NCBI GenBank assembly: GCA_964488545.1 | Contig: CAZAUL010000001.1 | Location: 54,955-118,954, forward strand | Direction: 5' to 3' | DNA from: an uncultured Gammaproteobacteria bacterium | Lineage (GTDB): Bacteria; Patescibacteriota; Microgenomatia; UBA1406; GWC2-37-13 | DNA length: 64,000 nucleotides | In this document: piece by piece, positions 1 through 64,000 of the stretch | Layout of the letters: each line of letters starts with the position of its first letter | Position numbering within the stretch: the stretch's first letter is position 1 | Notes under the pieces: generated by a model | Database searches by the model: none | Seen by the model: the letters and a program-made list of their open reading frames with translations, nothing else | What the model was told of the DNA's origin: nothing | Translations under genes and position numbers: made by a program

Positions 1-554
1 TTAAGGATATTATTGTGCTTGAAAACATTCATGACCCTCATAATGCGGCGGCCGCGCTTCGCAACTGTGACGCCTTCGGTATTCAGGAAGTTCATATAAT
101 TTTCGAAACAGAAAAGCAGTTTGACACCCACAAATTAGGCAAACTCACTTCAGCATCTGCAAATAAGTGGCTTACCGTACAAACCTGGACTACCACAACA
201 GAGTGCATTAAACATTTAAAAGGGAGAGGGTATACCATCATTTCAACTGCAGTAGACGAGAATGCAGTTTCATTTGAAGAACTAACACTTCCCCATACAC
301 CTTGTGCTTTTATTTTTGGCAATGAAGGATTTGGTATTAGTGAGACTGCAAAAAAACTTTCTGATACTATTACGAATATTCCCATGTATGGGTTTGTAGA
401 AAGTTTAAACCTTTCGGTAACAGTAGGTGTGGTAGCACATGCAGTGCGAAAGTGGCGAGGAGTAGATGGGCCTACTGCGCTATCAGAAGAAGAGGTGAAT
501 ACGTTATTTAGAACTTGGGAAAAACGAGATATCCAAAAGAAATTGAGAGTATAA
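1..554 (+). CDS. SpoU/TrmH-family RNA 2'-O-methyltransferase (5' end probably outside window)
   Basis: Reading frame is open to the window edge. Motifs LENIHDPHNAAAALRNCDAFG, FGNEGFGIS and ESLNLSV are typical of the SpoU methylase domain. Confidence 0.8.
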   Translation, partial: KDIIVLENIHDPHNAAAALRNCDAFGIQEVHIIFETEKQFDTHKLGKLTSASANKWLTVQTWTTTTECIKHLKGRGYTIISTAVDENAVSFEELTLPHTPCAFIFGNEGFGISETAKKLSDTITNIPMYGFVESLNLSVTVGVVAHAVRKWRGVDGPTALSEEEVNTLFRTWEKRDIQKKLRV

Positions 555-556
555 TA

Positions 557-599
557 TAGTCATTGGTATAGTAGTCATAAGTCGTTAGTAGTTAATTAT
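557..599 (+). repeat. Degenerate ~7-nt tandem repeat (TAGTCAT-like) in the spacer upstream of the 612 CDS
   Basis: TAGTCAT TGGTATAG TAGTCAT AAGTCGT TAGTAGT TAATTAT read directly from the sequence. Confidence 0.4.
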
Positions 600-611
600 T
601 AAGAAATTACT

Positions 612-1163
612 ATGAATGATTTAACGGTGAATGATATAAAAAAAGATTTACAAAAAGAGGTTTTTGTTCAGGACTACTCAAAAAAACAGGTAATTGAGGG
701 GGTTAAAGTAGTTGAGGTTAAGCGATTTGCAGGTGAAGATGGAACGTTTGAGGACTTGCTCCGGCTTGATTCACAAGGAAACCTCGAGTTGTTTCCTGAA
801 ATCAAGGTTCGACAAATTAACCGTTCAAAACTTTTACCCGGTTCAATTAAAGCCTGGCATCTGCATTACAAACAAGAAGATGTATGGTATATTGCCCCTG
901 AGGACCACATGATATTAGGATTATGGGATGTTCGGGAAAATTCGACTACAAAAGGAGCAACTATGAAGATTCCAATGGGTAATGGAATGTCTCGTGTAGT
1001 AGTTGTCCCAAGAGGTGTCGCACATGGTGTGGTAAATGTTGCCTCAACACCTGGTACTATTTTTTACTTTGTGAACAACCAGTTCAACATAAGCGATCCC
1101 GATGAACGGCGCCTCAAGTGGGATGCTCTCGGCGCCGAATTTTGGGAGGTGGAAAAGGGTTAA
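612..1163 (+). CDS. rmlC: dTDP-4-dehydrorhamnose 3,5-epimerase-like cupin (RmlC family)
   Basis: 183 aa. WHLHYKQEDVWYI and VVVPRGVAHGVVN resemble the RmlC cupin signature. Confidence 0.7.
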   Translation: MNDLTVNDIKKDLQKEVFVQDYSKKQVIEGVKVVEVKRFAGEDGTFEDLLRLDSQGNLELFPEIKVRQINRSKLLPGSIKAWHLHYKQEDVWYIAPEDHMILGLWDVRENSTTKGATMKIPMGNGMSRVVVVPRGVAHGVVNVASTPGTIFYFVNNQFNISDPDERRLKWDALGAEFWEVEKG

Positions 1164-1865
1164 TTAACGAATTTTTGCCGCAAAGTATATAGTGCGCTTT
1201 GTTCCTGTCACTGGGTTTGTGTATCCATCCCCGTCTGGTATAAATTTTGTCATCCGAAACCCATTTTGTTCCGAAAATAGTTTTTCTTTCATTTGAAGTA
1301 GGTAAGGATTGAGTGAGCGACCCAAGATTGCGCCGTAACCAATATCTTCAAAGATAGTTTGACGTTGTCTACTTAACTCTGTCCCCAAACCCTTGTTTCG
1401 AACGCTTTCGCCACCAGCGGGCAGATTGGCATCGCTTAACAGTACTAGTTCGTTTTCGTACATAAACATATCTTCTGGCGATAGTCCAGTTTTATCCATT
1501 ATTGCTCGTGCAATTTTTGATTTATCTTCAGAAGTCTCGCCTGAATACTTTTTCTGTACAAGTTTATCCACGGTCGTTTGTCCGCCAGAGGCAAATCCAA
1601 TCACTTCCCCCATTTCATTTTGAGCAATTGCAACTGCTCCAGGAACAAACGAACTTACCATTTCAGGAAAGCCCTGAGAAACTAATTCGGGAATGTTGTA
1701 CGGTGGATCAAACCAAGGTTCCTCCTCAAATGCCTTATAACATTTCGCCATTCCCTCCTTTACATTGTCAGGAAGCGAACTATATTGACGCATAGCATCA
1801 GCAGGATCAGTAAATTTTAGTCGTGTAAAAGATACAGTTTTTAAAAATTCTTTGTTTTCCGTCAT
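1164..1865 (-). CDS. GNAT-family acetyltransferase-like protein
   Basis: 233 aa. VRNKGLGTELSRQR matches the GNAT acetyl-CoA motif A (R/Q-x-x-G-x-G/A). Its stop abuts the stop of the convergent gene. Confidence 0.5.
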   Translation of the reverse strand: MTENKEFLKTVSFTRLKFTDPADAMRQYSSLPDNVKEGMAKCYKAFEEEPWFDPPYNIPELVSQGFPEMVSSFVPGAVAIAQNEMGEVIGFASGGQTTVDKLVQKKYSGETSEDKSKIARAIMDKTGLSPEDMFMYENELVLLSDANLPAGGESVRNKGLGTELSRQRQTIFEDIGYGAILGRSLNPYLLQMKEKLFSEQNGFRMTKFIPDGDGYTNPVTGTKRTIYFAAKIR

Positions 1866-2068
1866 ATTGAAAAAATAAATGGTAATTAAAAAGGTTAGCG
1901 AGGGCGGGATGAAGAGCAGAAATAGTTACACGTGCAAAATCACCCGCCTATATATGCGAGGTGTGATGAAGAAGGGAAGTCCGAAAGTCGTAAAGTCTAC
2001 AAAGTCGAAAAATCATATGTTAGTATGTTACCATACAAATACGTTATTTTCAACAACAAACAATCTAT

Positions 2069-2094
2069 CATCTGATTATTCGAATAATCAGATG
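2069..2094. promoter_or_regulatory. 26-bp perfect palindrome CATCTGATTATTCGAATAATCAGATG, candidate operator of the adjacent YerC-type regulator
   Basis: Perfect dyad read from the sequence, 8 nt upstream of a TACAAT -10-like hexamer (2103..2108). The 24-bp core recurs at 63761..63784. Confidence 0.6.
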
Positions 2095-2114
2095 AGGTGG
2101 TGTACAATGGTTAT

Positions 2115-2429
2115 ATGAAAACACAAGAGTTTAAGCTATCAGGAAAATATAATCCTGTCACGGTACGTGAAAAACGACTAGTCAAAGCATTTGCACTCCT
2201 TCAAACTGACAAGGACGCTGCATCGCTTATACGAGATATGTTTACTCCTGCAGAGATTGAGGAATTTGCCAATAGACTTGAGGTTGCTGTTCTCCTTAAA
2301 AAGGGCATACCTTATCTTGATATTGCAAAAAAGGTAGGTGTATCAACAACAACCGTTACTCGAGTTGCTCAATGGCTATTCAAAGGCTGTGGAGGGTATA
2401 AAAAAACCCTTGAACAGCTCGGTGAGTAA
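2115..2429 (+). CDS. TrpR-superfamily YerC/YecD-type DNA-binding protein
   Basis: FTPAEIEEFANRLEVAVLLKKGIPYLDIAKKVGVSTTTVTRV resembles B. subtilis YerC (GASTATISRV). ATG at 2115 is preferred over the GTG at 2097 given by the ORF track. Confidence 0.8.
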   Translation: MKTQEFKLSGKYNPVTVREKRLVKAFALLQTDKDAASLIRDMFTPAEIEEFANRLEVAVLLKKGIPYLDIAKKVGVSTTTVTRVAQWLFKGCGGYKKTLEQLGE

Positions 2430-2467
2430 TATTTGCATTTCTGCGTGATTCTGGGTACCATGAACTC

Positions 2468-4612
2468 ATGGATCCAAACATAACAACACCTCAACCAGAA
2501 CCTCTGCAAACTGCTCAACCAATTGTTGTTAAAAAGCACAGATCTATAGTGCCAGTACTTATTGCCTTTCTCTTTGTTGCGGGAGTTGTTGCCTATATTA
2601 TTAAAAGCCGGGCTCCATCAACAAACAGGTCGTTTCAGGGAAGTGGTAGTGCAGTACCATCGCTGGAACAGTCTTTTTTTGCGACAGATACTTTAGAAAA
2701 AATTAAGTCGGAGTCCGAGCTTATTGACCTATTGCAAAATGCAGATACACAAGGCGGAACGTTTACAAAAGACATAATGATGGAATCGCGTACAAGTGCG
2801 CTTCCAAATGTTGCCGGCAAACCAAGTAACGATACTGCAATGCGGGTTTCATCTACAAATGTTCAAACGTTTGGCGTCGATGAGCCTGATATTCTCAAAA
2901 CAGATGGTGGATCTATTTACTATTCGCGTGAAGGACAGTATCGATGCTTTGACACCCCAGCATCTGATTCTCTCCCTTCGTTTAAAGTTGCACCTGAGCG
3001 GTGTAATTCCACATCAGAAACCCTGGTGGTTGGTGCACTGCCCCCCTCAGAGATGAAGTTGAAAAGTACCATACCCCAAAGTGGTGAAATGCTTATTTCT
3101 GGTAAAAATCTCGTTGTTTTTACACAGAATGCCAAGGGATCATTTACCGTTGTTGGTTACTCCATAGCAAATGCAAGTACGCCAAAGAAACTATGGGAAA
3201 TTCCATTTCATACTCGTGTGCAAAAAGTTGGAGCACGACTATTTAAAGATAAGATATATCTCGTAACCGCGACCACAATTGCTTTACCAAAACCATGTCC
3301 GATACCGTTTACTGAAGGAGATCGGGGTTGGTCAATTGCGTGTTCTGATATTTATGTTCCTTCAAGCAGGCCTTCAAGTAACTCAGTATATTCTTTTGTG
3401 ATGATCAATCCAGAAACCGGCTCAGTTGATAACTCTATTTCAATGACGGGGAATAGTAATGTAAGCACACTCTATATGTCAAGAGAGGCCCTGTATTTGA
3501 GTTATATGGTCGAAGGAGATATTGTCAAAGTTCTGAGTCAGTTTGTTCAAGAAAAAAAAGGAGTATTACCTTCCTATATTGAAGATAAGATACGGACACT
3601 TGATTCGTACGATCTGTCACCACAAACAAAGGAAATGGAATTGCAAAGTGTGTTTTCTCAATATTTTTATTCTCTAGATGAAGATAAACGACTTACAGTT
3701 GAGAACAATCTCCAAAACGCATTTAAGACATTTTTTGCCAAATATAATAGATCATTTGAATATACTGGAATTGCAAAGTTTAGCGCTAACGACCTTTCAT
3801 TTGTCGCATCAGGCAAGGTTCCGGGACGTGCACTTAATCAGTTTTCATTTGATGAGTGGAAAGGGAATCTGCGGATCGCAACCACAATCGGAGATCAGAA
3901 TAGATTTTATTTTTCAGGATTCGGCGATATGCAGTCAGAGAGTGTGAGCGATGTATATGTGCTTGATGGCAAAATGAAAACAATAGGTTCGGTGAAAAAT
4001 CTAGGAAAAACAGAACGTATTTATTCAGTGCGATTTGTTGGTGATCGTGGCTATGTCGTAACATTTCGACAAACCGACCCATTTTATGTACTTGATTTAG
4101 CCAATCCGAATAGTCCACAACTTCGGGGAGAGCTTAAGATACCTGGCTTTTCATCATATCTTCACCCCCTCGATGAGCATCTGATACTTGGTGTTGGGAG
4201 AGAAAATCAAGTTAAACTATCATTATTCGATGTAAAAGATGCAAAAAATCCAAAAGAGATATCCAAGTACGAATTAGCGGGAGAGTATTGGAGTGAGGCC
4301 ATGGATAATCATCATGCATTTCTTCAGGATCAAAAATTCAGTATCTTCTTTTTACCTGGCGGGCGGGGTGGATATGTTTTTTCCTATGACGGAAGGGAAC
4401 TTAGCTTAGTAAAGTCGCTTGAAAGTGCACAGGTAAGACGAGGTATGTACTTGAATGATTATCTTTATATTATTTCAGATTCGGGAATAGCCACATATAG
4501 AGAGGGCACATGGGAAAAGGTGGGCGAGTTTTTCTACTCTGGCAAACCAATTCTGAATATTGCCGAACCGCGCGAAACAATGATTGATGAGCCAATAGAT
4601 GTAATGGAGTAG
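2468..4612 (+). CDS. Membrane-anchored/secreted beta-propeller domain protein (archaeal/CPR 'beta propeller domain' family)
   Basis: 714 aa with an N-terminal TM helix. VQTFGVDEPDILKTDGGSIYY and FRQTDPFYVLDLANPNSPQLRGELKIPGFSSYLHP match the family as I remember it. Confidence 0.6.
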   Translation: MDPNITTPQPEPLQTAQPIVVKKHRSIVPVLIAFLFVAGVVAYIIKSRAPSTNRSFQGSGSAVPSLEQSFFATDTLEKIKSESELIDLLQNADTQGGTFTKDIMMESRTSALPNVAGKPSNDTAMRVSSTNVQTFGVDEPDILKTDGGSIYYSREGQYRCFDTPASDSLPSFKVAPERCNSTSETLVVGALPPSEMKLKSTIPQSGEMLISGKNLVVFTQNAKGSFTVVGYSIANASTPKKLWEIPFHTRVQKVGARLFKDKIYLVTATTIALPKPCPIPFTEGDRGWSIACSDIYVPSSRPSSNSVYSFVMINPETGSVDNSISMTGNSNVSTLYMSREALYLSYMVEGDIVKVLSQFVQEKKGVLPSYIEDKIRTLDSYDLSPQTKEMELQSVFSQYFYSLDEDKRLTVENNLQNAFKTFFAKYNRSFEYTGIAKFSANDLSFVASGKVPGRALNQFSFDEWKGNLRIATTIGDQNRFYFSGFGDMQSESVSDVYVLDGKMKTIGSVKNLGKTERIYSVRFVGDRGYVVTFRQTDPFYVLDLANPNSPQLRGELKIPGFSSYLHPLDEHLILGVGRENQVKLSLFDVKDAKNPKEISKYELAGEYWSEAMDNHHAFLQDQKFSIFFLPGGRGGYVFSYDGRELSLVKSLESAQVRRGMYLNDYLYIISDSGIATYREGTWEKVGEFFYSGKPILNIAEPRETMIDEPIDVME

Positions 4613-4614
4613 TC

Positions 4615-5826
4615 TCACCAATCCTTTTTGTAATAGCGCCGACCTTTCAGGTTATTGGGAAGGTAATCTTGCCGAGGTTTTTTGCCAGTTTCTCGCTCAG
4701 ACATCCACGGATATCTCACGTGGCCTTTACCATAACCAAACTGCCTCATTACCTTATTAGAAGCATTGCGAAGATGGAGAGGTATGGGGTCAAGATTTTT
4801 TTCATCGATATCCGCCATAGCACTTGCAAGACCCTCAGTTGATGCAATTGACTTTTTTGCTGTGGCAAGATATGTAGCTGTTTGGGCCAGAATAAGAGAT
4901 GCTTCGGGCATACCTATCATATGTACCGCCTGCATGCACGAAGTAGCCACAACTAGTGCAGTAGGCTGTGCATTGCCGATATCTTCACTAGCAAAAATTA
5001 ACATACGTCGAGCAATAAAGAGAGGATCTTCACCTGCCTTGATCATGCGGGCAAGATAATGCAATGTGGCGTCAGGTTCTCCTCCTCGCATGCTTTTGAT
5101 AAATGCCGAAATGGTATCATAGTGCCAGTCGCCCTTCTTGTCGTATAGAATTGCTTTTCGCTGTATTGCTTCTTCTGCTATTTGAAGTGTAATTGTTCGT
5201 CCAAGTGATGATGCAAGTTCAACGGCATTAATTGCAGTGCGTGCATCTCCATTACTACTTTTTATTATATGCATCAGTGCATCATTATTCCATGTTCGAC
5301 CTTTAAACTGTGATACGGCAAGCGATACAATTTTCTCCATTTCAGCATCAGTAAGAGGATAAAGTACATAAACCTGAGACCGTGAAATAAGAGGTGCATT
5401 TACTTCAAATCCAGGATTTTCTGTAGTTGCTCCAATAAGAATTATCGATCCATCTTCTACATGAGGGAGAAAGGCATCCTGTTGTCCTTTATTAAATCGG
5501 TGGATTTCGTCCACAAAAAGGACAGTTTGTTTTTTAAATAGATTTTGTTCATTTTTTGCCCTTTTGATGATTTCTCGTATTTCTGCAACTCCACCAGTAA
5601 CTGCAGAAAATGAAACAAACTCTGCATCAACATATTGTGCAATAAGACGTGCAAGTGTAGTTTTACCACAGCCTGGAGGTCCCCATAAAATCATGGATGT
5701 AATCTTTCCACTTTCCAATAACTTTCGCAGAGGTTTTCCTTTACCTACAAGGTGCGTCTGTCCAACAACTTCATTTAGCGACTTAGGGCGTAGCTGTTCG
5801 GCGAGCGGTATATAATCCATTTCCAT
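4615..5826 (-). CDS. rarA: Replication-associated recombination protein A (AAA+ ATPase RarA/MgsA)
   Basis: Walker A GPPGCGKTTLARLIA, Walker B LFVDEIHRFNK, and a MgsA C-terminal domain. ATG at 5826 (the track start at 5829 is TTG). Confidence 0.9.
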   Translation of the reverse strand: MEMDYIPLAEQLRPKSLNEVVGQTHLVGKGKPLRKLLESGKITSMILWGPPGCGKTTLARLIAQYVDAEFVSFSAVTGGVAEIREIIKRAKNEQNLFKKQTVLFVDEIHRFNKGQQDAFLPHVEDGSIILIGATTENPGFEVNAPLISRSQVYVLYPLTDAEMEKIVSLAVSQFKGRTWNNDALMHIIKSSNGDARTAINAVELASSLGRTITLQIAEEAIQRKAILYDKKGDWHYDTISAFIKSMRGGEPDATLHYLARMIKAGEDPLFIARRMLIFASEDIGNAQPTALVVATSCMQAVHMIGMPEASLILAQTATYLATAKKSIASTEGLASAMADIDEKNLDPIPLHLRNASNKVMRQFGYGKGHVRYPWMSERETGKKPRQDYLPNNLKGRRYYKKDW

Positions 5827-5873
5827 CAATTATAAATAAAAGGAAAGTAAAAGTATACAATCGTTCACCCAGA

Positions 5874-7802
5874 TTATTTCTTTTTGAAAAAGGATATTAC
5901 GATTAATATCGACATGAAGGGAGAAAGAAGGAATACGATTTTCTGTGCTTCGGGATTTGTTAAGACGGACAATAACTTACTCTTCACAAGTCCAAGTAGC
6001 ACTTGTGGATGGGTAATTGTGTGTTTTTTATTAAGTTGATGTACCGATTTAAGAAGAGAACCTTTTGTATGGAGAAGAACACGAGAATGGTGATTAATTA
6101 TATTCATACGCACAACATAAACTTTATTTTTAGACTGTTGGATGGTGGGAAATCCAAATGGAAACGATTCACTTTTCCCGATTTCTGCTGTGTTTGTTAT
6201 TTGAGTTGCGTACCAATCTTTCTCATTTTTTTCTTTAATCATTATTTGAAGCATTTGTTTGTCATGGGGGTTTGGTAGAGTACACACAATAGTACCTGTG
6301 TGCTCTATCTTGAGTGTAATAATGCCTAAATTGTTATCAGGTGAGGTAAATTCAAATTCAACTGGTTCATCAGTTAGCTCTACATAGGGTGAGGACTGAT
6401 TGACATACTTTATTTGTTCGTGTGTATGATTATAGACGCGAGAAAAAAAATTGTATCCCGTCATGTACTTTGTGAAAACAATGCCAATAATTGAAATTGA
6501 AAGAATAATGACAGAAATACGGAAATGTAAATCTGAAACATATCCTTCGTTTGTATGTTTTGGTTTAAACTGAAAATAAAGTTTTTCGACAATGTGATGA
6601 AATAAATGTGAGACAGAGAGGGCTAAAGTGCCAGCTAACCCAATAAAAATAACATTGGAAATACTGTTTATCGGTTTCAGATGAAGGTGCAGTCCATCAA
6701 TAATTGCAGTATGGATGATGTAGAGTGGATAACTAACACTACCCAAATAGAGTAGAATTTTTTTATTAAAATTATCATGAAGTACTGGTGTGCGGATAGT
6801 CAGGTATACAATTGCTCCAAACGGAAAAGCCAATAATAAACTAATAAAAACATTTAAAGTTGCTTTTGAGGCAAACAACAGTTCGTGTCCTATAAATACA
6901 GTTAATGCAGCACAAACTGGCAGTAGTATGGAGATGATCTTTGGTAGTTGAAGTGGCTTATGAATGCTTGGAGAGTATGCAATAACAATACCGATACAGA
7001 AATAAAAAAAATAACCTATATATAGCATTGAAAGTCCACGGAAACCTACAAAAAGTAAGTGAAGTCCCCAAAAGAAGGGGATTAAAAACAGAATTAAAAC
7101 CTGGCGATAAACACTATGGAAACGTTCCATCGCTCGTGCTGTTGGAGCGATAAGATAAGGGTACAAAATATAAAATAGCACTTCACCATTGAGGCTCCAA
7201 TATACACCATCTAGAAGGGGAATATAATCGCCAGCAGGAAGTGTGAGCGTCATGTTCACAAGCGCAATGCTCATTTCCCTTATCCATTGAGGCATCGCCG
7301 CAAACCAAATGGGGGGGTGACGCATGATAATAAATCCATACCAAACCAGCACTAGAGTTTGCAGAAACATGAATGCAGTAATCAGCTTCGGTCCTATTTT
7401 ATACTTTTCTACAATTTGCATCCATAAAAAGCGCATGAGACCAGCCAATGCCAATATCACGACAATGCGTGCAATAAGCGGAGTGTCAGGATAAAGACGA
7501 AAAAATGTCATACTAATCGCCATAACAATAAAGGGTGGGAAAATACGCGCATACCTTTTTTGTATAAAGTCATGAGGTTGAGGATTTTTGTACAGATACG
7601 CCATCAAAAAACCCGAAAGAATATAGAAAAAGGTGACAGCAATTGTACCGCTAGAAAAAAGAAAAGCGATAAATGGGCGAAGTAGTATGGGAAATGCATT
7701 TATAATGTATCCAGAGTCCATGTGGTTTAAAACCACAAAAACTATTGCGAGACCACGTAAACCATCAAGCGCAGTAAGACGCAACTTCGTAAGACCACTC
7801 AT
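5874..7802 (-). CDS. Acyltransferase-3 (OafA/YrhL-like) integral membrane protein with an extra C-terminal domain
   Basis: LDGLRGLAIVFVVLNH start motif and about 10 TM helices, followed by a ~200-aa non-SGNH domain and a terminal TM helix. The start overlaps the trpS stop by 4 nt. Confidence 0.8.
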   Translation of the reverse strand: MSGLTKLRLTALDGLRGLAIVFVVLNHMDSGYIINAFPILLRPFIAFLFSSGTIAVTFFYILSGFLMAYLYKNPQPHDFIQKRYARIFPPFIVMAISMTFFRLYPDTPLIARIVVILALAGLMRFLWMQIVEKYKIGPKLITAFMFLQTLVLVWYGFIIMRHPPIWFAAMPQWIREMSIALVNMTLTLPAGDYIPLLDGVYWSLNGEVLFYILYPYLIAPTARAMERFHSVYRQVLILFLIPFFWGLHLLFVGFRGLSMLYIGYFFYFCIGIVIAYSPSIHKPLQLPKIISILLPVCAALTVFIGHELLFASKATLNVFISLLLAFPFGAIVYLTIRTPVLHDNFNKKILLYLGSVSYPLYIIHTAIIDGLHLHLKPINSISNVIFIGLAGTLALSVSHLFHHIVEKLYFQFKPKHTNEGYVSDLHFRISVIILSISIIGIVFTKYMTGYNFFSRVYNHTHEQIKYVNQSSPYVELTDEPVEFEFTSPDNNLGIITLKIEHTGTIVCTLPNPHDKQMLQIMIKEKNEKDWYATQITNTAEIGKSESFPFGFPTIQQSKNKVYVVRMNIINHHSRVLLHTKGSLLKSVHQLNKKHTITHPQVLLGLVKSKLLSVLTNPEAQKIVFLLSPFMSILIVISFFKKK

Positions 7803-9271
7803 CCCAATCCCAATTTTGTTTTAACTTCATACAACGTTTTTTGGGCGATGGATTTTGCTTTTTTTGCACCTTCCTGAATAACTGTGTCAACATATTTATT
7901 GTCTTTTTCTAAGACTGCTCTTTTATCCTGAAGAGGCTTTAGTTCGTTTGATATTGCATTTGCAACGGCATCTTTAATCTCAACAAATTTCAAAGTTCCA
8001 CTGGTAAACTGGTTTTCAAATTGCTCAATGGTATCTGGTATAAAAAGCCGAGCAAGTGTAAATAATGCCTTTACTCCCTCGTTCATTTCTCCCCCAGCAG
8101 AAGTTGCAGTTGGAATGGACCTAATCTTTTTCTTCACTTCGTCAGTGGAGTCAGTAAGATTTATATAACTTCCTTCAACTGATTTACTCATTTTTCCTTC
8201 TCCTTTAAGCGAAGGAATATACTCTCCTTTGGTTGCAAACCGAGTGGGCTCGGGGAAATCTAAACCGTATTGTTCATTCATTTTTCGAGCAATTTCACGC
8301 GTTACTTCAAGGTGAGGTTCTTGATCTATGCCGACCGGCACAAGTCCTGCCTTGTACACTAAAATATCTGCTGCCATCAATACTGGATAGTTCAATAGAG
8401 CCATGGTGCTGTGCTGAGGATACTGCTTTACTTTATCTTTAAAAGTTGGGAGGTGTTGCATACGGGCAATCGACATGACAGAAGAAAAATAAAACGCAAG
8501 CTCAAAGTGTTCGTTTACCTCAGCCTGTTGAAAGATAATGCTTTTATTCGGATCAAGTCCAGCGGCAAGGTAATCGATAATTACTTCACGTCTATTTTTC
8601 CGAAGTTCATTAATTGAGTAGGGAGTGGTAACGGTATGAGAGTCAGCCACCATAAATAAAGTTTCATATTCTTGGCTATTTTGAAGTTCCAACATACCTT
8701 TAACCGCTCCAAGATAGTTCCCCAAATGGAGACGTCCCGTTGCGCGAATTCCAGACAATACCCGTTTTGGACCTTTATATTTTGACTCAATAACAGATAG
8801 AGTAGAAATATCAGCCACCATAGAGTTGGGGAGTTTAGTTAAATCTTTTGTCTGATATTGAATACTACTTTCAAAACTCCCAGAACCAGCTTGTACAAAA
8901 GTCCTCTCCATCACTTTTTTATCAATAAACGTTCGCATTACTTCAGGAATAAATACTCGAGCGGCTCCGGGAGGTAATCCGGTAAGACTGCTAAATTCTT
9001 CATTCGTTGCCATTCTGAGAAGCTTCGTCTTTAGAATGTTTTGTAATTTTTTCAAATCAACTTTACAATCATCTCTTCGTATAACTGAGATATATCCATC
9101 ATCAACCTTAAAGATAAGTGTCGACGCACCATCTGCGAAAGTAAGTTTACAATACTTCAAAACGTCCTCAACGGTCACCAAATGAGGATGCTCCACTATT
9201 GAGTGGTTGAGACCCAATTCCTTGAGTTGATTTGAGTAGTTTTGTACAAGTGGTTCGATCATAGGTTTCAT
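7799..9271 (-). CDS. trpS: Tryptophan--tRNA ligase with an N-terminal ~165-aa YbaK/ProX-like domain
   Basis: The C-terminal ~325 aa carry GRLHLGNYLGAV (TrpRS HIGH-equivalent) and KMSKS. The N-terminus has a YbaK-like pattern (TLIFKVDDGYISVIRRDDCKVDLKKLQNIL...LRMATNEEFSSLTG). Confidence 0.9.
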   Translation of the reverse strand: MKPMIEPLVQNYSNQLKELGLNHSIVEHPHLVTVEDVLKYCKLTFADGASTLIFKVDDGYISVIRRDDCKVDLKKLQNILKTKLLRMATNEEFSSLTGLPPGAARVFIPEVMRTFIDKKVMERTFVQAGSGSFESSIQYQTKDLTKLPNSMVADISTLSVIESKYKGPKRVLSGIRATGRLHLGNYLGAVKGMLELQNSQEYETLFMVADSHTVTTPYSINELRKNRREVIIDYLAAGLDPNKSIIFQQAEVNEHFELAFYFSSVMSIARMQHLPTFKDKVKQYPQHSTMALLNYPVLMAADILVYKAGLVPVGIDQEPHLEVTREIARKMNEQYGLDFPEPTRFATKGEYIPSLKGEGKMSKSVEGSYINLTDSTDEVKKKIRSIPTATSAGGEMNEGVKALFTLARLFIPDTIEQFENQFTSGTLKFVEIKDAVANAISNELKPLQDKRAVLEKDNKYVDTVIQEGAKKAKSIAQKTLYEVKTKLGLG

Positions 9272-9280
9272 TATAGCAAG

Positions 9281-10405
9281 TTATATTATCTGGTCTATCT
9301 TTGCTGTAATTCGTAACGGCTCTTGATCCATAATTATTTCTGCATTTTTTTCATATTCCTGCTTTTGTTGAGGTTGATAATTAAGATTTACTTCTGCAAC
9401 TACAGCTTGATGTGATTGATTTTTCTGGAGATTAAGGGCGGCTAGCATAAGTGCGGGACATGTTCCTCCAAGACGGGCTGTAATATCCGTGATACCTTCA
9501 AGAGGATTTCCATTTTGATCTACGCCAATAAGCATATCATAGCTTAAACGGGATGCTAGTATTGGAGTTGTGGATCTATAGAGTAAATCAAAGGCTGCAG
9601 TTTTTTCGACTGTAGTAGCGTGGAGACCAACAGGCGAAAATTGGCGTGATACAATATCATGCAATTCATCAAAACCACCACGTACCACATGTACATTTTG
9701 AGCACCTAAATAGATATCTCGCCCATCTGGACCTCTTCCGTTTTTTTGGTCAGCAACGAAACTATACTTGTCTCTCCCGAGAAAAAATGTACCAACAGAA
9801 ATAGTTTTCTTTGGACCAGTAACATTCTGCTCAATCACAAGTCCATCTTTACTGATAGAACTCTCGCTATGGTGTGTTAACAAATATGCCAAATGTTCTT
9901 TGTTTTCAAGAGCCGCCTGACCCTCACCGTCAGAATCGTTCGTTGTTTTAAGTCGATAAGAAAAAGGCTTATGATGACGCAGATTATCGTCATAATAGTT
10001 AATGGCATCCTTCGCACTAAAAATCGTGACGCCCGGTAATACTAATCCTATTTCTTGCGCTTTTAATGCCATCAGATATATTTGTTCATCATAAAAACTT
10101 GGATATATATCTCCAATCGCGGGATGAAGCACAGCTTTACCTACATATGACATCTCTGGCGTCATACCACCATAAAAATCTTCAACTGTTGTGATTAAAA
10201 ATTTTCCACGGTCATGTCCACTTAAAGTTATGCCTGGAACTATGTAGGTTTTATTATGAGGGAATTTCATGAGCGGTTCAGGGTTGTAAGAAAATCCTTG
10301 ATAACGAGCAATCTTTTCCGCAATTGTTCCATTTCTTTCTTTTACGAAGGTAAATCTGGTTGAAAGTGGATCCATGTTTCCAAGATACGTGCGCACTTCT
10401 GTCAT
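9281..10405 (-). CDS. Conserved hypothetical protein, possible ATP-grasp fold
   Basis: 374 aa, tightly packed between trpB and trpS. RLKTTNDSDGEGQ, LVIEQNV and ITDITARLGG loosely resemble ATP-grasp P-loop, hinge and Mg-site motifs. The functional call is weak. Confidence 0.5.
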   Translation of the reverse strand: MTEVRTYLGNMDPLSTRFTFVKERNGTIAEKIARYQGFSYNPEPLMKFPHNKTYIVPGITLSGHDRGKFLITTVEDFYGGMTPEMSYVGKAVLHPAIGDIYPSFYDEQIYLMALKAQEIGLVLPGVTIFSAKDAINYYDDNLRHHKPFSYRLKTTNDSDGEGQAALENKEHLAYLLTHHSESSISKDGLVIEQNVTGPKKTISVGTFFLGRDKYSFVADQKNGRGPDGRDIYLGAQNVHVVRGGFDELHDIVSRQFSPVGLHATTVEKTAAFDLLYRSTTPILASRLSYDMLIGVDQNGNPLEGITDITARLGGTCPALMLAALNLQKNQSHQAVVAEVNLNYQPQQKQEYEKNAEIIMDQEPLRITAKIDQII

Positions 10406-10406
10406 A

Positions 10407-11597
10407 TTATTTCTTTTCTAAAAATGTTTTATATACATACTCTACGTCTTTATCTCCTCGGCCGGAGAGATTAACTACAACCACTTCGTTTTTATGTAGT
10501 TGTTTTGCAAGTTTTATTCCATGTGCAACAGCGTGTGCTGATTCAAGAGCGGGGATTATCCCTTCAGTACGGGACAAAAGAGAAAACGCATCAACTGCCT
10601 CTGCATCTGATGCTGTTGCGAGAAACACTCTCCCTGTTTCAGCAAGATACGCAATTTCAGGTCCAACTCCCGGGTAATCGAGCCCCGATGCAGCGCTATA
10701 TGATGTTGCTATTGATCCATCTGGATGTACTAAGACGCGCGTTTTATAACCATGAATTGTTGATGGTTTACCTTTGCCTAGAGCCAAACCATGCATATCC
10801 GTGTCTATCCCTTTCCCTGCAGGTTCGACTGCAACAAGATGTACATTCGGATCATCAATAAACGAGTAAAACGCGCCAAGTGCATTACTTCCGCCTCCAA
10901 CGCAAGCTACTATGGAATGGGGGAGTTGACCTTCTACAAGCATTATTTGAGATTTGATTTCTTCACCGATTATTTTTTGGAAATCACGAACCATTGTTGG
11001 ATACGGATGTGGTCCTACAGTAGAACCCAAAAGATAAAAAGATTCAGGCTCTTTAATATACGCGCTTAATGCCATATCCACTGCATCTTTGAGTGTCTTT
11101 TGACCTGTGGTGACTGGGATAACACGTGCACCTAATATTTTCATACGGAACACATTTGGCCTTTCATTTTTTATGTCACGTTCACCCATGTATATGTCAC
11201 AACCCATTCCAAAATAAGCGGCTACTGTTGCTGTTGCAACTCCATGTTGGCCGGCTCCCGTTTCGGCAATAAGTTTTTTCTTACCCATACGCATTGCAAT
11301 AAGTGCTTGACCTAATGCATTGTTTATTTTGTGAGCGCCAGTATGATTGAGATCTTCACGCTTGAGATACATCTTTGCTCCCTGTGCGTAGCGAGTGAGG
11401 TTTTTTGCAAAAAATAGGCGACTAGGTCTTCCTGCAAAGTCTCTATACAACCTTTTTAAATCGTTTTGAAACGATATGTCTTTGATTGCATCGTAATAAG
11501 CAATTGTTAGTTTGTGAAGGGACTTTTCAAGTTGGGGCGGAACATAAGAACCACCAAAAGGACCAAAAAATCCGTTTTTATCTGGCTGTTTATACAT
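10407..11597 (-). CDS. trpB: Tryptophan synthase beta chain (TrpB1-type); no trpA adjacent
   Basis: FGPFGGSYVPPQL, LKREDLNHTGAHKINN (PLP lysine), GAGQHGVATA and GGGSNALG. Confidence 0.95.
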   Translation of the reverse strand: MYKQPDKNGFFGPFGGSYVPPQLEKSLHKLTIAYYDAIKDISFQNDLKRLYRDFAGRPSRLFFAKNLTRYAQGAKMYLKREDLNHTGAHKINNALGQALIAMRMGKKKLIAETGAGQHGVATATVAAYFGMGCDIYMGERDIKNERPNVFRMKILGARVIPVTTGQKTLKDAVDMALSAYIKEPESFYLLGSTVGPHPYPTMVRDFQKIIGEEIKSQIMLVEGQLPHSIVACVGGGSNALGAFYSFIDDPNVHLVAVEPAGKGIDTDMHGLALGKGKPSTIHGYKTRVLVHPDGSIATSYSAASGLDYPGVGPEIAYLAETGRVFLATASDAEAVDAFSLLSRTEGIIPALESAHAVAHGIKLAKQLHKNEVVVVNLSGRGDKDVEYVYKTFLEKK

Positions 11598-11655
11598 ATA
11601 AAAAAGTTAAAAAATAATAAATGAAAATTGGTTATATGAAGAAATTAAAGTAGGC

Positions 11656-11928
11656 TTATCGCCACGAAGAAGATGGGGTTACCGATTTAAATCGGCCTTG
11701 TGCAATTTCCTTTGAACCGCGAGTTACTGTTGCTATACCCACACCAAGTTTTTCAGCGATGGAGTGTTGAGGAATACCTTTTTTAAGCATTTTTACGATT
11801 TGAAGGCGGATTGGTATCTCATCGAGTTCCTTCGGTGTAAGTATGCCCTTTAGAAATTCCTCTATCTCTGTATGTGTTTTGCACAATGAAAGTTCAGCAA
11901 CGAACTCACCAATAAATTTCCTATTCAT
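11656..11928 (-). CDS. trpR: Trp repressor (TrpR) homologue
   Basis: LTPKELDEIPIRLQIVKMLKKGIPQHSIAEKLGVGIATVTRGSKE aligns with E. coli TrpR [46 protein letters not shown]. Confidence 0.85.
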   Translation of the reverse strand: MNRKFIGEFVAELSLCKTHTEIEEFLKGILTPKELDEIPIRLQIVKMLKKGIPQHSIAEKLGVGIATVTRGSKEIAQGRFKSVTPSSSWR

Positions 11929-11930
11929 GC

Positions 11931-11964
11931 GTACTAGTATACTAGTACACTATTATTTTGTCAA
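11931..11964 (-). promoter_or_regulatory. Sigma70-type promoter (TTGACA-17-TATACT) with an embedded 18-bp trp-operator-like palindrome GTACTAGTATACTAGTAC
   Basis: The minus strand reads TTGACA AAATAATAGTGTACTAG TATACT AGTACGC ATG. The palindrome at 11931..11948 is perfect and matches the idealised E. coli trp operator at 16 of 18 positions. Confidence 0.7.
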
Positions 11965-12565
11965 CAAGATTTTGCTTGTAAGAAATACACTTAAATGCGT
12001 ATTTGTTTTCGATAGTTTCACATGGTTGACCTTGTATCATATTGGATGGGGCATCGTTCTTAATATAGTATAAAAGAAATGAGACGGGATATTTGTTCAT
12101 GAGTGTTTTTAAATTCGGATTATCTTTAAGGTTTCCAAGTTCATATTTAAAATTATCCATTTTTTTGATTTCATTACCTGTTAATGATCCGACAACTATA
12201 TTTCTTTGTATCAAATCCGGAGTTTGGTAATAGGTTGCAATCCCGATTTTTGAATCATCTTTTGCCAAGTCTTTTACTGTTTCAAAAAGTGTCGCATCAT
12301 TTCCACGCATCTCAAAAGTTAGCTTATTATCTAATTGCACTGGATAGAGACACATCGAATGTACTTCCGCATAGCACATAGGAGATCGAAGATTTATTTT
12401 ATTTGCTGGTAAACCAGCGGGTTCGGCCGCTTTGCTGTTTGTCGCTTGATTGCTTTGTAGTGTCCAGAAATTAAATAGCAACATACCGGCAATTAGGATA
12501 ATCCCCAATCCTATATATGTGGTTTTTTTTGAAATACAAACTCTTGATTGTTCCATAAAATCCAT
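11942..12565 (-). CDS. Hypothetical membrane-anchored/secreted protein
   Basis: 207 aa with an N-terminal hydrophobic helix (TYIGLGIILIAGMLLFNFW). No recognisable domain. Its stop codon lies inside the trp operator. Confidence 0.55.
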   Translation of the reverse strand: MDFMEQSRVCISKKTTYIGLGIILIAGMLLFNFWTLQSNQATNSKAAEPAGLPANKINLRSPMCYAEVHSMCLYPVQLDNKLTFEMRGNDATLFETVKDLAKDDSKIGIATYYQTPDLIQRNIVVGSLTGNEIKKMDNFKYELGNLKDNPNLKTLMNKYPVSFLLYYIKNDAPSNMIQGQPCETIENKYAFKCISYKQNLVDKIIVY

Positions 12566-12597
12566 TGTTGCATAAGTAAGAGATCAAGTCAAGCTAT

Positions 12598-13365
12598 ATG
12601 TTATTATGTGACTATATGACTCAAAAAAAAGTAACTCGGTTTGATCTTGAAAAGCATCTTGCAGAGGAACATAAAATGTCTGGATTTTCGACGTACCTAA
12701 GAGAAATAGTGTATGGAGGTAACGACGGAATAATTACAACATTTGCAGTCGTTGCAGGGTTTGCAGGTGCTCATGCGCAAGGGAATGGAACAATTCCATT
12801 ACTTGCAGTGTTACTTTTTGGTTTCGCAAATTTATTTGCCGATGGCGCATCAATGGCGCTTGGTAATTTTTTATCTACTCGTTCAGAACAAGATGTATAT
12901 GCGGGTATAAAAGCAAAGGAAATGCATGAAATTGATCATAATCCAGAGATTGAAAAAGAAGAGTCGATAGAAATTCTCATTCGTCGCGGTTTTACTGTAA
13001 AACAAGCTGAGCAGCTGGTTGCAATTTATATGACAAATAAATCTTACTGGACAAGTTTCATGATGAACGAAGAACTTGAACTTCCCAATCCAGAAGGAGA
13101 AAAGCCCGCCCATATGGCGCTCGCAACTTTTTTCTCTTTTGTCATTTTTGGATGCATTCCACTTCTTCCATACCTGTTTTTTATGGGTCATCCATCACTG
13201 TTTACCATGTCAGTCGTTTCAACGGGAGTCGCTATGTTATTGCTTGGCATACTTCGCTGGAGGGTCACAATGCAAAGTGTGTGGAGAAGTATCGGCGAAA
13301 ATCTTGCTCTTGGGATTGCGGCCGCATCAATAGCCTATTTGGTTGGGACAATGTTTAGAGTCTAA
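12598..13365 (+). CDS. VIT1/CCC1-family iron/manganese transporter
   Basis: YGGNDGIITTFAVVAGFAG motif and C-terminal TM helices. An alternative start lies at 12616. Confidence 0.85.
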   Translation: MLLCDYMTQKKVTRFDLEKHLAEEHKMSGFSTYLREIVYGGNDGIITTFAVVAGFAGAHAQGNGTIPLLAVLLFGFANLFADGASMALGNFLSTRSEQDVYAGIKAKEMHEIDHNPEIEKEESIEILIRRGFTVKQAEQLVAIYMTNKSYWTSFMMNEELELPNPEGEKPAHMALATFFSFVIFGCIPLLPYLFFMGHPSLFTMSVVSTGVAMLLLGILRWRVTMQSVWRSIGENLALGIAAASIAYLVGTMFRV

Positions 13366-15571
13366 CAATAGTATACGGATCCTTGTCGTGATTACAGTCT
13401 ACACAGTAAATTGAAAACATATCTTTGATTATTGTTTTTTCCCTGTGTTCAACATTGGTGTCAGTTGGACTGGCAAGTTTATCCGTATCTTTATTGATAG
13501 GTACCGACTGGCGTACTGACCCGCCACCTTGAGGCTCGGTACCCTTGATGAAAAATTCATAACGAGCAGGGCAACTCTCAGCACCTCCATCATCTTTTGT
13601 CATTGCGGTACCGCTGTCATTGCAAATTTGTTTTCCAATCACTGTATCAGGTTTTACCGGCCACACATCGGGCTGTTCGGCGAGAACGTATCGCATTATC
13701 TTATTCCATATTGGTGCTGCGCCGGTAACCCCTGAGGCAAGCGCAGGGTTCATGGGTGAGTTGTCATTATTTCCAACCCATACAGCGGTGAGAAAGTTTG
13801 GCGTGTAGCCAATGGTCCAGTTGTCTTTTTTATCATCAGTTGTTCCTGTTTTGACTGACACAGTCTTGCGAGGGACGATAAGGAATGAGCTGTCACCGAA
13901 TGCTGAAACTCGTGCGTTGTTGTCGAGCAAAATATGCGAAATAATGTATGATGCTTCACGAGACAGTACACGTTTACCAGGGATTGCAAGTGCTGACGGT
14001 GCAGAAATGGGCTTAGCAATATCCTTAACGAGATTGGCATCTTGAAATTCGTAAAGAACTTTGCCCGTTCTGTCCTCGATTTTCAAAATAGAGTTGAGTT
14101 TTCGTGGAATACCCTGGTTGGCGAGTGCCGAAAAGGCCTGTGCCATCTCGGTCATTCGAACTTCACCACCGCCAAGAGTCAGTGACAAGCCGTATCGTTT
14201 TGGATCGTCAAATGATGTAATCGTTAATGCAGATGCAGATGCAATAAATTCTTTTACACCGTTTACTGCAAGCATTTTTACTGCGGGAATGTTATACGAA
14301 TTTCCCAGAGCGAACCGAAGTTGCGTTGGTCCATGAAACTGACCATCATAGTTAACTGGACAGTATGATCCTGGCTGGCCTTCTGCTGTAAAACAGGTTG
14401 GAATATCTAAAAAAACAGTGCCAGCAGTAACTTTTTTTAAATCTATACCGACGGCAAAGTTAAGTGGTTTAATTGAACTTCCGGGCTGTCGGAGAGCGGT
14501 GGTAACATTAAACGCGCCTGAGCCAGTAGCAAAGTAGTCGACTGACCCAACCATTGCAATCACCTCTCCTGTGGGTGGTCTCGTAACAAGTGCCGCACCG
14601 TTGTTTACATTGAGGTACTCTATATCCTCAAGCTCCTCGCGGACAATTTTTTCCGCCTCTTCTTGCACTGTGAGATCAAGCGTGGTGGTAACTTTCAAAC
14701 CACCTTGTTCAACCAGGTCTGCCCCAAATTGCTTTTCTAAAAGTTGCTTTACATAAAATACAAAATGCGGCGCTTTTACTATCGTTCGGAGTGGAATAAC
14801 AGCGATGGGTTTTTTAAGAAGTTCATCCTTTTGTTTTGAAGAGATATATGACTGCTCAGCCATTGCTTTCAGTACCTCATTGCGGCGCTTTACAGCAAGA
14901 TCAGGATTGATATATGGCGAATAGAGTGATGGTGCCTGGGGTAGTCCTGCTAAAAATGCGGCTTCATCTATAGTTAACTCTTTTGCATGTTTTCCAAAGA
15001 ACGTTTTTGATGCTTCCTCAATACCATATGCTGAGCCACCGTATGGCACTTGATTGAGATACATTTCAAGGATTTCTTCTTTTGTAAACTGCTGTTCCAC
15101 TTGAACTGCCAATATGATTTCACGTACTTTTCTCCGAATTGTTCGTTCAGGACTCAATAGTGCGTTTTTAACAAGTTGCTGAGTAAGGGTTGATCCTCCT
15201 TGTAAATTTTGGCGGAGTAGTGTGTCCTTCATTGCTCGCAGAATGCCCGATACTAATGAAACACCTTTATGTTTGTAAAAATCTTTGTCTTCAATTGCTA
15301 TTACTGCCTGATATACGTGCGGTTTTAAATCTTTAAGGTATATTTGAGTTCTGTTTTGATCACGGTATATCTCATAGAGCAGCTTGCCGTTTCGATCATA
15401 CATGTGTGTTGAAAGCGGGACTGTTTTATTATCACGTAGGGAAGATGCGGCTGGCAGGTCTTTAAAAATAAAAAAGTAAATGACAGCAGAAATGAGAACT
15501 ACTGATAAAATTAAACCTCCAATGCTTAATGCCAACAGGTGATCTTTGATAAAGGCAACTACTTTATTCAT
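13355..15571 (-). CDS. Class A penicillin-binding protein (transglycosylase/transpeptidase, PBP1A)
   Basis: GT51 motifs AIEDKDFYKHKGV and GGSTLTQQL, and the transpeptidase motif SSIKP. Confidence 0.9.
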   Translation of the reverse strand: MNKVVAFIKDHLLALSIGGLILSVVLISAVIYFFIFKDLPAASSLRDNKTVPLSTHMYDRNGKLLYEIYRDQNRTQIYLKDLKPHVYQAVIAIEDKDFYKHKGVSLVSGILRAMKDTLLRQNLQGGSTLTQQLVKNALLSPERTIRRKVREIILAVQVEQQFTKEEILEMYLNQVPYGGSAYGIEEASKTFFGKHAKELTIDEAAFLAGLPQAPSLYSPYINPDLAVKRRNEVLKAMAEQSYISSKQKDELLKKPIAVIPLRTIVKAPHFVFYVKQLLEKQFGADLVEQGGLKVTTTLDLTVQEEAEKIVREELEDIEYLNVNNGAALVTRPPTGEVIAMVGSVDYFATGSGAFNVTTALRQPGSSIKPLNFAVGIDLKKVTAGTVFLDIPTCFTAEGQPGSYCPVNYDGQFHGPTQLRFALGNSYNIPAVKMLAVNGVKEFIASASALTITSFDDPKRYGLSLTLGGGEVRMTEMAQAFSALANQGIPRKLNSILKIEDRTGKVLYEFQDANLVKDIAKPISAPSALAIPGKRVLSREASYIISHILLDNNARVSAFGDSSFLIVPRKTVSVKTGTTDDKKDNWTIGYTPNFLTAVWVGNNDNSPMNPALASGVTGAAPIWNKIMRYVLAEQPDVWPVKPDTVIGKQICNDSGTAMTKDDGGAESCPARYEFFIKGTEPQGGGSVRQSVPINKDTDKLASPTDTNVEHREKTIIKDMFSIYCVDCNHDKDPYTIVRL

Positions 15572-16986
15572 ATACTAATTCGTGGAAATAGCGGTGGAAT
15601 TTTCTGAATGGTGCCCGAGGTATACTGCATGATCTTTTCGCTAATGGTTGGCATAAACGGCGAAAGACGAATGCCAACTGCATGTAGTATATGTATTGCA
15701 TTTGTGAGAAATGTATGGCGTTCTTCAGGAGTTTTGCTCCATGGTTCGAATGTATTAATTTCCTTATTAAGATCTTTAATTGTGCTCCAGATAGAGCCTA
15801 ATACTTGACCAAAGGCAAACGATTCTATTTGTCGAAGATCTTCTATGGGTGATTGCGATGTAGTTTGTGTAACTGAAATTCCATCTTTAGCGGCAAGGGT
15901 AGTAATACGAGACACACAGTTCCCCAGTTCATTTGCGAGGTCTGCATTGTACACCTCTTTCATACGGGACTCAGAATAGTCGCCATCATCAAGACTCGGG
16001 ATTTCACGAAGCAAATAGTAGCGTACTGCATCTGTGCCATATGTATTTACAATCATATAAGGATTTACCACATTACCAAGGCTTTTACTCATTTTTTGAC
16101 CATTTGAGGTAATGAATCCGTGTATGATGATTTGATCGGAAAGGGGTAGTTTTGCCGACATGAGCATTGCTTGCCACATTGCCGACTGCTGTCTGAGGTT
16201 GTCTTTACCGGCCACCTGTTTTCCGGGCCAATAGGCGGCAAACTGTTCACTCTGTGTTGGCCAGCCCAAGGTTGAGATATAGTTTATAAGCGCATCAAAC
16301 CACACATACATTACGTGGTCTGAGTCTTCTGGGACAGGTATTCCCCAGGGCATCTTCTTTTTCAACCGAGATACACTAAAGTCCTGAAGCCCCCCCTCAA
16401 CAAAGTGAATAATTTCCCGCATTTTTTCGGTCGGGACTACAAAATGAGGGTTTTTCCTGTATAGTTCAAGAAGTGGCTTTTGATACTTTGAGAATTTAAA
16501 AAAGTAGTTTTCTTCGTTGCGAAGTTCAATAGCAGTTTTAGGATGGATGGGGCACTTGTCATCCTCAAGTTCGGAGTCTGTTTTTTCTAGTTCACACCCA
16601 ACACAATATTTTGTTTGATAGTTTTTTTTGTATATGTCGTCGTTGTTTTTGCACCGAGTCCAAAACTCTTGTGCGGCACTTATGTGTGCCTTGTCAGTTG
16701 TGCGGATAAAGTGCGTATAGCTTAGATTGAGCGCATCGCGTAGTTTGCTGAACTTTTCTGCATACTCATCACAGTAAGCTTTTGGATCTTTATTTTGTTC
16801 AACTGCTTTTTCATAAATTTTTTGTCCATGTTCATCAGTTCCCGTATTAAATACTACGGTTGCTCCGTGCATGCGCCAAGCGCGTGCAAGGACATCCGCT
16901 TGGACTATTTCAAGGGCAAATCCAATATGCGGTTCCGCATTCACATAAGGGAGAGTGGTGGTGATATATTTTTTGGTTTGAGACAT
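15568..16986 (-). CDS. metG: Methionine--tRNA ligase (short form, no C-terminal tRNA-binding domain)
   Basis: PYVNAEPHIGFALE (HIGH-like), a CVGCE...CPIHP zinc knuckle, and KMSKSLGN. Confidence 0.95.
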   Translation of the reverse strand: MSQTKKYITTTLPYVNAEPHIGFALEIVQADVLARAWRMHGATVVFNTGTDEHGQKIYEKAVEQNKDPKAYCDEYAEKFSKLRDALNLSYTHFIRTTDKAHISAAQEFWTRCKNNDDIYKKNYQTKYCVGCELEKTDSELEDDKCPIHPKTAIELRNEENYFFKFSKYQKPLLELYRKNPHFVVPTEKMREIIHFVEGGLQDFSVSRLKKKMPWGIPVPEDSDHVMYVWFDALINYISTLGWPTQSEQFAAYWPGKQVAGKDNLRQQSAMWQAMLMSAKLPLSDQIIIHGFITSNGQKMSKSLGNVVNPYMIVNTYGTDAVRYYLLREIPSLDDGDYSESRMKEVYNADLANELGNCVSRITTLAAKDGISVTQTTSQSPIEDLRQIESFAFGQVLGSIWSTIKDLNKEINTFEPWSKTPEERHTFLTNAIHILHAVGIRLSPFMPTISEKIMQYTSGTIQKIPPLFPRISI

Positions 16987-17004
16987 GTGAACTCTATTAT
17001 AGCA

Positions 17005-17286
17005 CTAAAGAAGTTGGGCAATAAGTGCCCCAATTGCCAAAATAAGCACTGTATTTATATAAGAAAAACCCAAAAAAGCAGAAATACTCATAAATAAAAC
17101 TGCGGTTATCATAACCGTAAATGCGGTTTTGTGGGAAAACTTGAGTCGTACCGAGAAATAAACCGCACCCGAGGTTATCATTATAAATAGTGCGATAAGC
17201 CAGGCAGACGAGGGTGGAAATGTGAAGAAAATAAATAGAGCACTTGACCACAAAACAAGCGGGAGAAAAAGATATTGCAACTTCAT
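17005..17286 (-). CDS. Small hydrophobic membrane protein (hypothetical)
   Basis: Three predicted TM helices. An internal ATG at 17286 was chosen because the longer ORF would overlap the rpsO start. Confidence 0.45.
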   Translation of the reverse strand: MKLQYLFLPLVLWSSALFIFFTFPPSSAWLIALFIMITSGAVYFSVRLKFSHKTAFTVMITAVLFMSISAFLGFSYINTVLILAIGALIAQLL

Positions 17287-17303
17287 GCTTTGTCCATTAT
17301 AAT
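17275..17303 (+). promoter_or_regulatory. Candidate rpsO promoter TTGCAA-17-TATAAT, 8 nt from the ATG
   Basis: Hexamers and spacer were read directly from the sequence. Confidence 0.5.
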
Positions 17304-17311
17304 GTATTCTT

Positions 17312-17581
17312 ATGAAAAAATTACCGGACGATAAACAGAAGCTTATCGAAATGTTTGCCCAAAAAGATGGCGACACAGGCTCACCTGAAGTTCAATCCGC
17401 ACTTCTTACGTTCAAAATTTTACGCCTTACAGAGCACCTTAACGAAAACAATAAAGACAACCATTCACGAAGAGGGTTGTTAAAGGTGATTGCCAAGAGA
17501 CGGAGAATTCTAAACTATTTGCAGAAATTAGACGAGAAACGGTACAAAAAACTTATTGATCAGCTTGGACTGAAGAAATAA
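17312..17581 (+). CDS. rpsO: 30S ribosomal protein S15
   Basis: 89 aa. GDTGSPEVQSALLT...LTEHL...KDNHSRRGLL is the S15 signature. Confidence 0.95.
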   Translation: MKKLPDDKQKLIEMFAQKDGDTGSPEVQSALLTFKILRLTEHLNENNKDNHSRRGLLKVIAKRRRILNYLQKLDEKRYKKLIDQLGLKK

Positions 17582-17623
17582 TACTCCGTAATTTTACATT
17601 TTTATTAATCATTTTTTAATGAT

Positions 17624-17655
17624 GAGGGTATAAAGAACAAAACCCTCTTTATTTC
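17624..17655 (+). terminator. Hairpin GAGGGT-12 nt-ACCCTC followed by a T-rich tract, between rpsO and pnp (attenuator or processing site)
   Basis: Stem 17624..17629 pairs with 17642..17647, followed by TTTATTTCTT. E. coli has an rpsO-pnp intergenic hairpin by analogy. Confidence 0.4.
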
Positions 17656-17673
17656 TTAATTAATTTATATTCT

Positions 17674-20007
17674 ATGAGAGTAGTAGAAAAAAATCTTGAG
17701 CTGGGCTCAGGAGAACTAAAAAGAACACTGTCTTTTCAGACAGGTAAGTTAGCAAATGCCGCCACAATCGCAGTGCTTGGACGCATGGGTGATACCAGTG
17801 TATTGGTTACTGTTGTTGCTGGTGCAGAACGTGAAGATATCGATTATTTTCCACTTCAGGTAGAGTACGCTGAAAAACTCTATGCAGGTGGACGTATTAA
17901 AGGTTCCCGATGGGTTAAGCGAGAAGGTAAACCAACAGATGAGGCCGTGCTTACTGGGCGACTCATTGATAGATCTATACGACCTTTGTTTCCAAAAGGG
18001 TATAAAAAAACGGTACAAATAATTATCACTTTGTTATCGGTAGATGGAGTAAATTCACCCGACATTCTTTCCGCGCTCACTGTTTCTGCGGCGCTTCATG
18101 CATCTCCAATCCCATGGAAGGGACCAATTGGTGTATGTCGTGTTGGAGCAATTAGAAACGGAGAATTGACCTACGTAGTAAATCCAACTGAAGAAGACCA
18201 AAAATTTTCAGTGATGGATCTTGTGGTTTCGTCACTCAATAAAAAAGTTGTCATGATTGAAACTGGTGCAGAAGAGGTTGATGAAGAGTCAATTGAAAAG
18301 GGCATAGTCATTGCAACTGAGGAAAACGAAAAAATAATTTCGTTTATAAACGAGTTTGCAAAGGAAGTAGGTAACACCAAAGAAACTGCTTCAGATTCAG
18401 TGGTTGATGAGAAATTATTGCAAGTATTAAAAAAAGAATTTAAATCTGAACTTGATGCACTAGTTGAGCAAAAAGCGAAAAAGGAATTTGAAGACAAAGG
18501 CGCAGTCGACGAACTTGTAAATCTCGTTTCTGAAAAACACGCTGATGAATTTGATAAGAAACAGATTGCCAAAGCAATTGACTATGTTTCAAAGCAAATT
18601 ATTCGTGAAAACATCCTCAACAAAAAGCGTGTAGATGGTCGAGGTATTGATGATTTGCGAAACCTTTCATCCGAGGTAAGTATTATTCCACGAATTCACG
18701 GATCATCCCTTTTTTCGCGTGGAGAAACTCAAGTGCTGTCCATTGTAACCTTGGGTGCTCCAAGTTTAGAACAGCTTATTGAAGGTCCAGAAGGCGAAGA
18801 AGCAAAAAGATATATTCACCACTACTCAATGCCACCATACTCAGTTGGCGAAACAGGTCGTTTTGGATTTCCTTCGCGACGCGAAATTGGACACGGAGCA
18901 CTTGCAGAAAAAGCCCTTGAACCAGTACTTCCAGCTCAAAAAGATTTCCCATATACAATACGTGTAGTTTCTGAAGTCTTATCCTCAAATGGATCAACAT
19001 CACAAGCTTCAACGTGTGCATCTACCCTAGCTCTTATGGACGCTGGAGTTCCTATTAAGGCTCCCGTTGCAGGTATTGCCATGGGTATTGTAACCAAGTC
19101 TGATGACGAGTATGTCATATTGACCGACATCATGGGAATTGAGGATTTTTCAGGAGAGATGGACTTTAAGATGGCTGGTACAGAAACGGGAGTAACTGCA
19201 ATTCAGCTTGATGTAAAAAATATGGGTCTTACTGCAAAGATGATCCATGAAGTTGTGGTTCGCGCAAGAGTTGCACGACTTAAAATACTTGAAAACATGA
19301 AAAAAGCGATAACTGAGCCACGAAAGGAAATTTCACAGTTTGCACCAAAGGTGGTAGTTATCACGCCTCCACAAGATAAGATTGGTGAAATTATTGGGCC
19401 GGGAGGAAAAAATATTCGTGCTCTCATTGCACAAACCAGTACAGATATTAATGTGAGCGATGATGGTAAAGTGACCATTAGTGGTATAGATAAAGCAAAG
19501 GTTGAGATGGCCGCAAAGCTCATTGAAAATATGACACGTGAAATTCAGGTAGGCGAGATCTTTGAAGGTGAGGTAAAAAGAATCGCAGCATTTGGCGCAT
19601 TTGTGGAATGCATTCCGGGTAAAGACGGACTTGTACACGTTTCCAAAATGGGAAGAGGATTTGTAAAAGACCCATCCGAAGTCGTAAAAGTAGGAGATAA
19701 GGTAAAGGTAAAGGTTATGGAGATAGACAATATGGGACGGGTAAACCTCCAAATGTTTGGACCCGATGGCGAAGAGCCACAAATGGGTGCCGGTGCACCA
19801 CCTGCACGGGGCGATCAACAGATGCGGGGCGGTAGGAGAGATTTCCAATCACGTCGCCCACACCACTCGTTTAGACGCGGAGGATCGGGAGCGCCTCAAT
19901 CTGGACCACGAAGGTTTGGACAGCGTCAGCGCCCACAAGGCACGCAACCAGACCACAGAGAGCATAGTCAGTCAGATGATGACTTTCTCAAAGAACTGAT
20001 GTCGTAA
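17674..20007 (+). CDS. pnp: Polyribonucleotide nucleotidyltransferase (PNPase) with an Arg/Gly-rich C-terminal tail
   Basis: Two RNase PH domains plus KH and S1 domains (GEVKRIAAFGAFVE). About 80 aa of extra tail. Confidence 0.95.
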   Translation: MRVVEKNLELGSGELKRTLSFQTGKLANAATIAVLGRMGDTSVLVTVVAGAEREDIDYFPLQVEYAEKLYAGGRIKGSRWVKREGKPTDEAVLTGRLIDRSIRPLFPKGYKKTVQIIITLLSVDGVNSPDILSALTVSAALHASPIPWKGPIGVCRVGAIRNGELTYVVNPTEEDQKFSVMDLVVSSLNKKVVMIETGAEEVDEESIEKGIVIATEENEKIISFINEFAKEVGNTKETASDSVVDEKLLQVLKKEFKSELDALVEQKAKKEFEDKGAVDELVNLVSEKHADEFDKKQIAKAIDYVSKQIIRENILNKKRVDGRGIDDLRNLSSEVSIIPRIHGSSLFSRGETQVLSIVTLGAPSLEQLIEGPEGEEAKRYIHHYSMPPYSVGETGRFGFPSRREIGHGALAEKALEPVLPAQKDFPYTIRVVSEVLSSNGSTSQASTCASTLALMDAGVPIKAPVAGIAMGIVTKSDDEYVILTDIMGIEDFSGEMDFKMAGTETGVTAIQLDVKNMGLTAKMIHEVVVRARVARLKILENMKKAITEPRKEISQFAPKVVVITPPQDKIGEIIGPGGKNIRALIAQTSTDINVSDDGKVTISGIDKAKVEMAAKLIENMTREIQVGEIFEGEVKRIAAFGAFVECIPGKDGLVHVSKMGRGFVKDPSEVVKVGDKVKVKVMEIDNMGRVNLQMFGPDGEEPQMGAGAPPARGDQQMRGGRRDFQSRRPHHSFRRGGSGAPQSGPRRFGQRQRPQGTQPDHREHSQSDDDFLKELMS

Positions 20008-20013
20008 TTGAGT

Positions 20014-20043
20014 TTGACGAGAGGCGGCCGATTGTACTAGAAT
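20014..20043 (+). promoter_or_regulatory. Candidate ftsK promoter TTGACG-18-TAGAAT, 8 nt from the ATG
   Basis: Read directly from the sequence. Confidence 0.4.
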
Positions 20044-20051
20044 GAGTTGAT

Positions 20052-22247
20052 ATGGCAAGAAAAAAAAGTATTATTCGGCTGCCCTTTGTAAAGACCAAAA
20101 TTAACGCAAAAACTCTTTTTTTATTAGTAGCTCTAGTCCTATTTTTTGGCGGGTTTTTGTTGTTGCTCTCGCTGTTGCCACTTGGTCCAAGTGTCGATGG
20201 AAGAGTGCTAGCGGCAATACGGTTTTTTTTAGTTGAAAAGTTTGGTTTCGTATCTTATTTCATACCTGTTTTTATAATTCTTTCATCGATCCATGTTTTT
20301 TCAATTTCTCGAAGAGAAATTGTGAGACCAACCATAACAGTCGGTTTATTTTTTATTTTTATTTCGATAGGGTCTTTGTTTAAGGGGGGTACATGGGGTG
20401 AATTTAGCATGAGTGTGTTACAAGAAAGCATATCTCCTATTGGCACATTTCTTTTTTTAATGACACTACTTTTTATTGGTATTATTCTTTTTTTTGACAC
20501 ATCTATAGAGTTTGTTATGAGGGCGGCATTTAGTATGGGCATGTTGGCTTATAAGCAAATTAAACGATTAATTGATCCTGCAGTGCAGCCTGTGAAATCA
20601 AAGGAAGATGAATTTATTAAAGATAAAAAGACACAAGAAAAGGTATTTGCTCAAAAACCAGTAGAGTACATAGAAGACGTTAAAGCAAAGCAGGGCACTC
20701 ATGAAAAAAAACCTAGTGAAAATCCACCTTCGATACGTGAAGTGCAGTCCGGCAGCGCATCACAGGAAATATACATAAAGCCACTTACGCAGGCTGGATC
20801 AACCTGGATATTTCCACCGCTCAATCTATTGAGCGATGTAAAACAAGCTGAGGCGGATCGTGGGGACGTAAACTATATTGCATCAACAATCGAAAAGACA
20901 CTAGACAGTTTTGGAATTGCGGCACGTGTAGCTGAGCACAATAAAGGACCCGCAGTCACTCAGTATGGAATTGAGATAAAAAGTGGAACTCGACTCTCAA
21001 AGATTACTGCGTTGGCAAATGATTTGGCTCTTGCTATAGCGGCACCGACAGGACAGGTTCGTATTGAGGCTCCCATACCTGGACGGTCCATGGTTGGTAT
21101 CGAAATCCCCAATATACGACCACAGATTGTTACACTCAAGAGCCTCCTTCAAGACGATGTGTTTACGAAAAATCCAGACCCACTCCTTGTACCGTTGGGA
21201 CTTGATGTATCAGGTAGACCGCAGGCCGCGAGTATTGGCAAAATGCCACACTGTCTCATTGCAGGTACCACAGGCTCTGGTAAGTCGGTAATAATTAATG
21301 CCTGGATAAGCACTTTTCTTTTCAGAACACGGCCGGAAGATTTGCGCCTGATATTGGTTGATCCTAAGCGAGTTGAGATGGGTGCCTATAACAGCATCCC
21401 ACATCTACTAACACCAGTTATTAACGAACCAGAAATGACTCTGCGTGCGCTACGCTGGACCGTAAACGAGATGCAAGAGCGATATAAGCTTTTTGCAAAA
21501 GTACATGCACGAAATATTGAAAGCTACAATCAAATACCTGGGGTAGAAAAAAAACCGTTTATTATATTTATGATTGATGAGTTGGCAGATCTTATGATGT
21601 TTGCCGGTAACGATGTGGAGACGCTTATTACGCGTATTGCCCAGCTTGCTCGTGCAACGGGTATTCACCTAGTTTTGGCGACACAACGGCCTTCTGTTGA
21701 TGTTATTACGGGTCTTATGAAGGCTAATATTCCCGCCCGCCTTGCGTTTAACGTATCATCAATGATTGACTCCCGCGTTATTATCGATATGCCTGGTGCT
21801 GAAAAATTGCTTGGAAAAGGAGATATGCTTTTCTTGCCTCCAGATCAAGCAAAGCCAAGACGCATACAGGGTCCCTTTATTACTGAAAAGGAAGTATTGG
21901 AACTAACGAAGTTTATTCGTGCGCAATCACCAGAAGTTCACTATACAGAGGAAATTATGGAAACAGACCCCGGTATTAATGTTTCCGGGCAGATGACTAT
22001 CGGTGGCGGTGTCAGTAATGGACAAGATCCACTCTTTAACCAAGCACTTGACGTAATCCAGCAGTCGGGCAAAGCCTCAACATCATATCTGCAGCGTAAG
22101 CTAAAAATCGGATACTCACGGGCCGCAGCAATAATTGACGAACTGGAAACTGCAGGCTATGTAGGGCCAGCAACGGGAAGTGGAAAACCGCGCGAGGTCC
22201 TTAAACGCACTGCACCCGACACAGCGGCAGGGCAGGATATTGTATAA
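20052..22247 (+). CDS. ftsK: DNA translocase FtsK
   Basis: N-terminal TM helices, Walker A AGTTGSGKSV, Walker B FMIDELADL, and a C-terminal gamma winged helix (SYLQRKLKIGYSRAA). Confidence 0.95.
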   Translation: MARKKSIIRLPFVKTKINAKTLFLLVALVLFFGGFLLLLSLLPLGPSVDGRVLAAIRFFLVEKFGFVSYFIPVFIILSSIHVFSISRREIVRPTITVGLFFIFISIGSLFKGGTWGEFSMSVLQESISPIGTFLFLMTLLFIGIILFFDTSIEFVMRAAFSMGMLAYKQIKRLIDPAVQPVKSKEDEFIKDKKTQEKVFAQKPVEYIEDVKAKQGTHEKKPSENPPSIREVQSGSASQEIYIKPLTQAGSTWIFPPLNLLSDVKQAEADRGDVNYIASTIEKTLDSFGIAARVAEHNKGPAVTQYGIEIKSGTRLSKITALANDLALAIAAPTGQVRIEAPIPGRSMVGIEIPNIRPQIVTLKSLLQDDVFTKNPDPLLVPLGLDVSGRPQAASIGKMPHCLIAGTTGSGKSVIINAWISTFLFRTRPEDLRLILVDPKRVEMGAYNSIPHLLTPVINEPEMTLRALRWTVNEMQERYKLFAKVHARNIESYNQIPGVEKKPFIIFMIDELADLMMFAGNDVETLITRIAQLARATGIHLVLATQRPSVDVITGLMKANIPARLAFNVSSMIDSRVIIDMPGAEKLLGKGDMLFLPPDQAKPRRIQGPFITEKEVLELTKFIRAQSPEVHYTEEIMETDPGINVSGQMTIGGGVSNGQDPLFNQALDVIQQSGKASTSYLQRKLKIGYSRAAAIIDELETAGYVGPATGSGKPREVLKRTAPDTAAGQDIV

Positions 22248-22250
22248 CAT

Positions 22251-22964
22251 ATGCAAGACAGCACCACGCTCATTATCGTTGGTGGTTCAGGCGATGACGA
22301 GCATTCATTTGATCCATTAAAAAGAATTATGGGCAAGTGTATGCCCAAACTTAAAGTAGTTACTTTTTCATTTACTAGCACAAAAAGTCACAGCGATCTT
22401 CCACTTCATACACAAGTTAACGATTTGAATGCTATTCTGGATCACGAAAATGCTGCATCACACAAAAGCTGTGTGCTTATGGCAACAAGCCAGGGTGCAT
22501 ACAGTGCCACGCATGTATTAGTAAACTCTTACTATGGGCAGTTGATTAAGCAATGTATATTAGTTGATCCAGCAGATTATTATAGTGATACAAAAATCTT
22601 ACTATCCCAAGCGCATTCATGGTCAGGATTTGAAGCATATGAGCCTGAAAAGAAAACAATCTCTATGCTTATGAACGATATAAAAAGTGATGTAGTTGTG
22701 GACGTAATCCATTTTGCGCTTCGAAACTACGATAAAAATGGATATGGAGCACCATCAGAAAGAAGGGTGGACAATCCGCATAAGTTCCCTCGATTAAATA
22801 GCAATATGGTAGAGTCATTTTTTAGAAATACTCCCCAAAAAAATAAAGGGCACTACGTCGTAGAAAAAACCCTACCTCATGCATTTATGAGAGATGGGAA
22901 TATAGATCAAAACTGTGAAACTCTTTCGAGAATCATTTACAATCTTCTCACTAACAGAATGTAA
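22251..22964 (+). CDS. Hypothetical protein, possible alpha/beta-hydrolase fold
   Basis: 237 aa. VLMATSQGAY resembles a nucleophile elbow. The call is weak. Confidence 0.35.
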   Translation: MQDSTTLIIVGGSGDDEHSFDPLKRIMGKCMPKLKVVTFSFTSTKSHSDLPLHTQVNDLNAILDHENAASHKSCVLMATSQGAYSATHVLVNSYYGQLIKQCILVDPADYYSDTKILLSQAHSWSGFEAYEPEKKTISMLMNDIKSDVVVDVIHFALRNYDKNGYGAPSERRVDNPHKFPRLNSNMVESFFRNTPQKNKGHYVVEKTLPHAFMRDGNIDQNCETLSRIIYNLLTNRM

Positions 22965-22979
22965 CGGTACTTTTCTGAG

Positions 22980-23948
22980 TTATAAATCTTGTTGAATATA
23001 TTTGCGAATGTTTTCGTTATGTTCTTCTAATGTTTTTGCAGGTCGTATACGCCCTTTTGAGTCGTTGACATAATACCAGTAAGGAGTATTTGGATCTGCA
23101 CCCAGTGCCGCCTTAATTGAAGCCAGTCCTGGATTACATATAGGAGCAGGAGGATAACCCGTTTTTTGATACGTATTATATGAAGAATCTGCCTTTATAT
23201 CTTCAAGGGTAAGATGACGCTTCCACCATGTTTTTTCCTGCCGCTGATATCCAAGTGCATACTGTATAGTTGCGTCAATTTGAAGTGGCCAATCATTTGC
23301 AGCGCGTTTAGCTATTATGCTTGCTACTAATAGGCGGTCTTCGGGAAATTTAGCTTCCCGTTCGACAAGCGAAGCTAAGATAAGAGCCTCACGATCTGAA
23401 CGCTTTTCAAAAGGATACTGCTTGCGCGCTTCAGCAATTTTTGCTTTAAAATTATTTTGCATAATTTCTATAATCTGTTCTTCAGTTGCCTGTTTGGGTA
23501 TAAGATATGTGTCCGGAAACAGTTCACCCTCCCGTGCATTCTCGATAAATGTAATCTCAGATATAGAAAATTGATCCTTTAACTTCATTGCAATTTCTTC
23601 TTTGCGCATGCCTTCAATTATGGTGATCCACTCGTCTTCGGTTCCATGAGTAAGTTGTTCGGCTATTTGCTGAGCTGTAAGTCTTTTTGAAAGCTTAAAG
23701 TCACCTGCCTGTATGTTTTTTTCAATACCCATTTGCTTTGCTATTGCAAGAAATACGAGACGGTTTCGTATCAACCCCTCAGTTGAGAGTCGCTTTGTAA
23801 TTGAATAGAGTCCCTCTCCCTTTTGTACAGTAAAAATCTGTGCACCTGTGTTAGTTTTATCAACGGGAAGGCCACCTTCAACGTATACAAAATATCCGAA
23901 TATAAGTACCAATATAGTCAAAATGAGGGTGATACGTAATCTTTTCAT
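22980..23948 (-). CDS. mltG: Endolytic murein transglycosylase MltG (YceG family)
   Basis: N-terminal TM helix, ILASLVEREAKF, and the YNTYQKTGYPPAPICNPG motif. Confidence 0.9.
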   Translation of the reverse strand: MKRLRITLILTILVLIFGYFVYVEGGLPVDKTNTGAQIFTVQKGEGLYSITKRLSTEGLIRNRLVFLAIAKQMGIEKNIQAGDFKLSKRLTAQQIAEQLTHGTEDEWITIIEGMRKEEIAMKLKDQFSISEITFIENAREGELFPDTYLIPKQATEEQIIEIMQNNFKAKIAEARKQYPFEKRSDREALILASLVEREAKFPEDRLLVASIIAKRAANDWPLQIDATIQYALGYQRQEKTWWKRHLTLEDIKADSSYNTYQKTGYPPAPICNPGLASIKAALGADPNTPYWYYVNDSKGRIRPAKTLEEHNENIRKYIQQDL

Positions 23949-25207
23949 ATGGTGGTGTCCAATAAATGGATGGGAAATGTTTGTAATGAGTTTTCAGCTT
24001 CTTCAAAAAGATATGACTTTGATGCGTAGAGCTCCATTATAGGCTCTCTAAGTTCGATCGTATCCCCCACTTTTTTATACAGGACAATACCCGCGTGTTT
24101 ATCTTTTGGAGCACCAAGTAAACGCGCCAAACTGTTAAGATGGCGATTGTCTATCTCACGAACCCGTCCGCGCCGTGAACTTCGGATTACTTTCTTTTTG
24201 TTTTGTATAGTGATTGTTTTTGAGGTGATATGGGGTGATCCTCCCTGTGCTTTAATTATTTCTTTAAACTTTTGGAGCGCATTGCCTGAGGCGAGTATTT
24301 CACGAGCAACATCGATTCCGTGTTTTTTTGTTCCATCCTCTTTGAAACATAGATCAAGTAACATACCCGCCAAAAAAAGGGCACGCTCCTCAAGTTCAGG
24401 TGGTCTATCATCTGATTGCTCGAGTACTTTGAGCACATCTCTTGCTTCAAGAGCTGGTCCAACACCAAAGCCGGCGGGCTGTTTTGTTTTATTAATGGTC
24501 GTCACCACCTTAATACCAAATTTTTTTCCCAAGTCGCGGAATTTTTTTGCAACAACTTCTGCGTCTTTTTCGTGAACTATTTTCATTGTTTTGCCAATGG
24601 GTATATCAAGGATAAGATGTGTAGTTGAGGCGGCAATTTTTTTTGCCATGACTGATACAATAATTTTGTCGAACGACTCAAAAGCAATCGGCTCTTCGAT
24701 ATGAATAAGTACATCATCTGCAGGTGCAATTCCTAGCTTGCCGTTCCAGCAAATACACCCTCCCACAGTATTCACAATATCTTCAAGTTTATCTACCTTA
24801 AATTCAACACCTGCCAGTACCTCCATTGCGTCTGCCGTACCAGCGGGAGTAGTAATGGCTCGTGATGATATCTTGGGAATTTTATAACCTGCCGCGGCGA
24901 TAATAGGCACCATTACCATAGTTGCGCGTGTGCCGGATACTCCACCTATTGAATGTTTATCAGCAACAATACCCTTAAATCGTAGCCGGTTGCCTGTTTC
25001 AACCATAGCTTTCGTGAATTGATATAAATCATCATGATGGAAGCCATCTTTAAAAGAAGCTGCAACAAAATAGGTGGTAAGTATGTCACTTAAGCGCTCA
25101 TGAGCAATCTGATCCATAAGATTGTATATCTCCTTATAGGAAAGATTTTTACCCAGTAAGCTTCGTTGTATAGAAAGTACTGCCTTTTTTTGATTAATAT
25201 CAGTCAT
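23945..25207 (-). CDS. Thymidine/pyrimidine-nucleoside phosphorylase family protein (possibly AMP phosphorylase)
   Basis: DKHSIGGVSGTRA and the domain order of glycosyltransferase family 3. Confidence 0.8.
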   Translation of the reverse strand: MTDINQKKAVLSIQRSLLGKNLSYKEIYNLMDQIAHERLSDILTTYFVAASFKDGFHHDDLYQFTKAMVETGNRLRFKGIVADKHSIGGVSGTRATMVMVPIIAAAGYKIPKISSRAITTPAGTADAMEVLAGVEFKVDKLEDIVNTVGGCICWNGKLGIAPADDVLIHIEEPIAFESFDKIIVSVMAKKIAASTTHLILDIPIGKTMKIVHEKDAEVVAKKFRDLGKKFGIKVVTTINKTKQPAGFGVGPALEARDVLKVLEQSDDRPPELEERALFLAGMLLDLCFKEDGTKKHGIDVAREILASGNALQKFKEIIKAQGGSPHITSKTITIQNKKKVIRSSRRGRVREIDNRHLNSLARLLGAPKDKHAGIVLYKKVGDTIELREPIMELYASKSYLFEEAENSLQTFPIHLLDTTI

Positions 25208-26825
25208 AGGAACTATAGATTTCGGTAATTTTCTTTTGGAATTCTCTTGCCTTCATCGTTAACCGTGTGACTACGTAGAGTTCGTTAACAGCAAGAAGCC
25301 AACATAAAAATAAGTATAGCAAAAGATATAACACAGAACTTGTGGTGAGGAGTATAAGAATATTTATCGTGCGTGTTGTATCAAGGAGAAGGTTGTCGAT
25401 GAGCTTGATGAGAATATAAGGTATGGGGGCTGCTACCACTGCGGCGATACTAATTTTACCCATTCCGGTTATCATAGGGATGATTTCAAACGCGATACGT
25501 TTATGAAAGAGAACAAAAAGAACAAAAACCTGCAGTGTAATTGAAAGCGAGAACGAAATACCAAGCGACCATACGGGAAGTTTAGCAATGAGCACAAAGA
25601 ACACAGAGAGAAGTGTATTTACCAGTATACCCATCAGACTTGCAAAAAAAGGGGTTTTCGTGTCGTGCAGTGCATAAAAAGAACGGGTTAGGATGTAATA
25701 GATTGCGTGTATGGGAATTGAGATGGCAAAATATGACAAAAGAAATGCGGTTTGCACCGTTGCATCCCAGTCAAATTTTTCTCCACCAAAAAACATACGC
25801 ACAAGCGGTGTTCTTGCAAAAATAAAATATGTTGCAATGGGTGTTGTAAGAAAAATAACATTCATAATAGATTCCGTAATAATCTTGGTAAGTTCGGATA
25901 GTTTTTTCTGTGACGCCAACTCCGATAAATAGGGTAAGGATGCCTGACCAAACGACATCCCTATTACTGAAACAGGGAGTAGCTGTAAATGCTGGGCAAA
26001 ATAGAATATGGTATATGCTCCAGACCCAAGTAATGTAGCAAGAGTTAAGTCGATAGTTGCGTCTATCTGAGTTGCAATAATGGTCAGAAGTCGCGGGCCA
26101 ATCATTGTGAAGAAATCTCTTACTCCATTGTGTTTTGCGATACCAAAGTAGTAGTTATTTTTTAATGTTGCCCCAATAGGAAGCTGTATAACTGCAAATA
26201 ACAATGCGCCCGCCATTACGCCCCATACCGGTGCATGTAGTCCATAATAGGGGGCAAACACATATGTAGCGATAATAACGGATATGTTGTAAATAATAGG
26301 AGGAATTGCTGTTATAAAAAACCTTTTTTGCGCCTGAGCGATACCTGTTAGAAAGTTGCCGATAACCAGAAAGGGAAGTTGTCCCACAAGGAGTAGTTGT
26401 GAATAATACGTTATTTCAGCCATCTTCTGCCCGCTAAAACCTGGCGCAATGAGTGGAACGATATAGGGCATAAGTGGTACAAGAACAGCAACTAACACAG
26501 TTAGCAAGATAAAAACAGCATTCATGATCGAAGATATGACTCTTGCCTGTTCTTTCTCATCCTTCGCATACTGAATAAAAATGGGTATAAGTGTTGAAGT
26601 AATTGCTCCAGTTATAAGCAGTTCAAATATGAGATCTGGAATCCGAAATGAAGCAAAAAAGATATCAAGCTGATCTTTTGTAAAAAATCCTGCAAGGATA
26701 CGGTAGCGCACAAATCCAAAAATGCGCGATACAACAATCATAAAGCTGATAATCATTGCAGACGAAAAAAGGCCCCCCTGCGTTCCTAGAAATAATCTTT
26801 TTGTCTGTTGATAGAGCTTGTTCAT
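25200..26825 (-). CDS. murJ: Lipid II flippase MurJ (MviN)
   Basis: About 14 TM helices and MurJ N-terminal motifs (RILAGFFTKDQLDIFFASFRIPD). ATG at 26825 (the track start at 26831 is TTG). Confidence 0.9.
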   Translation of the reverse strand: MNKLYQQTKRLFLGTQGGLFSSAMIISFMIVVSRIFGFVRYRILAGFFTKDQLDIFFASFRIPDLIFELLITGAITSTLIPIFIQYAKDEKEQARVISSIMNAVFILLTVLVAVLVPLMPYIVPLIAPGFSGQKMAEITYYSQLLLVGQLPFLVIGNFLTGIAQAQKRFFITAIPPIIYNISVIIATYVFAPYYGLHAPVWGVMAGALLFAVIQLPIGATLKNNYYFGIAKHNGVRDFFTMIGPRLLTIIATQIDATIDLTLATLLGSGAYTIFYFAQHLQLLPVSVIGMSFGQASLPYLSELASQKKLSELTKIITESIMNVIFLTTPIATYFIFARTPLVRMFFGGEKFDWDATVQTAFLLSYFAISIPIHAIYYILTRSFYALHDTKTPFFASLMGILVNTLLSVFFVLIAKLPVWSLGISFSLSITLQVFVLFVLFHKRIAFEIIPMITGMGKISIAAVVAAPIPYILIKLIDNLLLDTTRTINILILLTTSSVLYLLLYLFLCWLLAVNELYVVTRLTMKAREFQKKITEIYSSYD

Positions 26826-26859
26826 GTGCAATATATAGTGTACACCATGAGTTGTTATT

Positions 26860-26916
26860 ATCCCAATATCCCAATTAATAAATGACCAATGTCAGATGAC
26901 AAATGACCAATGATCA
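26860..26916. repeat. Tandem octamer ATCCCAAT x2, then five tandem heptamers ATGACCA/ATGTCAG/ATGACAA/ATGACCA/ATGATCA
   Basis: Read directly from the murJ/mraZ divergent intergenic region. The same ATGACCA heptad family occurs at 56367..56401. Confidence 0.65.
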
Positions 26917-26941
26917 TTTGTCTAGATAGATAATGTATGTG

Positions 26942-26970
26942 TTGACTTTTAGTTCAAAATGGCGTTAAAT
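26942..26970 (+). promoter_or_regulatory. Candidate mraZ (dcw) promoter TTGACT-17-TTAAAT, 8 nt from the ATG
   Basis: Read directly from the sequence. Confidence 0.45.
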
Positions 26971-26978
26971 GGTTGTAT

Positions 26979-27401
26979 ATGGTTTTTTTTGGTGAATATT
27001 CTGTATCTTTTACAGCCCCTGGTCGTATTGTGATACCAAAAAAAATCAGAGAACTTCTGAAGGGTGACACCTTTGTTATCACCAAAGGATTTGACGAATG
27101 CTTGTCGGGGTACGATAAACACGATTGGGAGGTTCGATCACAGGCACTTGTTTCTGTGTCACTACTTGATAAAACTGACATTGCCAAACGCCGATCTCTC
27201 TTTTCGTCAACCACCTACATTACCATAGACGAACAAGGAAGATTTGTTATTCCAAAAGCTCTTCTTGTTCACGCTGATCTGAAAGACAAGGTGCTAATTA
27301 TCGGAGTTGGCGATCATTTTGAACTATGGAGCCCCGAACGGTGGGAACAATATCAATTTGAGCTAAAAGAACAACGCTCTGAGCCAGCCGAACACAACTA
27401 A
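26979..27401 (+). CDS. mraZ: Transcriptional regulator MraZ
   Basis: MVFFGEYSVSF...GRIVIPKKIRE and a second GRFVIPKAL SpoVT-AbrB repeat. First gene of the dcw cluster. Confidence 0.9.
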   Translation: MVFFGEYSVSFTAPGRIVIPKKIRELLKGDTFVITKGFDECLSGYDKHDWEVRSQALVSVSLLDKTDIAKRRSLFSSTTYITIDEQGRFVIPKALLVHADLKDKVLIIGVGDHFELWSPERWEQYQFELKEQRSEPAEHN

Positions 27402-27409
27402 AAGCCATT

Positions 27410-28240
27410 ATGCATACTCCAGTCATGCTCGAAACAGTCATGCAGGCACTTGATGTCAAAAAGGGTGGTCTCTACATTGATGCAACACTTGGAGAAGGCG
27501 GACACACAAAAGCACTACTTGAACGCCATGCGCGAGTTCTTGCAATTGATCGTGACCCGTACCAAGTTGCAACACAACAGGGTAGACTGCACAGCCCACT
27601 TCTCACTATTACTCCTGGAAACTTTGCAGACATCGAAAGAATTGCGTCATCCCATGGGTTTCTCCATGCAGATGGGGTCTTGTTTGATTTGGGTCTTTCA
27701 TTTGGTCAGTTAAAAGAAGGAAAACGAGGGCTTTCGTTTAAGAATGATAATGAAGAATTAGATATGCGTCTTGATAACGACGTAGATCGTGACGCATCTC
27801 AAATACTGCGTCAATATTCACACGAAGCATTGGTTCGGGTATTTATGGAGAATGCTGAAGAAATCCAGGCGGAAAAAATTGTTACCGTGATTGAGGATAG
27901 GCGACGCGGCAAAAGAATGCTTACCGTGCAGTGGTTGCGTGATTGTATACATGCTGCCGGCGTATCTGACCCAAAGCGTTCAATTGCTCGTGTTTTTCAA
28001 GCACTTCGAATAGAAGTAAATGACGAATTTAACAATCTAAAAAAAGGCTTAGCGGGAGCTATAAACACAATTAACAAAAACGGACTAGTAGCAGTTATAA
28101 GTTTTCATTCGCTTGAAGATCGTATAGTAAAACAGTTTATACGATCGCATGGGCTTACTCAAACAACAAAAAAACCGCTAAAAGGCGACGAACACATGTC
28201 GTTTGAGAGGTCTGCGGTGCTGAGAGTTTTTCACCTATGA
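27410..28240 (+). CDS. rsmH: 16S rRNA (cytosine1402-N4)-methyltransferase RsmH
   Basis: HTPVMLETV...DATLGEGGHTKALL, DLGLSFGQL, and FHSLEDRIVK. Confidence 0.95.
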   Translation: MHTPVMLETVMQALDVKKGGLYIDATLGEGGHTKALLERHARVLAIDRDPYQVATQQGRLHSPLLTITPGNFADIERIASSHGFLHADGVLFDLGLSFGQLKEGKRGLSFKNDNEELDMRLDNDVDRDASQILRQYSHEALVRVFMENAEEIQAEKIVTVIEDRRRGKRMLTVQWLRDCIHAAGVSDPKRSIARVFQALRIEVNDEFNNLKKGLAGAINTINKNGLVAVISFHSLEDRIVKQFIRSHGLTQTTKKPLKGDEHMSFERSAVLRVFHL

Positions 28241-28518
28241 AACAGTATATATCTGAAATACTTGGGGTAGTATTTGTCACCGTGCTTATTGCAAATGTTG
28301 TGATATTTGTTTCAAGTATGAAACTGGGAACAGAGATTCACGAATATGAGCAAAAAACGCATATAATAACCCAGGAGAACGTTGCTCTTGAAAAACATTT
28401 GGCAGACGCGGTTTCGTTCAGGTCGCTTGACGTATTTGAGCAAAAGTGGGGATTTAAACACGCCGCAAAACCCGTATACATTGGTGAACTGCAGTTTGCA
28501 TTACTTAATAAGCGGTAA
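28237..28518 (+). CDS. ftsL: FtsL-like cell-division protein
   Basis: 93 aa with a single TM helix and a coiled coil. Sits between rsmH and ftsI. Confidence 0.6.
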   Translation: MKQYISEILGVVFVTVLIANVVIFVSSMKLGTEIHEYEQKTHIITQENVALEKHLADAVSFRSLDVFEQKWGFKHAAKPVYIGELQFALLNKR

Positions 28519-28530
28519 ACAGCAACGTGT

Positions 28531-30186
28531 ATGCCAATTTCTAAACTGAGAGTTTTACTTGCGGGATTTTTATTTGTATTTTCAATAGTTTTACTTCGAC
28601 TTTTTTATATCCAGGTTATTCGGCCGGATGTGCAGAAAGATTATCTAGTTACCCGTAGACTCTATCCTGAACGCGGCAAACTATATGATCGCAACGGCAG
28701 ACCGGTAGTGCTCAACGAGGTATTGTACCGACTTTTTTTTGAACCACACCTGATTGTGGAGAATGAAAAAACAGTCATGAAAGTGGCTGAAATACTTGAC
28801 ATGGAGCAGGCGAGTATTGCAGGAAAAATTGATAAGACGAAAAAATGGGTAGGCGTGACAACCGGCGTGACTCGTGAGGAGCGTGAAAAATTAATACAAA
28901 CCAGACTCCCCGGACTTGGGTTTGATGAAATGTGGAGCAGATACTATCCCGATGCATCACTTGCAGCGCATATTGTTGGTTTTGTTGGTAAAACTGATGA
29001 GGGGCAGGATATTGGGAGGTCCGGAGTAGAAGGTTACTATGAAAAAGAGCTAGCTGGACTTCCGGGTCTTGTCCGGTCTGATGTTGATCCAAGAGGTAAG
29101 CCAATTTTTCTAGGTACACAAGAGCGCATTGACCCTGAGAATGGAAGAAATGTCTACCTTACTATTGACTCCTCAGTCCAGTCAATAGTAAAACGCAAAC
29201 TGAAGGAAGGGCTTGACAAAGCCGACGCGCTTGAGGGGTGTGCAATCGTTGCCAACCCTAACACACTTGAAATTCTCGCAATGAGCTGTGTGCCAGATTA
29301 TGATCCTCAGACTTACTTTACCTTTAGCGATACTTCATTTCGTAATCCCACGATATCTGAGGTGTATGAACCCGGATCAACATTCAAACCGCTTATTTTA
29401 GCCTCTGCAATCGAGTCGGGGGCGGTAACTGCAACCACGTACTTTAATGAAGATGGTCCGGTAAAAATAGGTGAGTATTCAATCCGTACTTGGAATAACC
29501 AGTATGAAGGGAGAATAACCCTTACCCGCGCACTTGAAAAGTCATCCAATGTGGGAATGGTGTTTATTGGAAAAAAAATGGGAAATGAGGCGGTATTTAG
29601 GACAATTACTACCTATGGATTTGGAGAACCTACTGGTATTGACCTACAGGGTGAAATCGGAGGTTTTATTAAGGCAAAAAACCAGTGGTATCCTATCGAC
29701 TATGCAACCGCTACGTTTGGACAGGGGCTTGCCGTAACTCCACTTCAGATGGTTCGTGCATTTTCCTCCATTATCAATGGAGGAAAATTGCTCAAACCTC
29801 ATGTGGTTTCCGAACTGAGGGGTGAAACAATACAGAAAATAAAACCAGTTGTTCAGGGGAGAACCATTAGCCAGAAAACGAGTGATATTATGAAAAAAAT
29901 ACTCCACTCTACTATTGAAAACGGAGAAACAAAATTTTTAAAACCTGCTGGATATCAAATAGGGGGTAAAACTGGTACGGCTCAAATAGCGCTTGCCGGC
30001 AAGTATGACGATACAAAAACCATTGCATCGTTTATTGGTTTTTCACCTATAAAAAATCCACAGTTTATAGGGTTAGTGGTTGTTAAAGAACCAAAGGCAT
30101 CACAATGGGGATCAGAAACAGCCGCACCAATATTTTTTGAAATCGCAAAAGAGCTTATAGTTTATTATAATATAGCTCCAGAATGA
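28531..30186 (+). CDS. ftsI: Class B penicillin-binding protein (FtsI/PBP2-type transpeptidase)
   Basis: N-terminal TM helix, STFKP active-site motif, SSN and KTGT. Confidence 0.9.
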   Translation: MPISKLRVLLAGFLFVFSIVLLRLFYIQVIRPDVQKDYLVTRRLYPERGKLYDRNGRPVVLNEVLYRLFFEPHLIVENEKTVMKVAEILDMEQASIAGKIDKTKKWVGVTTGVTREEREKLIQTRLPGLGFDEMWSRYYPDASLAAHIVGFVGKTDEGQDIGRSGVEGYYEKELAGLPGLVRSDVDPRGKPIFLGTQERIDPENGRNVYLTIDSSVQSIVKRKLKEGLDKADALEGCAIVANPNTLEILAMSCVPDYDPQTYFTFSDTSFRNPTISEVYEPGSTFKPLILASAIESGAVTATTYFNEDGPVKIGEYSIRTWNNQYEGRITLTRALEKSSNVGMVFIGKKMGNEAVFRTITTYGFGEPTGIDLQGEIGGFIKAKNQWYPIDYATATFGQGLAVTPLQMVRAFSSIINGGKLLKPHVVSELRGETIQKIKPVVQGRTISQKTSDIMKKILHSTIENGETKFLKPAGYQIGGKTGTAQIALAGKYDDTKTIASFIGFSPIKNPQFIGLVVVKEPKASQWGSETAAPIFFEIAKELIVYYNIAPE

Positions 30187-30228
30187 TACAAAATTACAAA
30201 TGACATGTTTCAAATAACAATTGAAATT
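30187..30228 (+). repeat. Period-7 degenerate repeat in the ftsI-murE spacer (TACAAAA TTACAAA TGACATG TTTCAAA TAACAAT TGAAATT)
   Basis: T at heptad position 1 in six consecutive units. AT-rich, so this is weaker than the other loci. Confidence 0.35.
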
Positions 30229-30264
30229 GTATTTACAAAATTCAAAAAATAAATTAATTCAACC

Positions 30265-31452
30265 ATGCTCCAAAAACTAAAGAACATCTATCATCTTGTT
30301 CAGGCGTTGATCGCAAATATACTGTATGGTTTTCCAAGCAGGCACATTAAGGTAATAGGAGTGACCGGCACCGACGGCAAGACAACTACCACTCACCTTG
30401 TGTATCATATACTTACAGCGCTGGGGAAAAAGACTTCGATGATCTCGACCGTGTACGGGAAAGTAGGTGAAAAGGTGTATGATACAGGGCTTCATGTAAC
30501 CACTCCAGATCCATTTATGGTGCAGAAAATGATATATGAGGCGGTGCTTGCAGGACACGAATACTTTGTTTTAGAAACAACATCCCATGCTATTGACCAA
30601 AACAGGATTTGGGGTGTAACGTATGAGGCATCCATAATCACGAATATCACTCATGAACACTTAGATTATCATAAGACAATTGCGGAATATGCAAAAGTAA
30701 AGTGTGAACTCATCAATAGATCATACATAACCGTCGTAAATGCAGATGATGATGTAACTCAATCAACTCTTCAGGCAAATCCACTTTTTTTTCATCGCAA
30801 TGTAAAGTGGTATGGACTAAAAAACAAAGCAGACTATATGTATGATTTTGGTCGGGACTATCCTAAATTGGCAGAGTTTAATAAATATAACTATCTTTCT
30901 GTCTATGCGCTATGTATGGAGCTGGGTTTTGCAGATGGCGAAGTAAAAAAACATTTTAAAACATATACATTACCACAAGGACGAGTAGATGTGGTATATG
31001 ATGGTGAGTTTATCGTGATTGTTGATTTTGCGCATACACCAAATGCAATTCGTCGCATATTATCTGCAGTGCGAACTACATACTTATCACCTGGAGGAAA
31101 GCTATATCACGTTTTCGGTTCTGCAGGACTGAGAGATGCATCAAAACGGCCAGATATGGGCAAAGCCAGTGCAGAATATGCAGACTATTCAATTATCACT
31201 GAAGAGGATTATCGAACCGAGGACCCAATAGTCATTAGTAAAGCCATTGCTACGGGGTTTCATGGAACGCATAAGCCGTTTATTATCGATACCAATCGTG
31301 AATCGGCAGTTTCGAAGGCTGTTCAGATGGCAAAAAAAGGCGATGTAGTTGTTATTACCGGGAAGGGTCACGAGAAAAGTTTATGTAGGGGAAAAACTGA
31401 GTATCCATGGAGTGACACAGAGTGTGTCAAGCGATTACTTAATTTGCAGTAA
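30265..31452 (+). CDS. murE: Mur ligase, MurE-like (short, lacks the N-terminal domain and the canonical DNPR motif)
   Basis: VIGVTGTDGKTTTTHL P-loop and its position in the dcw cluster. TEEDYRTEDP occupies the place of TSDNPRSEDP. Confidence 0.75.
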   Translation: MLQKLKNIYHLVQALIANILYGFPSRHIKVIGVTGTDGKTTTTHLVYHILTALGKKTSMISTVYGKVGEKVYDTGLHVTTPDPFMVQKMIYEAVLAGHEYFVLETTSHAIDQNRIWGVTYEASIITNITHEHLDYHKTIAEYAKVKCELINRSYITVVNADDDVTQSTLQANPLFFHRNVKWYGLKNKADYMYDFGRDYPKLAEFNKYNYLSVYALCMELGFADGEVKKHFKTYTLPQGRVDVVYDGEFIVIVDFAHTPNAIRRILSAVRTTYLSPGGKLYHVFGSAGLRDASKRPDMGKASAEYADYSIITEEDYRTEDPIVISKAIATGFHGTHKPFIIDTNRESAVSKAVQMAKKGDVVVITGKGHEKSLCRGKTEYPWSDTECVKRLLNLQ

Positions 31453-31458
31453 GCCGCT

Positions 31459-32190
31459 ATGAACTATAACCGTGAAACTGAAATTTTTGAGTCGGGGATG
31501 CTTCGTCCTGCAACTGGTGGTTTTACTTCACGACATGCAGGCGATGTTCGTAAAATTCAAACCATCAAGGACTTTCTCCTCAACGAAGACATTCAATATA
31601 AAAAACTGGTGGTACTTGAGCAGATACATAGCGTAAATGTTGGTAGTACAAATACTGATCACGTTGGCGAAGTAGAGCAAATAGCAGAGTGTGATGGTGT
31701 GGTTACGAAGGAAACAGGAGTATGTCTGACAGTGCGTTCTGCAGACTGTGTGCCCATACTATTTTATGATCCAGTTGCAGGGGTAATCGGTGCATCGCAT
31801 CAAGGTTGGAGGGGTACTGTGAAAAACATGGTGGGTAGAATGATCTTGGCAATAGAAAAGATGGGTGGCACAAGGCAAAACACTCTCATGGCTGTGGGTC
31901 CAGCAATTGGTATGTGTTGCTATACCATAGACAGGGATAGATATGTGCTTTTTATGGAGGAAATGGAACGCTTTGAAAAGCTCATCATACGTCCGCATGG
32001 GGATACCTATTACCTTAATCTATTACGGCTAAATTATGAACTCGCTCGTGAAGCTGGGATTGCTTCGGATCACATAGATTTTTCTCCTTTTTGTACGTCA
32101 TGTGACAAGGATAGATTTTTTTCTTTCAGACGGCACAAAACAACAGGCGAGCCGTTTGGTGAGATGATGGGTTATATTATGCTTCCTTAG
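31459..32190 (+). CDS. pgeF: Peptidoglycan editing factor PgeF / YfiH (laccase-domain protein)
   Basis: SADCVPILFYD, HQGWRGT and the CTSC motif. Confidence 0.8.
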   Translation: MNYNRETEIFESGMLRPATGGFTSRHAGDVRKIQTIKDFLLNEDIQYKKLVVLEQIHSVNVGSTNTDHVGEVEQIAECDGVVTKETGVCLTVRSADCVPILFYDPVAGVIGASHQGWRGTVKNMVGRMILAIEKMGGTRQNTLMAVGPAIGMCCYTIDRDRYVLFMEEMERFEKLIIRPHGDTYYLNLLRLNYELAREAGIASDHIDFSPFCTSCDKDRFFSFRRHKTTGEPFGEMMGYIMLP

Positions 32191-32213
32191 ACTCTCCTCG
32201 GGTATAATAGGAT

Positions 32214-34532
32214 ATGGCTTCTATTCAGAGTTCGTATTTTATACTCGGCATTAAGGGTGCGGCGATGGCAAATCTTGCTATCATGCTTGGAGAAATGGGA
32301 AATAAGGTAACTGGAGTTGATGTAGCAGAAGAATTTATCACCGACGAAACACTTAAGCAACACTCAATTTCATATACAACCGACTTTACCGATACCAGCG
32401 GGGTAGATGCAAGTGATATTTTTGTTTATTCTGCCGCACATGGAGGGTTAAAACATCAGCTTGCAGAGTATGCAAAAAGCAAAGGGAAAACCCTCATTTC
32501 GCAGCCTGCACTTCTGGGTGAGATTTTAGCTCAGTTTCCCAAATCAATAGCAGTATCGGGATGCCATGGAAAAACCACCACTTCATCTCTTCTTGCATGG
32601 GCACTCTACAAACTAGGAGTTAATCCGTCTTATATGATTGGCGCCCCACCTCATGCAGGGAGTGGTGGAGGTGCGTTTACTCAATCGGAGTATATGGTAG
32701 TCGAAGCTGATGAGTACGGCGTTCAACCTCCTATCGATAAGACTCCCAAGCTTTTGTTTTTACATCCATCTTATTCTATCTGCACCAACATTGACTTTGA
32801 CCACCCCGATGTATACGAGAGCATAGAGGAAACAAAAAATACATTTCAACAATTTTTCAAACAGTCAAAAAGAATACTGGCATGTGGAGACGATGTTCAT
32901 ATAAAAGATGTGATTGCAAATCTTCCCGATAAGTCTATAGCTACATATGGAACTGGCGACTCTAACAGTTATCAAATACGAAATATCACACAGAATAGCA
33001 ACGGAAGCACTTTTGAACTATGGCAAGAAAAAAAACCACTAGGAACGTTTTCCATTAGTCTTTTTGGCGATAAAAATATTCTGAATGCAGGGGCAGTAGT
33101 CGCATGTCTTTTTGAACATGGATTTGTGACATCTGCAATACAAAAAGCAGTTATTGGGTTTACCGGTGCCAAACGGAGACAAGAACTTGTATGGACAGAT
33201 GATATCTCCTATTTATTTGATGATTATGGCCATCATCCGGTTGAAATTGCAGCCACAGTATTATCGCTCAAGTCACGGTTTCCCAACAAAAAACTTCATA
33301 TAGCATTTCAACCACACACTTACTCCCGTACACTTACCTTTTTGCCTGATTTTGTTCACTCGCTATCCCTTGCTGACGCAACATATGTGCTCCCCATTTT
33401 TGCCTCTGCACGGGAAAATAGTGCCGATTTTAATGTTTCATCGAAGCATTTAGTAGACAAAGCGAAACAGGGGGGAATAACAACTATATCTTCATATTCA
33501 AACAGTCACGAACTACTCGCCTCCTTGAAGGAAAAAGTGCAAAAAGGTGATGTAGTTTTAACGCTTGGGGCTGGGGACATTTATAAGCTCAAAAATGATA
33601 TAATTACCATTCTGAATAGCCTCAATTCACCCCAAGAACATGTCGATCTATTTCCGCATTTAAGTATGCGCATTCATGCTTTTGCGCAGTATTTTTATAT
33701 TGCAAAAACTGAGCAGGATATAGTAAATGCGACGCACTTTGCTAAAAGCAGATCTTTACCTCTTATTATGCTTGGAGGTGGTTCAAACCTTGTATTTAAT
33801 GAGTCAGAGATTAAAGGAGTGGTTGTTAAAAATATGTATTCATCAATAGATATTGTCGGTGATGGTAAGGACTGGAGTGATGTAAAGATTGCATCGGGTA
33901 CGCCTATGTCGATTGCAGTAAATAAGACGGTTACACTTGGTCTTTCTGGCCTCGAGTATCACCGCGGACTTCCTGGCACGGTTGGAGGGGGTATAGCAAT
34001 GAACTCAAAATGGACAAAACCAACAGTATATGTAGGCGATTCTCTTATTTCTGCTCGCATAATGGATAGAGACGGAAACATACAAGAGGTGTCTCGCGAT
34101 TACTTTAAGTTTGCATATGATTATTCTATTGTTCAGGACACCAGAGAAATAGTTCTTAGTGCAGTATTCCGTATGAAAAAGGTAAGCCCACAAGAACTGG
34201 AAAAACGAGCCGAAGACGCTCACACTTATCGGAAACAAACACAACCGATAGGAATAGCAACATGCGGTTGTTTTTTTCAAAATCTCACAGAAGAACAACA
34301 AAAACAAATTGCATCTCCTACAAAATCTGCTGGTTATTTGATTGATCAATGTGGGTTGAAGGGATACTCTGTAGGTGGGTTTTCTGTATCAAAAGTACAT
34401 GCAAACTTTATTGAAAATGATCGCAATGCAACTGCGCGTCCCGAAGACTTGCGGAAGCTCGTTTCAACAATTAAGGATAGGGTTAAAACTAAATTTGGAA
34501 TAGAACTCAAAGAAGAAGTTAAAGTGCTGTAA
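32214..34532 (+). CDS. murC: Bifunctional UDP-N-acetylmuramate--L-alanine ligase / UDP-N-acetylenolpyruvoylglucosamine reductase (MurC::MurB fusion)
   Basis: The N-terminal ~470 aa are MurC (GIKGAAMANLA, SGCHGKTTTSSLL). The C-terminal ~300 aa are MurB (LGGGSNLVF, GLPGTVGGGIAMN, SAGYLIDQCGLKG, VSKVHANFIEN). Confidence 0.9.
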   Translation: MASIQSSYFILGIKGAAMANLAIMLGEMGNKVTGVDVAEEFITDETLKQHSISYTTDFTDTSGVDASDIFVYSAAHGGLKHQLAEYAKSKGKTLISQPALLGEILAQFPKSIAVSGCHGKTTTSSLLAWALYKLGVNPSYMIGAPPHAGSGGGAFTQSEYMVVEADEYGVQPPIDKTPKLLFLHPSYSICTNIDFDHPDVYESIEETKNTFQQFFKQSKRILACGDDVHIKDVIANLPDKSIATYGTGDSNSYQIRNITQNSNGSTFELWQEKKPLGTFSISLFGDKNILNAGAVVACLFEHGFVTSAIQKAVIGFTGAKRRQELVWTDDISYLFDDYGHHPVEIAATVLSLKSRFPNKKLHIAFQPHTYSRTLTFLPDFVHSLSLADATYVLPIFASARENSADFNVSSKHLVDKAKQGGITTISSYSNSHELLASLKEKVQKGDVVLTLGAGDIYKLKNDIITILNSLNSPQEHVDLFPHLSMRIHAFAQYFYIAKTEQDIVNATHFAKSRSLPLIMLGGGSNLVFNESEIKGVVVKNMYSSIDIVGDGKDWSDVKIASGTPMSIAVNKTVTLGLSGLEYHRGLPGTVGGGIAMNSKWTKPTVYVGDSLISARIMDRDGNIQEVSRDYFKFAYDYSIVQDTREIVLSAVFRMKKVSPQELEKRAEDAHTYRKQTQPIGIATCGCFFQNLTEEQQKQIASPTKSAGYLIDQCGLKGYSVGGFSVSKVHANFIENDRNATARPEDLRKLVSTIKDRVKTKFGIELKEEVKVL

Positions 34533-34551
34533 TTACTATTTACTAATCTCT

Positions 34552-35874
34552 ATGGAAGATTCATACATAATACAGGGAGGAAAAATACTTAATGGTTCAG
34601 TAACATTATCAGGAGCAAAAAATGTAGCAACTAAAGCAGTAATTGGAGCATTGCTGATGAAGGGTAAGGTTACACTTCATAATATACCCCGCATAAAGGA
34701 TATTGACGAACTGGTACACCTTATTCAACTGTTGGGTGCAAGAGCCGAGTTTATTTCTGACAACACAATTGAAATAGACGGGTCATCGCTCAAAAGTCAC
34801 ACAGTTGATATGCTACATGGTTCAAAAATTCGCACTTCTTTTTTGCTTTTTGCACCTCTTCTTAAACGATTCGGCGAGGCTCACATACCAAACCCAGGCG
34901 GATGTCGCATCGGAGCAAGGCCCATTGATCGCATTATGAATGGACTTAAGGAACTCGGAGGATTTGTTGAGTATGACCACACAACAGGGTATTATCATGC
35001 GAAACTATCCCAGAAGACAAAGGGCAAGTATGTGTTTGAAAAGCCATCCCACACAGGAACCGAATTTGCCATAATGCTTGCTGTTCATGCAGAAGGCACT
35101 GTAGTGATTGAAAACGCGGCACTTGAACCAGAAATTGATGATCTTATTGCATTTTTTAACGAGGCAGGAGCGCGCATAGTGCGTACCGATTCTACAATTA
35201 CCGTTACTGGCGTTGAAGAGCTTATTCAAACGAAACCGTATACTATACTTTCGGATCGCAATGAAGCTGTAACGTTTGCTGTGCTTGGGCTTATTACAAA
35301 AGGGAGTGTTACCGTTGGACCCATTCGTCCAGAACTGCTTACCCGGTTTATAACAGAGGTAGAAAAAATTGGTGGAGGAGTCGAGAAAACAGATAATTCA
35401 GTTCGCTTTTTCTATAAGCAAGCATTTTTACCATCTCACATTGAGACAGAACCACATCCAGGGTTTATGACAGACTGGCAGCAAAACTGGACTGTACTCA
35501 TGACGCAGGCACAAGGAGTTTCAACTATACATGAACGTGTATTTGAAAACAGGTTCGCATTTGTGTCTGAGCTACAAAAATTGGGTGCAAAAATTGAGTT
35601 TGATACAACACCAGTCGCAGAACCATCTGCATATTATCACTTTAACTACGATCCATCAAAACAATACTCACAAGCGATAAAGATTTACGGACCACAAGTG
35701 CTCCATAACGGAGTGCTTACTGTTACTGATCTTCGAGCAGGCGCAACGCTAGCCATTGCCGCACTTTTGGTGCCAGGCGAATCGGTGGTAAATGGAGTTT
35801 CTATTTTAGAGCGCGGATATGAACGATTTGTAGAAAAGGTTACGGGACTTGGCGGGGATATTAAGAGAGTATAA
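34552..35874 (+). CDS. murA: UDP-N-acetylglucosamine 1-carboxyvinyltransferase MurA
   Basis: SGAKNVATK, the catalytic Cys loop NPGGCRIGARPID, and TDLRAGATL. Confidence 0.95.
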   Translation: MEDSYIIQGGKILNGSVTLSGAKNVATKAVIGALLMKGKVTLHNIPRIKDIDELVHLIQLLGARAEFISDNTIEIDGSSLKSHTVDMLHGSKIRTSFLLFAPLLKRFGEAHIPNPGGCRIGARPIDRIMNGLKELGGFVEYDHTTGYYHAKLSQKTKGKYVFEKPSHTGTEFAIMLAVHAEGTVVIENAALEPEIDDLIAFFNEAGARIVRTDSTITVTGVEELIQTKPYTILSDRNEAVTFAVLGLITKGSVTVGPIRPELLTRFITEVEKIGGGVEKTDNSVRFFYKQAFLPSHIETEPHPGFMTDWQQNWTVLMTQAQGVSTIHERVFENRFAFVSELQKLGAKIEFDTTPVAEPSAYYHFNYDPSKQYSQAIKIYGPQVLHNGVLTVTDLRAGATLAIAALLVPGESVVNGVSILERGYERFVEKVTGLGGDIKRV

Positions 35875-35882
35875 TTAAGTGC

Positions 35883-35917
35883 AGAATTACAAATTACCAA
35901 TTTCAAATTATAAATCA
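35883..35917 (+). repeat. Five tandem degenerate heptamers AGAATTA CAAATTA CCAATTT CAAATTA TAAATCA
   Basis: Read directly from the murA-glmU-like spacer. Confidence 0.5.
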
Positions 35918-35989
35918 AGTTTACCCGATTAACGCATATATGAGTGGTAGGTAGAATTTTGAAATTTGGAATTTTTTTCAAGATACCAT

Positions 35990-37192
35990 ATGGAATTAGA
36001 CACAATTCTGATTTTGGCAGGTGGAGATGGAGACCGGTTTGCTCCATTATCGCACAAGATGACGTACCGGTTTAATGGCAAACCGCTCATCGCACATATT
36101 ATTGAAGGTGTAAAACAGTATGGCAAGAAGGTAGTGGTTGTCAGTAGTGAGGCTAATAGGGCAATGCTTGAAGATTTGCTTGCAGAGTACTCTGTACAGT
36201 TTGCCGTTCAAAAGTCAGATAAAGGTGGGATGGCAGATGCAGTATTGGCTTCAAAACAGTTTATTACGGGAGGCCTACTTCTATTAAATGCAAATGATCT
36301 TTTTGATTTTGCCATTATTCCTCAATTAATAAAGACAACTCAGACCGTCCAGGCAAAGTTTGGGTTCGTGGCGAAGCATATGGAATCATATTTTCCTGGT
36401 GGTTATGTGCAGTTTGAGAATGAAAATCCCGTTGCAATCGTAGAAAAACCCGGAGCAGGGCGAGAGCCATCTCCTTACGTAAGATTAGTTGTCGATTATT
36501 ATCCTGATGGCAACCTCTTTGTAGAAGCATTAGGCGGATTGCAAACATCTGATGATCAGTATGAAACTGCGATGACTAGCGTAATGCAGAAGAATCCATC
36601 AGTCTGCATAAAGTATGAAGGCGACTGGGCCACTCTTAAGTATAGTTGGCATGTACTTGAAATGCAGAACTATGCATTTGGCCATCTTATAAGACCTTCA
36701 ATGAACAAAGGGCAAGAGATTCATCCGACTGCGCAAATAGAGGGAGATGTGTATATGGGGAACGGGGTAAAAGTCGGAGCGTTTGTAAAGATAAGTGGTC
36801 CGTGTTTTATTGGTGATAACTGCGTTATTGGCGATCATTCCTTAATCCGTGAGAGCACATTATGCAATAATGTAGTTGTTGGATCAGGTTGTGAGGTTGC
36901 CAGATCATACTTAAATGAAGGTGTTATGTTGCACCGTAACTATGTCGGCGACTCAGTACTTGGAAGTCGTACCTCAATGGGCGCAGGCGCAGTTACTGCC
37001 AATTTCCGCTTTGATGCCAAGCCAGTCAAGACTCCGGTGAAAGGTACAATGGTTGATACAAACAAAGCTAAATTCGGTCTTATTTCTGGCGATAACGTAA
37101 AGATTGGAGTAAATGCATGCACATTTCCTGGGGTAAAGCTAACTGCCGGGTCAGTTGTGTTGCCGGGAGAAGTAGTACAAAAGGACAAATAA
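35990..37192 (+). CDS. Sugar-phosphate nucleotidyltransferase with a C-terminal left-handed beta-helix (GlmU-like)
   Basis: ILAGGDGDRFAPLS nucleotidyltransferase motif and hexapeptide repeats in the C-terminal third. ATG at 35990 (the track start is TTG at 35966). Confidence 0.6.
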   Translation: MELDTILILAGGDGDRFAPLSHKMTYRFNGKPLIAHIIEGVKQYGKKVVVVSSEANRAMLEDLLAEYSVQFAVQKSDKGGMADAVLASKQFITGGLLLLNANDLFDFAIIPQLIKTTQTVQAKFGFVAKHMESYFPGGYVQFENENPVAIVEKPGAGREPSPYVRLVVDYYPDGNLFVEALGGLQTSDDQYETAMTSVMQKNPSVCIKYEGDWATLKYSWHVLEMQNYAFGHLIRPSMNKGQEIHPTAQIEGDVYMGNGVKVGAFVKISGPCFIGDNCVIGDHSLIRESTLCNNVVVGSGCEVARSYLNEGVMLHRNYVGDSVLGSRTSMGAGAVTANFRFDAKPVKTPVKGTMVDTNKAKFGLISGDNVKIGVNACTFPGVKLTAGSVVLPGEVVQKDK

Positions 37193-37196
37193 CATT

Positions 37197-38156
37197 ATGA
37201 AAAAAATTACAGTGCTAGGTGGAGGAACGGGAACATTTGTAGTTCTCAGCGGTTTAAAACAGTTTGATGTTGATTTAGGAGCGGTTGTAACCATGACTGA
37301 CTCCGGAGGATCAACAGGTAAGCTTCGCGTACAGTTGGGTGTGCTTCCGCCGGGTGACCTCAGACAGTGTTTTGTAGCACTCTCTGAAGCGCCTGACCTA
37401 TGGAGAAAATTATTTTTATATCGTTTTGAAAACGGAGATTTTGAGGGGCATAATTTTGGCAATATTTTTATGTCAGCCCTAGAAAAAGTTAGCCCTTCGT
37501 ATGACGATGTACTCAGCACCGTAAAGTTTGTTCTTAAGTCCAAGGGTGATGTGTTTCCTGTTACTCACGAAACAACCCACTTGTGCGTAGAGTACGAGAA
37601 TGGCAAGGTATTAAAGGGGGAAGGTCACATAGATGAAAACCAAATGGAACAATCACGTATTAAGAAGGCCTTTTTAGATCCAGAAGTTGATGCACACAGT
37701 GCCGCAGTTGACCGGATTTTAAGCTCAGATATTGTTGTAATTGGTCCTGGCGATTTATATACCAGCATAATTCCCGTTCTGCTTCCGCGCGGAGTACAGA
37801 AGGCTATTCAAGAAACAAAGGCAAAGCTTGTTTATATTGTGAACTTGATGACAAAATCAGGACAGACGGTAAACTATACGGCAGGTGACCATGTGAAAGA
37901 CCTAGAAAACTATACGGGGAGAAAAATGGATGTCATAGTTGCTCACAATGGACCCATTGAAGAGCGAATACTTGATTGGTATGAAGATCATCATGAACAC
38001 CCGGTCGTCGATGACCTAGGTTCTGACTCACGCGTTGTGCGTGCTTTTGTCGCAGATAATACCACAGTTGAAAAAAACAAAGGCGATGTACTTACACGAA
38101 GTATTCTCCGCCACGACAGCAATAAGCTAGCTGCAGTTATTAAAGAATTGGCATAA
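37197..38156 (+). CDS. yvcK: YvcK/CofD-family gluconeogenesis/cell-shape factor
   Basis: VLGGGTGTFVVLSGL, DSGGSTGKLR, GPGDLYTSI. Confidence 0.8.
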   Translation: MKKITVLGGGTGTFVVLSGLKQFDVDLGAVVTMTDSGGSTGKLRVQLGVLPPGDLRQCFVALSEAPDLWRKLFLYRFENGDFEGHNFGNIFMSALEKVSPSYDDVLSTVKFVLKSKGDVFPVTHETTHLCVEYENGKVLKGEGHIDENQMEQSRIKKAFLDPEVDAHSAAVDRILSSDIVVIGPGDLYTSIIPVLLPRGVQKAIQETKAKLVYIVNLMTKSGQTVNYTAGDHVKDLENYTGRKMDVIVAHNGPIEERILDWYEDHHEHPVVDDLGSDSRVVRAFVADNTTVEKNKGDVLTRSILRHDSNKLAAVIKELA

Positions 38157-38165
38157 TAAACATAT

Positions 38166-38525
38166 ATGTTACGAAAACACACAATTTCATTTAAACACGC
38201 ATGGGATGGTTTGACTGCTGCATTTCGCACCCAGCCCAACTATCGGATTCACGGCTTTTTTTCGTTAATGGCTCTTATCGGGGCTTGGTACTTTACCATT
38301 AGTTATGCAGAACTTCTCATCATTTTGGTACTCATTACCGTTGGTATTGCTTTTGAAACCGTCAACACCGCCATTGAAGAAACATGTGATGCAATTGACG
38401 AGACTATCCGACCTGATATAAAAATTGCAAAAGATTCGGCGGCTGGAGCAATGCTTGTTATTGCTATTGGATCGGTGATAATTGCTGGAATTATATTTGT
38501 ACCTCGTATTATTGCACTTTTTTAA
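38166..38525 (+). CDS. dgkA: Diacylglycerol/undecaprenol kinase (DgkA family)
   Basis: 119 aa, 3 TM helices, ETVNTAIEETCD motif. Confidence 0.75.
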   Translation: MLRKHTISFKHAWDGLTAAFRTQPNYRIHGFFSLMALIGAWYFTISYAELLIILVLITVGIAFETVNTAIEETCDAIDETIRPDIKIAKDSAAGAMLVIAIGSVIIAGIIFVPRIIALF

Positions 38526-38528
38526 TCT

Positions 38529-39566
38529 ATGGGTTTCTATCTTTTTTCAACTATCTTTGCGTTTGTAACAACTTTTGCTTTGTTTGTGCCATTTATCAAC
38601 CTTCTGTATAAGAAAAAAATGCAAAGAAGAGAACAGTCTACACGAGACGCATTTGATAATCCTACTCCCATTTTTGACAAGCTCCATAACCACAAACAGG
38701 GTACGCCCGTAGGCGGAGGAATACTTGTTATTCTCACCACGGTTTTTATTTTTGCTCTTTTTTTAACGATATTCTTTTTATTTCGTAAGCCTGTTCAAGC
38801 CAACTATCCTGCAATCAGTTCGGAGATAAAAATTATTTTATTTACTTTTGTTGGGTTTGCTTTTTTAGGAGTATACGATGATTTTGCAAAAATATTTCAC
38901 TGGGATAAAACTCAATTTTTTGGTTTAAGAATGCGACACAAACTAATACTCGAGATAGTAATCGCATTTGTAAGTTCTTTTTGGCTATATAATGAGCTAA
39001 AAATTGACATAATACACATTCCTTTTTTTGGTGTGTTTACTTTAGATTTTTGGTATATACCTTTTGCAGTCTTTGTAATCGTTGCATTTTCAAATGCCAT
39101 CAATATTACTGACGGACTGGATGGTCTTGCATCTGGACTTCTCCTTTTTTCGTTAATTGCCTTCTGGGCAATTGCACGATCTATTATTGATTTTCCATCT
39201 GCTCTTTTTATTGGTGTATGGATAGGTAGTTTGCTTGCATTTTTATACTTCAATATTTATCCGGCCCGCATTATGCTTGGCGATAGTGGAGCTCTTGCCT
39301 TTGGCGCCACGTTTGCTGTAATAGGGCTTATTTTAGGAAAAGCATTTGCACTTCCCATAATAGGAGGTGTATTTGTAGTTGAGATAGCGACTTCGCTTTT
39401 TCAGCTGTTGAGCAAAAAATACCGCAAGAAAAAACTATTTGCAGTTGCTCCGCTTCACTTGCTACTTCAGCATAAGGGGTGGGAAGAGCCTAAAGTAGTA
39501 ATGAGAATGTGGGTGCTCGGCATACTTTTTGCTGTTTTCGGCCTCATGATAGCTTTCATGAAATAA
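38529..39566 (+). CDS. mraY: Phospho-N-acetylmuramoyl-pentapeptide transferase MraY
   Basis: NAINITDGLDGLA, VGFAFLGVYDD, GDSGALAFG, APLHLLLQHKGW. Confidence 0.95.
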   Translation: MGFYLFSTIFAFVTTFALFVPFINLLYKKKMQRREQSTRDAFDNPTPIFDKLHNHKQGTPVGGGILVILTTVFIFALFLTIFFLFRKPVQANYPAISSEIKIILFTFVGFAFLGVYDDFAKIFHWDKTQFFGLRMRHKLILEIVIAFVSSFWLYNELKIDIIHIPFFGVFTLDFWYIPFAVFVIVAFSNAINITDGLDGLASGLLLFSLIAFWAIARSIIDFPSALFIGVWIGSLLAFLYFNIYPARIMLGDSGALAFGATFAVIGLILGKAFALPIIGGVFVVEIATSLFQLLSKKYRKKKLFAVAPLHLLLQHKGWEEPKVVMRMWVLGILFAVFGLMIAFMK

Positions 39567-39572
39567 ATCTAC

Positions 39573-39601
39573 TTGAGAATTATACTAACCTATAGTATAA
39601 T
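39573..39601 (+). promoter_or_regulatory. Near-consensus promoter TTGAGA-17-TATAAT, 5 nt from the ATG of the orphan gene; overlaps a 9-bp-stem hairpin (ATTATACTA-5 nt-TAGTATAAT)
   Basis: Read directly from the sequence. Lies inside the dcw cluster immediately after the mraY stop. Confidence 0.5.
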
Positions 39602-39606
39602 AAGCC

Positions 39607-40533
39607 ATGACGCATGCATCCGAAGTGATGGCAACGGCCGCACTTGCACACACAATCAACTCCCCTCAATCGCTGCAATTTTTAAAAAAGGTTTTTCCTG
39701 GACATCAAGTTGGCGCCGGTATCGAGGTTAAAGGCCCTGCTATAATGATTCGCGGACTCGAAAAGCCCGGCAACCTGACCATTGTGTTTGATGAAAATAA
39801 AAATACACTCCCAAGAGAAATTAGATTTGAAGAACCAATTTACGCAGGTAATCAAAGAGTAGGTCAACGTGAATTTCAAATAACCGGGTCTTATATATAT
39901 TGCAGAACATCAGGTGAAAGGCGACTTATTGCAAATACCTACTCACAAGAAGGATACTGGACGTTAAAAAGGGAAGGAGAAAATCAATTTTTAATAGACG
40001 CCAATCTACCCTATTTCTATAAAAGTGGACCCCTTGCTCCAGTTGATTCATATAAAAATATCATTATATCGGGTGATACTAAAGATGCCATGATTACTCT
40101 TACAAATGAAAATGTACGAGCATTAAAACAAAATGGTTTTGATCTCAATTTACTTGATGTTGTAGATGTTTTAAGTAATAGAAATGGACTTCTCGATAAA
40201 GCAAAAAACATTACACCAGCACTTATGGGTGCAACATTTGGTGCAGAGTTTGGATTGATGTTTCAACATATGACAGAGGAGTTGGCCGTCTCAAGTCCAG
40301 TAGTGCAGATGGGCGAAGTTGCATCCGTATTACTTTTTTTTCACTCTCTTTTCGGCATGATGAGAGCAGGGCTAAACAATACACTTAATACAACTAATAG
40401 CGATAAATGGGCTGAGGTTTTTGCAATTCGACACAGAAATATAGGACTCCTCGCATATGCGGCCCTAAACAGCATGATTGTTCAACCAGCTGCTCAGCTT
40501 CGACGTAGTATTGGTATGAAAAGTGGGAAATAA
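39607..40533 (+). CDS. Orphan hypothetical protein
   Basis: 308-aa ORF with no motif I recognise and a moderately hydrophobic C-terminal third. Confidence 0.55.
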   Translation: MTHASEVMATAALAHTINSPQSLQFLKKVFPGHQVGAGIEVKGPAIMIRGLEKPGNLTIVFDENKNTLPREIRFEEPIYAGNQRVGQREFQITGSYIYCRTSGERRLIANTYSQEGYWTLKREGENQFLIDANLPYFYKSGPLAPVDSYKNIIISGDTKDAMITLTNENVRALKQNGFDLNLLDVVDVLSNRNGLLDKAKNITPALMGATFGAEFGLMFQHMTEELAVSSPVVQMGEVASVLLFFHSLFGMMRAGLNNTLNTTNSDKWAEVFAIRHRNIGLLAYAALNSMIVQPAAQLRRSIGMKSGK

Positions 40534-40574
40534 CACGATATACTTAAATCGTTATCAAGTTATTACCTCTACTT

Positions 40575-41318
40575 ATGGAATTCTTTTTTGTGCCGGGTCT
40601 GATATTTCTGGTTATTTTTATCATCAAGTTTTTTCGCGTAATCCCTGAGGGGTACAAAGGCCTTGTGCTTTTTTTGGGTAAATATACGCGCACAATAGAA
40701 CCGGGACTTAACATTGTTCTCGTTCCGTTTGAAACTGTGTCAATGGTGGACATTCGTGAACAAGTTATGGATATCCCAACACAAGAAGCAATAACTGGAG
40801 ACAATGTGTCATGTATGGTAGATGGAATTGTTCGATTTAAAGTAGTTAATCCCTCAATTGCTATTTTTAAAGTACAAGACTTTAGCTCACAAATTTCTGC
40901 AAAAGCACAAACTGCACTTCGAGATGTTATCGGGAGTATCACACTCGATGAAGTTCTCTCAAAGCGAGCTCAAATTGCAGGACATATCAAGTCAATTGTC
41001 GATGAAGCAGCGGAGCAGTGGGGAGTAGATATATTGGCGATTGAAATACAAAACATTGAAATACCTGCCGATATGAAACGAGCAATGGCACAGCAAGCAG
41101 AGGCTGAGCGTGACAAGAAAGCACGTATTATCAAGGCTGAGGGTGAAAAGGAAGCAGCGGTTAAACTTGCTGAAGCAGCACAGGTACTATCAAATGCAAA
41201 AGGAGCGCTTGAACTGCGTACTTTGCAAACGCTGAAAGAAATATCCGCAGATCCATCCGAAAAAATAATTATGACTCTTCCGAATACTTTTTTTGAAGCA
41301 TTTGGGTCAAAAAAATAA
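40575..41318 (+). CDS. SPFH/Band-7 (stomatin/slipin-like) membrane protein
   Basis: N-terminal TM helix, RVIPEGYKGLVLFLGKY, and ALRDVIGSITLDEVLSKR followed by an EA-rich coiled coil. Confidence 0.9.
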   Translation: MEFFFVPGLIFLVIFIIKFFRVIPEGYKGLVLFLGKYTRTIEPGLNIVLVPFETVSMVDIREQVMDIPTQEAITGDNVSCMVDGIVRFKVVNPSIAIFKVQDFSSQISAKAQTALRDVIGSITLDEVLSKRAQIAGHIKSIVDEAAEQWGVDILAIEIQNIEIPADMKRAMAQQAEAERDKKARIIKAEGEKEAAVKLAEAAQVLSNAKGALELRTLQTLKEISADPSEKIIMTLPNTFFEAFGSKK

Positions 41319-41324
41319 CACACA

Positions 41325-41981
41325 ATGAGAAAGTGTCGCATTCAGATAGCATTTAACTCATCGCTTACCGATGTATACTCGGTACTTCGTCGCATACCAG
41401 CATCCCAAAATATTATTATTGAGGCCGGAACTCCTCTTATTAAACAGTATGGTATTCAGGTAGTGTCTCAAATACGTCAAATATGGGGTGGCGAACTCTG
41501 TGCAGATATGAAAATAATTGACGGTGCAGTTGCCGAAGTTGAAATGGCCGCACGTGCAGGAGCAACATCGGTGACAGCTATGGGAAGTGCAAGCAAAGAA
41601 ACACTCACGCTTTTTGTTTCAGCATGCAAAAAAAATAATGTAACTTCAATTGTTGATATGATGAATATTTCCAATCCAATGCGTACATTATGGAAAAATG
41701 GAGTTGTACCCGACTCGGTATTTATCCATAGAGGCCGCGACGAGGAAAATGCGTACGGCAAAATACTCCAGTACAAAGAAATCGCAAAAATAAAAGGCAA
41801 GTGGGAGGTAGCTATGGGCGCCGCGGGTGGTATTGACACCAGAGAGTTTCAATCCGCTCTTTTTAATGGGTCCGACATAGTTGTTGTCAATGTAGTTTCG
41901 AAGGGAAGTCTGTGGAAAGGAATTGTCTTTGACGACGACTTTACAACCTCACTTGATCAATTTCTCAAATTTGTACAGTGA
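41325..41981 (+). CDS. OMP-decarboxylase-fold protein, 3-hexulose-6-phosphate synthase/KGPDC-like
   Basis: IIEAGTPLIKQYG and CADMKIIDGAVAEVEMAARAGA resemble the HPS motifs IIEVGTPLIK and ADLKTMDAG. Confidence 0.55.
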   Translation: MRKCRIQIAFNSSLTDVYSVLRRIPASQNIIIEAGTPLIKQYGIQVVSQIRQIWGGELCADMKIIDGAVAEVEMAARAGATSVTAMGSASKETLTLFVSACKKNNVTSIVDMMNISNPMRTLWKNGVVPDSVFIHRGRDEENAYGKILQYKEIAKIKGKWEVAMGAAGGIDTREFQSALFNGSDIVVVNVVSKGSLWKGIVFDDDFTTSLDQFLKFVQ

Positions 41982-41982
41982 T

Positions 41983-42681
41983 ATGAAAAAAGTGCAAAAC
42001 GAATCGCTGTTTGAAATTCCAGAAAAAAAGAAAAAAACATGGCTATCTCATTCGGGCATTGAAGGCGTCAATAGGTGTAAGCGTTGTTTTTATCTGCAAT
42101 ATACACAAAAAATATATCAACCTGAAGGCATACAATCGCGACTCGCAAACCGGTTTGATGCCGTATTAAAAACTCACTTTGATAGTTTTAGAAAAGGTGG
42201 TACATTGCCCGCCATATTATCCGATCTCAAAGGGTCGCTTCAAAATCCATTCAAAGAAACGTACTTCCACTCAGTAAATGAAAATTACGGTTTTTTTGGC
42301 AAGCTTGACGAATGTTTGGTAGATCCAAATGGATTTCATATTCCAATCGACTTTAAGACCTCAAGCAGTGATCCCAGGGAAAAAGATATACTCGATGCCT
42401 ATCGCCACCAAGTAGATGCATATGTATACCTCTTGAAAAAAAACAGAAAACCTGTTGCAGGGTACGGATATCTCATCTTCTTTTATCCAGACCTTGTTCA
42501 TGATATGAAGAATGGGTTTCCTATGGTAACACACATTGTAAAGGTAGAAGCAGATACTACACGAGTAGACGAACGAATAACTACGGCTATAGAGGTGCTT
42601 AAAGGGCCACTTCCTGCAAGCTCTGACGGCTGTCCTTTTTGTGCCTGGTTTGCAAAAGTAAAACCATTTCATGGGGTATAA
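41983..42681 (+). CDS. PD-(D/E)XK nuclease (Cas4/RecB-like) with 2+2 cysteine pairs
   Basis: N-terminal CKRC, core IPIDFKTSS ((D/E)xK), YRHQVDAYVYLL (QxxxY), and C-terminal CPFC. ATG at 41983 is preferred to the overlapping track start. Confidence 0.6.
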   Translation: MKKVQNESLFEIPEKKKKTWLSHSGIEGVNRCKRCFYLQYTQKIYQPEGIQSRLANRFDAVLKTHFDSFRKGGTLPAILSDLKGSLQNPFKETYFHSVNENYGFFGKLDECLVDPNGFHIPIDFKTSSSDPREKDILDAYRHQVDAYVYLLKKNRKPVAGYGYLIFFYPDLVHDMKNGFPMVTHIVKVEADTTRVDERITTAIEVLKGPLPASSDGCPFCAWFAKVKPFHGV

Positions 42682-42688
42682 TTGAGTA

Positions 42689-43906
42689 ATGGCACCATTT
42701 GAGTTTGTTCGTCACACCATAGAGTCTGATTTACGCACCATAGTGTTCATCTACCGCTTGGAGGGTAACGAGTATTCTCAAACAGTTACACTCCCGACTC
42801 CAATTGACTCGAGCAAACGCACGTCGCTTTTAGAGCGCATATTACACAATCTTCACATTGCACTCGGAATTTCGTATTGGAAAGCAACATGCTCACCCGA
42901 TATTAAAATAGTATGGGGAACTCTCACTAAATCAGAAGCGGATTTTTGGAACAGTGTTTATACCCATGGATTGGGTGAGTTTTATTACAGGAACAATATA
43001 GATTTTCGCAATCTTGTCAACTTTCCCTATTCAGAAGTTAACCATTCCCTACAGCCGGTTCAACTACCAGCCCATAAACGCGAACTCATTGGTATAGGCG
43101 GGGGTAAAGACTCTGTAGTTGTGTGGGAACGATTCAAAAGGGCTAATAAAAATATAATGGGCCTTGTTATTCACACCCAGCATAGACATGCAATTATCGA
43201 TAGTCTTACCTCAACCATGCATATACCCGCAATTAACGTTGAGCGGGGTATGGATGAGCGTTTTGTGAAGGCTTCAACTGCATGGAAGTATAACGGACAC
43301 GTACCTGTATCAATGATATATGCATGGATAGGGGTACTTAGCGCATATCTTTTTGACTATGACTCGTTTGTAGTTTCAAACGAGAAAAGTGCTGAAGAGG
43401 CAAATACCGAGCTATTTGGAATGCGCATTAATCACCAGTGGAGCAAAACACAGGAGTTTGAGAGTTTGTTTAATGAGTATGTCCATTCACACATTACTCC
43501 CAGTATCTACTATTATTCACCTCTCAGAGAAAAGTCAGAGCTACAGATTGTTGAAGAACTCGTAACTAAATATCCCCAGTATCTTCCCCATATAGCAAGC
43601 TGTAACAGAAATTTTTCCATACTAAACCCTCTCAAAGATAGAAAGTGGTGTGGCACGTGTCCAAAATGTGCATTTGCATTTCTTATGCTTTCGGCCTATC
43701 TCCCAAAACAGAAAGTAATTGATCTATTCGGAAAAAATATGTTAGAAGACCCATCACTCGCTTCTTTATTTTTCGATCTAGGGGGCCGCGGAGGATTAAA
43801 ACCTTTTGAATGTGTTGGGACATTCGCCGAGGTGCAAGACGCCCTTAAAATGATTGTAGCCAAAGGTGAATTTATAATTCCGGAAGATCTAGTGATGAAT
43901 CAATAA
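42689..43906 (+). CDS. PP-loop (adenine-nucleotide alpha-hydrolase) superfamily protein; candidate MurL-type UDP-MurNAc-L-Ala-L-Glu epimerase
   Basis: GIGGGKDSVVV PP-loop-like motif and a QueC-like C...CGTCPKC cysteine cluster. Sits immediately upstream of murD. The MurL assignment is inferred from context only. Confidence 0.45.
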   Translation: MAPFEFVRHTIESDLRTIVFIYRLEGNEYSQTVTLPTPIDSSKRTSLLERILHNLHIALGISYWKATCSPDIKIVWGTLTKSEADFWNSVYTHGLGEFYYRNNIDFRNLVNFPYSEVNHSLQPVQLPAHKRELIGIGGGKDSVVVWERFKRANKNIMGLVIHTQHRHAIIDSLTSTMHIPAINVERGMDERFVKASTAWKYNGHVPVSMIYAWIGVLSAYLFDYDSFVVSNEKSAEEANTELFGMRINHQWSKTQEFESLFNEYVHSHITPSIYYYSPLREKSELQIVEELVTKYPQYLPHIASCNRNFSILNPLKDRKWCGTCPKCAFAFLMLSAYLPKQKVIDLFGKNMLEDPSLASLFFDLGGRGGLKPFECVGTFAEVQDALKMIVAKGEFIIPEDLVMNQ

Positions 43907-43984
43907 TTTTAAAATCATAAATTTCAATTTATATTGAAAGAAATAATAAATTAAAATTGAGAATTTTAAATTAACAATGTATTT

Positions 43985-45220
43985 ATGACACTTTCAGAAC
44001 TAAAGGAGTATCGACGTATATTAATCCTTGGTTATGGCAAGGAAGGGAAGTCGACAGAGCAGTTTTTAAAAAAACATCACCCAGATGCGGTGATATTAAT
44101 TGCAGATCAGTCGGAAGGACCTGGCTATTTAGCTAAACAAAAAGAAGCTGATTTGGTAGTTCGTTCACCAGGGGTACGGGTAGAACTCATGTCGCAGAAA
44201 TGGACAACGGCAACAAATATTTTTTTTCATATGTTCCCCGGAAAAATTGTTGGGGTGACAGGCACAAAAGGCAAAAGCACAACAGCAAGCCTTACCTATG
44301 CAATGCTCTCAGCCCATTATCCTGATGTTCGTCTTGTTGGTAATATAGGGCGACCAATGTTGGATGCACTGGATGCGGCTACAAAGGACACCATTGCGGT
44401 AGTAGAATTATCAAGCTACCAGCTTACTGACTTATATTCTTCACCCCATATAAGTTTAGTAGTCAATTGGTTTCCAGAACATAAAGACTTTCATGGATCA
44501 TTTGATTCGTATAAGCGGGCAAAGCAGAATGCGGTTTTTTTTCAGAATGAAACGGATTACTTTGTATATGATCCTAAAGAAAAGGAAGTTGCAGGATGGT
44601 CAACTCTCACCAAAGCAAAAAAAGTAGAATATACTGAAGACTTTCCATTCGATAGCAACAAGATACCACTCCTTGGCGCACATAATAAACGAAATATTCA
44701 GGGTGCCCTCACAGTTGCACGTTTACTTGAAGTGCCGGATGCACAATCTGCAGTTGCAGTGTATTCATTTCGACCACTCCCTCATAGACTGCAAAACGTG
44801 GGGACGGTAAACGGTGTAACATTTTATGACGACGCAATATCCACAACACCAGAGTCAACCATTGCCGCACTTGAAAGTCTAGCAAAAGTAGATGTGCTGT
44901 TACTTGGTGGGCAGGATAGAGGGTATGACTTTACCCATCTTGTAGACAAACTTGTAGAAAAGCAAGTTTCTGCAGTGGTACTTTTTCCAGAGACTGGAGG
45001 TCGTATAAAATTCGATATTCAAAAAAGAGAAGATTACTCCCCCGTTATTCTGCAGACCGAAGACATGAATGAAGCTGTGCAATTTGGATACTCGCACACG
45101 TCAAAGGGAGGAATTTGTTTATTATCAACTGCCTCACCAAGTTACAGCCTGTGGAAAAATTTTGAAGAAAAAGGAGATTTGTTTCAAAAGGCGGTGAGAC
45201 AACTTACCGCAAAACAATGA
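43985..45220 (+). CDS. murD: UDP-N-acetylmuramoyl-L-alanine--glutamate ligase (MurD or MurD2-type)
   Basis: ILGYGKEG Rossmann fold, VGVTGTKGKSTT P-loop, and its dcw position. Confidence 0.9.
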   Translation: MTLSELKEYRRILILGYGKEGKSTEQFLKKHHPDAVILIADQSEGPGYLAKQKEADLVVRSPGVRVELMSQKWTTATNIFFHMFPGKIVGVTGTKGKSTTASLTYAMLSAHYPDVRLVGNIGRPMLDALDAATKDTIAVVELSSYQLTDLYSSPHISLVVNWFPEHKDFHGSFDSYKRAKQNAVFFQNETDYFVYDPKEKEVAGWSTLTKAKKVEYTEDFPFDSNKIPLLGAHNKRNIQGALTVARLLEVPDAQSAVAVYSFRPLPHRLQNVGTVNGVTFYDDAISTTPESTIAALESLAKVDVLLLGGQDRGYDFTHLVDKLVEKQVSAVVLFPETGGRIKFDIQKREDYSPVILQTEDMNEAVQFGYSHTSKGGICLLSTASPSYSLWKNFEEKGDLFQKAVRQLTAKQ

Positions 45221-46284
45221 AACGTAAAAAAATCCTCACAACCCTATACACACTTCCCATATTGCTTTCGATAGCTGGACTTTTTTTTGTGTTTGAAGCT
45301 TCATACATTCGCGCATTTAATGACTTTGGTGACAGTTTTCATTACTTAAAAGTACAGGCAGTTTGGATTCTTTTGGGTACAGCTGTTATGGTTGTTCTAT
45401 CGGTGCTCAACTATCATAAGTGGTATTATTTTGCTTTTTATCTCATGCTGGGTGCGCTGATACTTCTTTTTTTAGTATTGATCCCTGGCCTGGGAACAAA
45501 GGTTGGCGGCGCGCGGAGATGGATATTTGGCTTTCAGCCCTCAGAAATGGCAAAGTTTGCAACCATAATCTATCTTTCATCCTGGTTTCTCACCAAGGAG
45601 AGGAAGCGATTTTTTTCATTTGCAATACTTCTGGGACTCCTTATGTTTCTCATTCTTTTGCAACCCGACATGGGTACTGCAACAGTCATTTTTGGGATCA
45701 GTGTAATTGTTTATTTTTTAGCAGGTGTAGAGTTGAAGTATCTGCTTTTTTTAATCCCGATTGCCGCCACTAGTTTTGCAGTACTTGCCCAATTAGCGCC
45801 TTACAGACTCCGCAGACTTATAGCTTTTTTTGATCCAAGCGCAGACCCGCTTGGTATTACTTACCACATTAATCAGATAACCATTTCACTCGCAAACGGC
45901 GGCATATTTGGACAAGGTTTTGGCGCATCCAAACAAAAACATCTCTACTTACCAGAGGCGCACACTGACTCTATTTTTGCTATCGTGGGAGAGGAGTTGG
46001 GATTTTTAGGGAGTACTATCTTTATAGGTGCGTTTATTTTTTTAATTCTTTACATTTTTAGAATCGCTGAAAAAGCTCCTGATCGATTTGGCAGACTTCT
46101 TGCGGGGAGTATTTTTGGTTTTTTTGGACTTCAGACGCTCGTAAATCTAGGAAGTATGGTACACATAATTCCACTTACCGGTGTTCCGCTCCCTTTTATT
46201 TCATATGGTGGTACCAATCTACTGTTGTGCTTTTCATTGATGGGGATTTTGATAAATATTGCCAAACAGACAAGAATAGAGTAG
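45217..46284 (+). CDS. ftsW: SEDS peptidoglycan glycosyltransferase FtsW
   Basis: FQPSEMAKF, LQPDMGT, LPEAHTDSIFA, and PLPFISYGGTN. Sits between murD and murG. Confidence 0.9.
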   Translation: MKRKKILTTLYTLPILLSIAGLFFVFEASYIRAFNDFGDSFHYLKVQAVWILLGTAVMVVLSVLNYHKWYYFAFYLMLGALILLFLVLIPGLGTKVGGARRWIFGFQPSEMAKFATIIYLSSWFLTKERKRFFSFAILLGLLMFLILLQPDMGTATVIFGISVIVYFLAGVELKYLLFLIPIAATSFAVLAQLAPYRLRRLIAFFDPSADPLGITYHINQITISLANGGIFGQGFGASKQKHLYLPEAHTDSIFAIVGEELGFLGSTIFIGAFIFLILYIFRIAEKAPDRFGRLLAGSIFGFFGLQTLVNLGSMVHIIPLTGVPLPFISYGGTNLLLCFSLMGILINIAKQTRIE

Positions 46285-46302
46285 ATTACATATGAAGATT
46301 CT

Positions 46303-47409
46303 ATGAAAAAAATTATTATATGCGGCGGCCATCCCACACCAGCACTTTCGCTTATCGACGAACTTATAACAACAAAAAACTATGATGTCGTGTTTGTTGG
46401 GAGAAAATACGCAATCGACTCAGAACGCACATTGTCGTACGAATATAAGGAGTGTCAACGGCGTAATATTCGATTTATTGAACTCCACGCAGGTAAATTA
46501 ACACGCATTGCGTCACGATCAAGCCTTGTTGGATTGTTACGATTTCCCATTGGATTTGTTGTTGCCTTGCTCATCTTACTTAAAGAGCGGCCCAACCTTA
46601 TTATGTCATTTGGAGGGTATATAGCACTACCCATTGCATCGTGGGGTAAGCTGTTTGCAATCCCCGTATTTACCCACGAACAGACCATGAAGGCGGGAAC
46701 CGCAAATAAATGGATTGCTTCATTTTCTGATAGAGTTTTTACCGCATTTCAGGATACTCAAAATCAGTTTCCCCGTGGTAAGACTACATGGATTGGAAAT
46801 CCGGTGCGCCGTTCAGTGTTTGCAACTAACACGCTATCATTGCAATGCGATGACACTGTGCCGGTTTTGTACGTAACAGGAGGGTCGTTAGGGTCGCATA
46901 GTATAAACGTTCACATTTTCAACATAATAGACTCACTGGTAAAACGTTTTACCGTCGTACATCAGATTGGAGATATTAAAGAGTATGGGGATTATGAAAA
47001 AGCAAAGGAGATACAAAGAAAAATCCGCGCGATGTATCCAGGGAGATATATTCCTGTTACTCATGTTTCTGAGGATGATATTGGAGCACTGTATGCAAAA
47101 TCAACCTTAGTTATCGGGCGAGCGGGGGCAAACACGTTTTTTGAACTAATCCTTCTTCGCAAACCCGCACTTCTTATTCCTTTGCCTTGGTCAGCAAACG
47201 GCGAGCAGAAAGCACACGCGCAGTTTTTTGAAGACAATGGTATCGGTCACATTTTTGATCAGAAGCAAAAAAGCAATGAGCTATTAAAAATAATTGAAGA
47301 GATGTGTATAAACAAGAAAAAATACATCGAGAGATTTAATGCGTTACCACTTCAATTTAAACATGATGCAACTCAAAAACTTCTTGAAGAAATTCATCGT
47401 ACGATATAG
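46303..47409 (+). CDS. murG: UDP-GlcNAc--undecaprenyl-PP-MurNAc-pentapeptide GlcNAc transferase MurG
   Basis: GGHPTPAL, HEQTMKAGTANK, GGSLGS, and GRAGANTFFEL. Confidence 0.9.
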   Translation: MKKIIICGGHPTPALSLIDELITTKNYDVVFVGRKYAIDSERTLSYEYKECQRRNIRFIELHAGKLTRIASRSSLVGLLRFPIGFVVALLILLKERPNLIMSFGGYIALPIASWGKLFAIPVFTHEQTMKAGTANKWIASFSDRVFTAFQDTQNQFPRGKTTWIGNPVRRSVFATNTLSLQCDDTVPVLYVTGGSLGSHSINVHIFNIIDSLVKRFTVVHQIGDIKEYGDYEKAKEIQRKIRAMYPGRYIPVTHVSEDDIGALYAKSTLVIGRAGANTFFELILLRKPALLIPLPWSANGEQKAHAQFFEDNGIGHIFDQKQKSNELLKIIEEMCINKKKYIERFNALPLQFKHDATQKLLEEIHRTI

Positions 47410-48088
47410 CTTGTTTTTAGCAGGAATCATGATAGGCCTCGGCTGTATGGCTTTGTCTCAGCGGGTTTTTGTTTATAAAAATATCTCCATTGTTGGTGCT
47501 ACAGCACCTGACCGCGACAGAGTAACCAAAGCAATAGTAGGCAAATCGGTTTTTGTGTTTCCCGCACAAAAAATAGAAGAAGTTGTGCGTGTATCGCTCC
47601 CAACCTCAGCCGACATAACGGCGCATGTTACGCTTCCAAGTACACTATCTCTTGAGGTGAGGTATAAGAAAACTTTTGCCGCACTAGCAACAGATAAAGG
47701 CTATTTATATGTTTCAAACGATGGAATGATCATCAAAAAAGACCGGGAACATGATAAAAAAACACCTATTATTCATAATAATTTTCAAATTCTTCATAAC
47801 GAATATCAGACGGGACAAACAATCACCTTTACCAGTATAGGTAGAGCACTCCAAGCAATACAGGTTCTCACCGCAGAAGGACTAATAGTTGATTCTATTG
47901 ATATTGACAGCGTTGATATGATAGCATGTAAAACAAGGACCATTGAGGTTGTGTTTTCACAGACAAGAGATTTTGCGTTGCAGACACATGAAATGCGCCA
48001 GATAGTAAGGCGTTTGCGATTGGGAGATTTAAAAATTGAAGCAATTGATCTCAGATTTGACAAGCCAATTGTCAGAACTAAGTCATAA
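47363..48088 (+). CDS. ftsQ: FtsQ/DivIB-like cell-division protein
   Basis: Single TM helix followed by a POTRA-like region. Sits between murG and ftsA. The start is uncertain (47339-47366) and overlaps the murG 3' end. Confidence 0.55.
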   Translation: MMQLKNFLKKFIVRYSLFLAGIMIGLGCMALSQRVFVYKNISIVGATAPDRDRVTKAIVGKSVFVFPAQKIEEVVRVSLPTSADITAHVTLPSTLSLEVRYKKTFAALATDKGYLYVSNDGMIIKKDREHDKKTPIIHNNFQILHNEYQTGQTITFTSIGRALQAIQVLTAEGLIVDSIDIDSVDMIACKTRTIEVVFSQTRDFALQTHEMRQIVRRLRLGDLKIEAIDLRFDKPIVRTKS

Positions 48089-48093
48089 ATGTT

Positions 48094-49365
48094 ATGAGTG
48101 ACAGGATAATTACCGCAATCGATATTGGTAGCTCAAAGATAGCTACGATTGTTGGAATTGACACAAAAGATTCAGACGAACTGCGTATAGTTGGATTCAA
48201 CTCAACACCTTCACGAGGAATAAAAAAAGGACTAATCATAGATATTGACAAAGTTTCGGAGTCAGTCGAAGAGAGTCTTGAACGTGCTGAGCGCATGGCA
48301 GGTCAAAAAATTACTTCAGCCTATGTTTCGGTAGGGGGACCACACATTTCGTCTCTTAACTCGCGGGGAGTTGTAGCTGTTGCTCAGGCACACGGGGAAA
48401 TAACATCCGAAGACGTGGCTCGTGTTATCGAGGCCGCACGGGCAATTTCACTTTCATCTACTCGCCAGATTATTGAGGTTACGCCCCGTGATTTTATTGT
48501 TGATGGACAGGAGGGTATTCGAAACCCTATTGGTATGAGTGGAGTACGGCTCGAAGTAGATACACATATTATCACTGCTTCACAGATTAACCTCAAGAAT
48601 ATTGGGAGATGTATTGAGGATTTGGGTGTACAAAATAGCGGATTTTTGTTTGCGGGATTAGCTTCTGCTGAATCCGTACTTACAGAAACAGAGAAGGAGC
48701 TAGGCGTTGCGTGTGTTGATATTGGTGGAGGCAAGACAGACATTTCACTATACGTTGATGGTGCACTTTCTTACTCATCATCGCTTCCAATTGGTGCTCG
48801 GCATATAACAAACGATATTGCGGTAGGATTACGTGTTTCGCTTGATTCTGCTGAAAAAATAAAGCTTTTTTTAAGCCGATACTTTAAACCTTCGGATCGA
48901 ACAAAAAAAATTCCGGAGCAGTTGCCCATGCATGAACTCGTAATCCCCGAACAGTTGGATGGATTTACTCCAAAAACGGTAATAGATGGAATCATTGCCC
49001 CGCGATTGGAAGAGTTGTATAAACTCATTGGTGAGGAAATTGTGAAAAGCTCATATATGGAGCAAATTCCATCTGGTTTAGTAGTTACTGGTGGTGGTGC
49101 ACATACAACAGGAATTATTGAGATGGGGAGAAAGGTTATTGGTCTTCCAGTACGAGTGGGCGTGCCGGGTGGTGTGACTGGACTCATTGACGAGATTTTG
49201 GATCCACAGTTTGCGGCAACAGTTGGCCTCATATTATATGGAAGATCACATGGAGGCGAAGTAAAGGAAGGATCATGGGTTGATATGGGATCGATGTTTA
49301 AGGGGATTTCAGGAGGAGTATCGCCAGATAAAATTAAAAATTTCTTTAAGCAGTTTATTCCATAA
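48094..49365 (+). CDS. ftsA: Cell-division protein FtsA
   Basis: AIDIGSSKI, DIGGGKTDIS, and VVTGGGAHTTGI actin-fold motifs. Confidence 0.95.
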   Translation: MSDRIITAIDIGSSKIATIVGIDTKDSDELRIVGFNSTPSRGIKKGLIIDIDKVSESVEESLERAERMAGQKITSAYVSVGGPHISSLNSRGVVAVAQAHGEITSEDVARVIEAARAISLSSTRQIIEVTPRDFIVDGQEGIRNPIGMSGVRLEVDTHIITASQINLKNIGRCIEDLGVQNSGFLFAGLASAESVLTETEKELGVACVDIGGGKTDISLYVDGALSYSSSLPIGARHITNDIAVGLRVSLDSAEKIKLFLSRYFKPSDRTKKIPEQLPMHELVIPEQLDGFTPKTVIDGIIAPRLEELYKLIGEEIVKSSYMEQIPSGLVVTGGGAHTTGIIEMGRKVIGLPVRVGVPGGVTGLIDEILDPQFAATVGLILYGRSHGGEVKEGSWVDMGSMFKGISGGVSPDKIKNFFKQFIP

Positions 49366-49373
49366 AGAACATA

Positions 49374-49408
49374 ATAAGTTGTGAGCTACAAGCTATAAGT
49401 TACAAAAA
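49374..49408 (+). repeat. Five tandem degenerate heptamers ATAAGTT GTGAGCT ACAAGCT ATAAGTT ACAAAAA
   Basis: Read directly from the ftsA-ftsZ spacer. Ends 3 nt before the ftsZ ATG. Confidence 0.5.
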
Positions 49409-49411
49409 TCT

Positions 49412-50539
49412 ATGTTAATAAAACCAAGCGCAGGTCAACCAGCCCGAATTAAAGTTATTGGAGTTGGGGGTGGCGGAGGTAATGCGCTATCTTCTATGAT
49501 AGGTGAGGGTGGTATCGCAGGTGTTGAATTTGTTGCGGTAAACACGGATGCACAAGCATTACTACATAATAAGGCGGCAATAAAGGTGCAAATAGGAGAA
49601 CAGGTAACTAAGGGCCTTGGATCTGGTGGTAATCCTGAAGTGGGTCGACAAGCCGCTGAGGAGTCACGCGAGCGAATCAAGGAAGAGATAGCCGGTAGTG
49701 ACATGGTTTTTATTACGTGTGGCGAGGGTGGTGGTACTGGCACGGGCGCCTCACCCATAGTTGCCGAAGTTGCCAAAGAATCAGGGGCATTAACAATCGC
49801 TGTAGTTACACGGCCATTTGAATTTGAAGGTTCGAGAAGAAAATTTGCTGCCGATGACGGTATTCAAAAGTTAAAGGAAAAAGTTGATACTTTGATTGTG
49901 GTACCAAATCAACGTATTTTACAGGTTGTCGATAGAAAAACGCCAGTACTTGAAGCGTTTAAGAAAATAGACTCTGTACTACACCAGGGAGTAAAAGGAG
50001 TTGCTGAACTTATTACTGTACCCGGACTTATTAATGTAGACTTTGCAGATGTGCGCACCATTATGAGTAACGCAGGTACAGCTATAATGGGAGTTGGTAC
50101 GGGTACCGGTGATAAACGGGCTATCGCAGCAATTAAAATGGCTATATCATCACCACTTCTTGACACCTCAATCGAAGGAGCTCGCGGAGTACTCTTTAAT
50201 GTGATGGGTGGACCAGACCTCACGATGGCTGAGATAGATGAAGCCGCCTCTCTTATCACTAAGTCGGTAGATCCTGATGCTGATATTATTTTCGGAGCAG
50301 TAATTGATGATCAAATGATGGATCAAATAAAAGTAACGCTTGTAGCCACAAAGTTTGATGAGTCCCGCATTAAACTTTTTAACTTTAAAAAGACGCCAGA
50401 ATATACCGAGCCAAAATACGAAGAGAAAAAAGAGGTGATAGAAAAAGAGGTTGATGAACGAGTTGACTTAGCTTCGTCAGATGAGATGATGGAGGACGAC
50501 AACGAGTTTGACATCCCAGCATTTTTGAGAAAGAAGTAA
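49412..50539 (+). CDS. ftsZ: Cell-division GTPase FtsZ
   Basis: GVGGGGGNA, the tubulin signature GGGTGTGASP, and the C-terminal peptide DIPAFLRKK. Confidence 0.97.
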   Translation: MLIKPSAGQPARIKVIGVGGGGGNALSSMIGEGGIAGVEFVAVNTDAQALLHNKAAIKVQIGEQVTKGLGSGGNPEVGRQAAEESRERIKEEIAGSDMVFITCGEGGGTGTGASPIVAEVAKESGALTIAVVTRPFEFEGSRRKFAADDGIQKLKEKVDTLIVVPNQRILQVVDRKTPVLEAFKKIDSVLHQGVKGVAELITVPGLINVDFADVRTIMSNAGTAIMGVGTGTGDKRAIAAIKMAISSPLLDTSIEGARGVLFNVMGGPDLTMAEIDEAASLITKSVDPDADIIFGAVIDDQMMDQIKVTLVATKFDESRIKLFNFKKTPEYTEPKYEEKKEVIEKEVDERVDLASSDEMMEDDNEFDIPAFLRKK

Positions 50540-50548
50540 TGCTATAAT
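50540..50548 (+). promoter_or_regulatory. Extended -10 element TGcTATAAT, 7 nt upstream of the ileS ATG
   Basis: Read directly from the sequence. No good -35 at 17 nt. Confidence 0.4.
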
Positions 50549-50555
50549 TATCTTC

Positions 50556-53495
50556 ATGTTTAAACCTGTTTCGTCTACTCAACACTTTCCAGATATGGAA
50601 AAGGCCCTTCTTGATAAATGGTATTCCACCGGAATAATTTCAAAGTATATTCATAAAAACGCAACCGCCACAAAAACATTCTCATTTTTAGACGGACCAA
50701 TTACAGCAAACAATCCCATGGGCGTACATCACGCGTGGGGTAGGACCTATAAAGATATATGGCAGAAATATCACAATTTACATGGTTATCGTGAGCGCTT
50801 CCAAAGCGGATTTGACTGTCAGGGGTTATGGGTTGAGGTTGAGGTTGAAAAAGAGCTGGGACTGAGGTCGAAAAAAGATATTGAAAATCTTGTGCCAGGC
50901 GACCGCAATGCATCTATAGCCAAATTTGTTCAGTTGTGTAAAGATCGCGTACATAAATTTTCCAAAGTGCAGACAGAACAGTCGAAACGGCTTGGCTATT
51001 TTATGGACTGGGACAACTCATATTTTACGATGAGCGATGAAAATAACTACATGATATGGCATTTTTTAAAGGTTTGCTATGAAAACGGATGGATGTATAA
51101 AGGGCATGAGTCAGTGCCGTGGTGTCCACGATGTGAAACAGCCATATCACAACACGAAATGCTTACCGAAGACTACAAGGAAGTAGTACATGATTCGCTG
51201 TTTATTGAGGTCCCCATTGTTGGGAGGAAAAATGAATATTTGCTGTATTGGACTACCACTCCATGGACACTGCCGGCAAATATCGCTGTAGCCGTTGATG
51301 AGAATATTGAATACTCACTCGTTGAAGGAATTACGGGAAAACAGTTTTGGGTCGCAAAGGATAGGGTTGAAGACATATTTGGAAAAGAAAAAAAATCAAT
51401 AATTAAAACTGTTAAGGGTAAAGAGTTGGTCGGTCTAAAGTATGAGGGTCCGTTTGACCATCTTCCCGCTGTATCCGAAGTTGGTGGTTCTCACCCTCTT
51501 TTTCACACAGTAGTTGCAACCGACCCTCTCATCATGCCCATTTCAACAACTGAAGGAACTGGTCTGGTACATACAGCGGTGAGTGCAGGTACTGAGGATT
51601 TTATGCTTGGAAAAAAGCGAGGTTTACCTATGATACCTGTTATTGCTGATGATGCCTCGTATCTTCAGGGTTTTAACGAATTTTCAGGTAAGAATGCAAA
51701 AAAACATCCAGAACTGATTGTTGAGTTTGTAAAGAATCATAAAGATGGAGAGTTTTTCTTTAAAATGCTTCGGTACAAACACAGATATCCAGGATGTTGG
51801 CGATGCAAGTCTGAATTAGTTTGGAAAGTAGCAGATGAATGGTACATTGGAATGGATATAAAAGGTAAAGACGGCAAAACGTTTAGAGAGCGTATGATTG
51901 CTGTTGCAAAGCAAATCAACTGGATTCCATCTTTCGGACTTGAGAGAGAGCTTGACTGGCTCAACAATATGCATGATTGGTTGATAAGTAAAAAAAACAG
52001 ATACTGGGGTCTTGCGCTTCCCATATATGAATGTGAGTCATGTAAAAAGTTTGAGGTGATTGGTTCGAAAGATGAACTGAAATCACGTGCAATATCCGGC
52101 TGGGCTCAGTTTGATGGTAACTCTCCTCATAAGCCTTTTATTGATGAGGTAACTATCGCATGCGGATCCTGTAAAAAAGAAATGCTACGCATAGATGATG
52201 TGGGAAACCCATGGCTTGATGCGGGTATAGTGGCATATTCCACAATTGCCAAAGACAACGGAAAAACACCTCTTTACCTGGAGGACAAAAAAAAGTGGGA
52301 GGAGTGGTTTCCAGCAGATTTTATTACCGAATCATTTCCAGGTCAGTTTAAAAACTGGTTTTATGCACTTATTGCGATGTCGACAGCTCTCGAAGACAAG
52401 CCGCCTTTTAAGACAGTGCTTGGATTTGCAACTTGCACCGGAGAAGACGGAAGACCCATGCATAAAAGCTGGGGAAACTATATTGAATTTAATGAAGGCG
52501 CGGAAAAAATAGGTGTCGACGTAATGCGATGGATGTATGCACGGCAAAACCCAGCTGACAATCTTTTGTTTGGCTACAAACGAGCCGATGAAGTTCGCAG
52601 ACAGTTTTATTTGATGATTTGGAATATCTATAAATTTTTTGTTGACTACGCGAATCTTGAAAAAATATCGCTAACAAAGAGTGCAAATGCCGTTTCCGTG
52701 TTGGACCAATGGATACTTGCAAGACTGTATCAATATGTTGAAACTGCGAAGACGGCTTATGACGCATTCGATGTTCAAACGGTGGCGCTTCAGGGGGAGT
52801 CGTTTATTCAAGATGTATCTACCTGGTTCATTCGCCGAAGCCGAGATCGTGTTTGGGTGAATTCAGATAACGCAGAAGATAAACAGTCATTCTATAATAC
52901 GATGCACACAGTACTAACAACGTTTGCGGTGGTAACCTCGCCCGTAATGCCATTTATCACCGATGAAATTATTACCAACCTTACTGTAGAGTCATCGGTG
53001 CATTTGTGCAGTTGGCCGGTACTTTCTCATGACTTCAAAAACGAAGATATAATCGGAGATATGGCGCTTGTTCGTACCGTTGCTGAAACAGGGCATAGAG
53101 TGCGCAAGGAAAATAAACTCAAAGTGCGCCAACCGCTCGCCAAGGCAGTAATAATGTTAGGAAAGGGTAAAGCATTTGGAATTTCGACAAACCGCGATGA
53201 ATACATGAAACTGCTTAAGCTCGAACTGAACGTAAAACAACTATCCTTTGAGTCTTCTCAATCCGATGATTCCAGTGTTGTCTTTGATACTGGTATGACA
53301 GACGACCTGATTTATGAAGGAAAGTTACGAGATCTAATCAGATCTATTCAGGAAATGAGAAAAAATCAGGCAGTGCGTACAGATCAAAATATCAAATTGA
53401 GTATTCCTGCGGAGTTTATGAAGTCAAGCGATGTAATTGCAAAAAAAGTATTGGCAACAGATATTACGGAGGGTGAACTATGTATTCGCTCTTAA
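50556..53495 (+). CDS. ileS: Isoleucine--tRNA ligase
   Basis: FSFLDGPITANN..., WCPRCETAIS, DWLISKKNRYWGLALP, and a C-terminal anticodon-binding region. The class I signatures are divergent (VHHA, PMHKS). Confidence 0.85.
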   Translation: MFKPVSSTQHFPDMEKALLDKWYSTGIISKYIHKNATATKTFSFLDGPITANNPMGVHHAWGRTYKDIWQKYHNLHGYRERFQSGFDCQGLWVEVEVEKELGLRSKKDIENLVPGDRNASIAKFVQLCKDRVHKFSKVQTEQSKRLGYFMDWDNSYFTMSDENNYMIWHFLKVCYENGWMYKGHESVPWCPRCETAISQHEMLTEDYKEVVHDSLFIEVPIVGRKNEYLLYWTTTPWTLPANIAVAVDENIEYSLVEGITGKQFWVAKDRVEDIFGKEKKSIIKTVKGKELVGLKYEGPFDHLPAVSEVGGSHPLFHTVVATDPLIMPISTTEGTGLVHTAVSAGTEDFMLGKKRGLPMIPVIADDASYLQGFNEFSGKNAKKHPELIVEFVKNHKDGEFFFKMLRYKHRYPGCWRCKSELVWKVADEWYIGMDIKGKDGKTFRERMIAVAKQINWIPSFGLERELDWLNNMHDWLISKKNRYWGLALPIYECESCKKFEVIGSKDELKSRAISGWAQFDGNSPHKPFIDEVTIACGSCKKEMLRIDDVGNPWLDAGIVAYSTIAKDNGKTPLYLEDKKKWEEWFPADFITESFPGQFKNWFYALIAMSTALEDKPPFKTVLGFATCTGEDGRPMHKSWGNYIEFNEGAEKIGVDVMRWMYARQNPADNLLFGYKRADEVRRQFYLMIWNIYKFFVDYANLEKISLTKSANAVSVLDQWILARLYQYVETAKTAYDAFDVQTVALQGESFIQDVSTWFIRRSRDRVWVNSDNAEDKQSFYNTMHTVLTTFAVVTSPVMPFITDEIITNLTVESSVHLCSWPVLSHDFKNEDIIGDMALVRTVAETGHRVRKENKLKVRQPLAKAVIMLGKGKAFGISTNRDEYMKLLKLELNVKQLSFESSQSDDSSVVFDTGMTDDLIYEGKLRDLIRSIQEMRKNQAVRTDQNIKLSIPAEFMKSSDVIAKKVLATDITEGELCIRS

Positions 53496-54517
53496 TTCCT
53501 GCGGCGGTATTGTGGATATTTTCCATAATGAATCAGTTTGGGATTGCGACCCGGCTGGGTATTGCGCAGATTGGATACACATTAGCAGGGATTACTGTTT
53601 TTTTTATTGTAAAGCGGTTAGGGAGAAAGTTTATTACCGCAAATATCCAGACTATATTCTGGGTTTTTTTTGGTCTTCTGATTATTACCTTTATGGTGGG
53701 GCTCGAAGTAAAAGGTTCTCGACGGTGGCTTGATCTTGGATTTGTCAACTTTCAGCCGTCTGAATTCCTGAAAATTTGGTATGTAGCCTATCTTGCTCAG
53801 GCGCTTGCCGGCGTGCGTAAAAATAATTTAACTCTTTCATTTTATTTAACCCAACTCATTACAATGGGTCTGCCATCTGGCATAGTTCTACTGCAACCCG
53901 ATTTAGGGAATGCGCTTGTATTTGTGGGTATTTTTTTTATTATGTTGCTTTGTTCAGATCTACCCAAAAAATATCTTGTGAGAACTGTGCTTGGGGGTGC
54001 AGCTCTTTTGCCGGTAATTTGGGTTTTTCTGCACGATTACCAGCGCAACAGACTGTTAAGTTTTGTACAGCCACACCAGGATCTTCAAGGTACCTCATAC
54101 AATATGATACAGGCAGTTATTACTACAGGATCAGGAGGTTTTTTGGGAAAAGGTCTAGCGAGGGGAACTCAATCGCGACTATCATTTTTACCCGAAAATC
54201 ACAGTGATTTTGCCTTTTCATCCCTAGTTGAACAGTTTGGCTTTATTGGAGGATTTGTGGTTATTTGCGCAGAATTTGCCTTAATAATTCTTCTTTTACA
54301 ACGTGCGCACCGATTTTTACAGAGCAATGATCAAGACTCTCAGTACAAATACTACTATTCACTCGGTATTGCAGCCCTCCTCATTATTCAGGTGCTTGTC
54401 AATATCGGCATGAATTTGGGGGTGCTCCCCATTGCGGGAATCGCGCTTCCGTTTATTTCAGCAGGCGGGTCGATGTTTGTGGCTGTTTGCATTGGTTTTG
54501 CTTTGGTAAAATCGTAG
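53480..54517 (+). CDS. rodA: SEDS protein RodA/FtsW family
   Basis: FQPSEFLKI, LQPDLGN, LPENHSDFAF, and ALPFISAGGS. Overlaps the ileS 3' end by 16 nt. Confidence 0.85.
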   Translation: MYSLLIPAAVLWIFSIMNQFGIATRLGIAQIGYTLAGITVFFIVKRLGRKFITANIQTIFWVFFGLLIITFMVGLEVKGSRRWLDLGFVNFQPSEFLKIWYVAYLAQALAGVRKNNLTLSFYLTQLITMGLPSGIVLLQPDLGNALVFVGIFFIMLLCSDLPKKYLVRTVLGGAALLPVIWVFLHDYQRNRLLSFVQPHQDLQGTSYNMIQAVITTGSGGFLGKGLARGTQSRLSFLPENHSDFAFSSLVEQFGFIGGFVVICAEFALIILLLQRAHRFLQSNDQDSQYKYYYSLGIAALLIIQVLVNIGMNLGVLPIAGIALPFISAGGSMFVAVCIGFALVKS

Positions 54518-54530
54518 ACATAATTATTGT

Positions 54531-54559
54531 TTGAAAATTAAGCCCAAGTGCTTTATAAT
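54531..54559 (+). promoter_or_regulatory. Near-consensus promoter TTGAAA-17-TATAAT, 8 nt from the rplU ATG
   Basis: Read directly from the sequence. Confidence 0.55.
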
Positions 54560-54567
54560 TACAGCTT

Positions 54568-54876
54568 ATGAGTAAAGTTGCGGTGGTGAAAACAGGTGGA
54601 AAACAATACATAACGAAGGAACAGGACTTTCTTGTTGTCGACAGACTTGGTCTTGAAGCCGGAGCCGAATGTGAACTTGACGCCGTTGCTGTATTTGACA
54701 CAGAAGGCGACGTTGAGGTAGGAATGCCTCTTCTTGAAAAGAAAGTAAAAGCAAAAATAGTTGAGCACGTTGCAGGCGATAAGGTTCGCGTCTCGCGATT
54801 TAAGGCAAAAGTCCGCTATCGCAAAGTCAAAGGATTTAGACCAAAATATACAAAAGTTCAAATTTTAAGTATTTAA
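54568..54876 (+). CDS. rplU: 50S ribosomal protein L21
   Basis: VAVVKTGGKQY and RFKAKVRYRKVKGFRP. Confidence 0.95.
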   Translation: MSKVAVVKTGGKQYITKEQDFLVVDRLGLEAGAECELDAVAVFDTEGDVEVGMPLLEKKVKAKIVEHVAGDKVRVSRFKAKVRYRKVKGFRPKYTKVQILSI

Positions 54877-54877
54877 C

Positions 54878-54912
54878 AGCTATTAGCTAGTCGCTAACAG
54901 CAATAAGCTAAC
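54878..54912 (+). repeat. Five tandem degenerate heptamers AGCTATT AGCTAGT CGCTAAC AGCAATA AGCTAAC
   Basis: Fills the whole rplU-rpmA spacer and ends 1 nt before the rpmA ATG. Confidence 0.55.
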
Positions 54913-54913
54913 T

Positions 54914-55159
54914 ATGGCACATACAAAAGCACAAAAAGCAGTAAAAGGAAATCGTGATTCACACGCACGCAGACTTGGTGTAAAGCGCTATGGAGGCCAG
55001 GTTGTTGATGTCGGCAACATAATTATTAGACAGCAAGGTACAAAGTTTTGGGCAGGAGAAGGCACAATACTTACAAACGACTTCACTATACAAGCAGTAA
55101 AAAAAGGCACAGTAGCATTCATCAAAAAACAAGGTAAGACCTACGTAACCGTGGCATAA
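54914..55159 (+). CDS. rpmA: 50S ribosomal protein L27
   Basis: MAHTKAQKAVKGNRDSHARRLGVKRYGG...GNIIIRQQGTKF. Confidence 0.95.
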   Translation: MAHTKAQKAVKGNRDSHARRLGVKRYGGQVVDVGNIIIRQQGTKFWAGEGTILTNDFTIQAVKKGTVAFIKKQGKTYVTVA

Positions 55160-55191
55160 AACAGTACTGCTCTATATGATAGAATGTTCAC

Positions 55192-55734
55192 ATGTTAGAG
55201 GAACATCGCGCAGTTATTGAACAAATTAAAAACACTCCCGATTATTTTCAAAAGGCGAAGCTTATTGCTTACCTGATGCGTGATCACAACGTGCGAATAA
55301 AAGATATTGCCGAAATGCTCAAAATGACGCAGTCATATGTATGTCATATTATTCGGTTGAACAAACTTCCAGAATTAATTACAGACGGATACTACTCAAA
55401 GCTTATCACTATTAGTCACTTGTTTGTACTTTCGCTTCTCAAGTCAGAGGAAGCAATGATTACACTCTATGAGGAGATTTTAAGAGATAGTCTCAGTGTA
55501 AAGGCAACCGAAGAGAGAATAAGAAACATGGTGCACAATGTGAGTTCTGAGGGGGATTATGTTGATAAGCACCATATACAAAAATCAACCCAGGTAGTAA
55601 TGGATAAATATTCTGCGAAAGTAAAACTTATCCAGACCCGCATAAAAACAAAGTTGATACTTGAATGGACTGGTTCGCGCAAAGACCGGCATGCAAAAGT
55701 AAAGGAGTTGCTTACAAAATTATCCCAAATCTAA
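55192..55734 (+). CDS. ParB-like HTH protein lacking the N-terminal ParB/Srx (CTP-binding) domain
   Basis: IKDIAEMLKMTQSYVCHIIRLNKLPELI, ITISHLFVLSLL and LSVKATEERIRNM parallel the ParB HTH region. No GxRRxRA-type box is present. Confidence 0.5.
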   Translation: MLEEHRAVIEQIKNTPDYFQKAKLIAYLMRDHNVRIKDIAEMLKMTQSYVCHIIRLNKLPELITDGYYSKLITISHLFVLSLLKSEEAMITLYEEILRDSLSVKATEERIRNMVHNVSSEGDYVDKHHIQKSTQVVMDKYSAKVKLIQTRIKTKLILEWTGSRKDRHAKVKELLTKLSQI

Positions 55735-56352
55735 CACAACTGCAGGAAGTGCAGTTCGTAAGTTAGAAGGAAACGGATTTTGTATTGTCCCCATTTTAGA
55801 AGGGGGGAAATAGCGGTAAAACACCTGTCCGATAACACTCTCCATTGGAATTGGACCAAACTCACGGGAATCAGATGATCGAGGTCTGTTGTCACCCATA
55901 ACAAACAGCATGCCATCAGGCACGGTCACTGCTTCTCCGTCTTTGGAAAAGCCACCCTCCCACAGATTAGTTTTTGCGGCGATATAGTCTTCTTTAAGAA
56001 GTTGACCATTTACATACACTTCGCTGTCTTTTACCATTACCTGATCGCCAGGCACACCAATAATACGTTTAATATACTCAATATCGGGATTGTGAGGGGA
56101 TCGAAACACGACTACATCGCCACGCTCATACTCTCTCATTTTATAGGTGACTTTGCTTGTAAAAATATAGTCGCCTGAGTTAAAGGTAGGGTCCATTGAA
56201 GCGCCTTTTACCTGATTAGGCTGCATAACAAAAAGATATACCACAATAAAAAGTGACCCAACAAAAACAACCGTTTCAAGAATATCCATGATGAAGTTGA
56301 ATATCCCTTTTGCAATTTCGAGAAAATCGATATCAAGATCCATAAAAGTCAT
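55720..56352 (-). CDS. lepB: Signal peptidase I (LepB)
   Basis: VKGASMDPTF (catalytic Ser), KRIIGVPGD (Lys), and GDNRPRSSDSR. ATG at 56352 was chosen; the longer track ORF translates the heptad repeat. Confidence 0.9.
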   Translation of the reverse strand: MTFMDLDIDFLEIAKGIFNFIMDILETVVFVGSLFIVVYLFVMQPNQVKGASMDPTFNSGDYIFTSKVTYKMREYERGDVVVFRSPHNPDIEYIKRIIGVPGDQVMVKDSEVYVNGQLLKEDYIAAKTNLWEGGFSKDGEAVTVPDGMLFVMGDNRPRSSDSREFGPIPMESVIGQVFYRYFPPSKMGTIQNPFPSNLRTALPAVVLDLG

Positions 56353-56366
56353 TGTACCATTTTTTA

Positions 56367-56401
56367 ATGACCAATGATCAATGACCAATAACCAATAACC
56401 A
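56367..56401. repeat. Five tandem heptamers ATGACCA ATGATCA ATGACCA ATAACCA ATAACCA
   Basis: Read directly from the sequence, 15 nt upstream of the lepB start (minus strand: TGGTTAT TGGTTAT TGGTCAT TGATCAT TGGTCAT). Same family as 26882..26916. Confidence 0.65.
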
Positions 56402-56413
56402 AAGCGGGTAGAG

Positions 56414-56443
56414 TTGGAAAAAGAGATGGGAATCAATTACAAT
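56414..56443 (+). promoter_or_regulatory. Candidate tRNA-Val promoter TTGGAA-18-TACAAT
   Basis: Read directly from the sequence, 15 nt upstream of the mature tRNA 5' end. Confidence 0.4.
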
Positions 56444-56458
56444 AGGAGGGTATTAATT

Positions 56459-56532
56459 GGCTGTTTAGCTCAGCTGGCTAGAGCGTTGCATTCACATTGC
56501 AAAGGCCGGGGGTTCAAGTCCCTCAACAGCCA
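56459..56532 (+). tRNA. tRNA-Val (anticodon CAC)
   Basis: Manual cloverleaf: 7-bp Watson-Crick acceptor stem GGCTGTT/AACAGCC, D stem GCTC/GAGC, anticodon stem TTGCA/TGCAA with loop TTCACAT, T arm GGGGG-TTCAAGT-CCCTC, discriminator A. No encoded CCA. Confidence 0.85.
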
Positions 56533-56553
56533 CATACGATTAACCTGTTAAAT

Positions 56554-57528
56554 TTAGTTTGAATAGGTGTTCATTATATATTCAATCCATTGAGAGTACT
56601 TCCGGATATCTACAAGGAAAGTTGGGTATGGTGCTTGACCTGACTCGGCACTGTGCATCAGTCCTACCAAATAGTCTTTTCCATTATGATGTATAAGTCC
56701 TGGTCCGCCGGAATCTCCGCCGCATGCACTAGATGTATAGTTTCGTTCATCTTTAAATCCCACATTAAAAAGTGATTGATGATCTATGATCTTCAATACA
56801 GGTAAACTAATTTTTCTCAGTTTGCCATCAATATAAAGTCCCTCCAGCGGGACAGGTGCGTTAGTAGGTTGTCCTATGGGCTCCCTGCATCCATAGCCAA
56901 GTAAAGTAACATATTTACCTACTGAAAGGGTGGCTTGAGTAATAATCTTTTTTTTACCATCCTGCACTATTTGATTGGATTTAAGAGTGGTGGGGGGTAA
57001 GCTTGGATATTTGCTTATAGTTGCCGGTGTTTGAAGTTTGACCATAATGAGATCGGCTGTGTAAAATTGTTGTTCCTGATTATTTGGGTCAAATTGATAT
57101 GCATAATATTCTGTGCTCATTGAGTCATAATCTACTCCTACCTGCTTGCTACTAATGTCGGGATTGTCATAGTAAATAAAGGTAGCATTTGCAAATATAT
57201 CTTTGCCAGTATAGTCATCGACAATACAATGTTTAGCTGTTAAAAGCCAGTGCTGGCTGAGTAGCACACCACTGCACTTGTTATAAGGAGCATCAGTTCT
57301 GTCAGAAAACCATGCATATACATAGGCAACATATGGATACTCTCCTTTTTGTACTTCGGTTCCACCGATAATTGATGATTTATTTGTAACCGGTGCGGCC
57401 TTAGAAGTGGATGATTGGCGTTGGGTGAGTAGGCGCTGGCTTAAGTATACTAGACAGAAAAAAAGTAATGCTGTTGCGAGAGAGAAGTATGTAATTTTTT
57501 TTGAAAAACACACACGATTTAAACTCAT
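56554..57528 (-). CDS. Secreted trypsin-like serine protease (S1 family)
   Basis: Signal/TM helix, IIGGTEVQKGEYPY, LTAKHC (His), DLIMVKL (Asp), and CGGDSGGPG (Ser). Confidence 0.85.
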   Translation of the reverse strand: MSLNRVCFSKKITYFSLATALLFFCLVYLSQRLLTQRQSSTSKAAPVTNKSSIIGGTEVQKGEYPYVAYVYAWFSDRTDAPYNKCSGVLLSQHWLLTAKHCIVDDYTGKDIFANATFIYYDNPDISSKQVGVDYDSMSTEYYAYQFDPNNQEQQFYTADLIMVKLQTPATISKYPSLPPTTLKSNQIVQDGKKKIITQATLSVGKYVTLLGYGCREPIGQPTNAPVPLEGLYIDGKLRKISLPVLKIIDHQSLFNVGFKDERNYTSSACGGDSGGPGLIHHNGKDYLVGLMHSAESGQAPYPTFLVDIRKYSQWIEYIMNTYSN

Positions 57529-57613
57529 AATTTATAGTTGATATTATTTTAAACTTTGTTATCTCTAAATATAACAATAATAAGTAGCTGATTAATAAGG
57601 AATAATGTTGGTA

Positions 57614-57644
57614 TTGACTTATTGCAAATGATTTGCAATAATAT
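57614..57644 (+). promoter_or_regulatory. Promoter TTGACT-17-(TGc)AATAAT containing a 23-bp Fur-family-type palindrome TTATTGCAAAT-G-ATTTGCAATAA
   Basis: The palindrome at 57619..57641 is perfect (11-1-11). The -10 ends 6 nt before the ATG at 57649. Confidence 0.55.
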
Positions 57645-57648
57645 CACT

Positions 57649-58050
57649 ATGGATGATGCAACGAACCTCACGCGGGCTGGTGTTCGTATGACCAAACAAA
57701 AAAAGTGGATTCTTGAAGGTCTATGTCACCACCCGCAATCAGCTGAGGAATTATTTGTAAAGCTTAAGAAAGCCGGTCATAGGCTTGATATAACTACCAT
57801 TTATAGAAATCTGGAAACTCTCGTTGTCGGAAATATTCTTGTTATGACCCGGTTTGCCGACGGTGTAGCACGATACGAACTCAAGCAAGGAGCAAAACAT
57901 CATCATCATGCAGTGTGTGATAATTGCGGAACAATAATTGATATTGAACTTGATGAAGACTTACTCATGAGTCAGGTATCTAAACAGACCAGTTTTCGTG
58001 TCGATCGTCATATGCTCGAGTTTTTTGGCAAATGTGCGAATTGCAAATAG
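57649..58050 (+). CDS. zur: Fur-family metalloregulator (probably Zur)
   Basis: VRMTKQKKWILEGL winged helix, HHHHAVCDNCG and CANCK metal sites. Precedes a metal ABC transporter. Confidence 0.85.
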   Translation: MDDATNLTRAGVRMTKQKKWILEGLCHHPQSAEELFVKLKKAGHRLDITTIYRNLETLVVGNILVMTRFADGVARYELKQGAKHHHHAVCDNCGTIIDIELDEDLLMSQVSKQTSFRVDRHMLEFFGKCANCK

Positions 58051-58080
58051 TCTGATTTTACTAATTTTCTTAATAATCAT

Positions 58081-58995
58081 ATGAATCAGAAAGGTTTGGT
58101 TGGGATTGTTCTTGTACTGGTTGTTGGTCTTGTAGCAGGCGGTTTTTTTTATTTTCAACAAATCGGTACGAACAAAAAAAATACTGAAAATCCGCCGACA
58201 GCCAAGATTCGTGTCACAACATCGTTTTACCCGTACACATTTCTTGTTCAAGAAGTAGGTAGGGAACTTGTTGATGTAGTTAGCCTCACCCCACCTGGTG
58301 CCGAAGCTCACGACTTTGAACCGACCGCAAAAGATATTGCGCTCCTTGAACAAAGCGCGCTTATTATTGTAAATGGTGGAGGTGTTGAATCATATGAGGA
58401 TAGTATTAGAAAAGCCTACTCAGGTAAAAATATACAAATAGTTGCACTAGGGTCCCTCCATATGGTTGGCCGTGACCCGCACGTGTGGCTTGACCCGGTT
58501 ATAATGGGAAAAATGGCACTTGATATTGCTGATGCATTAGGTGAAATAAGCCCCAACAATAAGCGTGAGTTTGTAGCCAATGCAAAACAACTCCAAGCAC
58601 AAATGAATGCACTTGATAGCGAGTACGACAAAGCTACCGAGCGTTGCAAAAAAGACACTATATTTACTGCACACACTGCGTTTGGATATTTGGCAAAAAG
58701 ATACGGTTTTAATGAGGTTGGTATTGCCGGCATACACCCTGAAGAAGAGCCATCTGCGAAGGAGCTTGGACAAATAACTGAAGAAGTAAAAAAAACAGGA
58801 GCGCGATATGTACTTCTTGAGGAGATGGCACCTACAAAATTTTCAGAAATACTCGCTGAAGAAGCTGGGGTACGTCTGCTTGTGTTAAGTCCAATTGAGA
58901 GTATTACTCAAGACGAGCTAACTGCAGGAGAGTCGTATATCACAAAACAAAAAGGTAATATTACAACTATTAAAACAGCACTTGAGTGTTTATGA
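58081..58995 (+). CDS. znuA: Metal (Zn/Mn) ABC transporter substrate-binding protein, ZnuA/TroA family
   Basis: N-terminal anchor, AEAHDFEPT, and DPHVWLDP. Confidence 0.85.
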   Translation: MNQKGLVGIVLVLVVGLVAGGFFYFQQIGTNKKNTENPPTAKIRVTTSFYPYTFLVQEVGRELVDVVSLTPPGAEAHDFEPTAKDIALLEQSALIIVNGGGVESYEDSIRKAYSGKNIQIVALGSLHMVGRDPHVWLDPVIMGKMALDIADALGEISPNNKREFVANAKQLQAQMNALDSEYDKATERCKKDTIFTAHTAFGYLAKRYGFNEVGIAGIHPEEEPSAKELGQITEEVKKTGARYVLLEEMAPTKFSEILAEEAGVRLLVLSPIESITQDELTAGESYITKQKGNITTIKTALECL

Positions 58996-59696
58996 ATAAA
59001 CAAAACACAATAGAAGATATTGCAGTTTCTCTTAAAAACGTATCATTTGGATACGGTGGGGAGTTAGTGCTCACTAATGTAAGTTGCGATATACAAGCAG
59101 GCGAGTACGTGGCGCTTGTTGGGCACAACGGCAGCGGTAAAACAACATTGTTACAGCTCATGCTCGGTTTACGATCGCCCCACAAAGGGACGATTCTTTT
59201 ATTTGGTAAGGATACTGCCCAATTTAAGTCTTGGAACTGGATAGGATATGTTCCACAGTACTCCCCGCTTCGTGCAGCACAGACTCCCCTTCGCGTGGAT
59301 GAAGTGGTAGGTATGGAAACTGCAAATACTGATGAGATAGTAGATGCACTTGATGCAGTTGGCATGAAGTCGTATGCTCACGCACTGGTACGGGAGCTTT
59401 CAGGTGGTCAGCAACAGCGTGTATTTATTGCAAGAGCGCTTGTAAAGCGACCTAAGTTGTTGATTTTGGATGAGCCGACTGTGGGAGTTGACCAGACAAC
59501 GCAGGATAAGTTTTATGATCTGCTAGACAAGTTTAATAAAAAATACGGAATGACTATCATTCTTGTATCACACGATCTTCACACCGTTTCGCACCGCGTT
59601 CAAAAGGTAATGCAACTTGATCGAAAAATGTTCACATATACCACAAATGACTGTTATGTTGATCATATTCACGAAAAACATGGAAACGCTCATTAA
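58992..59696 (+). CDS. znuC: Metal ABC transporter ATP-binding protein
   Basis: Walker A GHNGSGKTT, signature LSGGQQQR, Walker B LLILDEP. The ATGA overlaps the znuA stop. Confidence 0.9.
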   Translation: MNKQNTIEDIAVSLKNVSFGYGGELVLTNVSCDIQAGEYVALVGHNGSGKTTLLQLMLGLRSPHKGTILLFGKDTAQFKSWNWIGYVPQYSPLRAAQTPLRVDEVVGMETANTDEIVDALDAVGMKSYAHALVRELSGGQQQRVFIARALVKRPKLLILDEPTVGVDQTTQDKFYDLLDKFNKKYGMTIILVSHDLHTVSHRVQKVMQLDRKMFTYTTNDCYVDHIHEKHGNAH

Positions 59697-60492
59697 TCTT
59701 TTTCAGTACGAGTTTATGGTTCGCGCATTTATTGCGGGAGTTATGATTGCTGTGGTAACCCCTCTTATTGGGGGGTTTTTGGTTGTGAGACAGATGTCGA
59801 TTATGGCAGATGCATTAGCCCACGTGGCACTCGCAGGGGTAGCACTAGGTTTATTTATAGGAGCTGACCCCATAATTACAACACTTGTTGTAACCATTTT
59901 AGTAGCAGTGACCATCGAGCGTCTTCGTAACGGCGGAAAAACTTCAAGCGATGCACTCCTTGCTATGTTACAGCCCGGAGGGTTGGCAGTATCATTAGTT
60001 CTGGTGAGTCTTGCAAACGGTTTTAATGCAAGCCTAACCACCTATCTTTTTGGATCAATAACCGCAGTAAATGGAAACGACTTATGGATTATGGGAGGAC
60101 TTAGCATTCTCATTATTGGTACGATAGTAGGTTTATATAGAACTTTGTTGTACACTGTGTTTGATGAAGTAAGCGCGCGGGCTAGTGGAATGCCGGTATT
60201 TGTACTTAACTCAATTCTTATGGCGCTTACTGCACTAACTGTATCAATTGCCCTTCGTACTATCGGAGGACTTCTCGTAGGAGCTTTAATGATTATTCCT
60301 GTGTCGACTGCTATGCTGTTTGCACGGGGATTTAAACAGAGTTTGTTTTATGGAATTGGAATCGCCTTAGTCGAAGTAGTATTGGGACTTATCGTCTCAT
60401 ATTACCTTGATCTTCCCGCCGGCGCAACCATAGTACTTGTTTCCCTCCTTACTTACCTTTGCACCCGGTTTGTTTTTTCTGCAAGACGCTAA
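59680..60492 (+). CDS. znuB: Metal ABC transporter permease
   Basis: ABC-3 family pattern (FMVRAFIAGVMIAV...MADALAHVALAGVALG). Internal ATG at 59680 was chosen. Confidence 0.9.
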   Translation: METLINLFQYEFMVRAFIAGVMIAVVTPLIGGFLVVRQMSIMADALAHVALAGVALGLFIGADPIITTLVVTILVAVTIERLRNGGKTSSDALLAMLQPGGLAVSLVLVSLANGFNASLTTYLFGSITAVNGNDLWIMGGLSILIIGTIVGLYRTLLYTVFDEVSARASGMPVFVLNSILMALTALTVSIALRTIGGLLVGALMIIPVSTAMLFARGFKQSLFYGIGIALVEVVLGLIVSYYLDLPAGATIVLVSLLTYLCTRFVFSARR

Positions 60493-62683
60493 TCTGCACT
60501 TTTAATATTTGACAGATTTTGTAAAAAACCCTTGATTTGCACCAGTGCGGTAGTGCTCTCAAGCTTGGATGTTTGATGCATTGTGGAGTGGGAGTGGGTT
60601 CTGGTGTGGAAGTTGGAGTTTGCGCTTTATTTATTGTACCCCCTGTTACACTATCAAAATCAATCAGATACTTGTCACTTTTTCCTTCATAAGTATCTGC
60701 TGTAAACGTAGACCACTTATGATTATCCTCCCCTATTTGCCAAACATGCACAGTATAACTCCCCGTTTCAGTGCCAGTTATGGCAAGTGTATAATTACCG
60801 CTCATGATACTAGTTAGATGGATGTACGAATCACTTTCAAAAGCTGTACCTGTTGGTCCGACCACCCTCATTGTTGCAGGTGACTGCAAGAATAACAAGA
60901 TTGCTGGAAATATAGGAGTTTGCTTACCGGGTAGGAGTGTAACCTGACTTGAGTCTAAGTCTAATTTATCAAAAATTGCATGTAAAAAATCATCCCTATA
61001 AATTGTCTCTCCATGCAGAGCCTTTGCGGTATAAAAGGGATAAATACTTGCACTATTTTCTGGGACTAACCCATCACCATATTGTATTTGTGTGGAGGTT
61101 GGGTGCCCGTCTGGATATATATTCAATAAAATATCAGTTGGAGTTCTCTCCGAGAGTGTGTATGCATACTTTGTTTCATATTCAGTACCTGCTATACGCG
61201 TTAGGACCTGGTTTTCAGAGTGTATTGGGTAGCTCATTAATACATTATTTGCGATAAGAGAATTGATGGGTTGATAGGTGTTATTAAAAAGAAATGAATA
61301 GGTTGGAACAAGATCAAAAAGAACTGGCATGTATTGGCGAACCACATCTTTTTTTGAAGTGAACATACCGGCATTTAATTGAAGAATAATATTTTCTGCA
61401 AGCCAGGTAAGAGTATTCTCACGTTCAATTTCGCCTGCCGCAAGGGGTTTATATGACTGAAGTGTTCCCCTAAGAGGTGCCGCAACTGATATCGATTTTT
61501 TAATTGGTTTTTTATGTGAATTATCTGAACCATATATGTGTGAAATTACACCTCCAAGTGAATGTCCAATAATTTGGACAGGTTGATATTGATTGCGTCT
61601 CCATATTCGACTTTGTATAAACAGATCAAGTTGTTCTGTTGTTTTTTTTATGGGTTGACGCCAGTCATACGGAAATATAAAAAATGTACCATTTTCACTG
61701 TAACCTAACTGATTAAATGCAGAAATGAGTGAATCGTATTCTGTAACTACAGGATTAATTTTCCAATCGTCAGGCATCACATCTTGGTTATGAAGAATTG
61801 CATTTTTATTCCAAGATGCAAACATGCCTGGAATAAGGATTGTTGGATATTGAATAGCAATTTGCTCTTGTGACATTAGACCGATACCTTGGGAATAATC
61901 ACCGTAAAGCCAAATATCGTTATTTTGCTCTAGCGGATTGGGATTTCCCATAGTATTTGTAATTATTTGTGGAATACTCCATTGTGTTTGACACCCTTTA
62001 AAATCAGTAGATTCCACATACTCAAGTCCCCGTGGTGAGTTATAAAACAGTAAACTTGTTCCGTTATGAATTACAAAAGCAGGTCCCGATCCCTCGGGAA
62101 GTATGGGATTATGGGTGCATTTATTCCAAATTTTTCCATCGGTTGATTCTGCAAGGCCAATCTGCCATTTTCCATTCCCATTACCCGCATACAGTAAGTA
62201 GTATATATTGGCAACTTTAAAGATATGGGGCGAACTAAGCGAACTACCCTCCCATGGTTCTCTTGAAGAAAGCATTTGTTGGGCATTGTCTGGATTAAAA
62301 TCGTTATCAGCTTGGGCAGTATTACTCCAGATAGAAATAGGTCCACCATTAGAAGATCCAAAAAAAAGATGATATGTATTATCCTCGACTAATAGTGATG
62401 GATCATGTGCATGAAGATTATTAGTCACATTGAGAACCTCATGAGCATACCAATCAACTCCATTTGCAGATCGAGCAATCGCAATTTTTACTCGTTGTCC
62501 ATCACTGGCACTAAACCACATACCATAGCCATATGGCTGACGTGCTATCGATGATTGAAAATATTGAACAAAATTTTCAGTTGGGGAAATTAACGGCGTA
62601 TTTTGGTATAGATGGGGAGCATATGTGGCTTGAACTGGTACAACAAAAAAAAGAGTTAATATAACATAAATAAATATAACCAT
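60449..62683 (-). CDS. Secreted multidomain protein: N-terminal beta-propeller (GH43/GH32-like) plus an alpha/beta-hydrolase lipase/esterase domain (GHSLGG) plus a C-terminal beta-rich region
   Basis: Signal peptide, repeated W/DG propeller-like blades, IIGHSLGGVISH nucleophile elbow, and a TPTSTPEPTPTP linker. The 3' end overlaps znuB by 44 nt. Confidence 0.5.
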   Translation of the reverse strand: MVIFIYVILTLFFVVPVQATYAPHLYQNTPLISPTENFVQYFQSSIARQPYGYGMWFSASDGQRVKIAIARSANGVDWYAHEVLNVTNNLHAHDPSLLVEDNTYHLFFGSSNGGPISIWSNTAQADNDFNPDNAQQMLSSREPWEGSSLSSPHIFKVANIYYLLYAGNGNGKWQIGLAESTDGKIWNKCTHNPILPEGSGPAFVIHNGTSLLFYNSPRGLEYVESTDFKGCQTQWSIPQIITNTMGNPNPLEQNNDIWLYGDYSQGIGLMSQEQIAIQYPTILIPGMFASWNKNAILHNQDVMPDDWKINPVVTEYDSLISAFNQLGYSENGTFFIFPYDWRQPIKKTTEQLDLFIQSRIWRRNQYQPVQIIGHSLGGVISHIYGSDNSHKKPIKKSISVAAPLRGTLQSYKPLAAGEIERENTLTWLAENIILQLNAGMFTSKKDVVRQYMPVLFDLVPTYSFLFNNTYQPINSLIANNVLMSYPIHSENQVLTRIAGTEYETKYAYTLSERTPTDILLNIYPDGHPTSTQIQYGDGLVPENSASIYPFYTAKALHGETIYRDDFLHAIFDKLDLDSSQVTLLPGKQTPIFPAILLFLQSPATMRVVGPTGTAFESDSYIHLTSIMSGNYTLAITGTETGSYTVHVWQIGEDNHKWSTFTADTYEGKSDKYLIDFDSVTGGTINKAQTPTSTPEPTPTPQCIKHPSLRALPHWCKSRVFYKICQILKVQISVLQKKQTGCKGK

Positions 62684-62742
62684 ATACCAAGAGTTGTAGG
62701 ACGAAGTTATTAGTCATGCAATGGTTTATATACCACATTTGC

Positions 62743-63657
62743 TTATTTTTTATTGATATATAGCTCTAAAATACTACCTTTATGGTTGATAGTTAGTAAG
62801 GGTGTAGCTATTTTTGCAATACACAAATCAAACAGATAATAAAAAAGAGATTTCCGTAGTGAATCATTACTCGAATGTGACAGTTGATACCCTTCTACTT
62901 CCTTTTTTTCTTGATTCTTTCTTTTTTTTAAAATAGCTTTCAAAATACCCATAAAATGTTCGCTATAGCTATATGTTTTAAATTGCATATTGCACTTATA
63001 CTTTTGGAGCATTTGTTTAAATGAAAATCGAGAAAATATCCAAGGATGTTCGGGAGCAAGCAGAAATGTGTAATTGCTCTTTTCTGCGTATAGTAGAAAA
63101 CTATCAGCATTTGGAGTTTCAATGTACAATAATCCACCTGGATTAAGCAGTGTAAATAAATCCTTTATATGTTTTTGAGGATTAGCAAGATGCTCAATAA
63201 CATGAATCGAAGTGATGATGTCATATTTTTTACTGTGTTTTGACTGTAAATATTCGTGTGCAGTGCCAATATAAACAGGTAAGTTAAACTTTAGATGTGA
63301 TGATTTTGCAAGTACTTTTGCAGGTTCAATACCGAGTATTTCGTTAAAATACGGTTTGGCACAATCCAGAAAAAAACCATAACCGCTACCAACATCACAA
63401 AGCGAGGCATTATTGCCTTTCAAAGTAACCAACTGTTGTATTATTTTTTTTGATCTAGTTCGGATTATATGTTCATTAATAGACCCGTCAGCATAGGTAA
63501 ATGTATCTTTGTAAAACCTATCTAGTTTTTTTTGACTTATCCGCGGAAAAGTGAAAATTGTTTTGCATAGTTCACACCTATAATATGTATACATTTTTAA
63601 CTCAGCAAAAAAATGTATTGACGTACGAGAACATAGTGGACATATTTTTGACTTCAT
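62743..63657 (-). CDS. Class I SAM-dependent methyltransferase with an N-terminal CxxC...CxxC zinc ribbon
   Basis: CPLC...CELC, the SAM motif LCDVGSGYGFFL, and DIITSIHVIEHL. Confidence 0.75.
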   Translation of the reverse strand: MKSKICPLCSRTSIHFFAELKMYTYYRCELCKTIFTFPRISQKKLDRFYKDTFTYADGSINEHIIRTRSKKIIQQLVTLKGNNASLCDVGSGYGFFLDCAKPYFNEILGIEPAKVLAKSSHLKFNLPVYIGTAHEYLQSKHSKKYDIITSIHVIEHLANPQKHIKDLFTLLNPGGLLYIETPNADSFLLYAEKSNYTFLLAPEHPWIFSRFSFKQMLQKYKCNMQFKTYSYSEHFMGILKAILKKRKNQEKKEVEGYQLSHSSNDSLRKSLFYYLFDLCIAKIATPLLTINHKGSILELYINKK

Positions 63658-63758
63658 GCAGCAATCCTATGCGAGCAAGAAATTTTTGTCTGTAGCTTAT
63701 AAACCACAAATCATTATTTTTGTGTTGTTATGAAGGGAAAATTTGTTTATTATCGGTA

Positions 63759-63786
63759 ATATCTGATTATTCGAATAATCAGATAT
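63759..63786. promoter_or_regulatory. 28-bp perfect palindrome ATATCTGATTATTCGAATAATCAGATAT, second copy of the YerC-associated dyad
   Basis: The 24-bp core is identical to 2070..2093. It overlaps a TATAAA -10-like element (63784..63789), 5 nt before the ATG at 63795. Confidence 0.6.
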
Positions 63787-63794
63787 AAAATCCT

Positions 63795-64000
63795 ATGAAG
63801 TGTCAAGCTTGTCAAACTCCGATAAGGGAAAAAGTAAATAAATTAAAAGTTATACATGGCGTGCAGATTTATTCATGTCCTGAGTGCGGACTTGGGTTTG
63901 TGAGTCATGATACCCCAAGACGTCCAACCCATGAGATTTATTCATTTGCAGACTACGATGCTCGGCGCTTTCAGTTTGAGACGAGATACAAGGGCATAAT
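63795..64000 (+). CDS. Zn-ribbon protein, probable N-terminus of a second SAM-dependent methyltransferase (3' end outside window)
   Basis: Manual translation MKCQACQTPIREKVNKLKVIHGVQIYSCPECGLGFVSH... is open to the window end. It has the same CxxC...CxxC N-terminal architecture as the divergent gene. Not present in the ORF track. Confidence 0.5.
   Translation, partial: MKCQACQTPIREKVNKLKVIHGVQIYSCPECGLGFVSHDTPRRPTHEIYSFADYDARRFQFETRYKGI

Follow-up and report, generated by a model that had tools for sequence, protein, structure and literature searches.

The window, a 64,000-nucleotide stretch of DNA, comes from a Microgenomates/Roizmanbacteria-like CPR bacterium of the tiny-genome type. Five genes follow one another on its minus strand, separated by 58, 1, 9 and -4 nt: trpR (11656-11928; 90 aa; PF01371, 67 bits), trpB (10407-11597; 396 aa; TIGR00263, 557 bits against a cut-off of 392), a DUF3182 gene (9281-10405; 374 aa; PF11379, 146 bits, 2e-42), a YbaK-like::trpS fusion (7799-9271; 490 aa; tRNA_edit plus TrpRS) and the gene of an AT3 (Acyl_transf_3) membrane protein (5874-7802; 642 aa; PF01757, 81 bits). 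The coordinates and gaps of this run, first described in a sequence-only reading of the window, were reproduced. An Rfam search of the locus revealed no T-box and no other Rfam element, and no tRNA gene lies within the trpR-trpB-DUF3182-trpS unit. Because the promoter described below falls within the last codons of the co-directional gene upstream of trpR (11942-12565, minus), and rarA (4615-5829, minus, as AT3) follows 44 nt beyond AT3, the boundaries of the unit are not set by sequence alone.

The AT3 start and the trpS stop share a 4-nt overlap, and AT3 is probably co-transcribed with the unit in the window. The closest relative, at locus L034, lacks the gene, and L047 has it without DUF3182; the trpS-AT3 gap is 25-100 nt in L002, L003 and L014. 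AT3 also has a normal tryptophan content (7 residues, 1.1%). The acyltransferase had been proposed as a functional partner, which these observations do not bear out: AT3 is not conserved as part of the module, and AT3 and rarA are neighbours only.

TrpR and its tandem operator

A sigma-70-type promoter was identified on the minus strand at 11936-11964, consisting of a -35 element TTGACA (11964-11959), a 17-nt spacer and a -10 element TATACT (11941-11936). It matches the consensus at 11 of 12 positions and ranks highest among 20 promoter-like sites in the region. With the trpR ATG (11928) only 7 nt past the -10 element, the trpR mRNA probably has little or no leader. The trp operator (11931-11956, not assigned to a strand) comprises a perfect 18-nt palindrome, GTACTAGTATACTAGTAC, at 11931-11948, which covers the -10 element, and a third half-site, resembling ACTAGT and shifted by 8 bp (11939-11956). 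The putative operator overlaps the -10 element and the likely transcription start. Searching the window for GTACTAGTNNACTAGTAC with up to 3 mismatches gave 3 matches, compared with 0.11 expected from shuffled sequences. A tandem operator stands immediately 5' of trpR in 13 further loci (L002, L003, L006, L007, L010, L011, L014, L015, L033, L034, L035, L045 and L047), and no other site was found in about 450 kb of loci. The near-consensus promoter carrying a trp operator, as originally proposed, was therefore confirmed, with an E. coli-type palindrome over the -10 element.

The recognition helix of the window TrpR, GIATVTRGSK, is near-identical to that of E. coli TrpR. T31, R41, T67 and R70 correspond to T44, R54, T81 and R84 of E. 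coli TrpR, whose roles are those in the E. coli TrpR structures, and the Trp-contacting residues are conserved. The protein scores 49 bits against the NCBIfam equivalog model, below its cut-off of 67.

TrpB, the TrpRS fusion and tryptophan avoidance

TrpB is of the canonical TrpB1 type, with 51% identity to E. coli TrpB and the HTGAHK PLP-lysine motif. When the 64 kb were searched by tblastn with E. coli TrpA, TrpC, TrpD and TrpE, zero matches were obtained. The sole Glycos_transf_3 protein (23945-25207) was considered as TrpD and rejected; it carries PYNP_C and is therefore a nucleoside phosphorylase. The claim that the window lacks the other trp pathway genes accordingly held: trpB is the only Trp-biosynthesis gene found there, and its trpA partner is absent. 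From a canonical TrpB1 without the upstream pathway nearby, we infer that the putative orphan TrpB salvages indole and serine. Against this reading, TrpB1 enzymes usually show little activity in the absence of TrpA.

The TrpRS catalytic core (7799-8776, minus; aa 166-490) is of the bacterial type (TIGR00233, 282 bits against a cut-off of 177), contains the HIGH-type motif RLHLGNYLG and KMSKS, and is the only TrpRS found in the window. It is preceded by a YbaK/INS-like N-terminal domain (8777-9271, minus; aa 1-165; PF04073, 62 bits, 9e-17), which is retained on two different TrpRS core lineages. The domain matches the ProRS INS domain at 1e-6, with KT(M/L)I aligned to STLI. A conserved lysine is nearly universal in the YbaK/INS superfamily (PMC10164551); its position is occupied by Ser50 in the window protein and by Ser, Ala or Val in 14/14 TrpRS-fused homologues. 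The domain is a divergent member without this lysine, for which an editing role should not be assumed.

TrpB, DUF3182 and TrpRS of the window together contain no tryptophan in 1260 residues. The 55 ORFs of the window contain 0.94% tryptophan, a background that predicts about 12 residues (P of about 7e-6 by a simple binomial). Across the loci, tryptophan counts are 0/1593 residues in TrpB, 0/3687 in TrpRS and 1/1879 in the AstE-type proteins. CPR-type DUF3182 contains 0.08% tryptophan, with 59/76 proteins free of it, compared with 0.92% in the proteobacterial type. The tryptophan-free composition of TrpB and TrpRS is weaker evidence than that of DUF3182, because both families are tryptophan-poor in general. 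We suggest that this near-absence marks proteins made under Trp scarcity.

DUF3182 and its genomic context

The 374-aa protein, which had been called ATP-grasp-like from its sequence, indeed belongs to a family (DUF3182, PF11379) assigned to the ATP-grasp superfamily near the CPS/BtrJ clade (Burroughs et al. 2015, PMC4431377). Its structure is confidently predicted as a three-domain ATP-grasp fold (pLDDT 94.8). The top Foldseek matches have E values of about 1e-9 and include PurD, Ddl, PurK, CPS and peptide ligase; D-Ala:D-lactate ligase and a Streptomyces peptide ligase are among the matches. Invariant residues of the family include K90, H94, R151, K153, G160, Q163, E192, R286, D290, R311, G313 and G314; in a weak alignment, the K153...SDGxGQ loop corresponds to the K..GGYDGRGQ loop of PurK. 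No significant sequence match to solved structures was obtained, and an hhalign comparison with E. coli DdlB was not significant. The fold model and the family assignment together make DUF3182 a predicted ATP-grasp enzyme.

The neighbourhood check suggested for this protein was run on 24 non-redundant CPR DUF3182 loci. DUF3182 lies beside TrpRS in 14, beside TrpR in 12 and beside either in 18, and in 11 of them it is followed by an AstE/AspA-type Zn deacylase. The pairing with TrpR or TrpRS occurs in at least 4 unrelated flanking contexts, among DUF3182 proteins of 32-55% identity. The order TrpR-TrpB-DUF3182-TrpRS recurs in L002, L003, L014 and L034, the last with a DUF3182 91% identical to that of the window, and in L015, L016 and L035 the only partner of DUF3182 is TrpR with its operator. 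DUF3182 is dispensable to the operon, since L047 encodes TrpR-TrpB-TrpRS-AT3 without it and in L045 a different uncharacterised, tryptophan-free protein of 221 aa occupies its place. In four CPR loci, DUF3182 adjoins M20 peptidases or GCS2 ligases and no Trp gene, and no Trp context was found at proteobacterial DUF3182 loci.

A hydrolase partner of DUF3182 recurs, also in Proteobacteria, but is non-homologous between loci, being of the AstE/AspA type, an alpha/beta hydrolase or M20. The partner deacylase of the relatives, absent from the window's own clade, is encoded between DUF3182 and trpS and consists of the catalytic domain only (about 240-250 aa). It retains the aspartoacylase Zn and carboxylate motifs HxxE...NR...H and matches human and rat aspartoacylase (E 1e-6) and aminoacylase-3 (3.5e-4). 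Aminoacylase-3 deacetylates N-acetyl aromatic amino acids.

A putative tryptophan-starvation operon and its relation to known systems

We propose, with a probability of roughly 0.7, that the unit is a TrpR-autoregulated Trp-starvation operon combining indole salvage, additional TrpRS and a Trp-linked ligase. When Trp is plentiful, Trp-bound TrpR would occupy the tandem operator over the -10 element and start, leaving low basal expression; this step is deduced from the near-identical recognition helix and the operator. As Trp falls, the operon would be transcribed, TrpB would form Trp from scavenged indole and serine, and the extra TrpRS made would allow tRNA-Trp to be charged even at low Trp. 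DUF3182 would catalyse an ATP-dependent ligation connected with the supply of Trp, and the YbaK-like domain may serve in tRNA handling or another hydrolysis. Being built without Trp, TrpB, DUF3182 and TrpRS could still be synthesised in starvation. The suggested TrpR-controlled coupling of orphan TrpB salvage to TrpRS is supported by the operator, promoter and gene order, and the placing of the ATP-grasp protein in a Trp theme by the 18/24 CPR loci and the tryptophan-free enzymes. The chemistry is a tentative guess that we consider unlikely to hold as stated: DUF3182 might couple free Trp, or else an acid or amine derived from indole or Trp, to give a charged amide such as N-acyl-Trp or a Trp dipeptide, which would trap or process scarce Trp, and in most relatives the adjacent Zn deacylase of the aspartoacylase/aminoacylase-3 family would free Trp for TrpRS. 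Such a cycle looks futile, because the deacylase would break the type of bond that the ligase forms, each reversing the other; this counts against our best explanation, as does the lack of a deacylase gene in the window's own clade.

Several other explanations were weighed. The linkage might reflect gene order only, with a housekeeping trpS, a self-regulating trpR with or without trpB, and DUF3182 as a syntenic bystander in one CPR lineage. A long syntenic arrangement (integrase, DivIC, tRNA-Met ... tRNA_bind, FtsH) is common to the AstE-type loci, and some of the DUF3182 linkage may therefore be inherited gene order; about half of these loci have neither trpR nor operator, and the otherwise identical operon of L047 and the CPR and proteobacterial loci without Trp genes point the same way. 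Against this stand the unrelated contexts of the pairing, the loci with TrpR and operator as sole partner, the 1-nt and 9-nt gaps flanking DUF3182, and its tryptophan depletion in CPR, which proteobacterial homologues and neighbouring genes do not share. We regard this explanation as distinctly unlikely. A Trp-consuming pathway with its own TrpRS, in which DUF3182, with or without AT3, uses Trp or Trp-tRNA beyond translation, would suit the peptide or ester bonds commonly formed by ATP-grasp enzymes, the Ddl, D-Ala:D-lactate and peptide ligase matches, the weighting of PF11379 by GECCO as biosynthetic-gene-cluster-associated, the AT3/trpS overlap and the AT3 gene beside TrpR-DUF3182-AstE in L007 (on the opposite strand). 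However, repression by a canonical TrpR at high Trp is the opposite of what a sink would require; AT3 is inconstant and of normal tryptophan content, unlike the other enzymes; the TrpRS is ordinary, bacterial-type and the sole one in the window; and genes for a precursor peptide or a carrier are not evident. The side pathway towards envelope or peptide products raised in the sequence-only reading is thus opposed by shut-off at high Trp and tryptophan avoidance, which indicate a starvation response and no Trp sink, and we hold it to be very unlikely.

DUF3182, with the AstE-like protein where present, could instead be a tryptophan-free stand-in, switched on in starvation, for a tryptophan-containing housekeeping enzyme such as a carboxypeptidase or Ddl-like ligase, without acting directly on Trp. 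Composition and TrpR control agree with this, D-Ala-D-Ala ligases are among the Foldseek matches, and the window, although it contains a large cluster of cell-wall genes, showed no Ddl homologue. But DUF3182 forms a separate family marked by conserved motifs of its own and a recurring hydrolase partner, it also occurs in Proteobacteria, where it is not tryptophan-free, and it resembles Ddl in fold alone (TM 0.4-0.55, 12-15% identity), with the DdlB comparison not significant; little credence attaches to this idea. Finally, as in pylTSBCD, TrpB might join a substituted indole to serine, DUF3182 modify or ligate the product, and YbaK-like::TrpRS charge or proof-read the analogue as a non-canonical amino acid. 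The gene of the ATP-grasp ligase PylC accompanies that of PylS, a dedicated synthetase, numerous indole analogues are TrpB substrates, and the unusual N-terminal domain sits on two TrpRS lineages. The lack of a dedicated tRNA gene nearby, a TrpRS scoring as an ordinary trpS equivalog, the conserved Trp-contacting residues of TrpR and a composition that fits ordinary Trp scarcity make this extremely improbable.

The proposed starvation operon can be compared with several known systems. The E. coli TrpR regulon comprises trpEDCBA, aroH, trpR, mtr and aroL, with ACTAGT operators. The window shares the near-identical recognition helix, an autoregulated trpR and the operator design, a GTACTAGT-NN-ACTAGTAC palindrome with 8-bp-offset repeats overlapping the -10 element, whereas its targets are trpS, an orphan trpB and DUF3182, trpR heads the operon, and TrpR is shorter and below the equivalog cut-off. 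Chlamydia trachomatis trpRBA is the classic TrpR-controlled indole-salvage operon: this host-dependent bacterium lacks the upstream Trp pathway and has trpR and trpB under TrpR repression in a single unit, so that scavenged indole is converted to Trp when it is scarce. The window likewise has trpR and trpB in one TrpR-controlled unit, but without trpA and with trpS and the DUF3182 gene inside; the organism is a CPR bacterium, and the operator is E. coli-like and tandem.

The predicted fold of DUF3182 resembles ATP-grasp carboxylate-amine ligases (PurD, PurK, PurT, Ddl, carbamoyl-phosphate synthetase, BtrJ and L-amino-acid ligases), with a Lys, a Gly-rich loop and D/E-x-S/T-x-R-x-G-G at the expected places; unlike these ligases, to which it is only 8-15% identical, the family has a recurring non-homologous hydrolase partner. 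The relatives' deacylase shares the HxxE...H and D-x-N-R-x-F motifs of the aspartoacylase/aminoacylase-3/succinylglutamate desuccinylase family but is tryptophan-free, a catalytic domain alone, and placed between DUF3182 and trpS. TrpRS is not known to need editing, and that of Plasmodium falciparum carries an appended AlaX-like domain (PMC3240968). The window TrpRS similarly bears an editing-type fold at its N-terminus, but the fusion is YbaK/INS, bacterial, and has lost the canonical lysine. In Microgenomates, Mukai et al. 2017 (PMC5370408) described TrpR-headed tRNA-Trp(A73)-ORF1-TrpRS-A operons, tryptophan-free TrpRS and TrpRS fused to small proteins. Parts of the window system were foreshadowed there: the phylum-level group is the same, the trp repressor comes first and TrpRS lacks tryptophan. 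In contrast, the window TrpRS is of the bacterial type, the unit has no tRNA gene and includes trpB, and its uncharacterised member is the ATP-grasp DUF3182 and not the class-I-like ORF1. The statement that no such system had been described is thus too broad with respect to TrpR-headed TrpRS operons and chlamydial trpRBA, and stands for the remainder. The operon would give DUF3182 its first functional context: a tiny-genome CPR bacterium retains trpR, trpB, trpS and DUF3182 in one repressor-controlled operon, whose TrpB, DUF3182 and TrpRS proteins are made without tryptophan.

The predicted operon and its tryptophan-related proteins

The five minus-strand ORFs encode TrpR (11656-11928; PF01371), TrpB (10407-11597; TIGR00263), a 374-aa DUF3182 protein (9281-10405; PF11379), a 490-aa YbaK-like::TrpRS fusion (7799-9271; PF04073 and TIGR00233), and a 642-aa acyltransferase-3 (AT3) membrane protein (5874-7802; Acyl_transf_3, PF01757). 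The gaps between them, in order from trpR to AT3, are 58, 1, 9, and -4 nt, and both coordinates and gaps agree exactly with the sequence-only reading. Given gaps of at most 58 nt, a conserved gene order, and a search that found no minus-strand terminator-like sites between the genes, trpR through trpS (and AT3) are predicted to form an operon. The promoter falls within the 3' end of a gene that runs in the same direction (11942-12565), and rarA lies downstream of AT3 on the same strand, so sequence alone does not set the limits of the transcription unit.

The promoter, TTGACA-17-TATACT (11964..11936), is the top scorer among the promoter-like sites of the region. Its -10 element falls within a perfect ACTAGT-type palindrome, the 18-mer GTACTAGTATACTAGTAC at 11931-11948, which upholds the earlier proposal of a consensus promoter carrying a trp operator. 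A third operator half-site is offset by 8 bp. The trpR ATG is only 7 nt past the -10, and the message is therefore probably leaderless. Three operator-like sites were observed in the window, compared with 0.11 expected from shuffles. An ACTAGT-type operator upstream of trpR is kept in 13 other loci, and across about 450 kb of loci the tandem operator-like sites are confined to the position directly upstream of an adjacent same-strand trpR, and every such trpR has them. The sole other site in the window, 22515-22532 (GTATTAGTAAACTCTTAC), has 3 mismatches, lies inside an ORF (22251-22964), and was judged to be probably a chance occurrence. A search of the window for T-boxes and other Rfam elements was negative, and neither a tRNA-Trp gene nor a T-box was found near the operon in the window or in the relatives' loci, which come from MAGs of the Microgenomates group, Roizmanbacteria, and other Patescibacteria.

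TrpR scored 67.1 bits against Pfam PF01371 (gathering cut-off 27) and fell below the cut-off of the NCBIfam equivalog TIGR01321 (49.4 vs 67.25 bits); the YerC/YecD model scored lower still (29.6 bits). In a BLASTP alignment, residues T31, R41, I65-A66-T67, and T69-R70-G71-S72 align with T44, R54, I79-A80-T81, and T83-R84-G85-S86 of E. coli TrpR, the recognition-helix and Trp-contacting positions of that protein. The window contains a second TrpR-family gene (2097-2429, plus strand; 110 aa, PF01371 1.6e-17) that closely precedes a beta-propeller protein (2468-4612); no ACTAGT-type operator was found beside it. A second TrpR-like gene also lies near the operon in four relatives' loci (L015, L034, L045, and L046).

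TrpB scored 557 bits against TIGR00263 (cut-off 392), carries the PLP-lysine motif HTGAHK, and is 51% identical to E. coli TrpB. E. coli TrpA, TrpC, TrpD, and TrpE queries gave no match in the 64-kb window (TrpA best E 0.055), and only TrpB was found, in keeping with the earlier statement that trpA, trpC, trpD, and trpE are missing from it. No match to a TrpA partner was found in the flanks of the relatives' loci L002, L003, and L014, nor in L045 and L047. A protein of the Glycos_transf_3 family (23945-25207, minus strand), which has the TrpD-type fold, was rejected as an anthranilate phosphoribosyltransferase; because it also carries a PYNP_C domain, it is a nucleoside phosphorylase. We found no literature on trpB in Patescibacteria.

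The TrpRS core of the fusion (7799-8776, minus strand) scored 282 bits against TIGR00233 (cut-off 176.75) and contains both the HIGH-type RLHLGNYLG and the KMSKS motifs. The YbaK-like N-domain (8777-9271, minus strand) scored 61.7 bits against PF04073 (gathering score 25.5), and its nearest solved relatives are ProRS INS (1e-6) and APE2540 (2e-5). Positioning of A76 and the aminoacyl group depends on a near-universal lysine of this superfamily (K45 in ProXp-ala, K279 in ProRS; PMC10164551). This lysine is replaced by Ser50 in the window protein (KTMI/KTLI vs STLI), and Ser, Ala, or Val occupies the position in 14 of 14 TrpRS-fused homologues. Few genomes carry the fusion, all of them Roizmanbacteria-like. 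Relative to the window protein, L045 and L014 share 62% and 65% identity in the N-domain and 33% and 32% in the TrpRS core, whereas L047 shares 46% and 73%, respectively; by score, both cores are of the bacterial trpS type. These identities reveal domain-level mosaicism, with selection keeping the N-domain on TrpRS. The AlaX-like domain attached to Plasmodium TrpRS (PMC3240968) is a loose precedent for such a fusion. That a lysine-less YbaK-like domain occurs on two TrpRS core lineages is a hint of an accessory role in tRNA-Trp charging that has gone unrecognised.

DUF3182 and its gene neighbourhoods

The 374-aa protein scored 145.6 bits against PF11379 (gathering score 26) over residues 26-358. 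An AlphaFold2 model built from a 29-sequence alignment reached pLDDT 94.8 and pTM 0.92, and a Foldseek search of the PDB returned 277 matches at E <= 0.001. The top matches are all ATP-grasp enzymes with probability 1.00, including PurD, Ddl, D-Ala:D-lactate ligase, PurK, CPS, and a Streptomyces peptide ligase (E ~1e-9, TM-scores 0.4-0.55). The modelled structure is a three-domain ATP-grasp fold, and the ATP-grasp-like character first ascribed to this protein from its sequence is thus recovered in the model. Invariant in the family are K153, an SDGxGQ loop, E192, D290, and D307-x-T309-x-R311-x-GG; they resemble motifs of PurK, PurT, and PurD, presumably at the nucleotide- and metal-binding places of ATP-grasp enzymes. 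Sequence comparison with hhalign gave only a short, weak local loop match of the family to E. coli PurK (probability 1%) and no significant match to E. coli DdlB, and the DUF3182 profile had no meaningful match among PDB sequences (best E 0.25). The family comprises 935 clusters at 50% identity. Its long members P0290, P0245, P0277, and P0048, inspected as possible Rosetta-stone fusions, carry no second Pfam domain. Burroughs et al. 2015 (PMC4431377) had already counted DUF3182 among unrecognised ATP-grasp proteins, close to the CPS/BtrJ clade, and the literature mentioning the family gave no function for it.

We gathered 42 DUF3182 loci and collapsed them at 95% identity to 28 non-redundant loci, of which 24 are CPR-type and 4 proteobacterial. 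DUF3182 adjoins TrpRS in 14 of the 24 non-redundant CPR loci, TrpR in 12, and either or both in 18. The trpB-DUF3182-trpS linkage, first noticed in the window, recurred when neighbourhoods were searched with the 374-aa protein: L034, L014, L002, and L003 form with the window a clade that shares the order TrpR-TrpB-DUF3182-TrpRS. In eleven loci an AstE/AspA-type Zn deacylase (~245 aa), which retains the aspartoacylase metal and carboxylate motifs, comes after DUF3182, and TrpRS is usually next. Other arrangements are TrpR-DUF3182-TrpRS (L033) and TrpR-DUF3182 alone (L015 and L035), and in 4 CPR loci DUF3182 adjoins M20 peptidases or GCS2 ligases. No literature on an ATP-grasp/AstE pairing was found.

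The proteobacterial loci (L013, L018, L019, and L020, from Ralstonia, Microvirga, Sphingobium, and Burkholderia) all have an S9/S33-like alpha/beta hydrolase of ~260 aa after DUF3182, its start overlapping the DUF3182 stop. The two genes make up a cassette, carried by megaplasmids or secondary replicons and outside any tryptophan context. As a clue to function these contexts were set aside, since they offer a conserved overlapping hydrolase only and no informative pathway.

The window has no AstE-like gene; a weak tblastn match (32526-32735) lies in an ORF read as a Mur ligase fusion. This 772-aa ORF (32214-34532) looks like a MurC-MurB fusion from its translation and belongs to a large cell-wall and division cluster at 26-50 kb with MurJ, a PBP2-type transpeptidase, Mur ligases, MurA-like and MraY-like proteins, FtsW, MurG, FtsA, and FtsZ. 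No Ddl homologue was detected in the window by tblastn. Outside the operon, the window holds housekeeping and cell-wall/division genes.

Tryptophan avoidance and the extent of the module

The mean W content of the window is 0.94% (55 ORFs). The consecutive TrpRS, DUF3182, and TrpB proteins contain 0 W in 1260 residues against ~12 expected (P ~7e-6 under a simple binomial model). Across loci, W is absent from TrpB (0/1593 residues) and TrpRS (0/3687) and nearly so from the AstE-like protein (1/1879). The neighbours AT3 (1.17%) and RarA (1.39%) are not W-poor, and W content is normal in the M20, GCS2, and alpha/beta hydrolase proteins. The most telling contrast is within DUF3182 itself: the CPR type has 0.08% W and is W-free in 59 of 76 proteins, whereas the proteobacterial type has 0.92% W and is W-free in 8 of 99. 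Following the known principle that an amino acid is avoided in proteins needed when it runs out, we take the W-free proteins to be a set expressed in starvation, and AT3 falls outside it. W-free TrpRS has already been noted in Microgenomates (Mukai et al. 2017, PMC5370408). Other synthetases of the window are not W-poor: no protein of the window has more W than IleRS (50556-53495; 30 W, 3.1%), and a CysRS-like protein (15568-16986) has 9.

The acyltransferase (81.3 bits against PF01757; gathering score 31) had been counted as part of the module, an assignment that did not survive comparison with relatives. It is missing from L034, the closest relative (DUF3182 91% identical), and occurs without DUF3182 in L047, where a 1.14-Mb contig carries TrpR-TrpB-YbaK::TrpRS-AT3-RarA; AT3 proteins contain 6-12 W each. 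This new evidence suggests that AT3 is a passenger rather than a member of the Trp module. Downstream of trpS in L034, rarA is broken into three ORFs (8652-9678), reflecting a pseudogene or an assembly error. Loci L045 and L046, from Roizmanbacteria RIFOXYB2_FULL_38_10, encode in order TrpR, a W-free 221-aa protein, YbaK::TrpRS, and TrpB. In L045 the 221-aa protein (3656-4321) sits between trpR and YbaK::trpS, the slot of DUF3182 in the window; it matched no Pfam family or PDB sequence and is another candidate starvation-module enzyme. DUF3182 and AT3 thus vary independently, and the constant core is trpR, its operator, and trpS, with trpB added in the window's clade.

Possible functions and relation to known systems

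Trp-loaded TrpR would repress the operon from the operator overlapping the -10, and scarce Trp would derepress it. TrpB could then convert scavenged indole and serine to Trp, while the extra TrpRS would sustain tRNA-Trp charging. DUF3182 might spend ATP on linking Trp, or a substrate derived from Trp or indole, in an amide bond, to be reopened by its partner deacylase, the pair acting as a capture-and-release or processing step. We put this ligation forward only tentatively: a ligase and a deacylase acting on one bond type look futile, and the absence of a deacylase gene from the window's own clade counts against it. The most far-reaching reading, to which we give a probability of roughly one in five, is that CPR-type DUF3182 is a hitherto unrecognised tryptophan-specific ATP-grasp ligase working with interchangeable hydrolases; together they would capture or process scarce Trp for TrpRS by a new route driven by ATP. 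The hydrolase would be the AstE-like deacylase or, possibly, the lysine-less YbaK-like domain on TrpRS. In the extreme form of this reading, the ligase would act through tryptophanyl-phosphate and form the ester or amide on tRNA-Trp or on a carrier.

That the linkage of DUF3182 to TrpRS is mere synteny appears rather improbable. The AstE-type loci do share a longer block (integrase-like, DivIC-like, tRNA-Met, DUF3182, AstE, TrpRS, tRNA_bind, and FtsH), with tRNA-Met(CAT) 250-1200 nt upstream of DUF3182 in L004, L008, L009, L010, L032, L037, and L038, and part of the linkage in this group may therefore be inherited gene order; flanking genes differ among the arrangement groups. A pathway consuming Trp for a product, with or without AT3, is improbable, and we consider it decidedly improbable that the W-free proteins are isoenzymes of housekeeping enzymes. 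A Pyl-like pathway for a non-canonical amino acid is very unlikely indeed.

CPR/Patescibacteria account for much of bacterial diversity and are unable to make most amino acids. The locus looks like a compact regulatory answer to shortage of the rarest amino acid, conserved in several arrangements: a classical TrpR and operator over putative indole salvage and a Trp-tRNA synthetase, with all enzymes of the set W-free. DUF3182 gains its first concrete, testable functional context from predicted TrpR control, linkage to TrpRS and a deacylase, and lineage-specific W avoidance. A tryptophan-specific DUF3182 ligase, if true, would add a hitherto unrecognised step to the ways in which minimal-genome symbionts sustain translation under Trp limitation.

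The window locus would work like the chlamydial trpRBA operon, as a salvage operon, but chlamydial trpRBA, of the alpha2-beta2 tryptophan synthase type, includes a trpA partner, for which the window locus has no match. Its TrpR-operator logic is of the E. coli type, as the TrpR alignment also indicates. The sequence-only view that no such system had been described stands in part: Mukai et al. 2017 (PMC5370408) had foreshadowed part of it in Microgenomates. New here are the recurrent linkage of DUF3182 to TrpR and TrpRS, the lineage-specific W avoidance of DUF3182 and its deacylase, and the lysine-less YbaK-like domain common to two TrpRS lineages.

Follow-up and report, generated by a model that had tools for sequence, protein, structure and literature searches.

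A putative trp operator of the Escherichia coli type embedded in the promoter of a trpR-headed gene cluster from Patescibacteria

Introduction

The TrpR repressor of E. coli binds its trp operator in tandem (structure 1TRR), and T-box systems raise the expression of TrpRS when tryptophan or charged tRNA-Trp is scarce. TrpR is conserved in Gammaproteobacteria and missing from the other proteobacterial classes, and the promoter of E. coli trpR overlaps a TrpR operator, which leads to negative feedback (PMC5343134). TrpR also occurs in Chlamydia (PMC7755916, PMC6504234), and in C. trachomatis it acts at a promoter upstream of trpR (PMC7755916). The effector of the TrpR family can switch, as in HisR, which senses histidine (PMC9413887).

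A literature search for TrpR in Patescibacteria returned no paper, and one for indole or tryptophan synthase in the candidate phyla radiation was likewise negative. The control of transcription is very poorly understood in these bacteria, almost none of which have been cultured. Here, we describe a promoter with an overlapping palindrome that lies directly upstream of a TrpR-like gene in the window (the whole 64-kb stretch of DNA that was analysed). The closest homologues of this gene carry names such as Patescibacteria group bacterium and Candidatus Roizmanbacteria. With a probability of about 0.8, the element would be the promoter–operator of a trpR-headed operon, in which tryptophan-bound TrpR represses trpR, trpB, a DUF3182 gene and trpS.

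Structure of the promoter and operator

Read along the minus strand from 11964 to 11926, the region is TTGACA-AAATAATAGTGTACTAG-TATACT-AGTACGC-ATG, with a spacer of 17 nt (Table 1). An earlier note on this DNA had described this arrangement, and the sequence bears it out, coordinates included. Across the 8.3 kb covered by the promoter scan (4400–12700), this promoter is the top sigma-70-type match (11/12). Its -10 hexamer is covered by the perfect 18-bp palindrome to which the same note had drawn attention. The palindrome spans positions -20 to -3 relative to the predicted start and is centred at -11.5. It is the sole match to GTACTAGTATACTAGTAC in the window, even when up to three mismatches are allowed (chance expectation 0.01).

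The palindrome departs from the idealised E. coli operator at the two central bases only, as had been claimed, so that 16 of 18 positions agree. These two bases fall on the 'nn' positions of the gammaproteobacterial TrpR motif TGTAcTnGTnnACnAgTACA, which the extended site TGTACTAGTATACTAGTACG matches at 19 of 20 positions (PMC9413887). The site has the features of an E. coli-type trp operator, being a CTAG dyad that fits TGTAcTnGTnnACnAgTACA and overlaps both the -10 hexamer and the spacer. The half-sites had been described as lying 8 bp apart, which is true centre to centre and corresponds to CTAG-N4-CTAG. This pattern occurs once in the window, at the operator itself; CTAG-N8-CTAG, taken literally, has no match in the window. 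The CTAG tetranucleotide is four-fold rarer in the window than base composition predicts (62 observed, 230 expected), and the counts of GTAC and GATC are near expectation.

The dyad described earlier stands, but it turns out to belong to a larger array. The spacer and the -10 hexamer are taken up by three (A/C)TAG-centred units in 8-bp phase. Two of them make up the perfect dyad, and the third is degenerate (ATAG on the minus strand, plus-strand positions 11950–11953). The additional phased units that tandem dimers would use are present in the sequence, both in the second register at 11939–11956 and in the three-unit consensus of the family (see below). On the family weight matrix the site at 11931 scores 27.5 bits, and the only other match in the window is the overlapping register at 11939.

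The -35 hexamer and the spacer are carried by the last codons of the upstream 207-aa ORF. Its TAG stop does lie inside the operator, as had been reported. Weak homologues of the 207-aa protein precede trpR in three related loci (L024, L041 and L062). Since the upstream genes vary among relatives, the presence of the stop codon within the operator is incidental. Reading the palindrome as a terminator was rejected: the one terminator-like call here falls on the plus strand, on which no gene comes to an end at this point. Among related loci (L003–L082), a C directly precedes TTGACA in 47 of 60, and a C is found at -3 and -4 relative to this hexamer in 38 and 32 of 60, respectively; the window has CTTGTTGACA. 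These conserved C residues could be an extended -35 element or another contact.

Table 1. Features of the trpR promoter region and of the neighbouring genes in the window.
Feature	Position	Strand	Remarks
-35 hexamer TTGACA of the trpR promoter	11959..11964	-	inside the 3' end of the upstream ORF
Second operator register, minus strand ATAATAGTGTACTAGTAT	11939..11956	.	overlaps the first with an 8-bp offset; 20.4 bits
Core operator GTACTAGTATACTAGTAC, perfect 18-bp palindrome	11931..11948	.	CTAG at 11934-11937 and 11942-11945
-10 hexamer TATACT	11936..11941	-	centre of the operator palindrome
AGTACGC between -10 and ATG	11929-11935	-	7 nt
trpR start codon ATG	11926..11928	-	A at 11928 is the predicted transcription start
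Upstream 207-aa hypothetical protein	11942..12565	-	no Pfam match; TAG stop at 11942-11944 in the operator
trpR, 90-aa TrpR-family repressor	11656..11928	-	Pfam PF01371, 67.1 bits (cutoff 27)
trpB, tryptophan synthase beta	10407..11597	-	TIGR00263, 557 bits (cutoff 392); 58 nt after trpR
DUF3182 protein	9281..10405	-	PF11379, 2.3e-42; 1 nt after trpB
TrpRS with N-terminal YbaK-like editing domain, 490 aa	7799..9271	-	TIGR00233, 282 bits (cutoff 177)

Conservation of the element among Microgenomates

In a scan of one genome per species, the TrpR-like family was found in at least 585 species-level genomes. The best 80 of these relatives, which come from Roizman-, Levy-, Davies-, Woese- and Pacebacteria and other Microgenomates, served as the comparison set; their trpR homologues are 53–82% identical. 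A promoter of the form TTGAC[A/T]-N16-18-TAnnnT precedes the trpR homologue in 71 of the 80 loci. The spacer of this promoter is 17 nt long in 60 of the 71, and TATACT serves as the -10 hexamer in 31 loci, TATAAT in another 25. The distance from the -10 hexamer to an in-frame start codon is most commonly 7 nt (25/71) and falls between 6 and 11 nt in 54/71.

Alignment on the promoter yields the consensus ccnCTTGACAAtATACTAgcATACTAGTATAaTAGTAT, which consists of three TACTAGnn units in 8-bp phase; the operator consensus of the family, ATACTAgcATACTAGTATAaTAGTAT, also contains three phased units. Positions that do not belong to the promoter hexamers are informative too: the TACTAG of the spacer carries 1.3–1.9 bits and the AGTA that follows the -10 hexamer 0.9–1.2 bits, compared with less than 0.5 bit in the flanks of the aligned sites. 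A weight matrix built from these sites finds 135 matches at trpR promoters versus seven elsewhere in about 480 kb of loci, and these seven are at or below the rate in shuffled sequence. From this distribution, the element is a specific feature of trpR promoters and is maintained by selection. A search with the weight matrix found no further site in the remainder of the window and no more than background-level matches in the 80 loci. In one locus (L025), the operator is missing at the trpR promoter, and a tandem operator-like site, ATATTAGTGTACTAGTTTGCTAGTTT, is found about 1.5 kb upstream (1481–1506), before a divergent gene.

In metagenomes, scanned in an unbiased way for the exact 18-mer, a TrpR-family gene shared the locus in 25 of 120 matches. 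The remaining matches include simple repeats, longer palindromes and loci with GntR or MacB genes. These mixed contexts rule out the use of the 18-mer alone as a marker of TrpR sites. In high-GC contigs, the 18-mer occurs in L148 (4959–4976), L167 (2073–2090), L184 (1855–1872) and L186 (2848–2865). It is preceded by TTGACA in L184 and L186, and is followed by a GntR-family regulator in L148 and by a MacB-type ABC component in L167. Metagenome contigs with a GC content of about 48% carry perfect palindromes of 30–40 bp around the 18-mer, e.g. TATCAGCGTACTAGTATACTAGTACGCTGATA. They are found in L108 (8077), L142 (1032), L140 (668), L162 (7701) and L174 (1243), as well as in L126, L135, L192 and L152. 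No TrpR-family gene was detected in these long-palindrome loci, and their flanks are unrelated (HhH-GPD, LigD primase-polymerase).

The TrpR-family protein

The 90-aa ORF matches the Pfam Trp_repressor family above the gathering score, with an E-value of 1.4e-18. An AF2 model built on 94 homologues has a pLDDT of 93.1 and consists of five helices; helix F and the N-terminal arm are absent. The top fold matches in the PDB are all E. coli TrpR, including 1TRR and 1TRO (TM 0.72–0.77, rmsd 1.9–2.6 Å), and are followed by 3FRW, 3KOR and 3G1C, which are HisR-like. The monomer model contains the TrpR fold with its D–E helix-turn-helix. The protein does not reach the NCBIfam equivalog cutoff for TrpR (TIGR01321, 49.4 versus 67.25 bits) and is therefore best described as a member of a distinct TrpR-like subfamily rather than a gammaproteobacterial ortholog. 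Its score on the YerC/YecD model is lower than that on TrpR (29.6 bits, cutoff 42.2).

The recognition helix had been said to be that of TrpR, and the alignment agrees (GVGIATVTRGS here, GAGIATITRGS in E. coli). Alignments of 28 and 94 sequences show little or no variation in this helix (GxGxATVTRGSKE). In the HMMER alignment, Thr44, Pro45, Arg54, Ile57, Val58, Ile79, Ala80, Thr81, Thr83, Arg84, Gly85 and Ser86 of E. coli TrpR are all kept, and the columns of most of these residues are invariant or nearly so in the two larger sets of 28 and 94 sequences. The column of Val58 (position 45) is close to invariant, and those of Ile79 (position 65) and Ala80 (position 66) show conservative variation, or none in the smaller set only. 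Residue roles are those familiar from the structural literature on TrpR (1TRO, 1ZT9), and we take Thr44, Arg54, Thr81 and Arg84 to be the residues by which E. coli TrpR holds tryptophan. By alignment, the 90-aa protein has retained both the recognition helix and these residues of the tryptophan pocket. Three other E. coli residues are replaced: Arg69 by His55, Ser88 by Glu74 and Leu41 by Gly28. The outermost base of the operator, contacted by Arg69 in E. coli, is A/T rather than G/C in most relatives, and this difference may be linked to the change of Arg69 to His.

The note had also suggested a very distant lineage, which is now identified as Patescibacteria (Microgenomates). Sequence identity between the protein and TrpR of E. 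coli amounts to only 41% over 46 residues. In view of this identity and of the occurrence of the family in at least 585 species-level genomes, a recent horizontal transfer from Enterobacteria was rejected.

Downstream genes and the likely regulon

The earlier note tied the site to trpR itself. This assignment holds and can be extended to a tryptophan-related cluster that trpR heads. Behind trpR, on the same strand, come trpB, the DUF3182 gene and, after a gap of 9 nt, a gene for a fusion of a YbaK/ProX-like aminoacyl-tRNA editing domain (aa 28–147, PF04073, 9e-17) with TrpRS (aa 168–489). We know of no other case of an editing domain on TrpRS. The N-terminal part of the fusion is also found by tblastn in L003, L004, L012, L024 and L079. 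The DUF3182 gene occupies the same position, between trpB and trpS, in L041 and L062. No relative of its product was found in the PDB or NCBIfam, and the protein may be an uncharacterised enzyme of tryptophan metabolism.

The gap between trpR and trpB contains no minus-strand terminator and no strong promoter according to the scan, and trpB is probably co-transcribed with trpR. From trpR to trpS, no second operator, minus-strand terminator or strong internal promoter was found, and an Rfam scan of positions 4000–14000 (E <= 1) returned no T-box, attenuator or other RNA element. Co-transcription of trpR and trpB through to trpS is proposed because of spacing and strand only. trpA was not found in the window.

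The association with tryptophan genes is seen both in the window (trpB, trpS) and in the 80 related loci. Downstream of trpR on the same strand, trpS is present in 40–42 of these loci, trpB or a TrpB-like PLP enzyme in 24–25, trpE-trpG-trpD in 10 and trpA in three. Gene linkage of this kind is an argument that the signal is tryptophan and that trpR heads a regulated operon.

In other Microgenomates, the trpR-headed clusters contain further genes as well. An Asp/Glu-type racemase is found in 10 of the 80 (L015, L036, L037, L040, L042, L044, L061, L064, L076 and L078), and a DIT1_PvcA-like protein, which we take to belong to the isonitrile-synthase family, in L023, L059 and L065. A GNAT acetyltransferase is found in L003 and L009, a PPDK_N/PEP-utiliser in L045, L056 and L058, and an M20 peptidase in L048 and L052. 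There are also two families without a Pfam match, of 365–425 and 408–561 aa. These non-canonical cluster genes may encode tryptophan-modifying functions under TrpR control.

Transcription start and leader of the trpR mRNA

Only 7 nt separate the -10 hexamer from the ATG, which leaves no room for a Shine-Dalgarno sequence, and this distance is conserved. The start codon agrees with the MN(K/R) N-terminus that TrpR homologues share. In the E. coli trp promoter, the A that follows AGTACGC is the transcription start. The trpR mRNA is predicted to be leaderless, starting at the A of the ATG or within 1–2 nt of it. The earlier note had treated the short or absent leader as a feature of trpR. The leader may indeed be short or absent, but this looks common in the genome rather than special to trpR. 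Among the 50 genes in the window with ORFs of at least 150 aa, Shine-Dalgarno matches, mostly weak AGGA, precede five, and a TATAAT-like hexamer lies 4–10 nt before the start codon of 10 (e.g. 15568–16986, 32214, 39607, 42689 and 50556). From these counts, leaderless first genes seem common in this genome. Long-leader read-through transcripts of trpR are also possible, because the promoter lies inside the upstream gene and there is no terminator between the two.

Proposed mechanism and alternative explanations

Comparative evidence supports the functional reading given in the earlier note, and the locus is very probably a genuine switch under tryptophan control, familiar in type but found here in a new lineage; no new mechanism is revealed. 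We infer DNA binding, the role of tryptophan as co-repressor, tandem occupancy, the transcription start and co-transcription from sequence. When tryptophan is plentiful, TrpR dimers loaded with it would sit on the 18-bp dyad, and a second dimer would probably bind in tandem to the overlapping register 8 bp upstream. The two dimers would cover positions from about -28 to -3 and exclude RNA polymerase. As a result, trpR would repress itself (negative autoregulation), and trpB, the DUF3182 gene and the editing-domain/TrpRS fusion would be shut off. At low tryptophan, the apo-repressor would leave the operator and the operon would be transcribed. Derepression would then provide for more synthesis of tryptophan, presumably from indole and serine, and for the charging of tRNA-Trp.

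The signal need not be tryptophan, however. A TrpR-family repressor could bind the same operator and respond to indole, to another amino acid or to no ligand at all. The 90-aa protein scores below the TrpR equivalog cutoff and has Gly and Glu at the pocket positions of Leu41 and Ser88 in E. coli, and HisR is a precedent for an effector switch in this family (PMC9413887). Against these features, Thr44, Arg54, Thr81 and Arg84 are all kept, the TrpR model fits better than that of YerC/YecD (49.4 versus 29.6 bits), and the neighbouring genes are all related to tryptophan and not to his or other pathways, which makes a different or absent ligand unlikely.

Two further explanations take the palindrome away from TrpR altogether. 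It could act mainly as an RNA hairpin that terminates or stabilises the transcript of the 207-aa gene, given that it directly follows the stop codon of this gene, can form a hairpin of 9 bp and lies in a 71-nt region that folds at -13.7 kcal/mol (z = -1.9). But no U-tract follows it on the minus strand, no terminator is called there, and in relatives the motif precedes trpR in a fixed -35/-10 register whatever the upstream gene is; we regard a hairpin function as very improbable. Slimmer yet are the chances that a regulator of the GntR/YtrA type or a restriction-modification enzyme recognises the palindrome and that its adjacency to trpR is a coincidence. The same 18-mer does precede one gene of the GntR family and one of the MacB type in unrelated metagenome contigs of higher GC content, and the site contains the recognition sequences of SpeI (ACTAGT) and RsaI (GTAC). 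However, 71 of the 80 genomes have the motif at trpR, their loci contain it almost nowhere else, and there is no GntR gene near trpR in the window.

With control of the operon by tryptophan and TrpR as the preferred reading, repressor, operator, promoter and target genes can all be read from the sequence and are conserved across Microgenomates. Because the operator shares 16 of its 18 bases with the idealised site of E. coli, the prediction is directly testable in E. coli or in vitro. The locus would place the canonical logic of TrpR and its CTAG operator in a phylum beyond Gammaproteobacteria and Chlamydiae, would add trpS and a stand-alone trpB to its targets and points to tryptophan/indole salvage as a regulated function in reduced genomes. 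A broader and rather doubtful possibility is that the TrpR helix, the CTAG/8-bp operator and its embedding in the -35 and -10 elements constitute one ancient module, which persisted with little change in Patescibacteria and Gammaproteobacteria, drifted in Chlamydiae and heads a hitherto unrecognised tryptophan/indole-salvage regulon in Microgenomates. If so, this regulon would comprise stand-alone TrpB, TrpRS (sometimes as a YbaK-like fusion) and the uncharacterised DUF3182 proteins, racemases and PvcA/DIT1-like proteins, and these episymbiont-like bacteria would depend centrally, and in a regulated manner, on the acquisition of tryptophan from a host or neighbour.

Comparison with known systems

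The closest counterpart of the window promoter is that of trpEDCBA in E. coli K-12, TTGACA-ATTAATCATCGAACTAG-TTAACT-AGTACGC-A. The two promoters have in common the -35 hexamer, a 17-nt spacer that ends in ACTAG, the positions of both CTAG sequences, the dyad centre at -11.5, and the AGTACGC after the -10 hexamer with the A that follows it. In both, the -10 hexamer sits in the centre of the dyad, and the CTAG cores are 8 bp apart, with phased units that permit tandem dimers. The central bases are TATA in the window and TTAA in the E. coli operator. Unlike trpEDCBA, the putative operon in the window is headed by trpR, lacks both a leader peptide and an attenuator, should give a leaderless mRNA and would have trpS as a target. 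The proteins share the GIAT(I/V)TRGS helix and the fold (TM 0.72–0.77), but the window protein, with 90 aa and five helices, differs from E. coli TrpR in having neither helix F nor the N-terminal arm. Similar to E. coli trpR, the promoter of the repressor gene overlaps an operator. E. coli trpR is monocistronic and its operator is imperfect, whereas the window combines a perfect operator with a trpR that stands at the head of a multi-gene cluster.

The C. trachomatis trpRBA operon resembles the window in its gene order, with trpR first and trpB next on the same strand, and in its small TrpR (94 aa), reduced genome and host-dependent organism. It differs in the gap of about 350 bp between trpR and trpB, in the iron-dependent YtgR operator and in the presence of trpA; the gap in the window is 58 nt, trpA is absent, and DUF3182 and trpS are added. 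The window does not contain a Chlamydia-type trpRBA operon; the order trpR–trpB is common to the two. The region upstream of C. trachomatis trpR (L204) has no match to GTACTAGTNNACTAGTAC, even with three mismatches, and contains at 2469–2488 the dyad TGTAATATTATAGCATTACA (TGTAAT...ATTACA) and no CTAG-type operator. Its recognition helix is SIAQITRGS, and the window protein is 37% identical to C. trachomatis TrpR over 70 residues. Helix and operator vary together, because C. trachomatis differs from E. coli in both. By this comparison, the helix/operator pair of Patescibacteria is nearer to that of E. coli than the Chlamydia pair is, although the Patescibacteria protein is overall the most divergent of the three.

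The T-box control of trpS in Firmicutes is a functional analogue only, being exerted by an RNA riboswitch and not by a protein repressor as proposed for the window. HisR/YerC-YecD proteins have the same fold as the window protein and palindromic operators of about 20 bp that are often autoregulated, but differ in the operator sequence (cacTTTA-N6-TAAAgtg), the effector (histidine) and the targets (his genes) (PMC9413887).

What the first reader, a model, noticed from the sequence alone, without database searches (positions are those of the whole stretch)
54878..54912. Operon-internal spacers built from locus-specific period-7 repeats (rplU-rpmA, ftsA-ftsZ, murA-glmU-like, ftsI-murE)
Several gaps between co-directional genes consist almost entirely of 5-6 degenerate tandem heptamers, and each gap has its own consensus. 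The rplU-rpmA gap (54878..54912) reads AGCTATT AGCTAGT CGCTAAC AGCAATA AGCTAAC. The ftsA-ftsZ gap (49374..49408) reads ATAAGTT GTGAGCT ACAAGCT ATAAGTT ACAAAAA. The murA-glmU-like gap (35883..35917) reads AGAATTA CAAATTA CCAATTT CAAATTA TAAATCA. The ftsI-murE gap (30187..30228) reads TACAAAA TTACAAA TGACATG TTTCAAA TAACAAT TGAAATT. The MurL-like-murD gap (43907..43984) is weaker. None of these leaders has a GGAGG-type Shine-Dalgarno sequence, and two arrays end 1-3 nt before the ATG. One hypothesis is that genes in this genome are translated as leaderless mRNAs, by stop/start coupling, or via these unstructured repeat spacers acting as SD-independent ribosome landing pads. Replication slippage without function is the alternative.
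Basis: partly seen in the sequence, partly recalled or inferred. Interest (0 to 1): 0.6.

Follow-up and report, generated by a model that had tools for sequence, protein, structure and literature searches.

The report
Seven-base repeat spacers from hairpin cassettes
The short 7-base repeats between genes of this tiny candidate-phyla bacterium are real, but they are not ribosome landing pads: they belong to genome-wide repeat families that also form the paired arms of small hairpin cassettes carrying a "ribosomal-RNA intervening-sequence protein" gene, which gives a testable lead on why bacteria favour 7-base repeats.

Summary
The period-7 signal is real. Lag 7 is the strongest autocorrelation in the intergenic DNA of this 0.97-Mb Roizmanbacteria-like genome (z=22). 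45 of 315 gaps are significant at lag 7, against 1-11 at any other lag.

The units are not locus-specific. The murA and ftsI gaps carry the genome-wide AAATNAC family (107 arrays, 3 expected). The rplU-rpmA and ftsA-ftsZ gaps share an AGCTA-type unit.

In sister species the same junctions are 4-9 nt. Where they are expanded, the filler is again heptamers: 15 of 16 expanded orthologous gaps.

No Shine-Dalgarno signal exists genome-wide, although the 16S rRNA keeps CCUCC. Conserved extended -10 boxes sit flush with ATGs, so leaderless expression is supported. The landing-pad idea is not. Arrays show no orientation bias or start-codon preference and are not unusually unstructured.

The same repeat families form flush inverted arms around every PF05635 (23S-rRNA IVS protein) gene examined: 4 in this genome, 9 in relatives. 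A congener's cassette arm matches the rplU-rpmA unit.

Best reading: the spacers are solo arms or fragments of IVS-like heptamer-armed cassettes and their gene-less hairpin derivatives. They are tolerated because translation here does not use SD.

The parts
54878..54912 (+). rplU-rpmA spacer: five degenerate heptamers AGCTATT AGCTAGT CGCTAAC AGCAATA AGCTAAC. It fills the 37-nt gap.
   Evidence: lag-7 identity 0.57-0.61, p=0.0015; it aligns in register with both arms of a PF05635 cassette of congener G001 and with G008's array at the same junction, with 17 invariant columns. RNA-library contigs span it; no indels in four other strains.
49374..49408 (+). ftsA-ftsZ spacer: five heptamers with an AAGYTAC / AGCTA core.
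   Evidence: lag-7 identity 0.51-0.57, p=0.0025. G002 has an AAGTTTC / CTTGTAA inverted pair at this junction, G005 a period-9 AACTTTATA array, and G009, G003, G004 and G007 only 4-9 nt.
35883..35917 (+). murA to GlmU-like gene spacer: (C)AAATTA-type array, a member of the genome-wide AAATNAC family. It occupies the first 40 nt of a 91-nt gap and does not abut the start codon.
   Evidence: TRF 35885-35915, unit AATTACA, score 41; p=0.0005; family definition.
30187..30228 (+). ftsI-murE spacer: decayed AAATNAC-family array (AAATTAC AAATGAC ... AAATAAC).
   Evidence: the cited stretch has lag-7 identity 0.54, p=0.0065; the whole gap is only p=0.08.
43907..43984 (+). Spacer between an unassigned 405-aa ORF and murD: A/T-rich, with only marginal period 7.
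   Evidence: lag 6 and lag 7 are both 0.49, p(lag 7)=0.067. Not individually significant.
26880..26916 (+). (A/C)AATGAC array followed by a short inverted piece (GATCATTTGTC), between divergent genes. Same family.
   Evidence: TRF score 40; gap p=0.005.
56366..56402 (+). (AATGACC)5.3 array, the best in the window. It lies just upstream (on the - strand) of the probable true start of the 55720-56436 ORF, next to tRNA-Val.
   Evidence: TRF score 53; relatives' proteins align only from residue 16-33; tRNA; one strain contig carries 34 extra repeat letters here.
555..611 (+). Further co-directional gap with weak period 7 (TAGTCAT-type units).
   Evidence: p=0.02, lag-7 identity 0.48.
54531..54559 (+). 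Context, not a repeat: rplU promoter TTGAAA-17 nt-TATAAT, ending 8 nt before the ATG (leaderless-type geometry).
   Evidence: the -35, the -10 and their spacing are conserved in seven congeners.
55177..55185 (+). Context: extended -10 box TGATAGAAT, 6 nt before the ATG at 55192.
   Evidence: TGnTAnAAT followed by 6-7 nt and the ATG is conserved in all seven congeners compared.
50540..50548 (+). Context: extended -10 box TGCTATAAT, 7 nt before the ATG at 50556 (the gene after ftsZ).
   Evidence: conserved in G005, G009, G004, G003 and G007.

Best explanation
The spacers are short solo arrays of a genome-wide class of tandem 7-nt (occasionally 8-9-nt) repeats.

In this genome and its relatives, the same unit families form the two flush, inverted arms of small palindromic cassettes. 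Each cassette carries a PF05635 gene in its loop ('23S rRNA intervening-sequence protein', a four-helix bundle). The families also form many gene-less hairpins and roughly 200-nt composite palindromes.

These elements occupy whatever non-coding DNA this roughly 1-Mb genome offers. That includes junctions inside conserved operons that are only 4-9 nt long in sister species.

The four cited arrays are insertions or remnants of this kind. Two are of the AAATNAC family, whose arms bracket two PF05635 genes of this genome. Two are AGCTA-type; the unit of the rplU-rpmA array matches the arms of a congener's cassette.

The rplU-rpmA array is transcribed inside the operon mRNA. The arrays have no dedicated role in translation initiation. 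They are tolerated because this lineage initiates without Shine-Dalgarno pairing, using leaderless promoters and short-gap restarts.

Shown here:
- the periodicity;
- the unit families;
- the turnover at orthologous junctions;
- the association of cassette gene and arms;
- the absence of an SD signal.

Inferred:
- that solo arrays derive from cassette arms;
- that paired arms are RNase III substrates, as in true IVSs;
- how the elements spread.
For: (1) Period 7 dominates genome-wide.

(2) AAATNAC family:
- 107 arrays of at least 3 units, against 3 in a Markov-shuffled genome.
- Position 5 is free (0.08 bit), the others carry 0.9-1.9 bit.
- All 18 inverted neighbour pairs have the A-rich arm 5' (18:0), as expected for copies of one palindromic element.
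- They fold as 6-bp helices interrupted by 1x1 mismatches, z -5 to -7.
- A composite palindrome of about 200 nt has at least 13 long copies and 40 BLAST matches, many at contig ends.

(3) PF05635 cassettes:
- All 4 PF05635 matches in this genome sit between inverted tandem-repeat arms. C29 and C30 have AAATNAC/GTNATTT, C37 has AAAGTCN/NGACTTT, C31 has TTAGTTN/NAACTAA.
- The background is 2 of 800 genes under a strict criterion.
- 9 of 9 relatives' PF05635 loci examined have flush inverted arms of 7-9-nt units.

(4) Unit sharing:
- G001's cassette arms (AGCTATT... / CTAAAAG CTAACAG...) align in register with the rplU-rpmA array.
- G005's cassette arms (AACTTTATA) equal G005's ftsA-ftsZ array.

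(5) PF05635 protein clades track arm families.

(6) PF05635 copy number correlates with composite-element matches across 31 genomes (Spearman 0.72, p=5e-6). None of the 8 PF05635-less genomes has a match.

(7) Orthologous junctions are 4-9 nt in most congeners. When expanded, the filler is period 7 in 15 of 16 cases, with different units. The tree requires at least 2 gains or at least 3 losses.

(8) A published precedent exists. The Coxiella 23S IVS has (GACAGAT)2-3 heptamers upstream of its S23p ORF and an inverted-repeat stem that RNase III cuts (PMC4990558). An RNase III gene is present here.
Against: - None of the four cited gaps contains a PF05635 gene or a clear partner arm, so the link rests on shared unit families rather than a demonstrated history.
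- The family-matching criterion is lenient: 85% of arrays match an arm family, but so do 46% of random heptamers of the same composition.
- No presence/absence polymorphism of hairpins or arrays was seen among strains about 1-2% diverged, so no recent mobility was observed.
- No transposase-like partner or target-site duplication was identified.
- The reverse causality is possible: arrays arise everywhere and PF05635 genes settle in them.
- Gene calls came from a crude home-made caller, and the genome is a 70-contig draft.
Confidence: 0.58

Rival explanations
1. Pure local replication slippage. Each array arose where it lies by a period-7-biased polymerase slippage process (the Mrazek 2007 proposal), is neutral, and has no connection with PF05635 cassettes.
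For: - Over-representation of heptamers is known in many bacteria (PMC4679880 introduction; PMC4692102).
- MutS is absent from this genome and from 28 of 31 in the set.
- The cited gaps hold direct repeats only.
- The last unit resembles the ancestral 6-nt spacer (..AACT|ATG).
Against: - Adjacent units are no more alike at the free position than chance (0.22 against 0.27 expected).
- There is no unit-length polymorphism in four other strains.
- Many arrays are copies of longer shared sequences.
- Unit families coincide with cassette arms and track PF05635 clades.
- MutS status does not track array abundance: G016 has MutS and 27 matches.
Confidence: 0.2
2. Selected RNA-level elements. The paired arms, and perhaps the solo arrays, are intercistronic processing, terminator or stabiliser signals (RNase III sites, REP/BIME-like), maintained for their periodic structure rather than their sequence.
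For: - At the uvrB-uvrA junction, six congeners have heptamer-built fillers made from different units: AAATNAC, AACTCTN, CTAAACN, AAATTTN. In G000, G005 and G002 these are clear inverted arm pairs (p<=0.003).
- The orthologous cassette between two tRNA genes shows a concerted, compensatory change in all units of both arms: TTAGTT/AACTAA in this genome, TTAGCT/AGCTAA in G001.
- RNase III is present.
- The rplU-rpmA array is transcribed.
Against: - The free positions of the two arms do not co-vary, and stability equals that of N-permuted controls.
- Hairpin DNA diverges about 3 times faster than flanking genes between strains.
- Several congeners have 4-nt junctions with no element.
- The four cited arrays are direct repeats, not hairpins.
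Confidence: 0.12
3. One reading: the arrays are SD-independent ribosome landing pads or translation enhancers, as proposed for the TAACTGA repeats of Beggiatoaceae.
For: - There is no SD anywhere.
- Two arrays end 1-3 nt before the ATG.
- A three-domain S1 protein is encoded.
- The analogous proposal is in PMC4679880.
Against: - No sense-orientation bias: 12 sense against 17 antisense in co-directional gaps.
- 17% of arrays lie within 10 nt of a start codon, against 23% within 10 nt of a stop codon.
- The spacers are not less structured than shuffles.
- The same genes sit 4-9 nt after the upstream stop in most congeners.
- No cold-shock-domain protein is encoded.
Confidence: 0.07
4. DNA operator arrays. 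A small dimeric DNA-binding protein polymerises on the heptads, as the omega repressor of pSM19035 does on WATCACW heptads (recalled from memory, not tested).
For: The unit AATCACA fits WATCACW, and both direct and inverted arrangements occur.
Against: - Only about a quarter of units carry C at the free position.
- Several unrelated unit families coexist.
- Arrays lie in all gap types, including convergent ones.
- No candidate protein was examined.
Confidence: 0.03

Closest known systems
Heptanucleotide long simple-sequence repeats: cyanobacterial STRR (Mazel et al. 1990, from memory), TAACTGA repeats of Beggiatoaceae (MacGregor 2015, PMC4679880), GGGAATC repeats of Xanthomonas and Nostoc (Rehm et al. 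2015, PMC4692102)
   Same: - Tandem 7-nt units, 3-14 copies, strongly enriched in intergenic DNA.
- Several unit families per genome.
- Direct and inverted arrangements.
- SD-poor neighbourhoods.
- The CAATGAC unit is a rotation of the complement of STRR2 (TTGGTCA).
   Different: - Found here in a roughly 1-Mb Patescibacteria genome.
- Arrays are short and degenerate, with one free position.
- Unlike TAACTGA repeats, they are not concentrated in sense orientation just upstream of start codons.
- Here they are tied to PF05635 cassettes, and insertion into otherwise 4-9-nt operon junctions can be traced across congeners.
S23p-type intervening sequences (IVS) of 23S rRNA, e.g. Coxiella burnetii (Warrier et al. 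2016, PMC4990558)
   Same: - A PF05635 ORF enclosed by terminal inverted repeats that form a stem.
- Tandem heptamers directly upstream of the ORF.
- RNase III is encoded by the host.
   Different: - The cassettes seen here lie between protein genes or tRNA genes, not in 23S rRNA helices.
- Both arms are wholly tandem repeats.
- Many gene-less copies and solo arrays exist.
- Excision by RNase III is untested.
REP/BIME and MITE-type dispersed palindromes (e.g. REPIN-RAYT; PMC2817692 appeared but was not read)
   Same: - Dozens of short, intergenic, hairpin-forming copies.
- Patchy lineage-specific bursts.
- They break assemblies.
   Different: - Internal 7-nt periodicity.
- No RAYT or transposase partner was looked for or found.
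- No target-site duplications were seen.
Leaderless, SD-independent gene expression (Zheng et al. 2011, PMC3160421; GeneMarkS-2 group C, PMC6028130; both appeared but were not read in full)
   Same: - A -10-like TANNNT at -12..-7 from the ATG.
- No SD enrichment.
- A pyrimidine at -1.
   Different: This applies to the genome in general, not to the array-bearing junctions. The anti-SD is retained.

Membership tests
Heptanucleotide tandem repeats (LSSR / STRR type) | Tandem head-to-tail units of 7 nt, at least 3 copies | tested here: met
Heptanucleotide tandem repeats (LSSR / STRR type) | Genome-wide excess of period 7 over neighbouring periods and over composition-matched shuffles, concentrated in intergenic DNA | tested here: met
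Heptanucleotide tandem repeats (LSSR / STRR type) | Several distinct unit sequences in one genome | tested here: met
   AAATNAC, AAATTTC, AAAGTCN, AGCTAnn, CTAAACN and others
S23p-type IVS / PF05635 cassette | PF05635 ORF inside the element | tested here: not met
   Not met for the four cited spacers: the window holds no PF05635 gene. It is met for four cassettes elsewhere in the genome. The spacers are therefore filed as related repeats, not as cassettes.
S23p-type IVS / PF05635 cassette | Terminal inverted repeats flush with the ORF that can form a stem | tested here: met
   Met for the cassettes: 4 of 4 in this genome by inspection, 2 of 4 by the strict script against 2 of 800 background genes, and 9 of 9 loci in relatives.
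S23p-type IVS / PF05635 cassette | Located in helix 25 or 45 of 23S rRNA and excised from the precursor by RNase III | not testable with these tools
   The cassettes seen lie between protein or tRNA genes. The 23S gene was not examined. The RNase III gene is present. No RNA-end data are available.
TAACTGA-type leader repeats (proposed translational elements) | Majority in sense orientation within a few nt upstream of start codons | tested here: not met
Leaderless / SD-independent initiation | No SD enrichment upstream of starts, despite or without an anti-SD | tested here: met
   7.2% against 7.3% background; the anti-SD CCUCC is present.
Leaderless / SD-independent initiation | -10 hexamer 6-8 nt upstream of the ATG | tested here: inconclusive
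   Met genome-wide (peak at -12) and for rplU, the gene after rpmA and the gene after ftsZ. Not met for rpmA and ftsZ themselves, by inspection. No TSS data are available.
MITE / REPIN | Cognate transposase (or RAYT) and target-site duplications | not tested
   No duplications are evident in the alignment of 13 copies. No transposase search was made.

The most novel reading that the evidence does not exclude
PF05635 four-helix-bundle proteins recognise the tandem units of their own arms, roughly one protomer per 7-9-nt unit. The gene-plus-arms cassette is an unrecognised class of selfish element. Its arms, gene-less hairpins and solo remnants seed much of the unexplained heptamer-repeat excess in bacteria, including cyanobacterial STRR and TAACTGA repeats. 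The 7-nt ruler would then be a protein footprint, not a polymerase property.
Probability: 0.2. Interest if true: 0.8.

Novelty: new variant of a known kind. Interest (0 to 1): 0.55.

Why it matters
Heptanucleotide repeats have been known in bacteria since 1990. They were shown to be the most over-represented long simple repeat in 2007, yet neither their origin nor the reason for the number seven is known.

This roughly 1-Mb genome, with a dozen syntenic congeners, gives a compact comparative system. In it one can see that:
- gaps are born as heptamer arrays;
- periodicity is kept while sequence changes;
- the units match the arms of PF05635 cassettes, and PF05635 protein clades track the arm families.

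That turns a descriptive puzzle into binding and processing experiments: PF05635 protein against its arms, and RNase III against the stems.

The analysis also documents that a Microgenomates lineage keeps the anti-SD but shows no SD signal, and that it places extended -10 promoters flush with start codons. This matters for gene calling and expression models in candidate-phyla genomes.

Tried and rejected
- **Stop codons in all three frames as the point of a 7-nt period.** About 42% of random AT-rich heptamers already contain a stop (own estimate), and only 41% of AAATNAC units do on the sense strand. No enrichment, so dropped.
- **Cold-shock proteins (6-7-nt footprint) as binders.** No CSD gene is present.
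- **Mismatch-repair loss as the cause of array richness.** MutS is absent from almost the whole order, and the MutS-bearing G016 is array-rich.
- **Complementarity, or avoidance of it, at the free position of the paired arms.** The first test looked significant. It vanished with the proper refolding control.
- **Universal A-rich-arm-first polarity.** This holds 18:0 for AAATNAC but not for A/T-only families, so it is a family trait and not a rule.
- **Arrays as -35 or -10 donors for leaderless promoters.** Individual cases fit (TAATTT, TTGTCA) but no consistent spacing was found. There are no TSS data, so this was not pursued.
- **Origin of units from the ancestral 4-9-nt spacer.** Only the terminal ..AACT|ATG is shared. 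Inconclusive.
- **Copy-number polymorphism among strains.** None at the cited arrays or at two hairpins.
- **Known RNA families in the gaps.** Rfam finds only a tRNA.

Full report
**Checking the observation**

Pfam confirms the flanking genes: L21, L27, FtsA, FtsZ, MurA, a GlmU-like nucleotidyl/acetyl-transferase, a class-B PBP and two Mur ligases.

- In each gap, lag 7 gives the highest self-identity of lags 2-12; in the murL-murD gap it ties with lag 6.
- Against dinucleotide-preserving shuffles, the whole gaps give p=0.0015 (rplU-rpmA), 0.0025 (ftsA-ftsZ) and 0.0005 (murA-next).
- The ftsI-murE and murL-murD gaps give only 0.08 and 0.067.

I laid the whole assembly in the Python box: 966,710 bases, 70 contigs, 39.7% G+C. 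I called genes with a simple codon-usage-scored ORF picker, which found 869 genes covering 87% of the genome.

- Intergenic DNA has lag-7 identity of 0.294, against 0.271 after shuffling (z=22). This is the strongest of lags 1-21.
- TRF finds 145 intergenic period-7 arrays, against 14 at period 6 and 24 at period 8.
- A stricter detector gives 79 arrays at period 7 and at most 7 at any other period, apart from the harmonic at 14.
- 45 of 315 gaps of 25-400 nt reach p<=0.01 at lag 7. About 3 are expected, and other lags give 1-11.

**The units are not locus-specific**

Most arrays belong to one family, (A/C)AAT-N-A-C.

- There are 107 arrays of at least three units, against 3 in a Markov-shuffled genome.
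- Position 5 is essentially free (0.08 bit). The other positions carry 0.9-1.9 bit.
- The murA and ftsI gaps, and the arrays at 26880 and 56366, belong to this family.
- The rplU-rpmA and ftsA-ftsZ arrays share an AGCTA core.

Neighbouring units are no more alike at the free position than chance (0.22 against 0.27 expected). Many arrays repeat the same order of units (...G, A, C). They are therefore copies of longer shared sequences, not fresh slippage products.

Arrays often come as inverted pairs.

- All 18 such pairs have the A-rich arm 5' and the T-rich arm 3' (18:0).
- They fold as long hairpins of 6-bp helices separated by single mismatches, z -5 to -7.
- A composite palindrome of about 200 nt has at least 13 long copies and 40 BLAST matches in the genome.
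- 27 of 86 motif hits lie next to contig ends, so the family breaks the assembly.

**Organism and translation signals**

FtsZ is 73% identical to that of a Candidatus Roizmanbacteria MAG. All near relatives are Patescibacteria of the Microgenomates group.

- The 3' end of 16S rRNA, on contig C9, reads GGATCACCTCCTTTC, a normal anti-SD.
- Even so, GGAG/GAGG/AGGA occurs at -20..-4 in 7.2% of genes, against 7.3% in a control window at -60..-44.
- TANNNT peaks sharply with its first base at -12 (129 genes, against about 35 at neighbouring positions). T occupies -1 in 58% of genes. This is the usual signature of leaderless transcripts.
- Comparison with seven congeners shows conserved extended -10 boxes (TGnTAnAAT) 6-8 nt before the ATG of rplU, of the gene after rpmA and of the gene after ftsZ.

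The genes behind the two best arrays (rpmA, ftsZ) have no -10 box at the right distance. In most congeners they lie 4-9 nt behind the upstream stop codon, which points to restart after termination.

**Testing the landing-pad idea**

- AAATNAC arrays in co-directional gaps are 12 sense and 17 antisense.
- Significant gaps occur in co-directional (15%), convergent (22%) and divergent (8%) contexts.
- 17% of array ends lie within 10 nt of a start codon and 23% within 10 nt of a stop codon. Random placement gives 10-11% for each.
- The cited spacers are not less structured than shuffles. The rplU-rpmA spacer is more structured (z=-2.4), because AGCT is self-complementary.
- A three-domain S1 protein is encoded, but no cold-shock-domain protein.

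Nothing points to a dedicated role in ribosome recruitment.

**Orthologous junctions**

This was the most informative comparison.

- *rplU-rpmA.* The gap is 3-11 nt in 17 of 24 genomes. In the other seven it is 34-63 nt, with lag 7 always the best lag.
- *ftsA-ftsZ.* The gap is 4-9 nt in four congeners. It is expanded in this genome, in G005 (period 9) and in G002 (an inverted heptamer pair).
- *uvrB-uvrA.* This genome has an AAATNAC hairpin, G005 an AACTCTN hairpin, G002 a CTAAACN hairpin, and G007, G006 and G001 have AAATTTN arrays. G009 has 4 nt and G004 a G+C-rich hairpin.

Of 16 expanded orthologous gaps, 15 have lag 7 as the best lag, and 12 have p<=0.004.

A tree from 2,543 aligned residues puts (G000, G005) as the earliest branch of the genus and nests G002 beside the array-less G004. 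The shared arrays therefore need at least two gains or at least three losses.

In this lineage, new spacer DNA is made of heptamers. Periodicity and hairpin build persist while the unit sequence changes.

**Population and RNA data**

Contigs from four independent sludge or bioreactor metagenomes hold strains about 1-2% diverged.

- They show no indels in the rplU-rpmA or ftsA-ftsZ arrays.
- They keep the uvrB-uvrA and C11 hairpins, with one 1-nt indel.
- The uvrB-uvrA hairpin carries about 5% substitutions, against 1.6% in the flanking genes.

These are therefore not hypervariable contingency loci, and no recent mobility was caught.

Contigs from three RNA libraries span the rplU-rpmA array without a gap, so it is probably transcribed inside the operon mRNA. 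Depth is only 2-5x, and DNA carry-over cannot be excluded.

**The cassette link**

Earlier notes of this scan on other phyla reported that heptamer-armed hairpins bracket PF05635 genes ('23S rRNA intervening-sequence protein'). I treated this as a lead and tested it here.

- This genome has four PF05635 matches. All four lie between inverted tandem-repeat arms:
  - C37 has (AAAGTCN)n / (NGACTTT)n;
  - C31 has (TTAGTTN)n / (NAACTAA)n;
  - C29 and C30 have the AAATNAC / GTNATTT family.
- A strict script finds such arms for 2 of these 4 genes, and for 2 of 800 other genes.
- In relatives, nine of nine PF05635 loci examined have flush inverted arms of 7-9-nt units.
- The arms of G001's cassette (AGCTATT AGCTATT AGCCAAT AGCTATT / CTAAAAG CTAACAG CCATTAG CTAATAG) align in register with the rplU-rpmA array of the window and with G008's array at the same junction.
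- G005's cassette arms (AACTTTATA type) equal G005's ftsA-ftsZ array.
- The G001 cassette and the cassette on C31 lie at the same site, between two tRNA genes. They differ by a concerted change in every unit of both arms: TTAGTT/AACTAA against TTAGCT/AGCTAA.
- PF05635 proteins cluster by arm family.
- Across 31 genomes, PF05635 copy number correlates with matches to the composite palindrome (Spearman 0.72, p=5e-6). None of the eight genomes without PF05635 has a match.
- One published case points the same way. The Coxiella 23S IVS has two or three GACAGAT heptamers upstream of its S23p ORF and an inverted-repeat stem that RNase III cuts (PMC4990558). This genome encodes RNase III.

**Interpretation**

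The cited spacers are short solo arrays of repeat families whose full form is an IVS-like cassette: a PF05635 gene between heptamer arms. Gene-less hairpins and composite palindromes are its abundant derivatives. These elements settle in any non-coding gap, including operon junctions. They are tolerated because downstream genes need no SD at a fixed distance.

What remains inferred:
- the descent of the four solo arrays from cassette arms, since they have no partner arm or gene;
- the way the elements spread, since no transposase, target duplication or insertion polymorphism was seen;
- processing of the stems by RNase III.

Plain slippage remains a serious rival for the two AGCTA-type arrays. 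A selected RNA-structural role remains possible for the hairpins, although the free positions of the two arms do not co-vary.

**Comparison with what is known**

Intergenic heptamer repeats are a known, unexplained kind:
- the STRR repeats of cyanobacteria;
- the 2007 survey by Mrazek, as cited;
- the TAACTGA repeats (PMC4679880);
- the GGGAATC repeats (PMC4692102);
- the Nostoc recF/recO heptamers (bioRxiv 10.1101/2022.06.06.494920).

IVSs carrying an S23p ORF are also known.

I did not find three things in the searched literature:
- such repeats in Patescibacteria;
- the traceable birth of operon spacers as heptamer arrays;
- the tie between free-standing PF05635 cassettes and the heptamer families.

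I therefore class the finding as a new variant of a known kind. Its observation, and its SD-less/leaderless inference, are supported.

**Limits**

- The genome is a draft.
- The gene caller is home-made.
- RNA evidence is shallow.
- The family-matching statistic is lenient: 85% of arrays match an arm family, against 46% of random heptamers.
- The relatives' genomes were sampled, not read whole.

Noticed in passing
window 50539-50543: Strain contigs of runs X5 and X7 carry about 900 extra bases between ftsZ and the next gene. Congener G002 has a 954-nt gap at the same junction. The content was not examined; it is not a PF05635 match in G002.
   Followed up: partly
genome contigs C6:9-1111 and C9 (3' end), outside the window: The 16S rRNA gene is in pieces: model positions 9-873 and 1058-1097 lie on C6, and the 3' end lies on C9. 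This suggests insertions in the gene, or assembly breaks, as is common in candidate-phyla bacteria.
   Followed up: no
L007:2882-3000 (CAYZCU010000011.1, another Microgenomates-type MAG): The ftsA-ftsZ gap (119 nt) is an inverted pair of 8-nt tandem repeats (TAGTAACC... / ...CAGATCAC), with lag-8 identity of 0.76. The same phenomenon occurs with an octamer ruler.
   Followed up: no
window 55720-56436 (- strand ORF): The listed TTG start is probably too far upstream, because relatives' proteins align only from residue 16-33. A TGGTACAAT box followed by 7 nt and an ATG near 56340 fits a leaderless start, with the (TTGGTYA)5 array directly upstream of it.
   Followed up: partly
genome contig C31:1-620 and L156:1380-1920 (G001): A PF05635 cassette sits between two tRNA genes at the orthologous site in two congeners. 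Every unit of both arms differs by the same compensatory pair: TTAGTT/AACTAA against TTAGCT/AGCTAA.
   Followed up: partly
31 relatives: PF05635 genes are unusually numerous in these roughly 1-Mb genomes, up to 9 copies, and present in 23 of 31. Only 1 of 14 well-known control genomes has any.
   Followed up: partly
whole genome and 30 relatives: This genome has no cold-shock-domain protein. MutS is missing from it and from 28 of 31 genomes of the set, including this one.
   Followed up: no
   Followed up: no
genome contigs C50:425-470 and C42 (flank of the composite element): Two composite palindromes share an extra flanking small hairpin, TCCTGAATTTATTTCAGGA. It may be another short dispersed repeat.
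   Followed up: no
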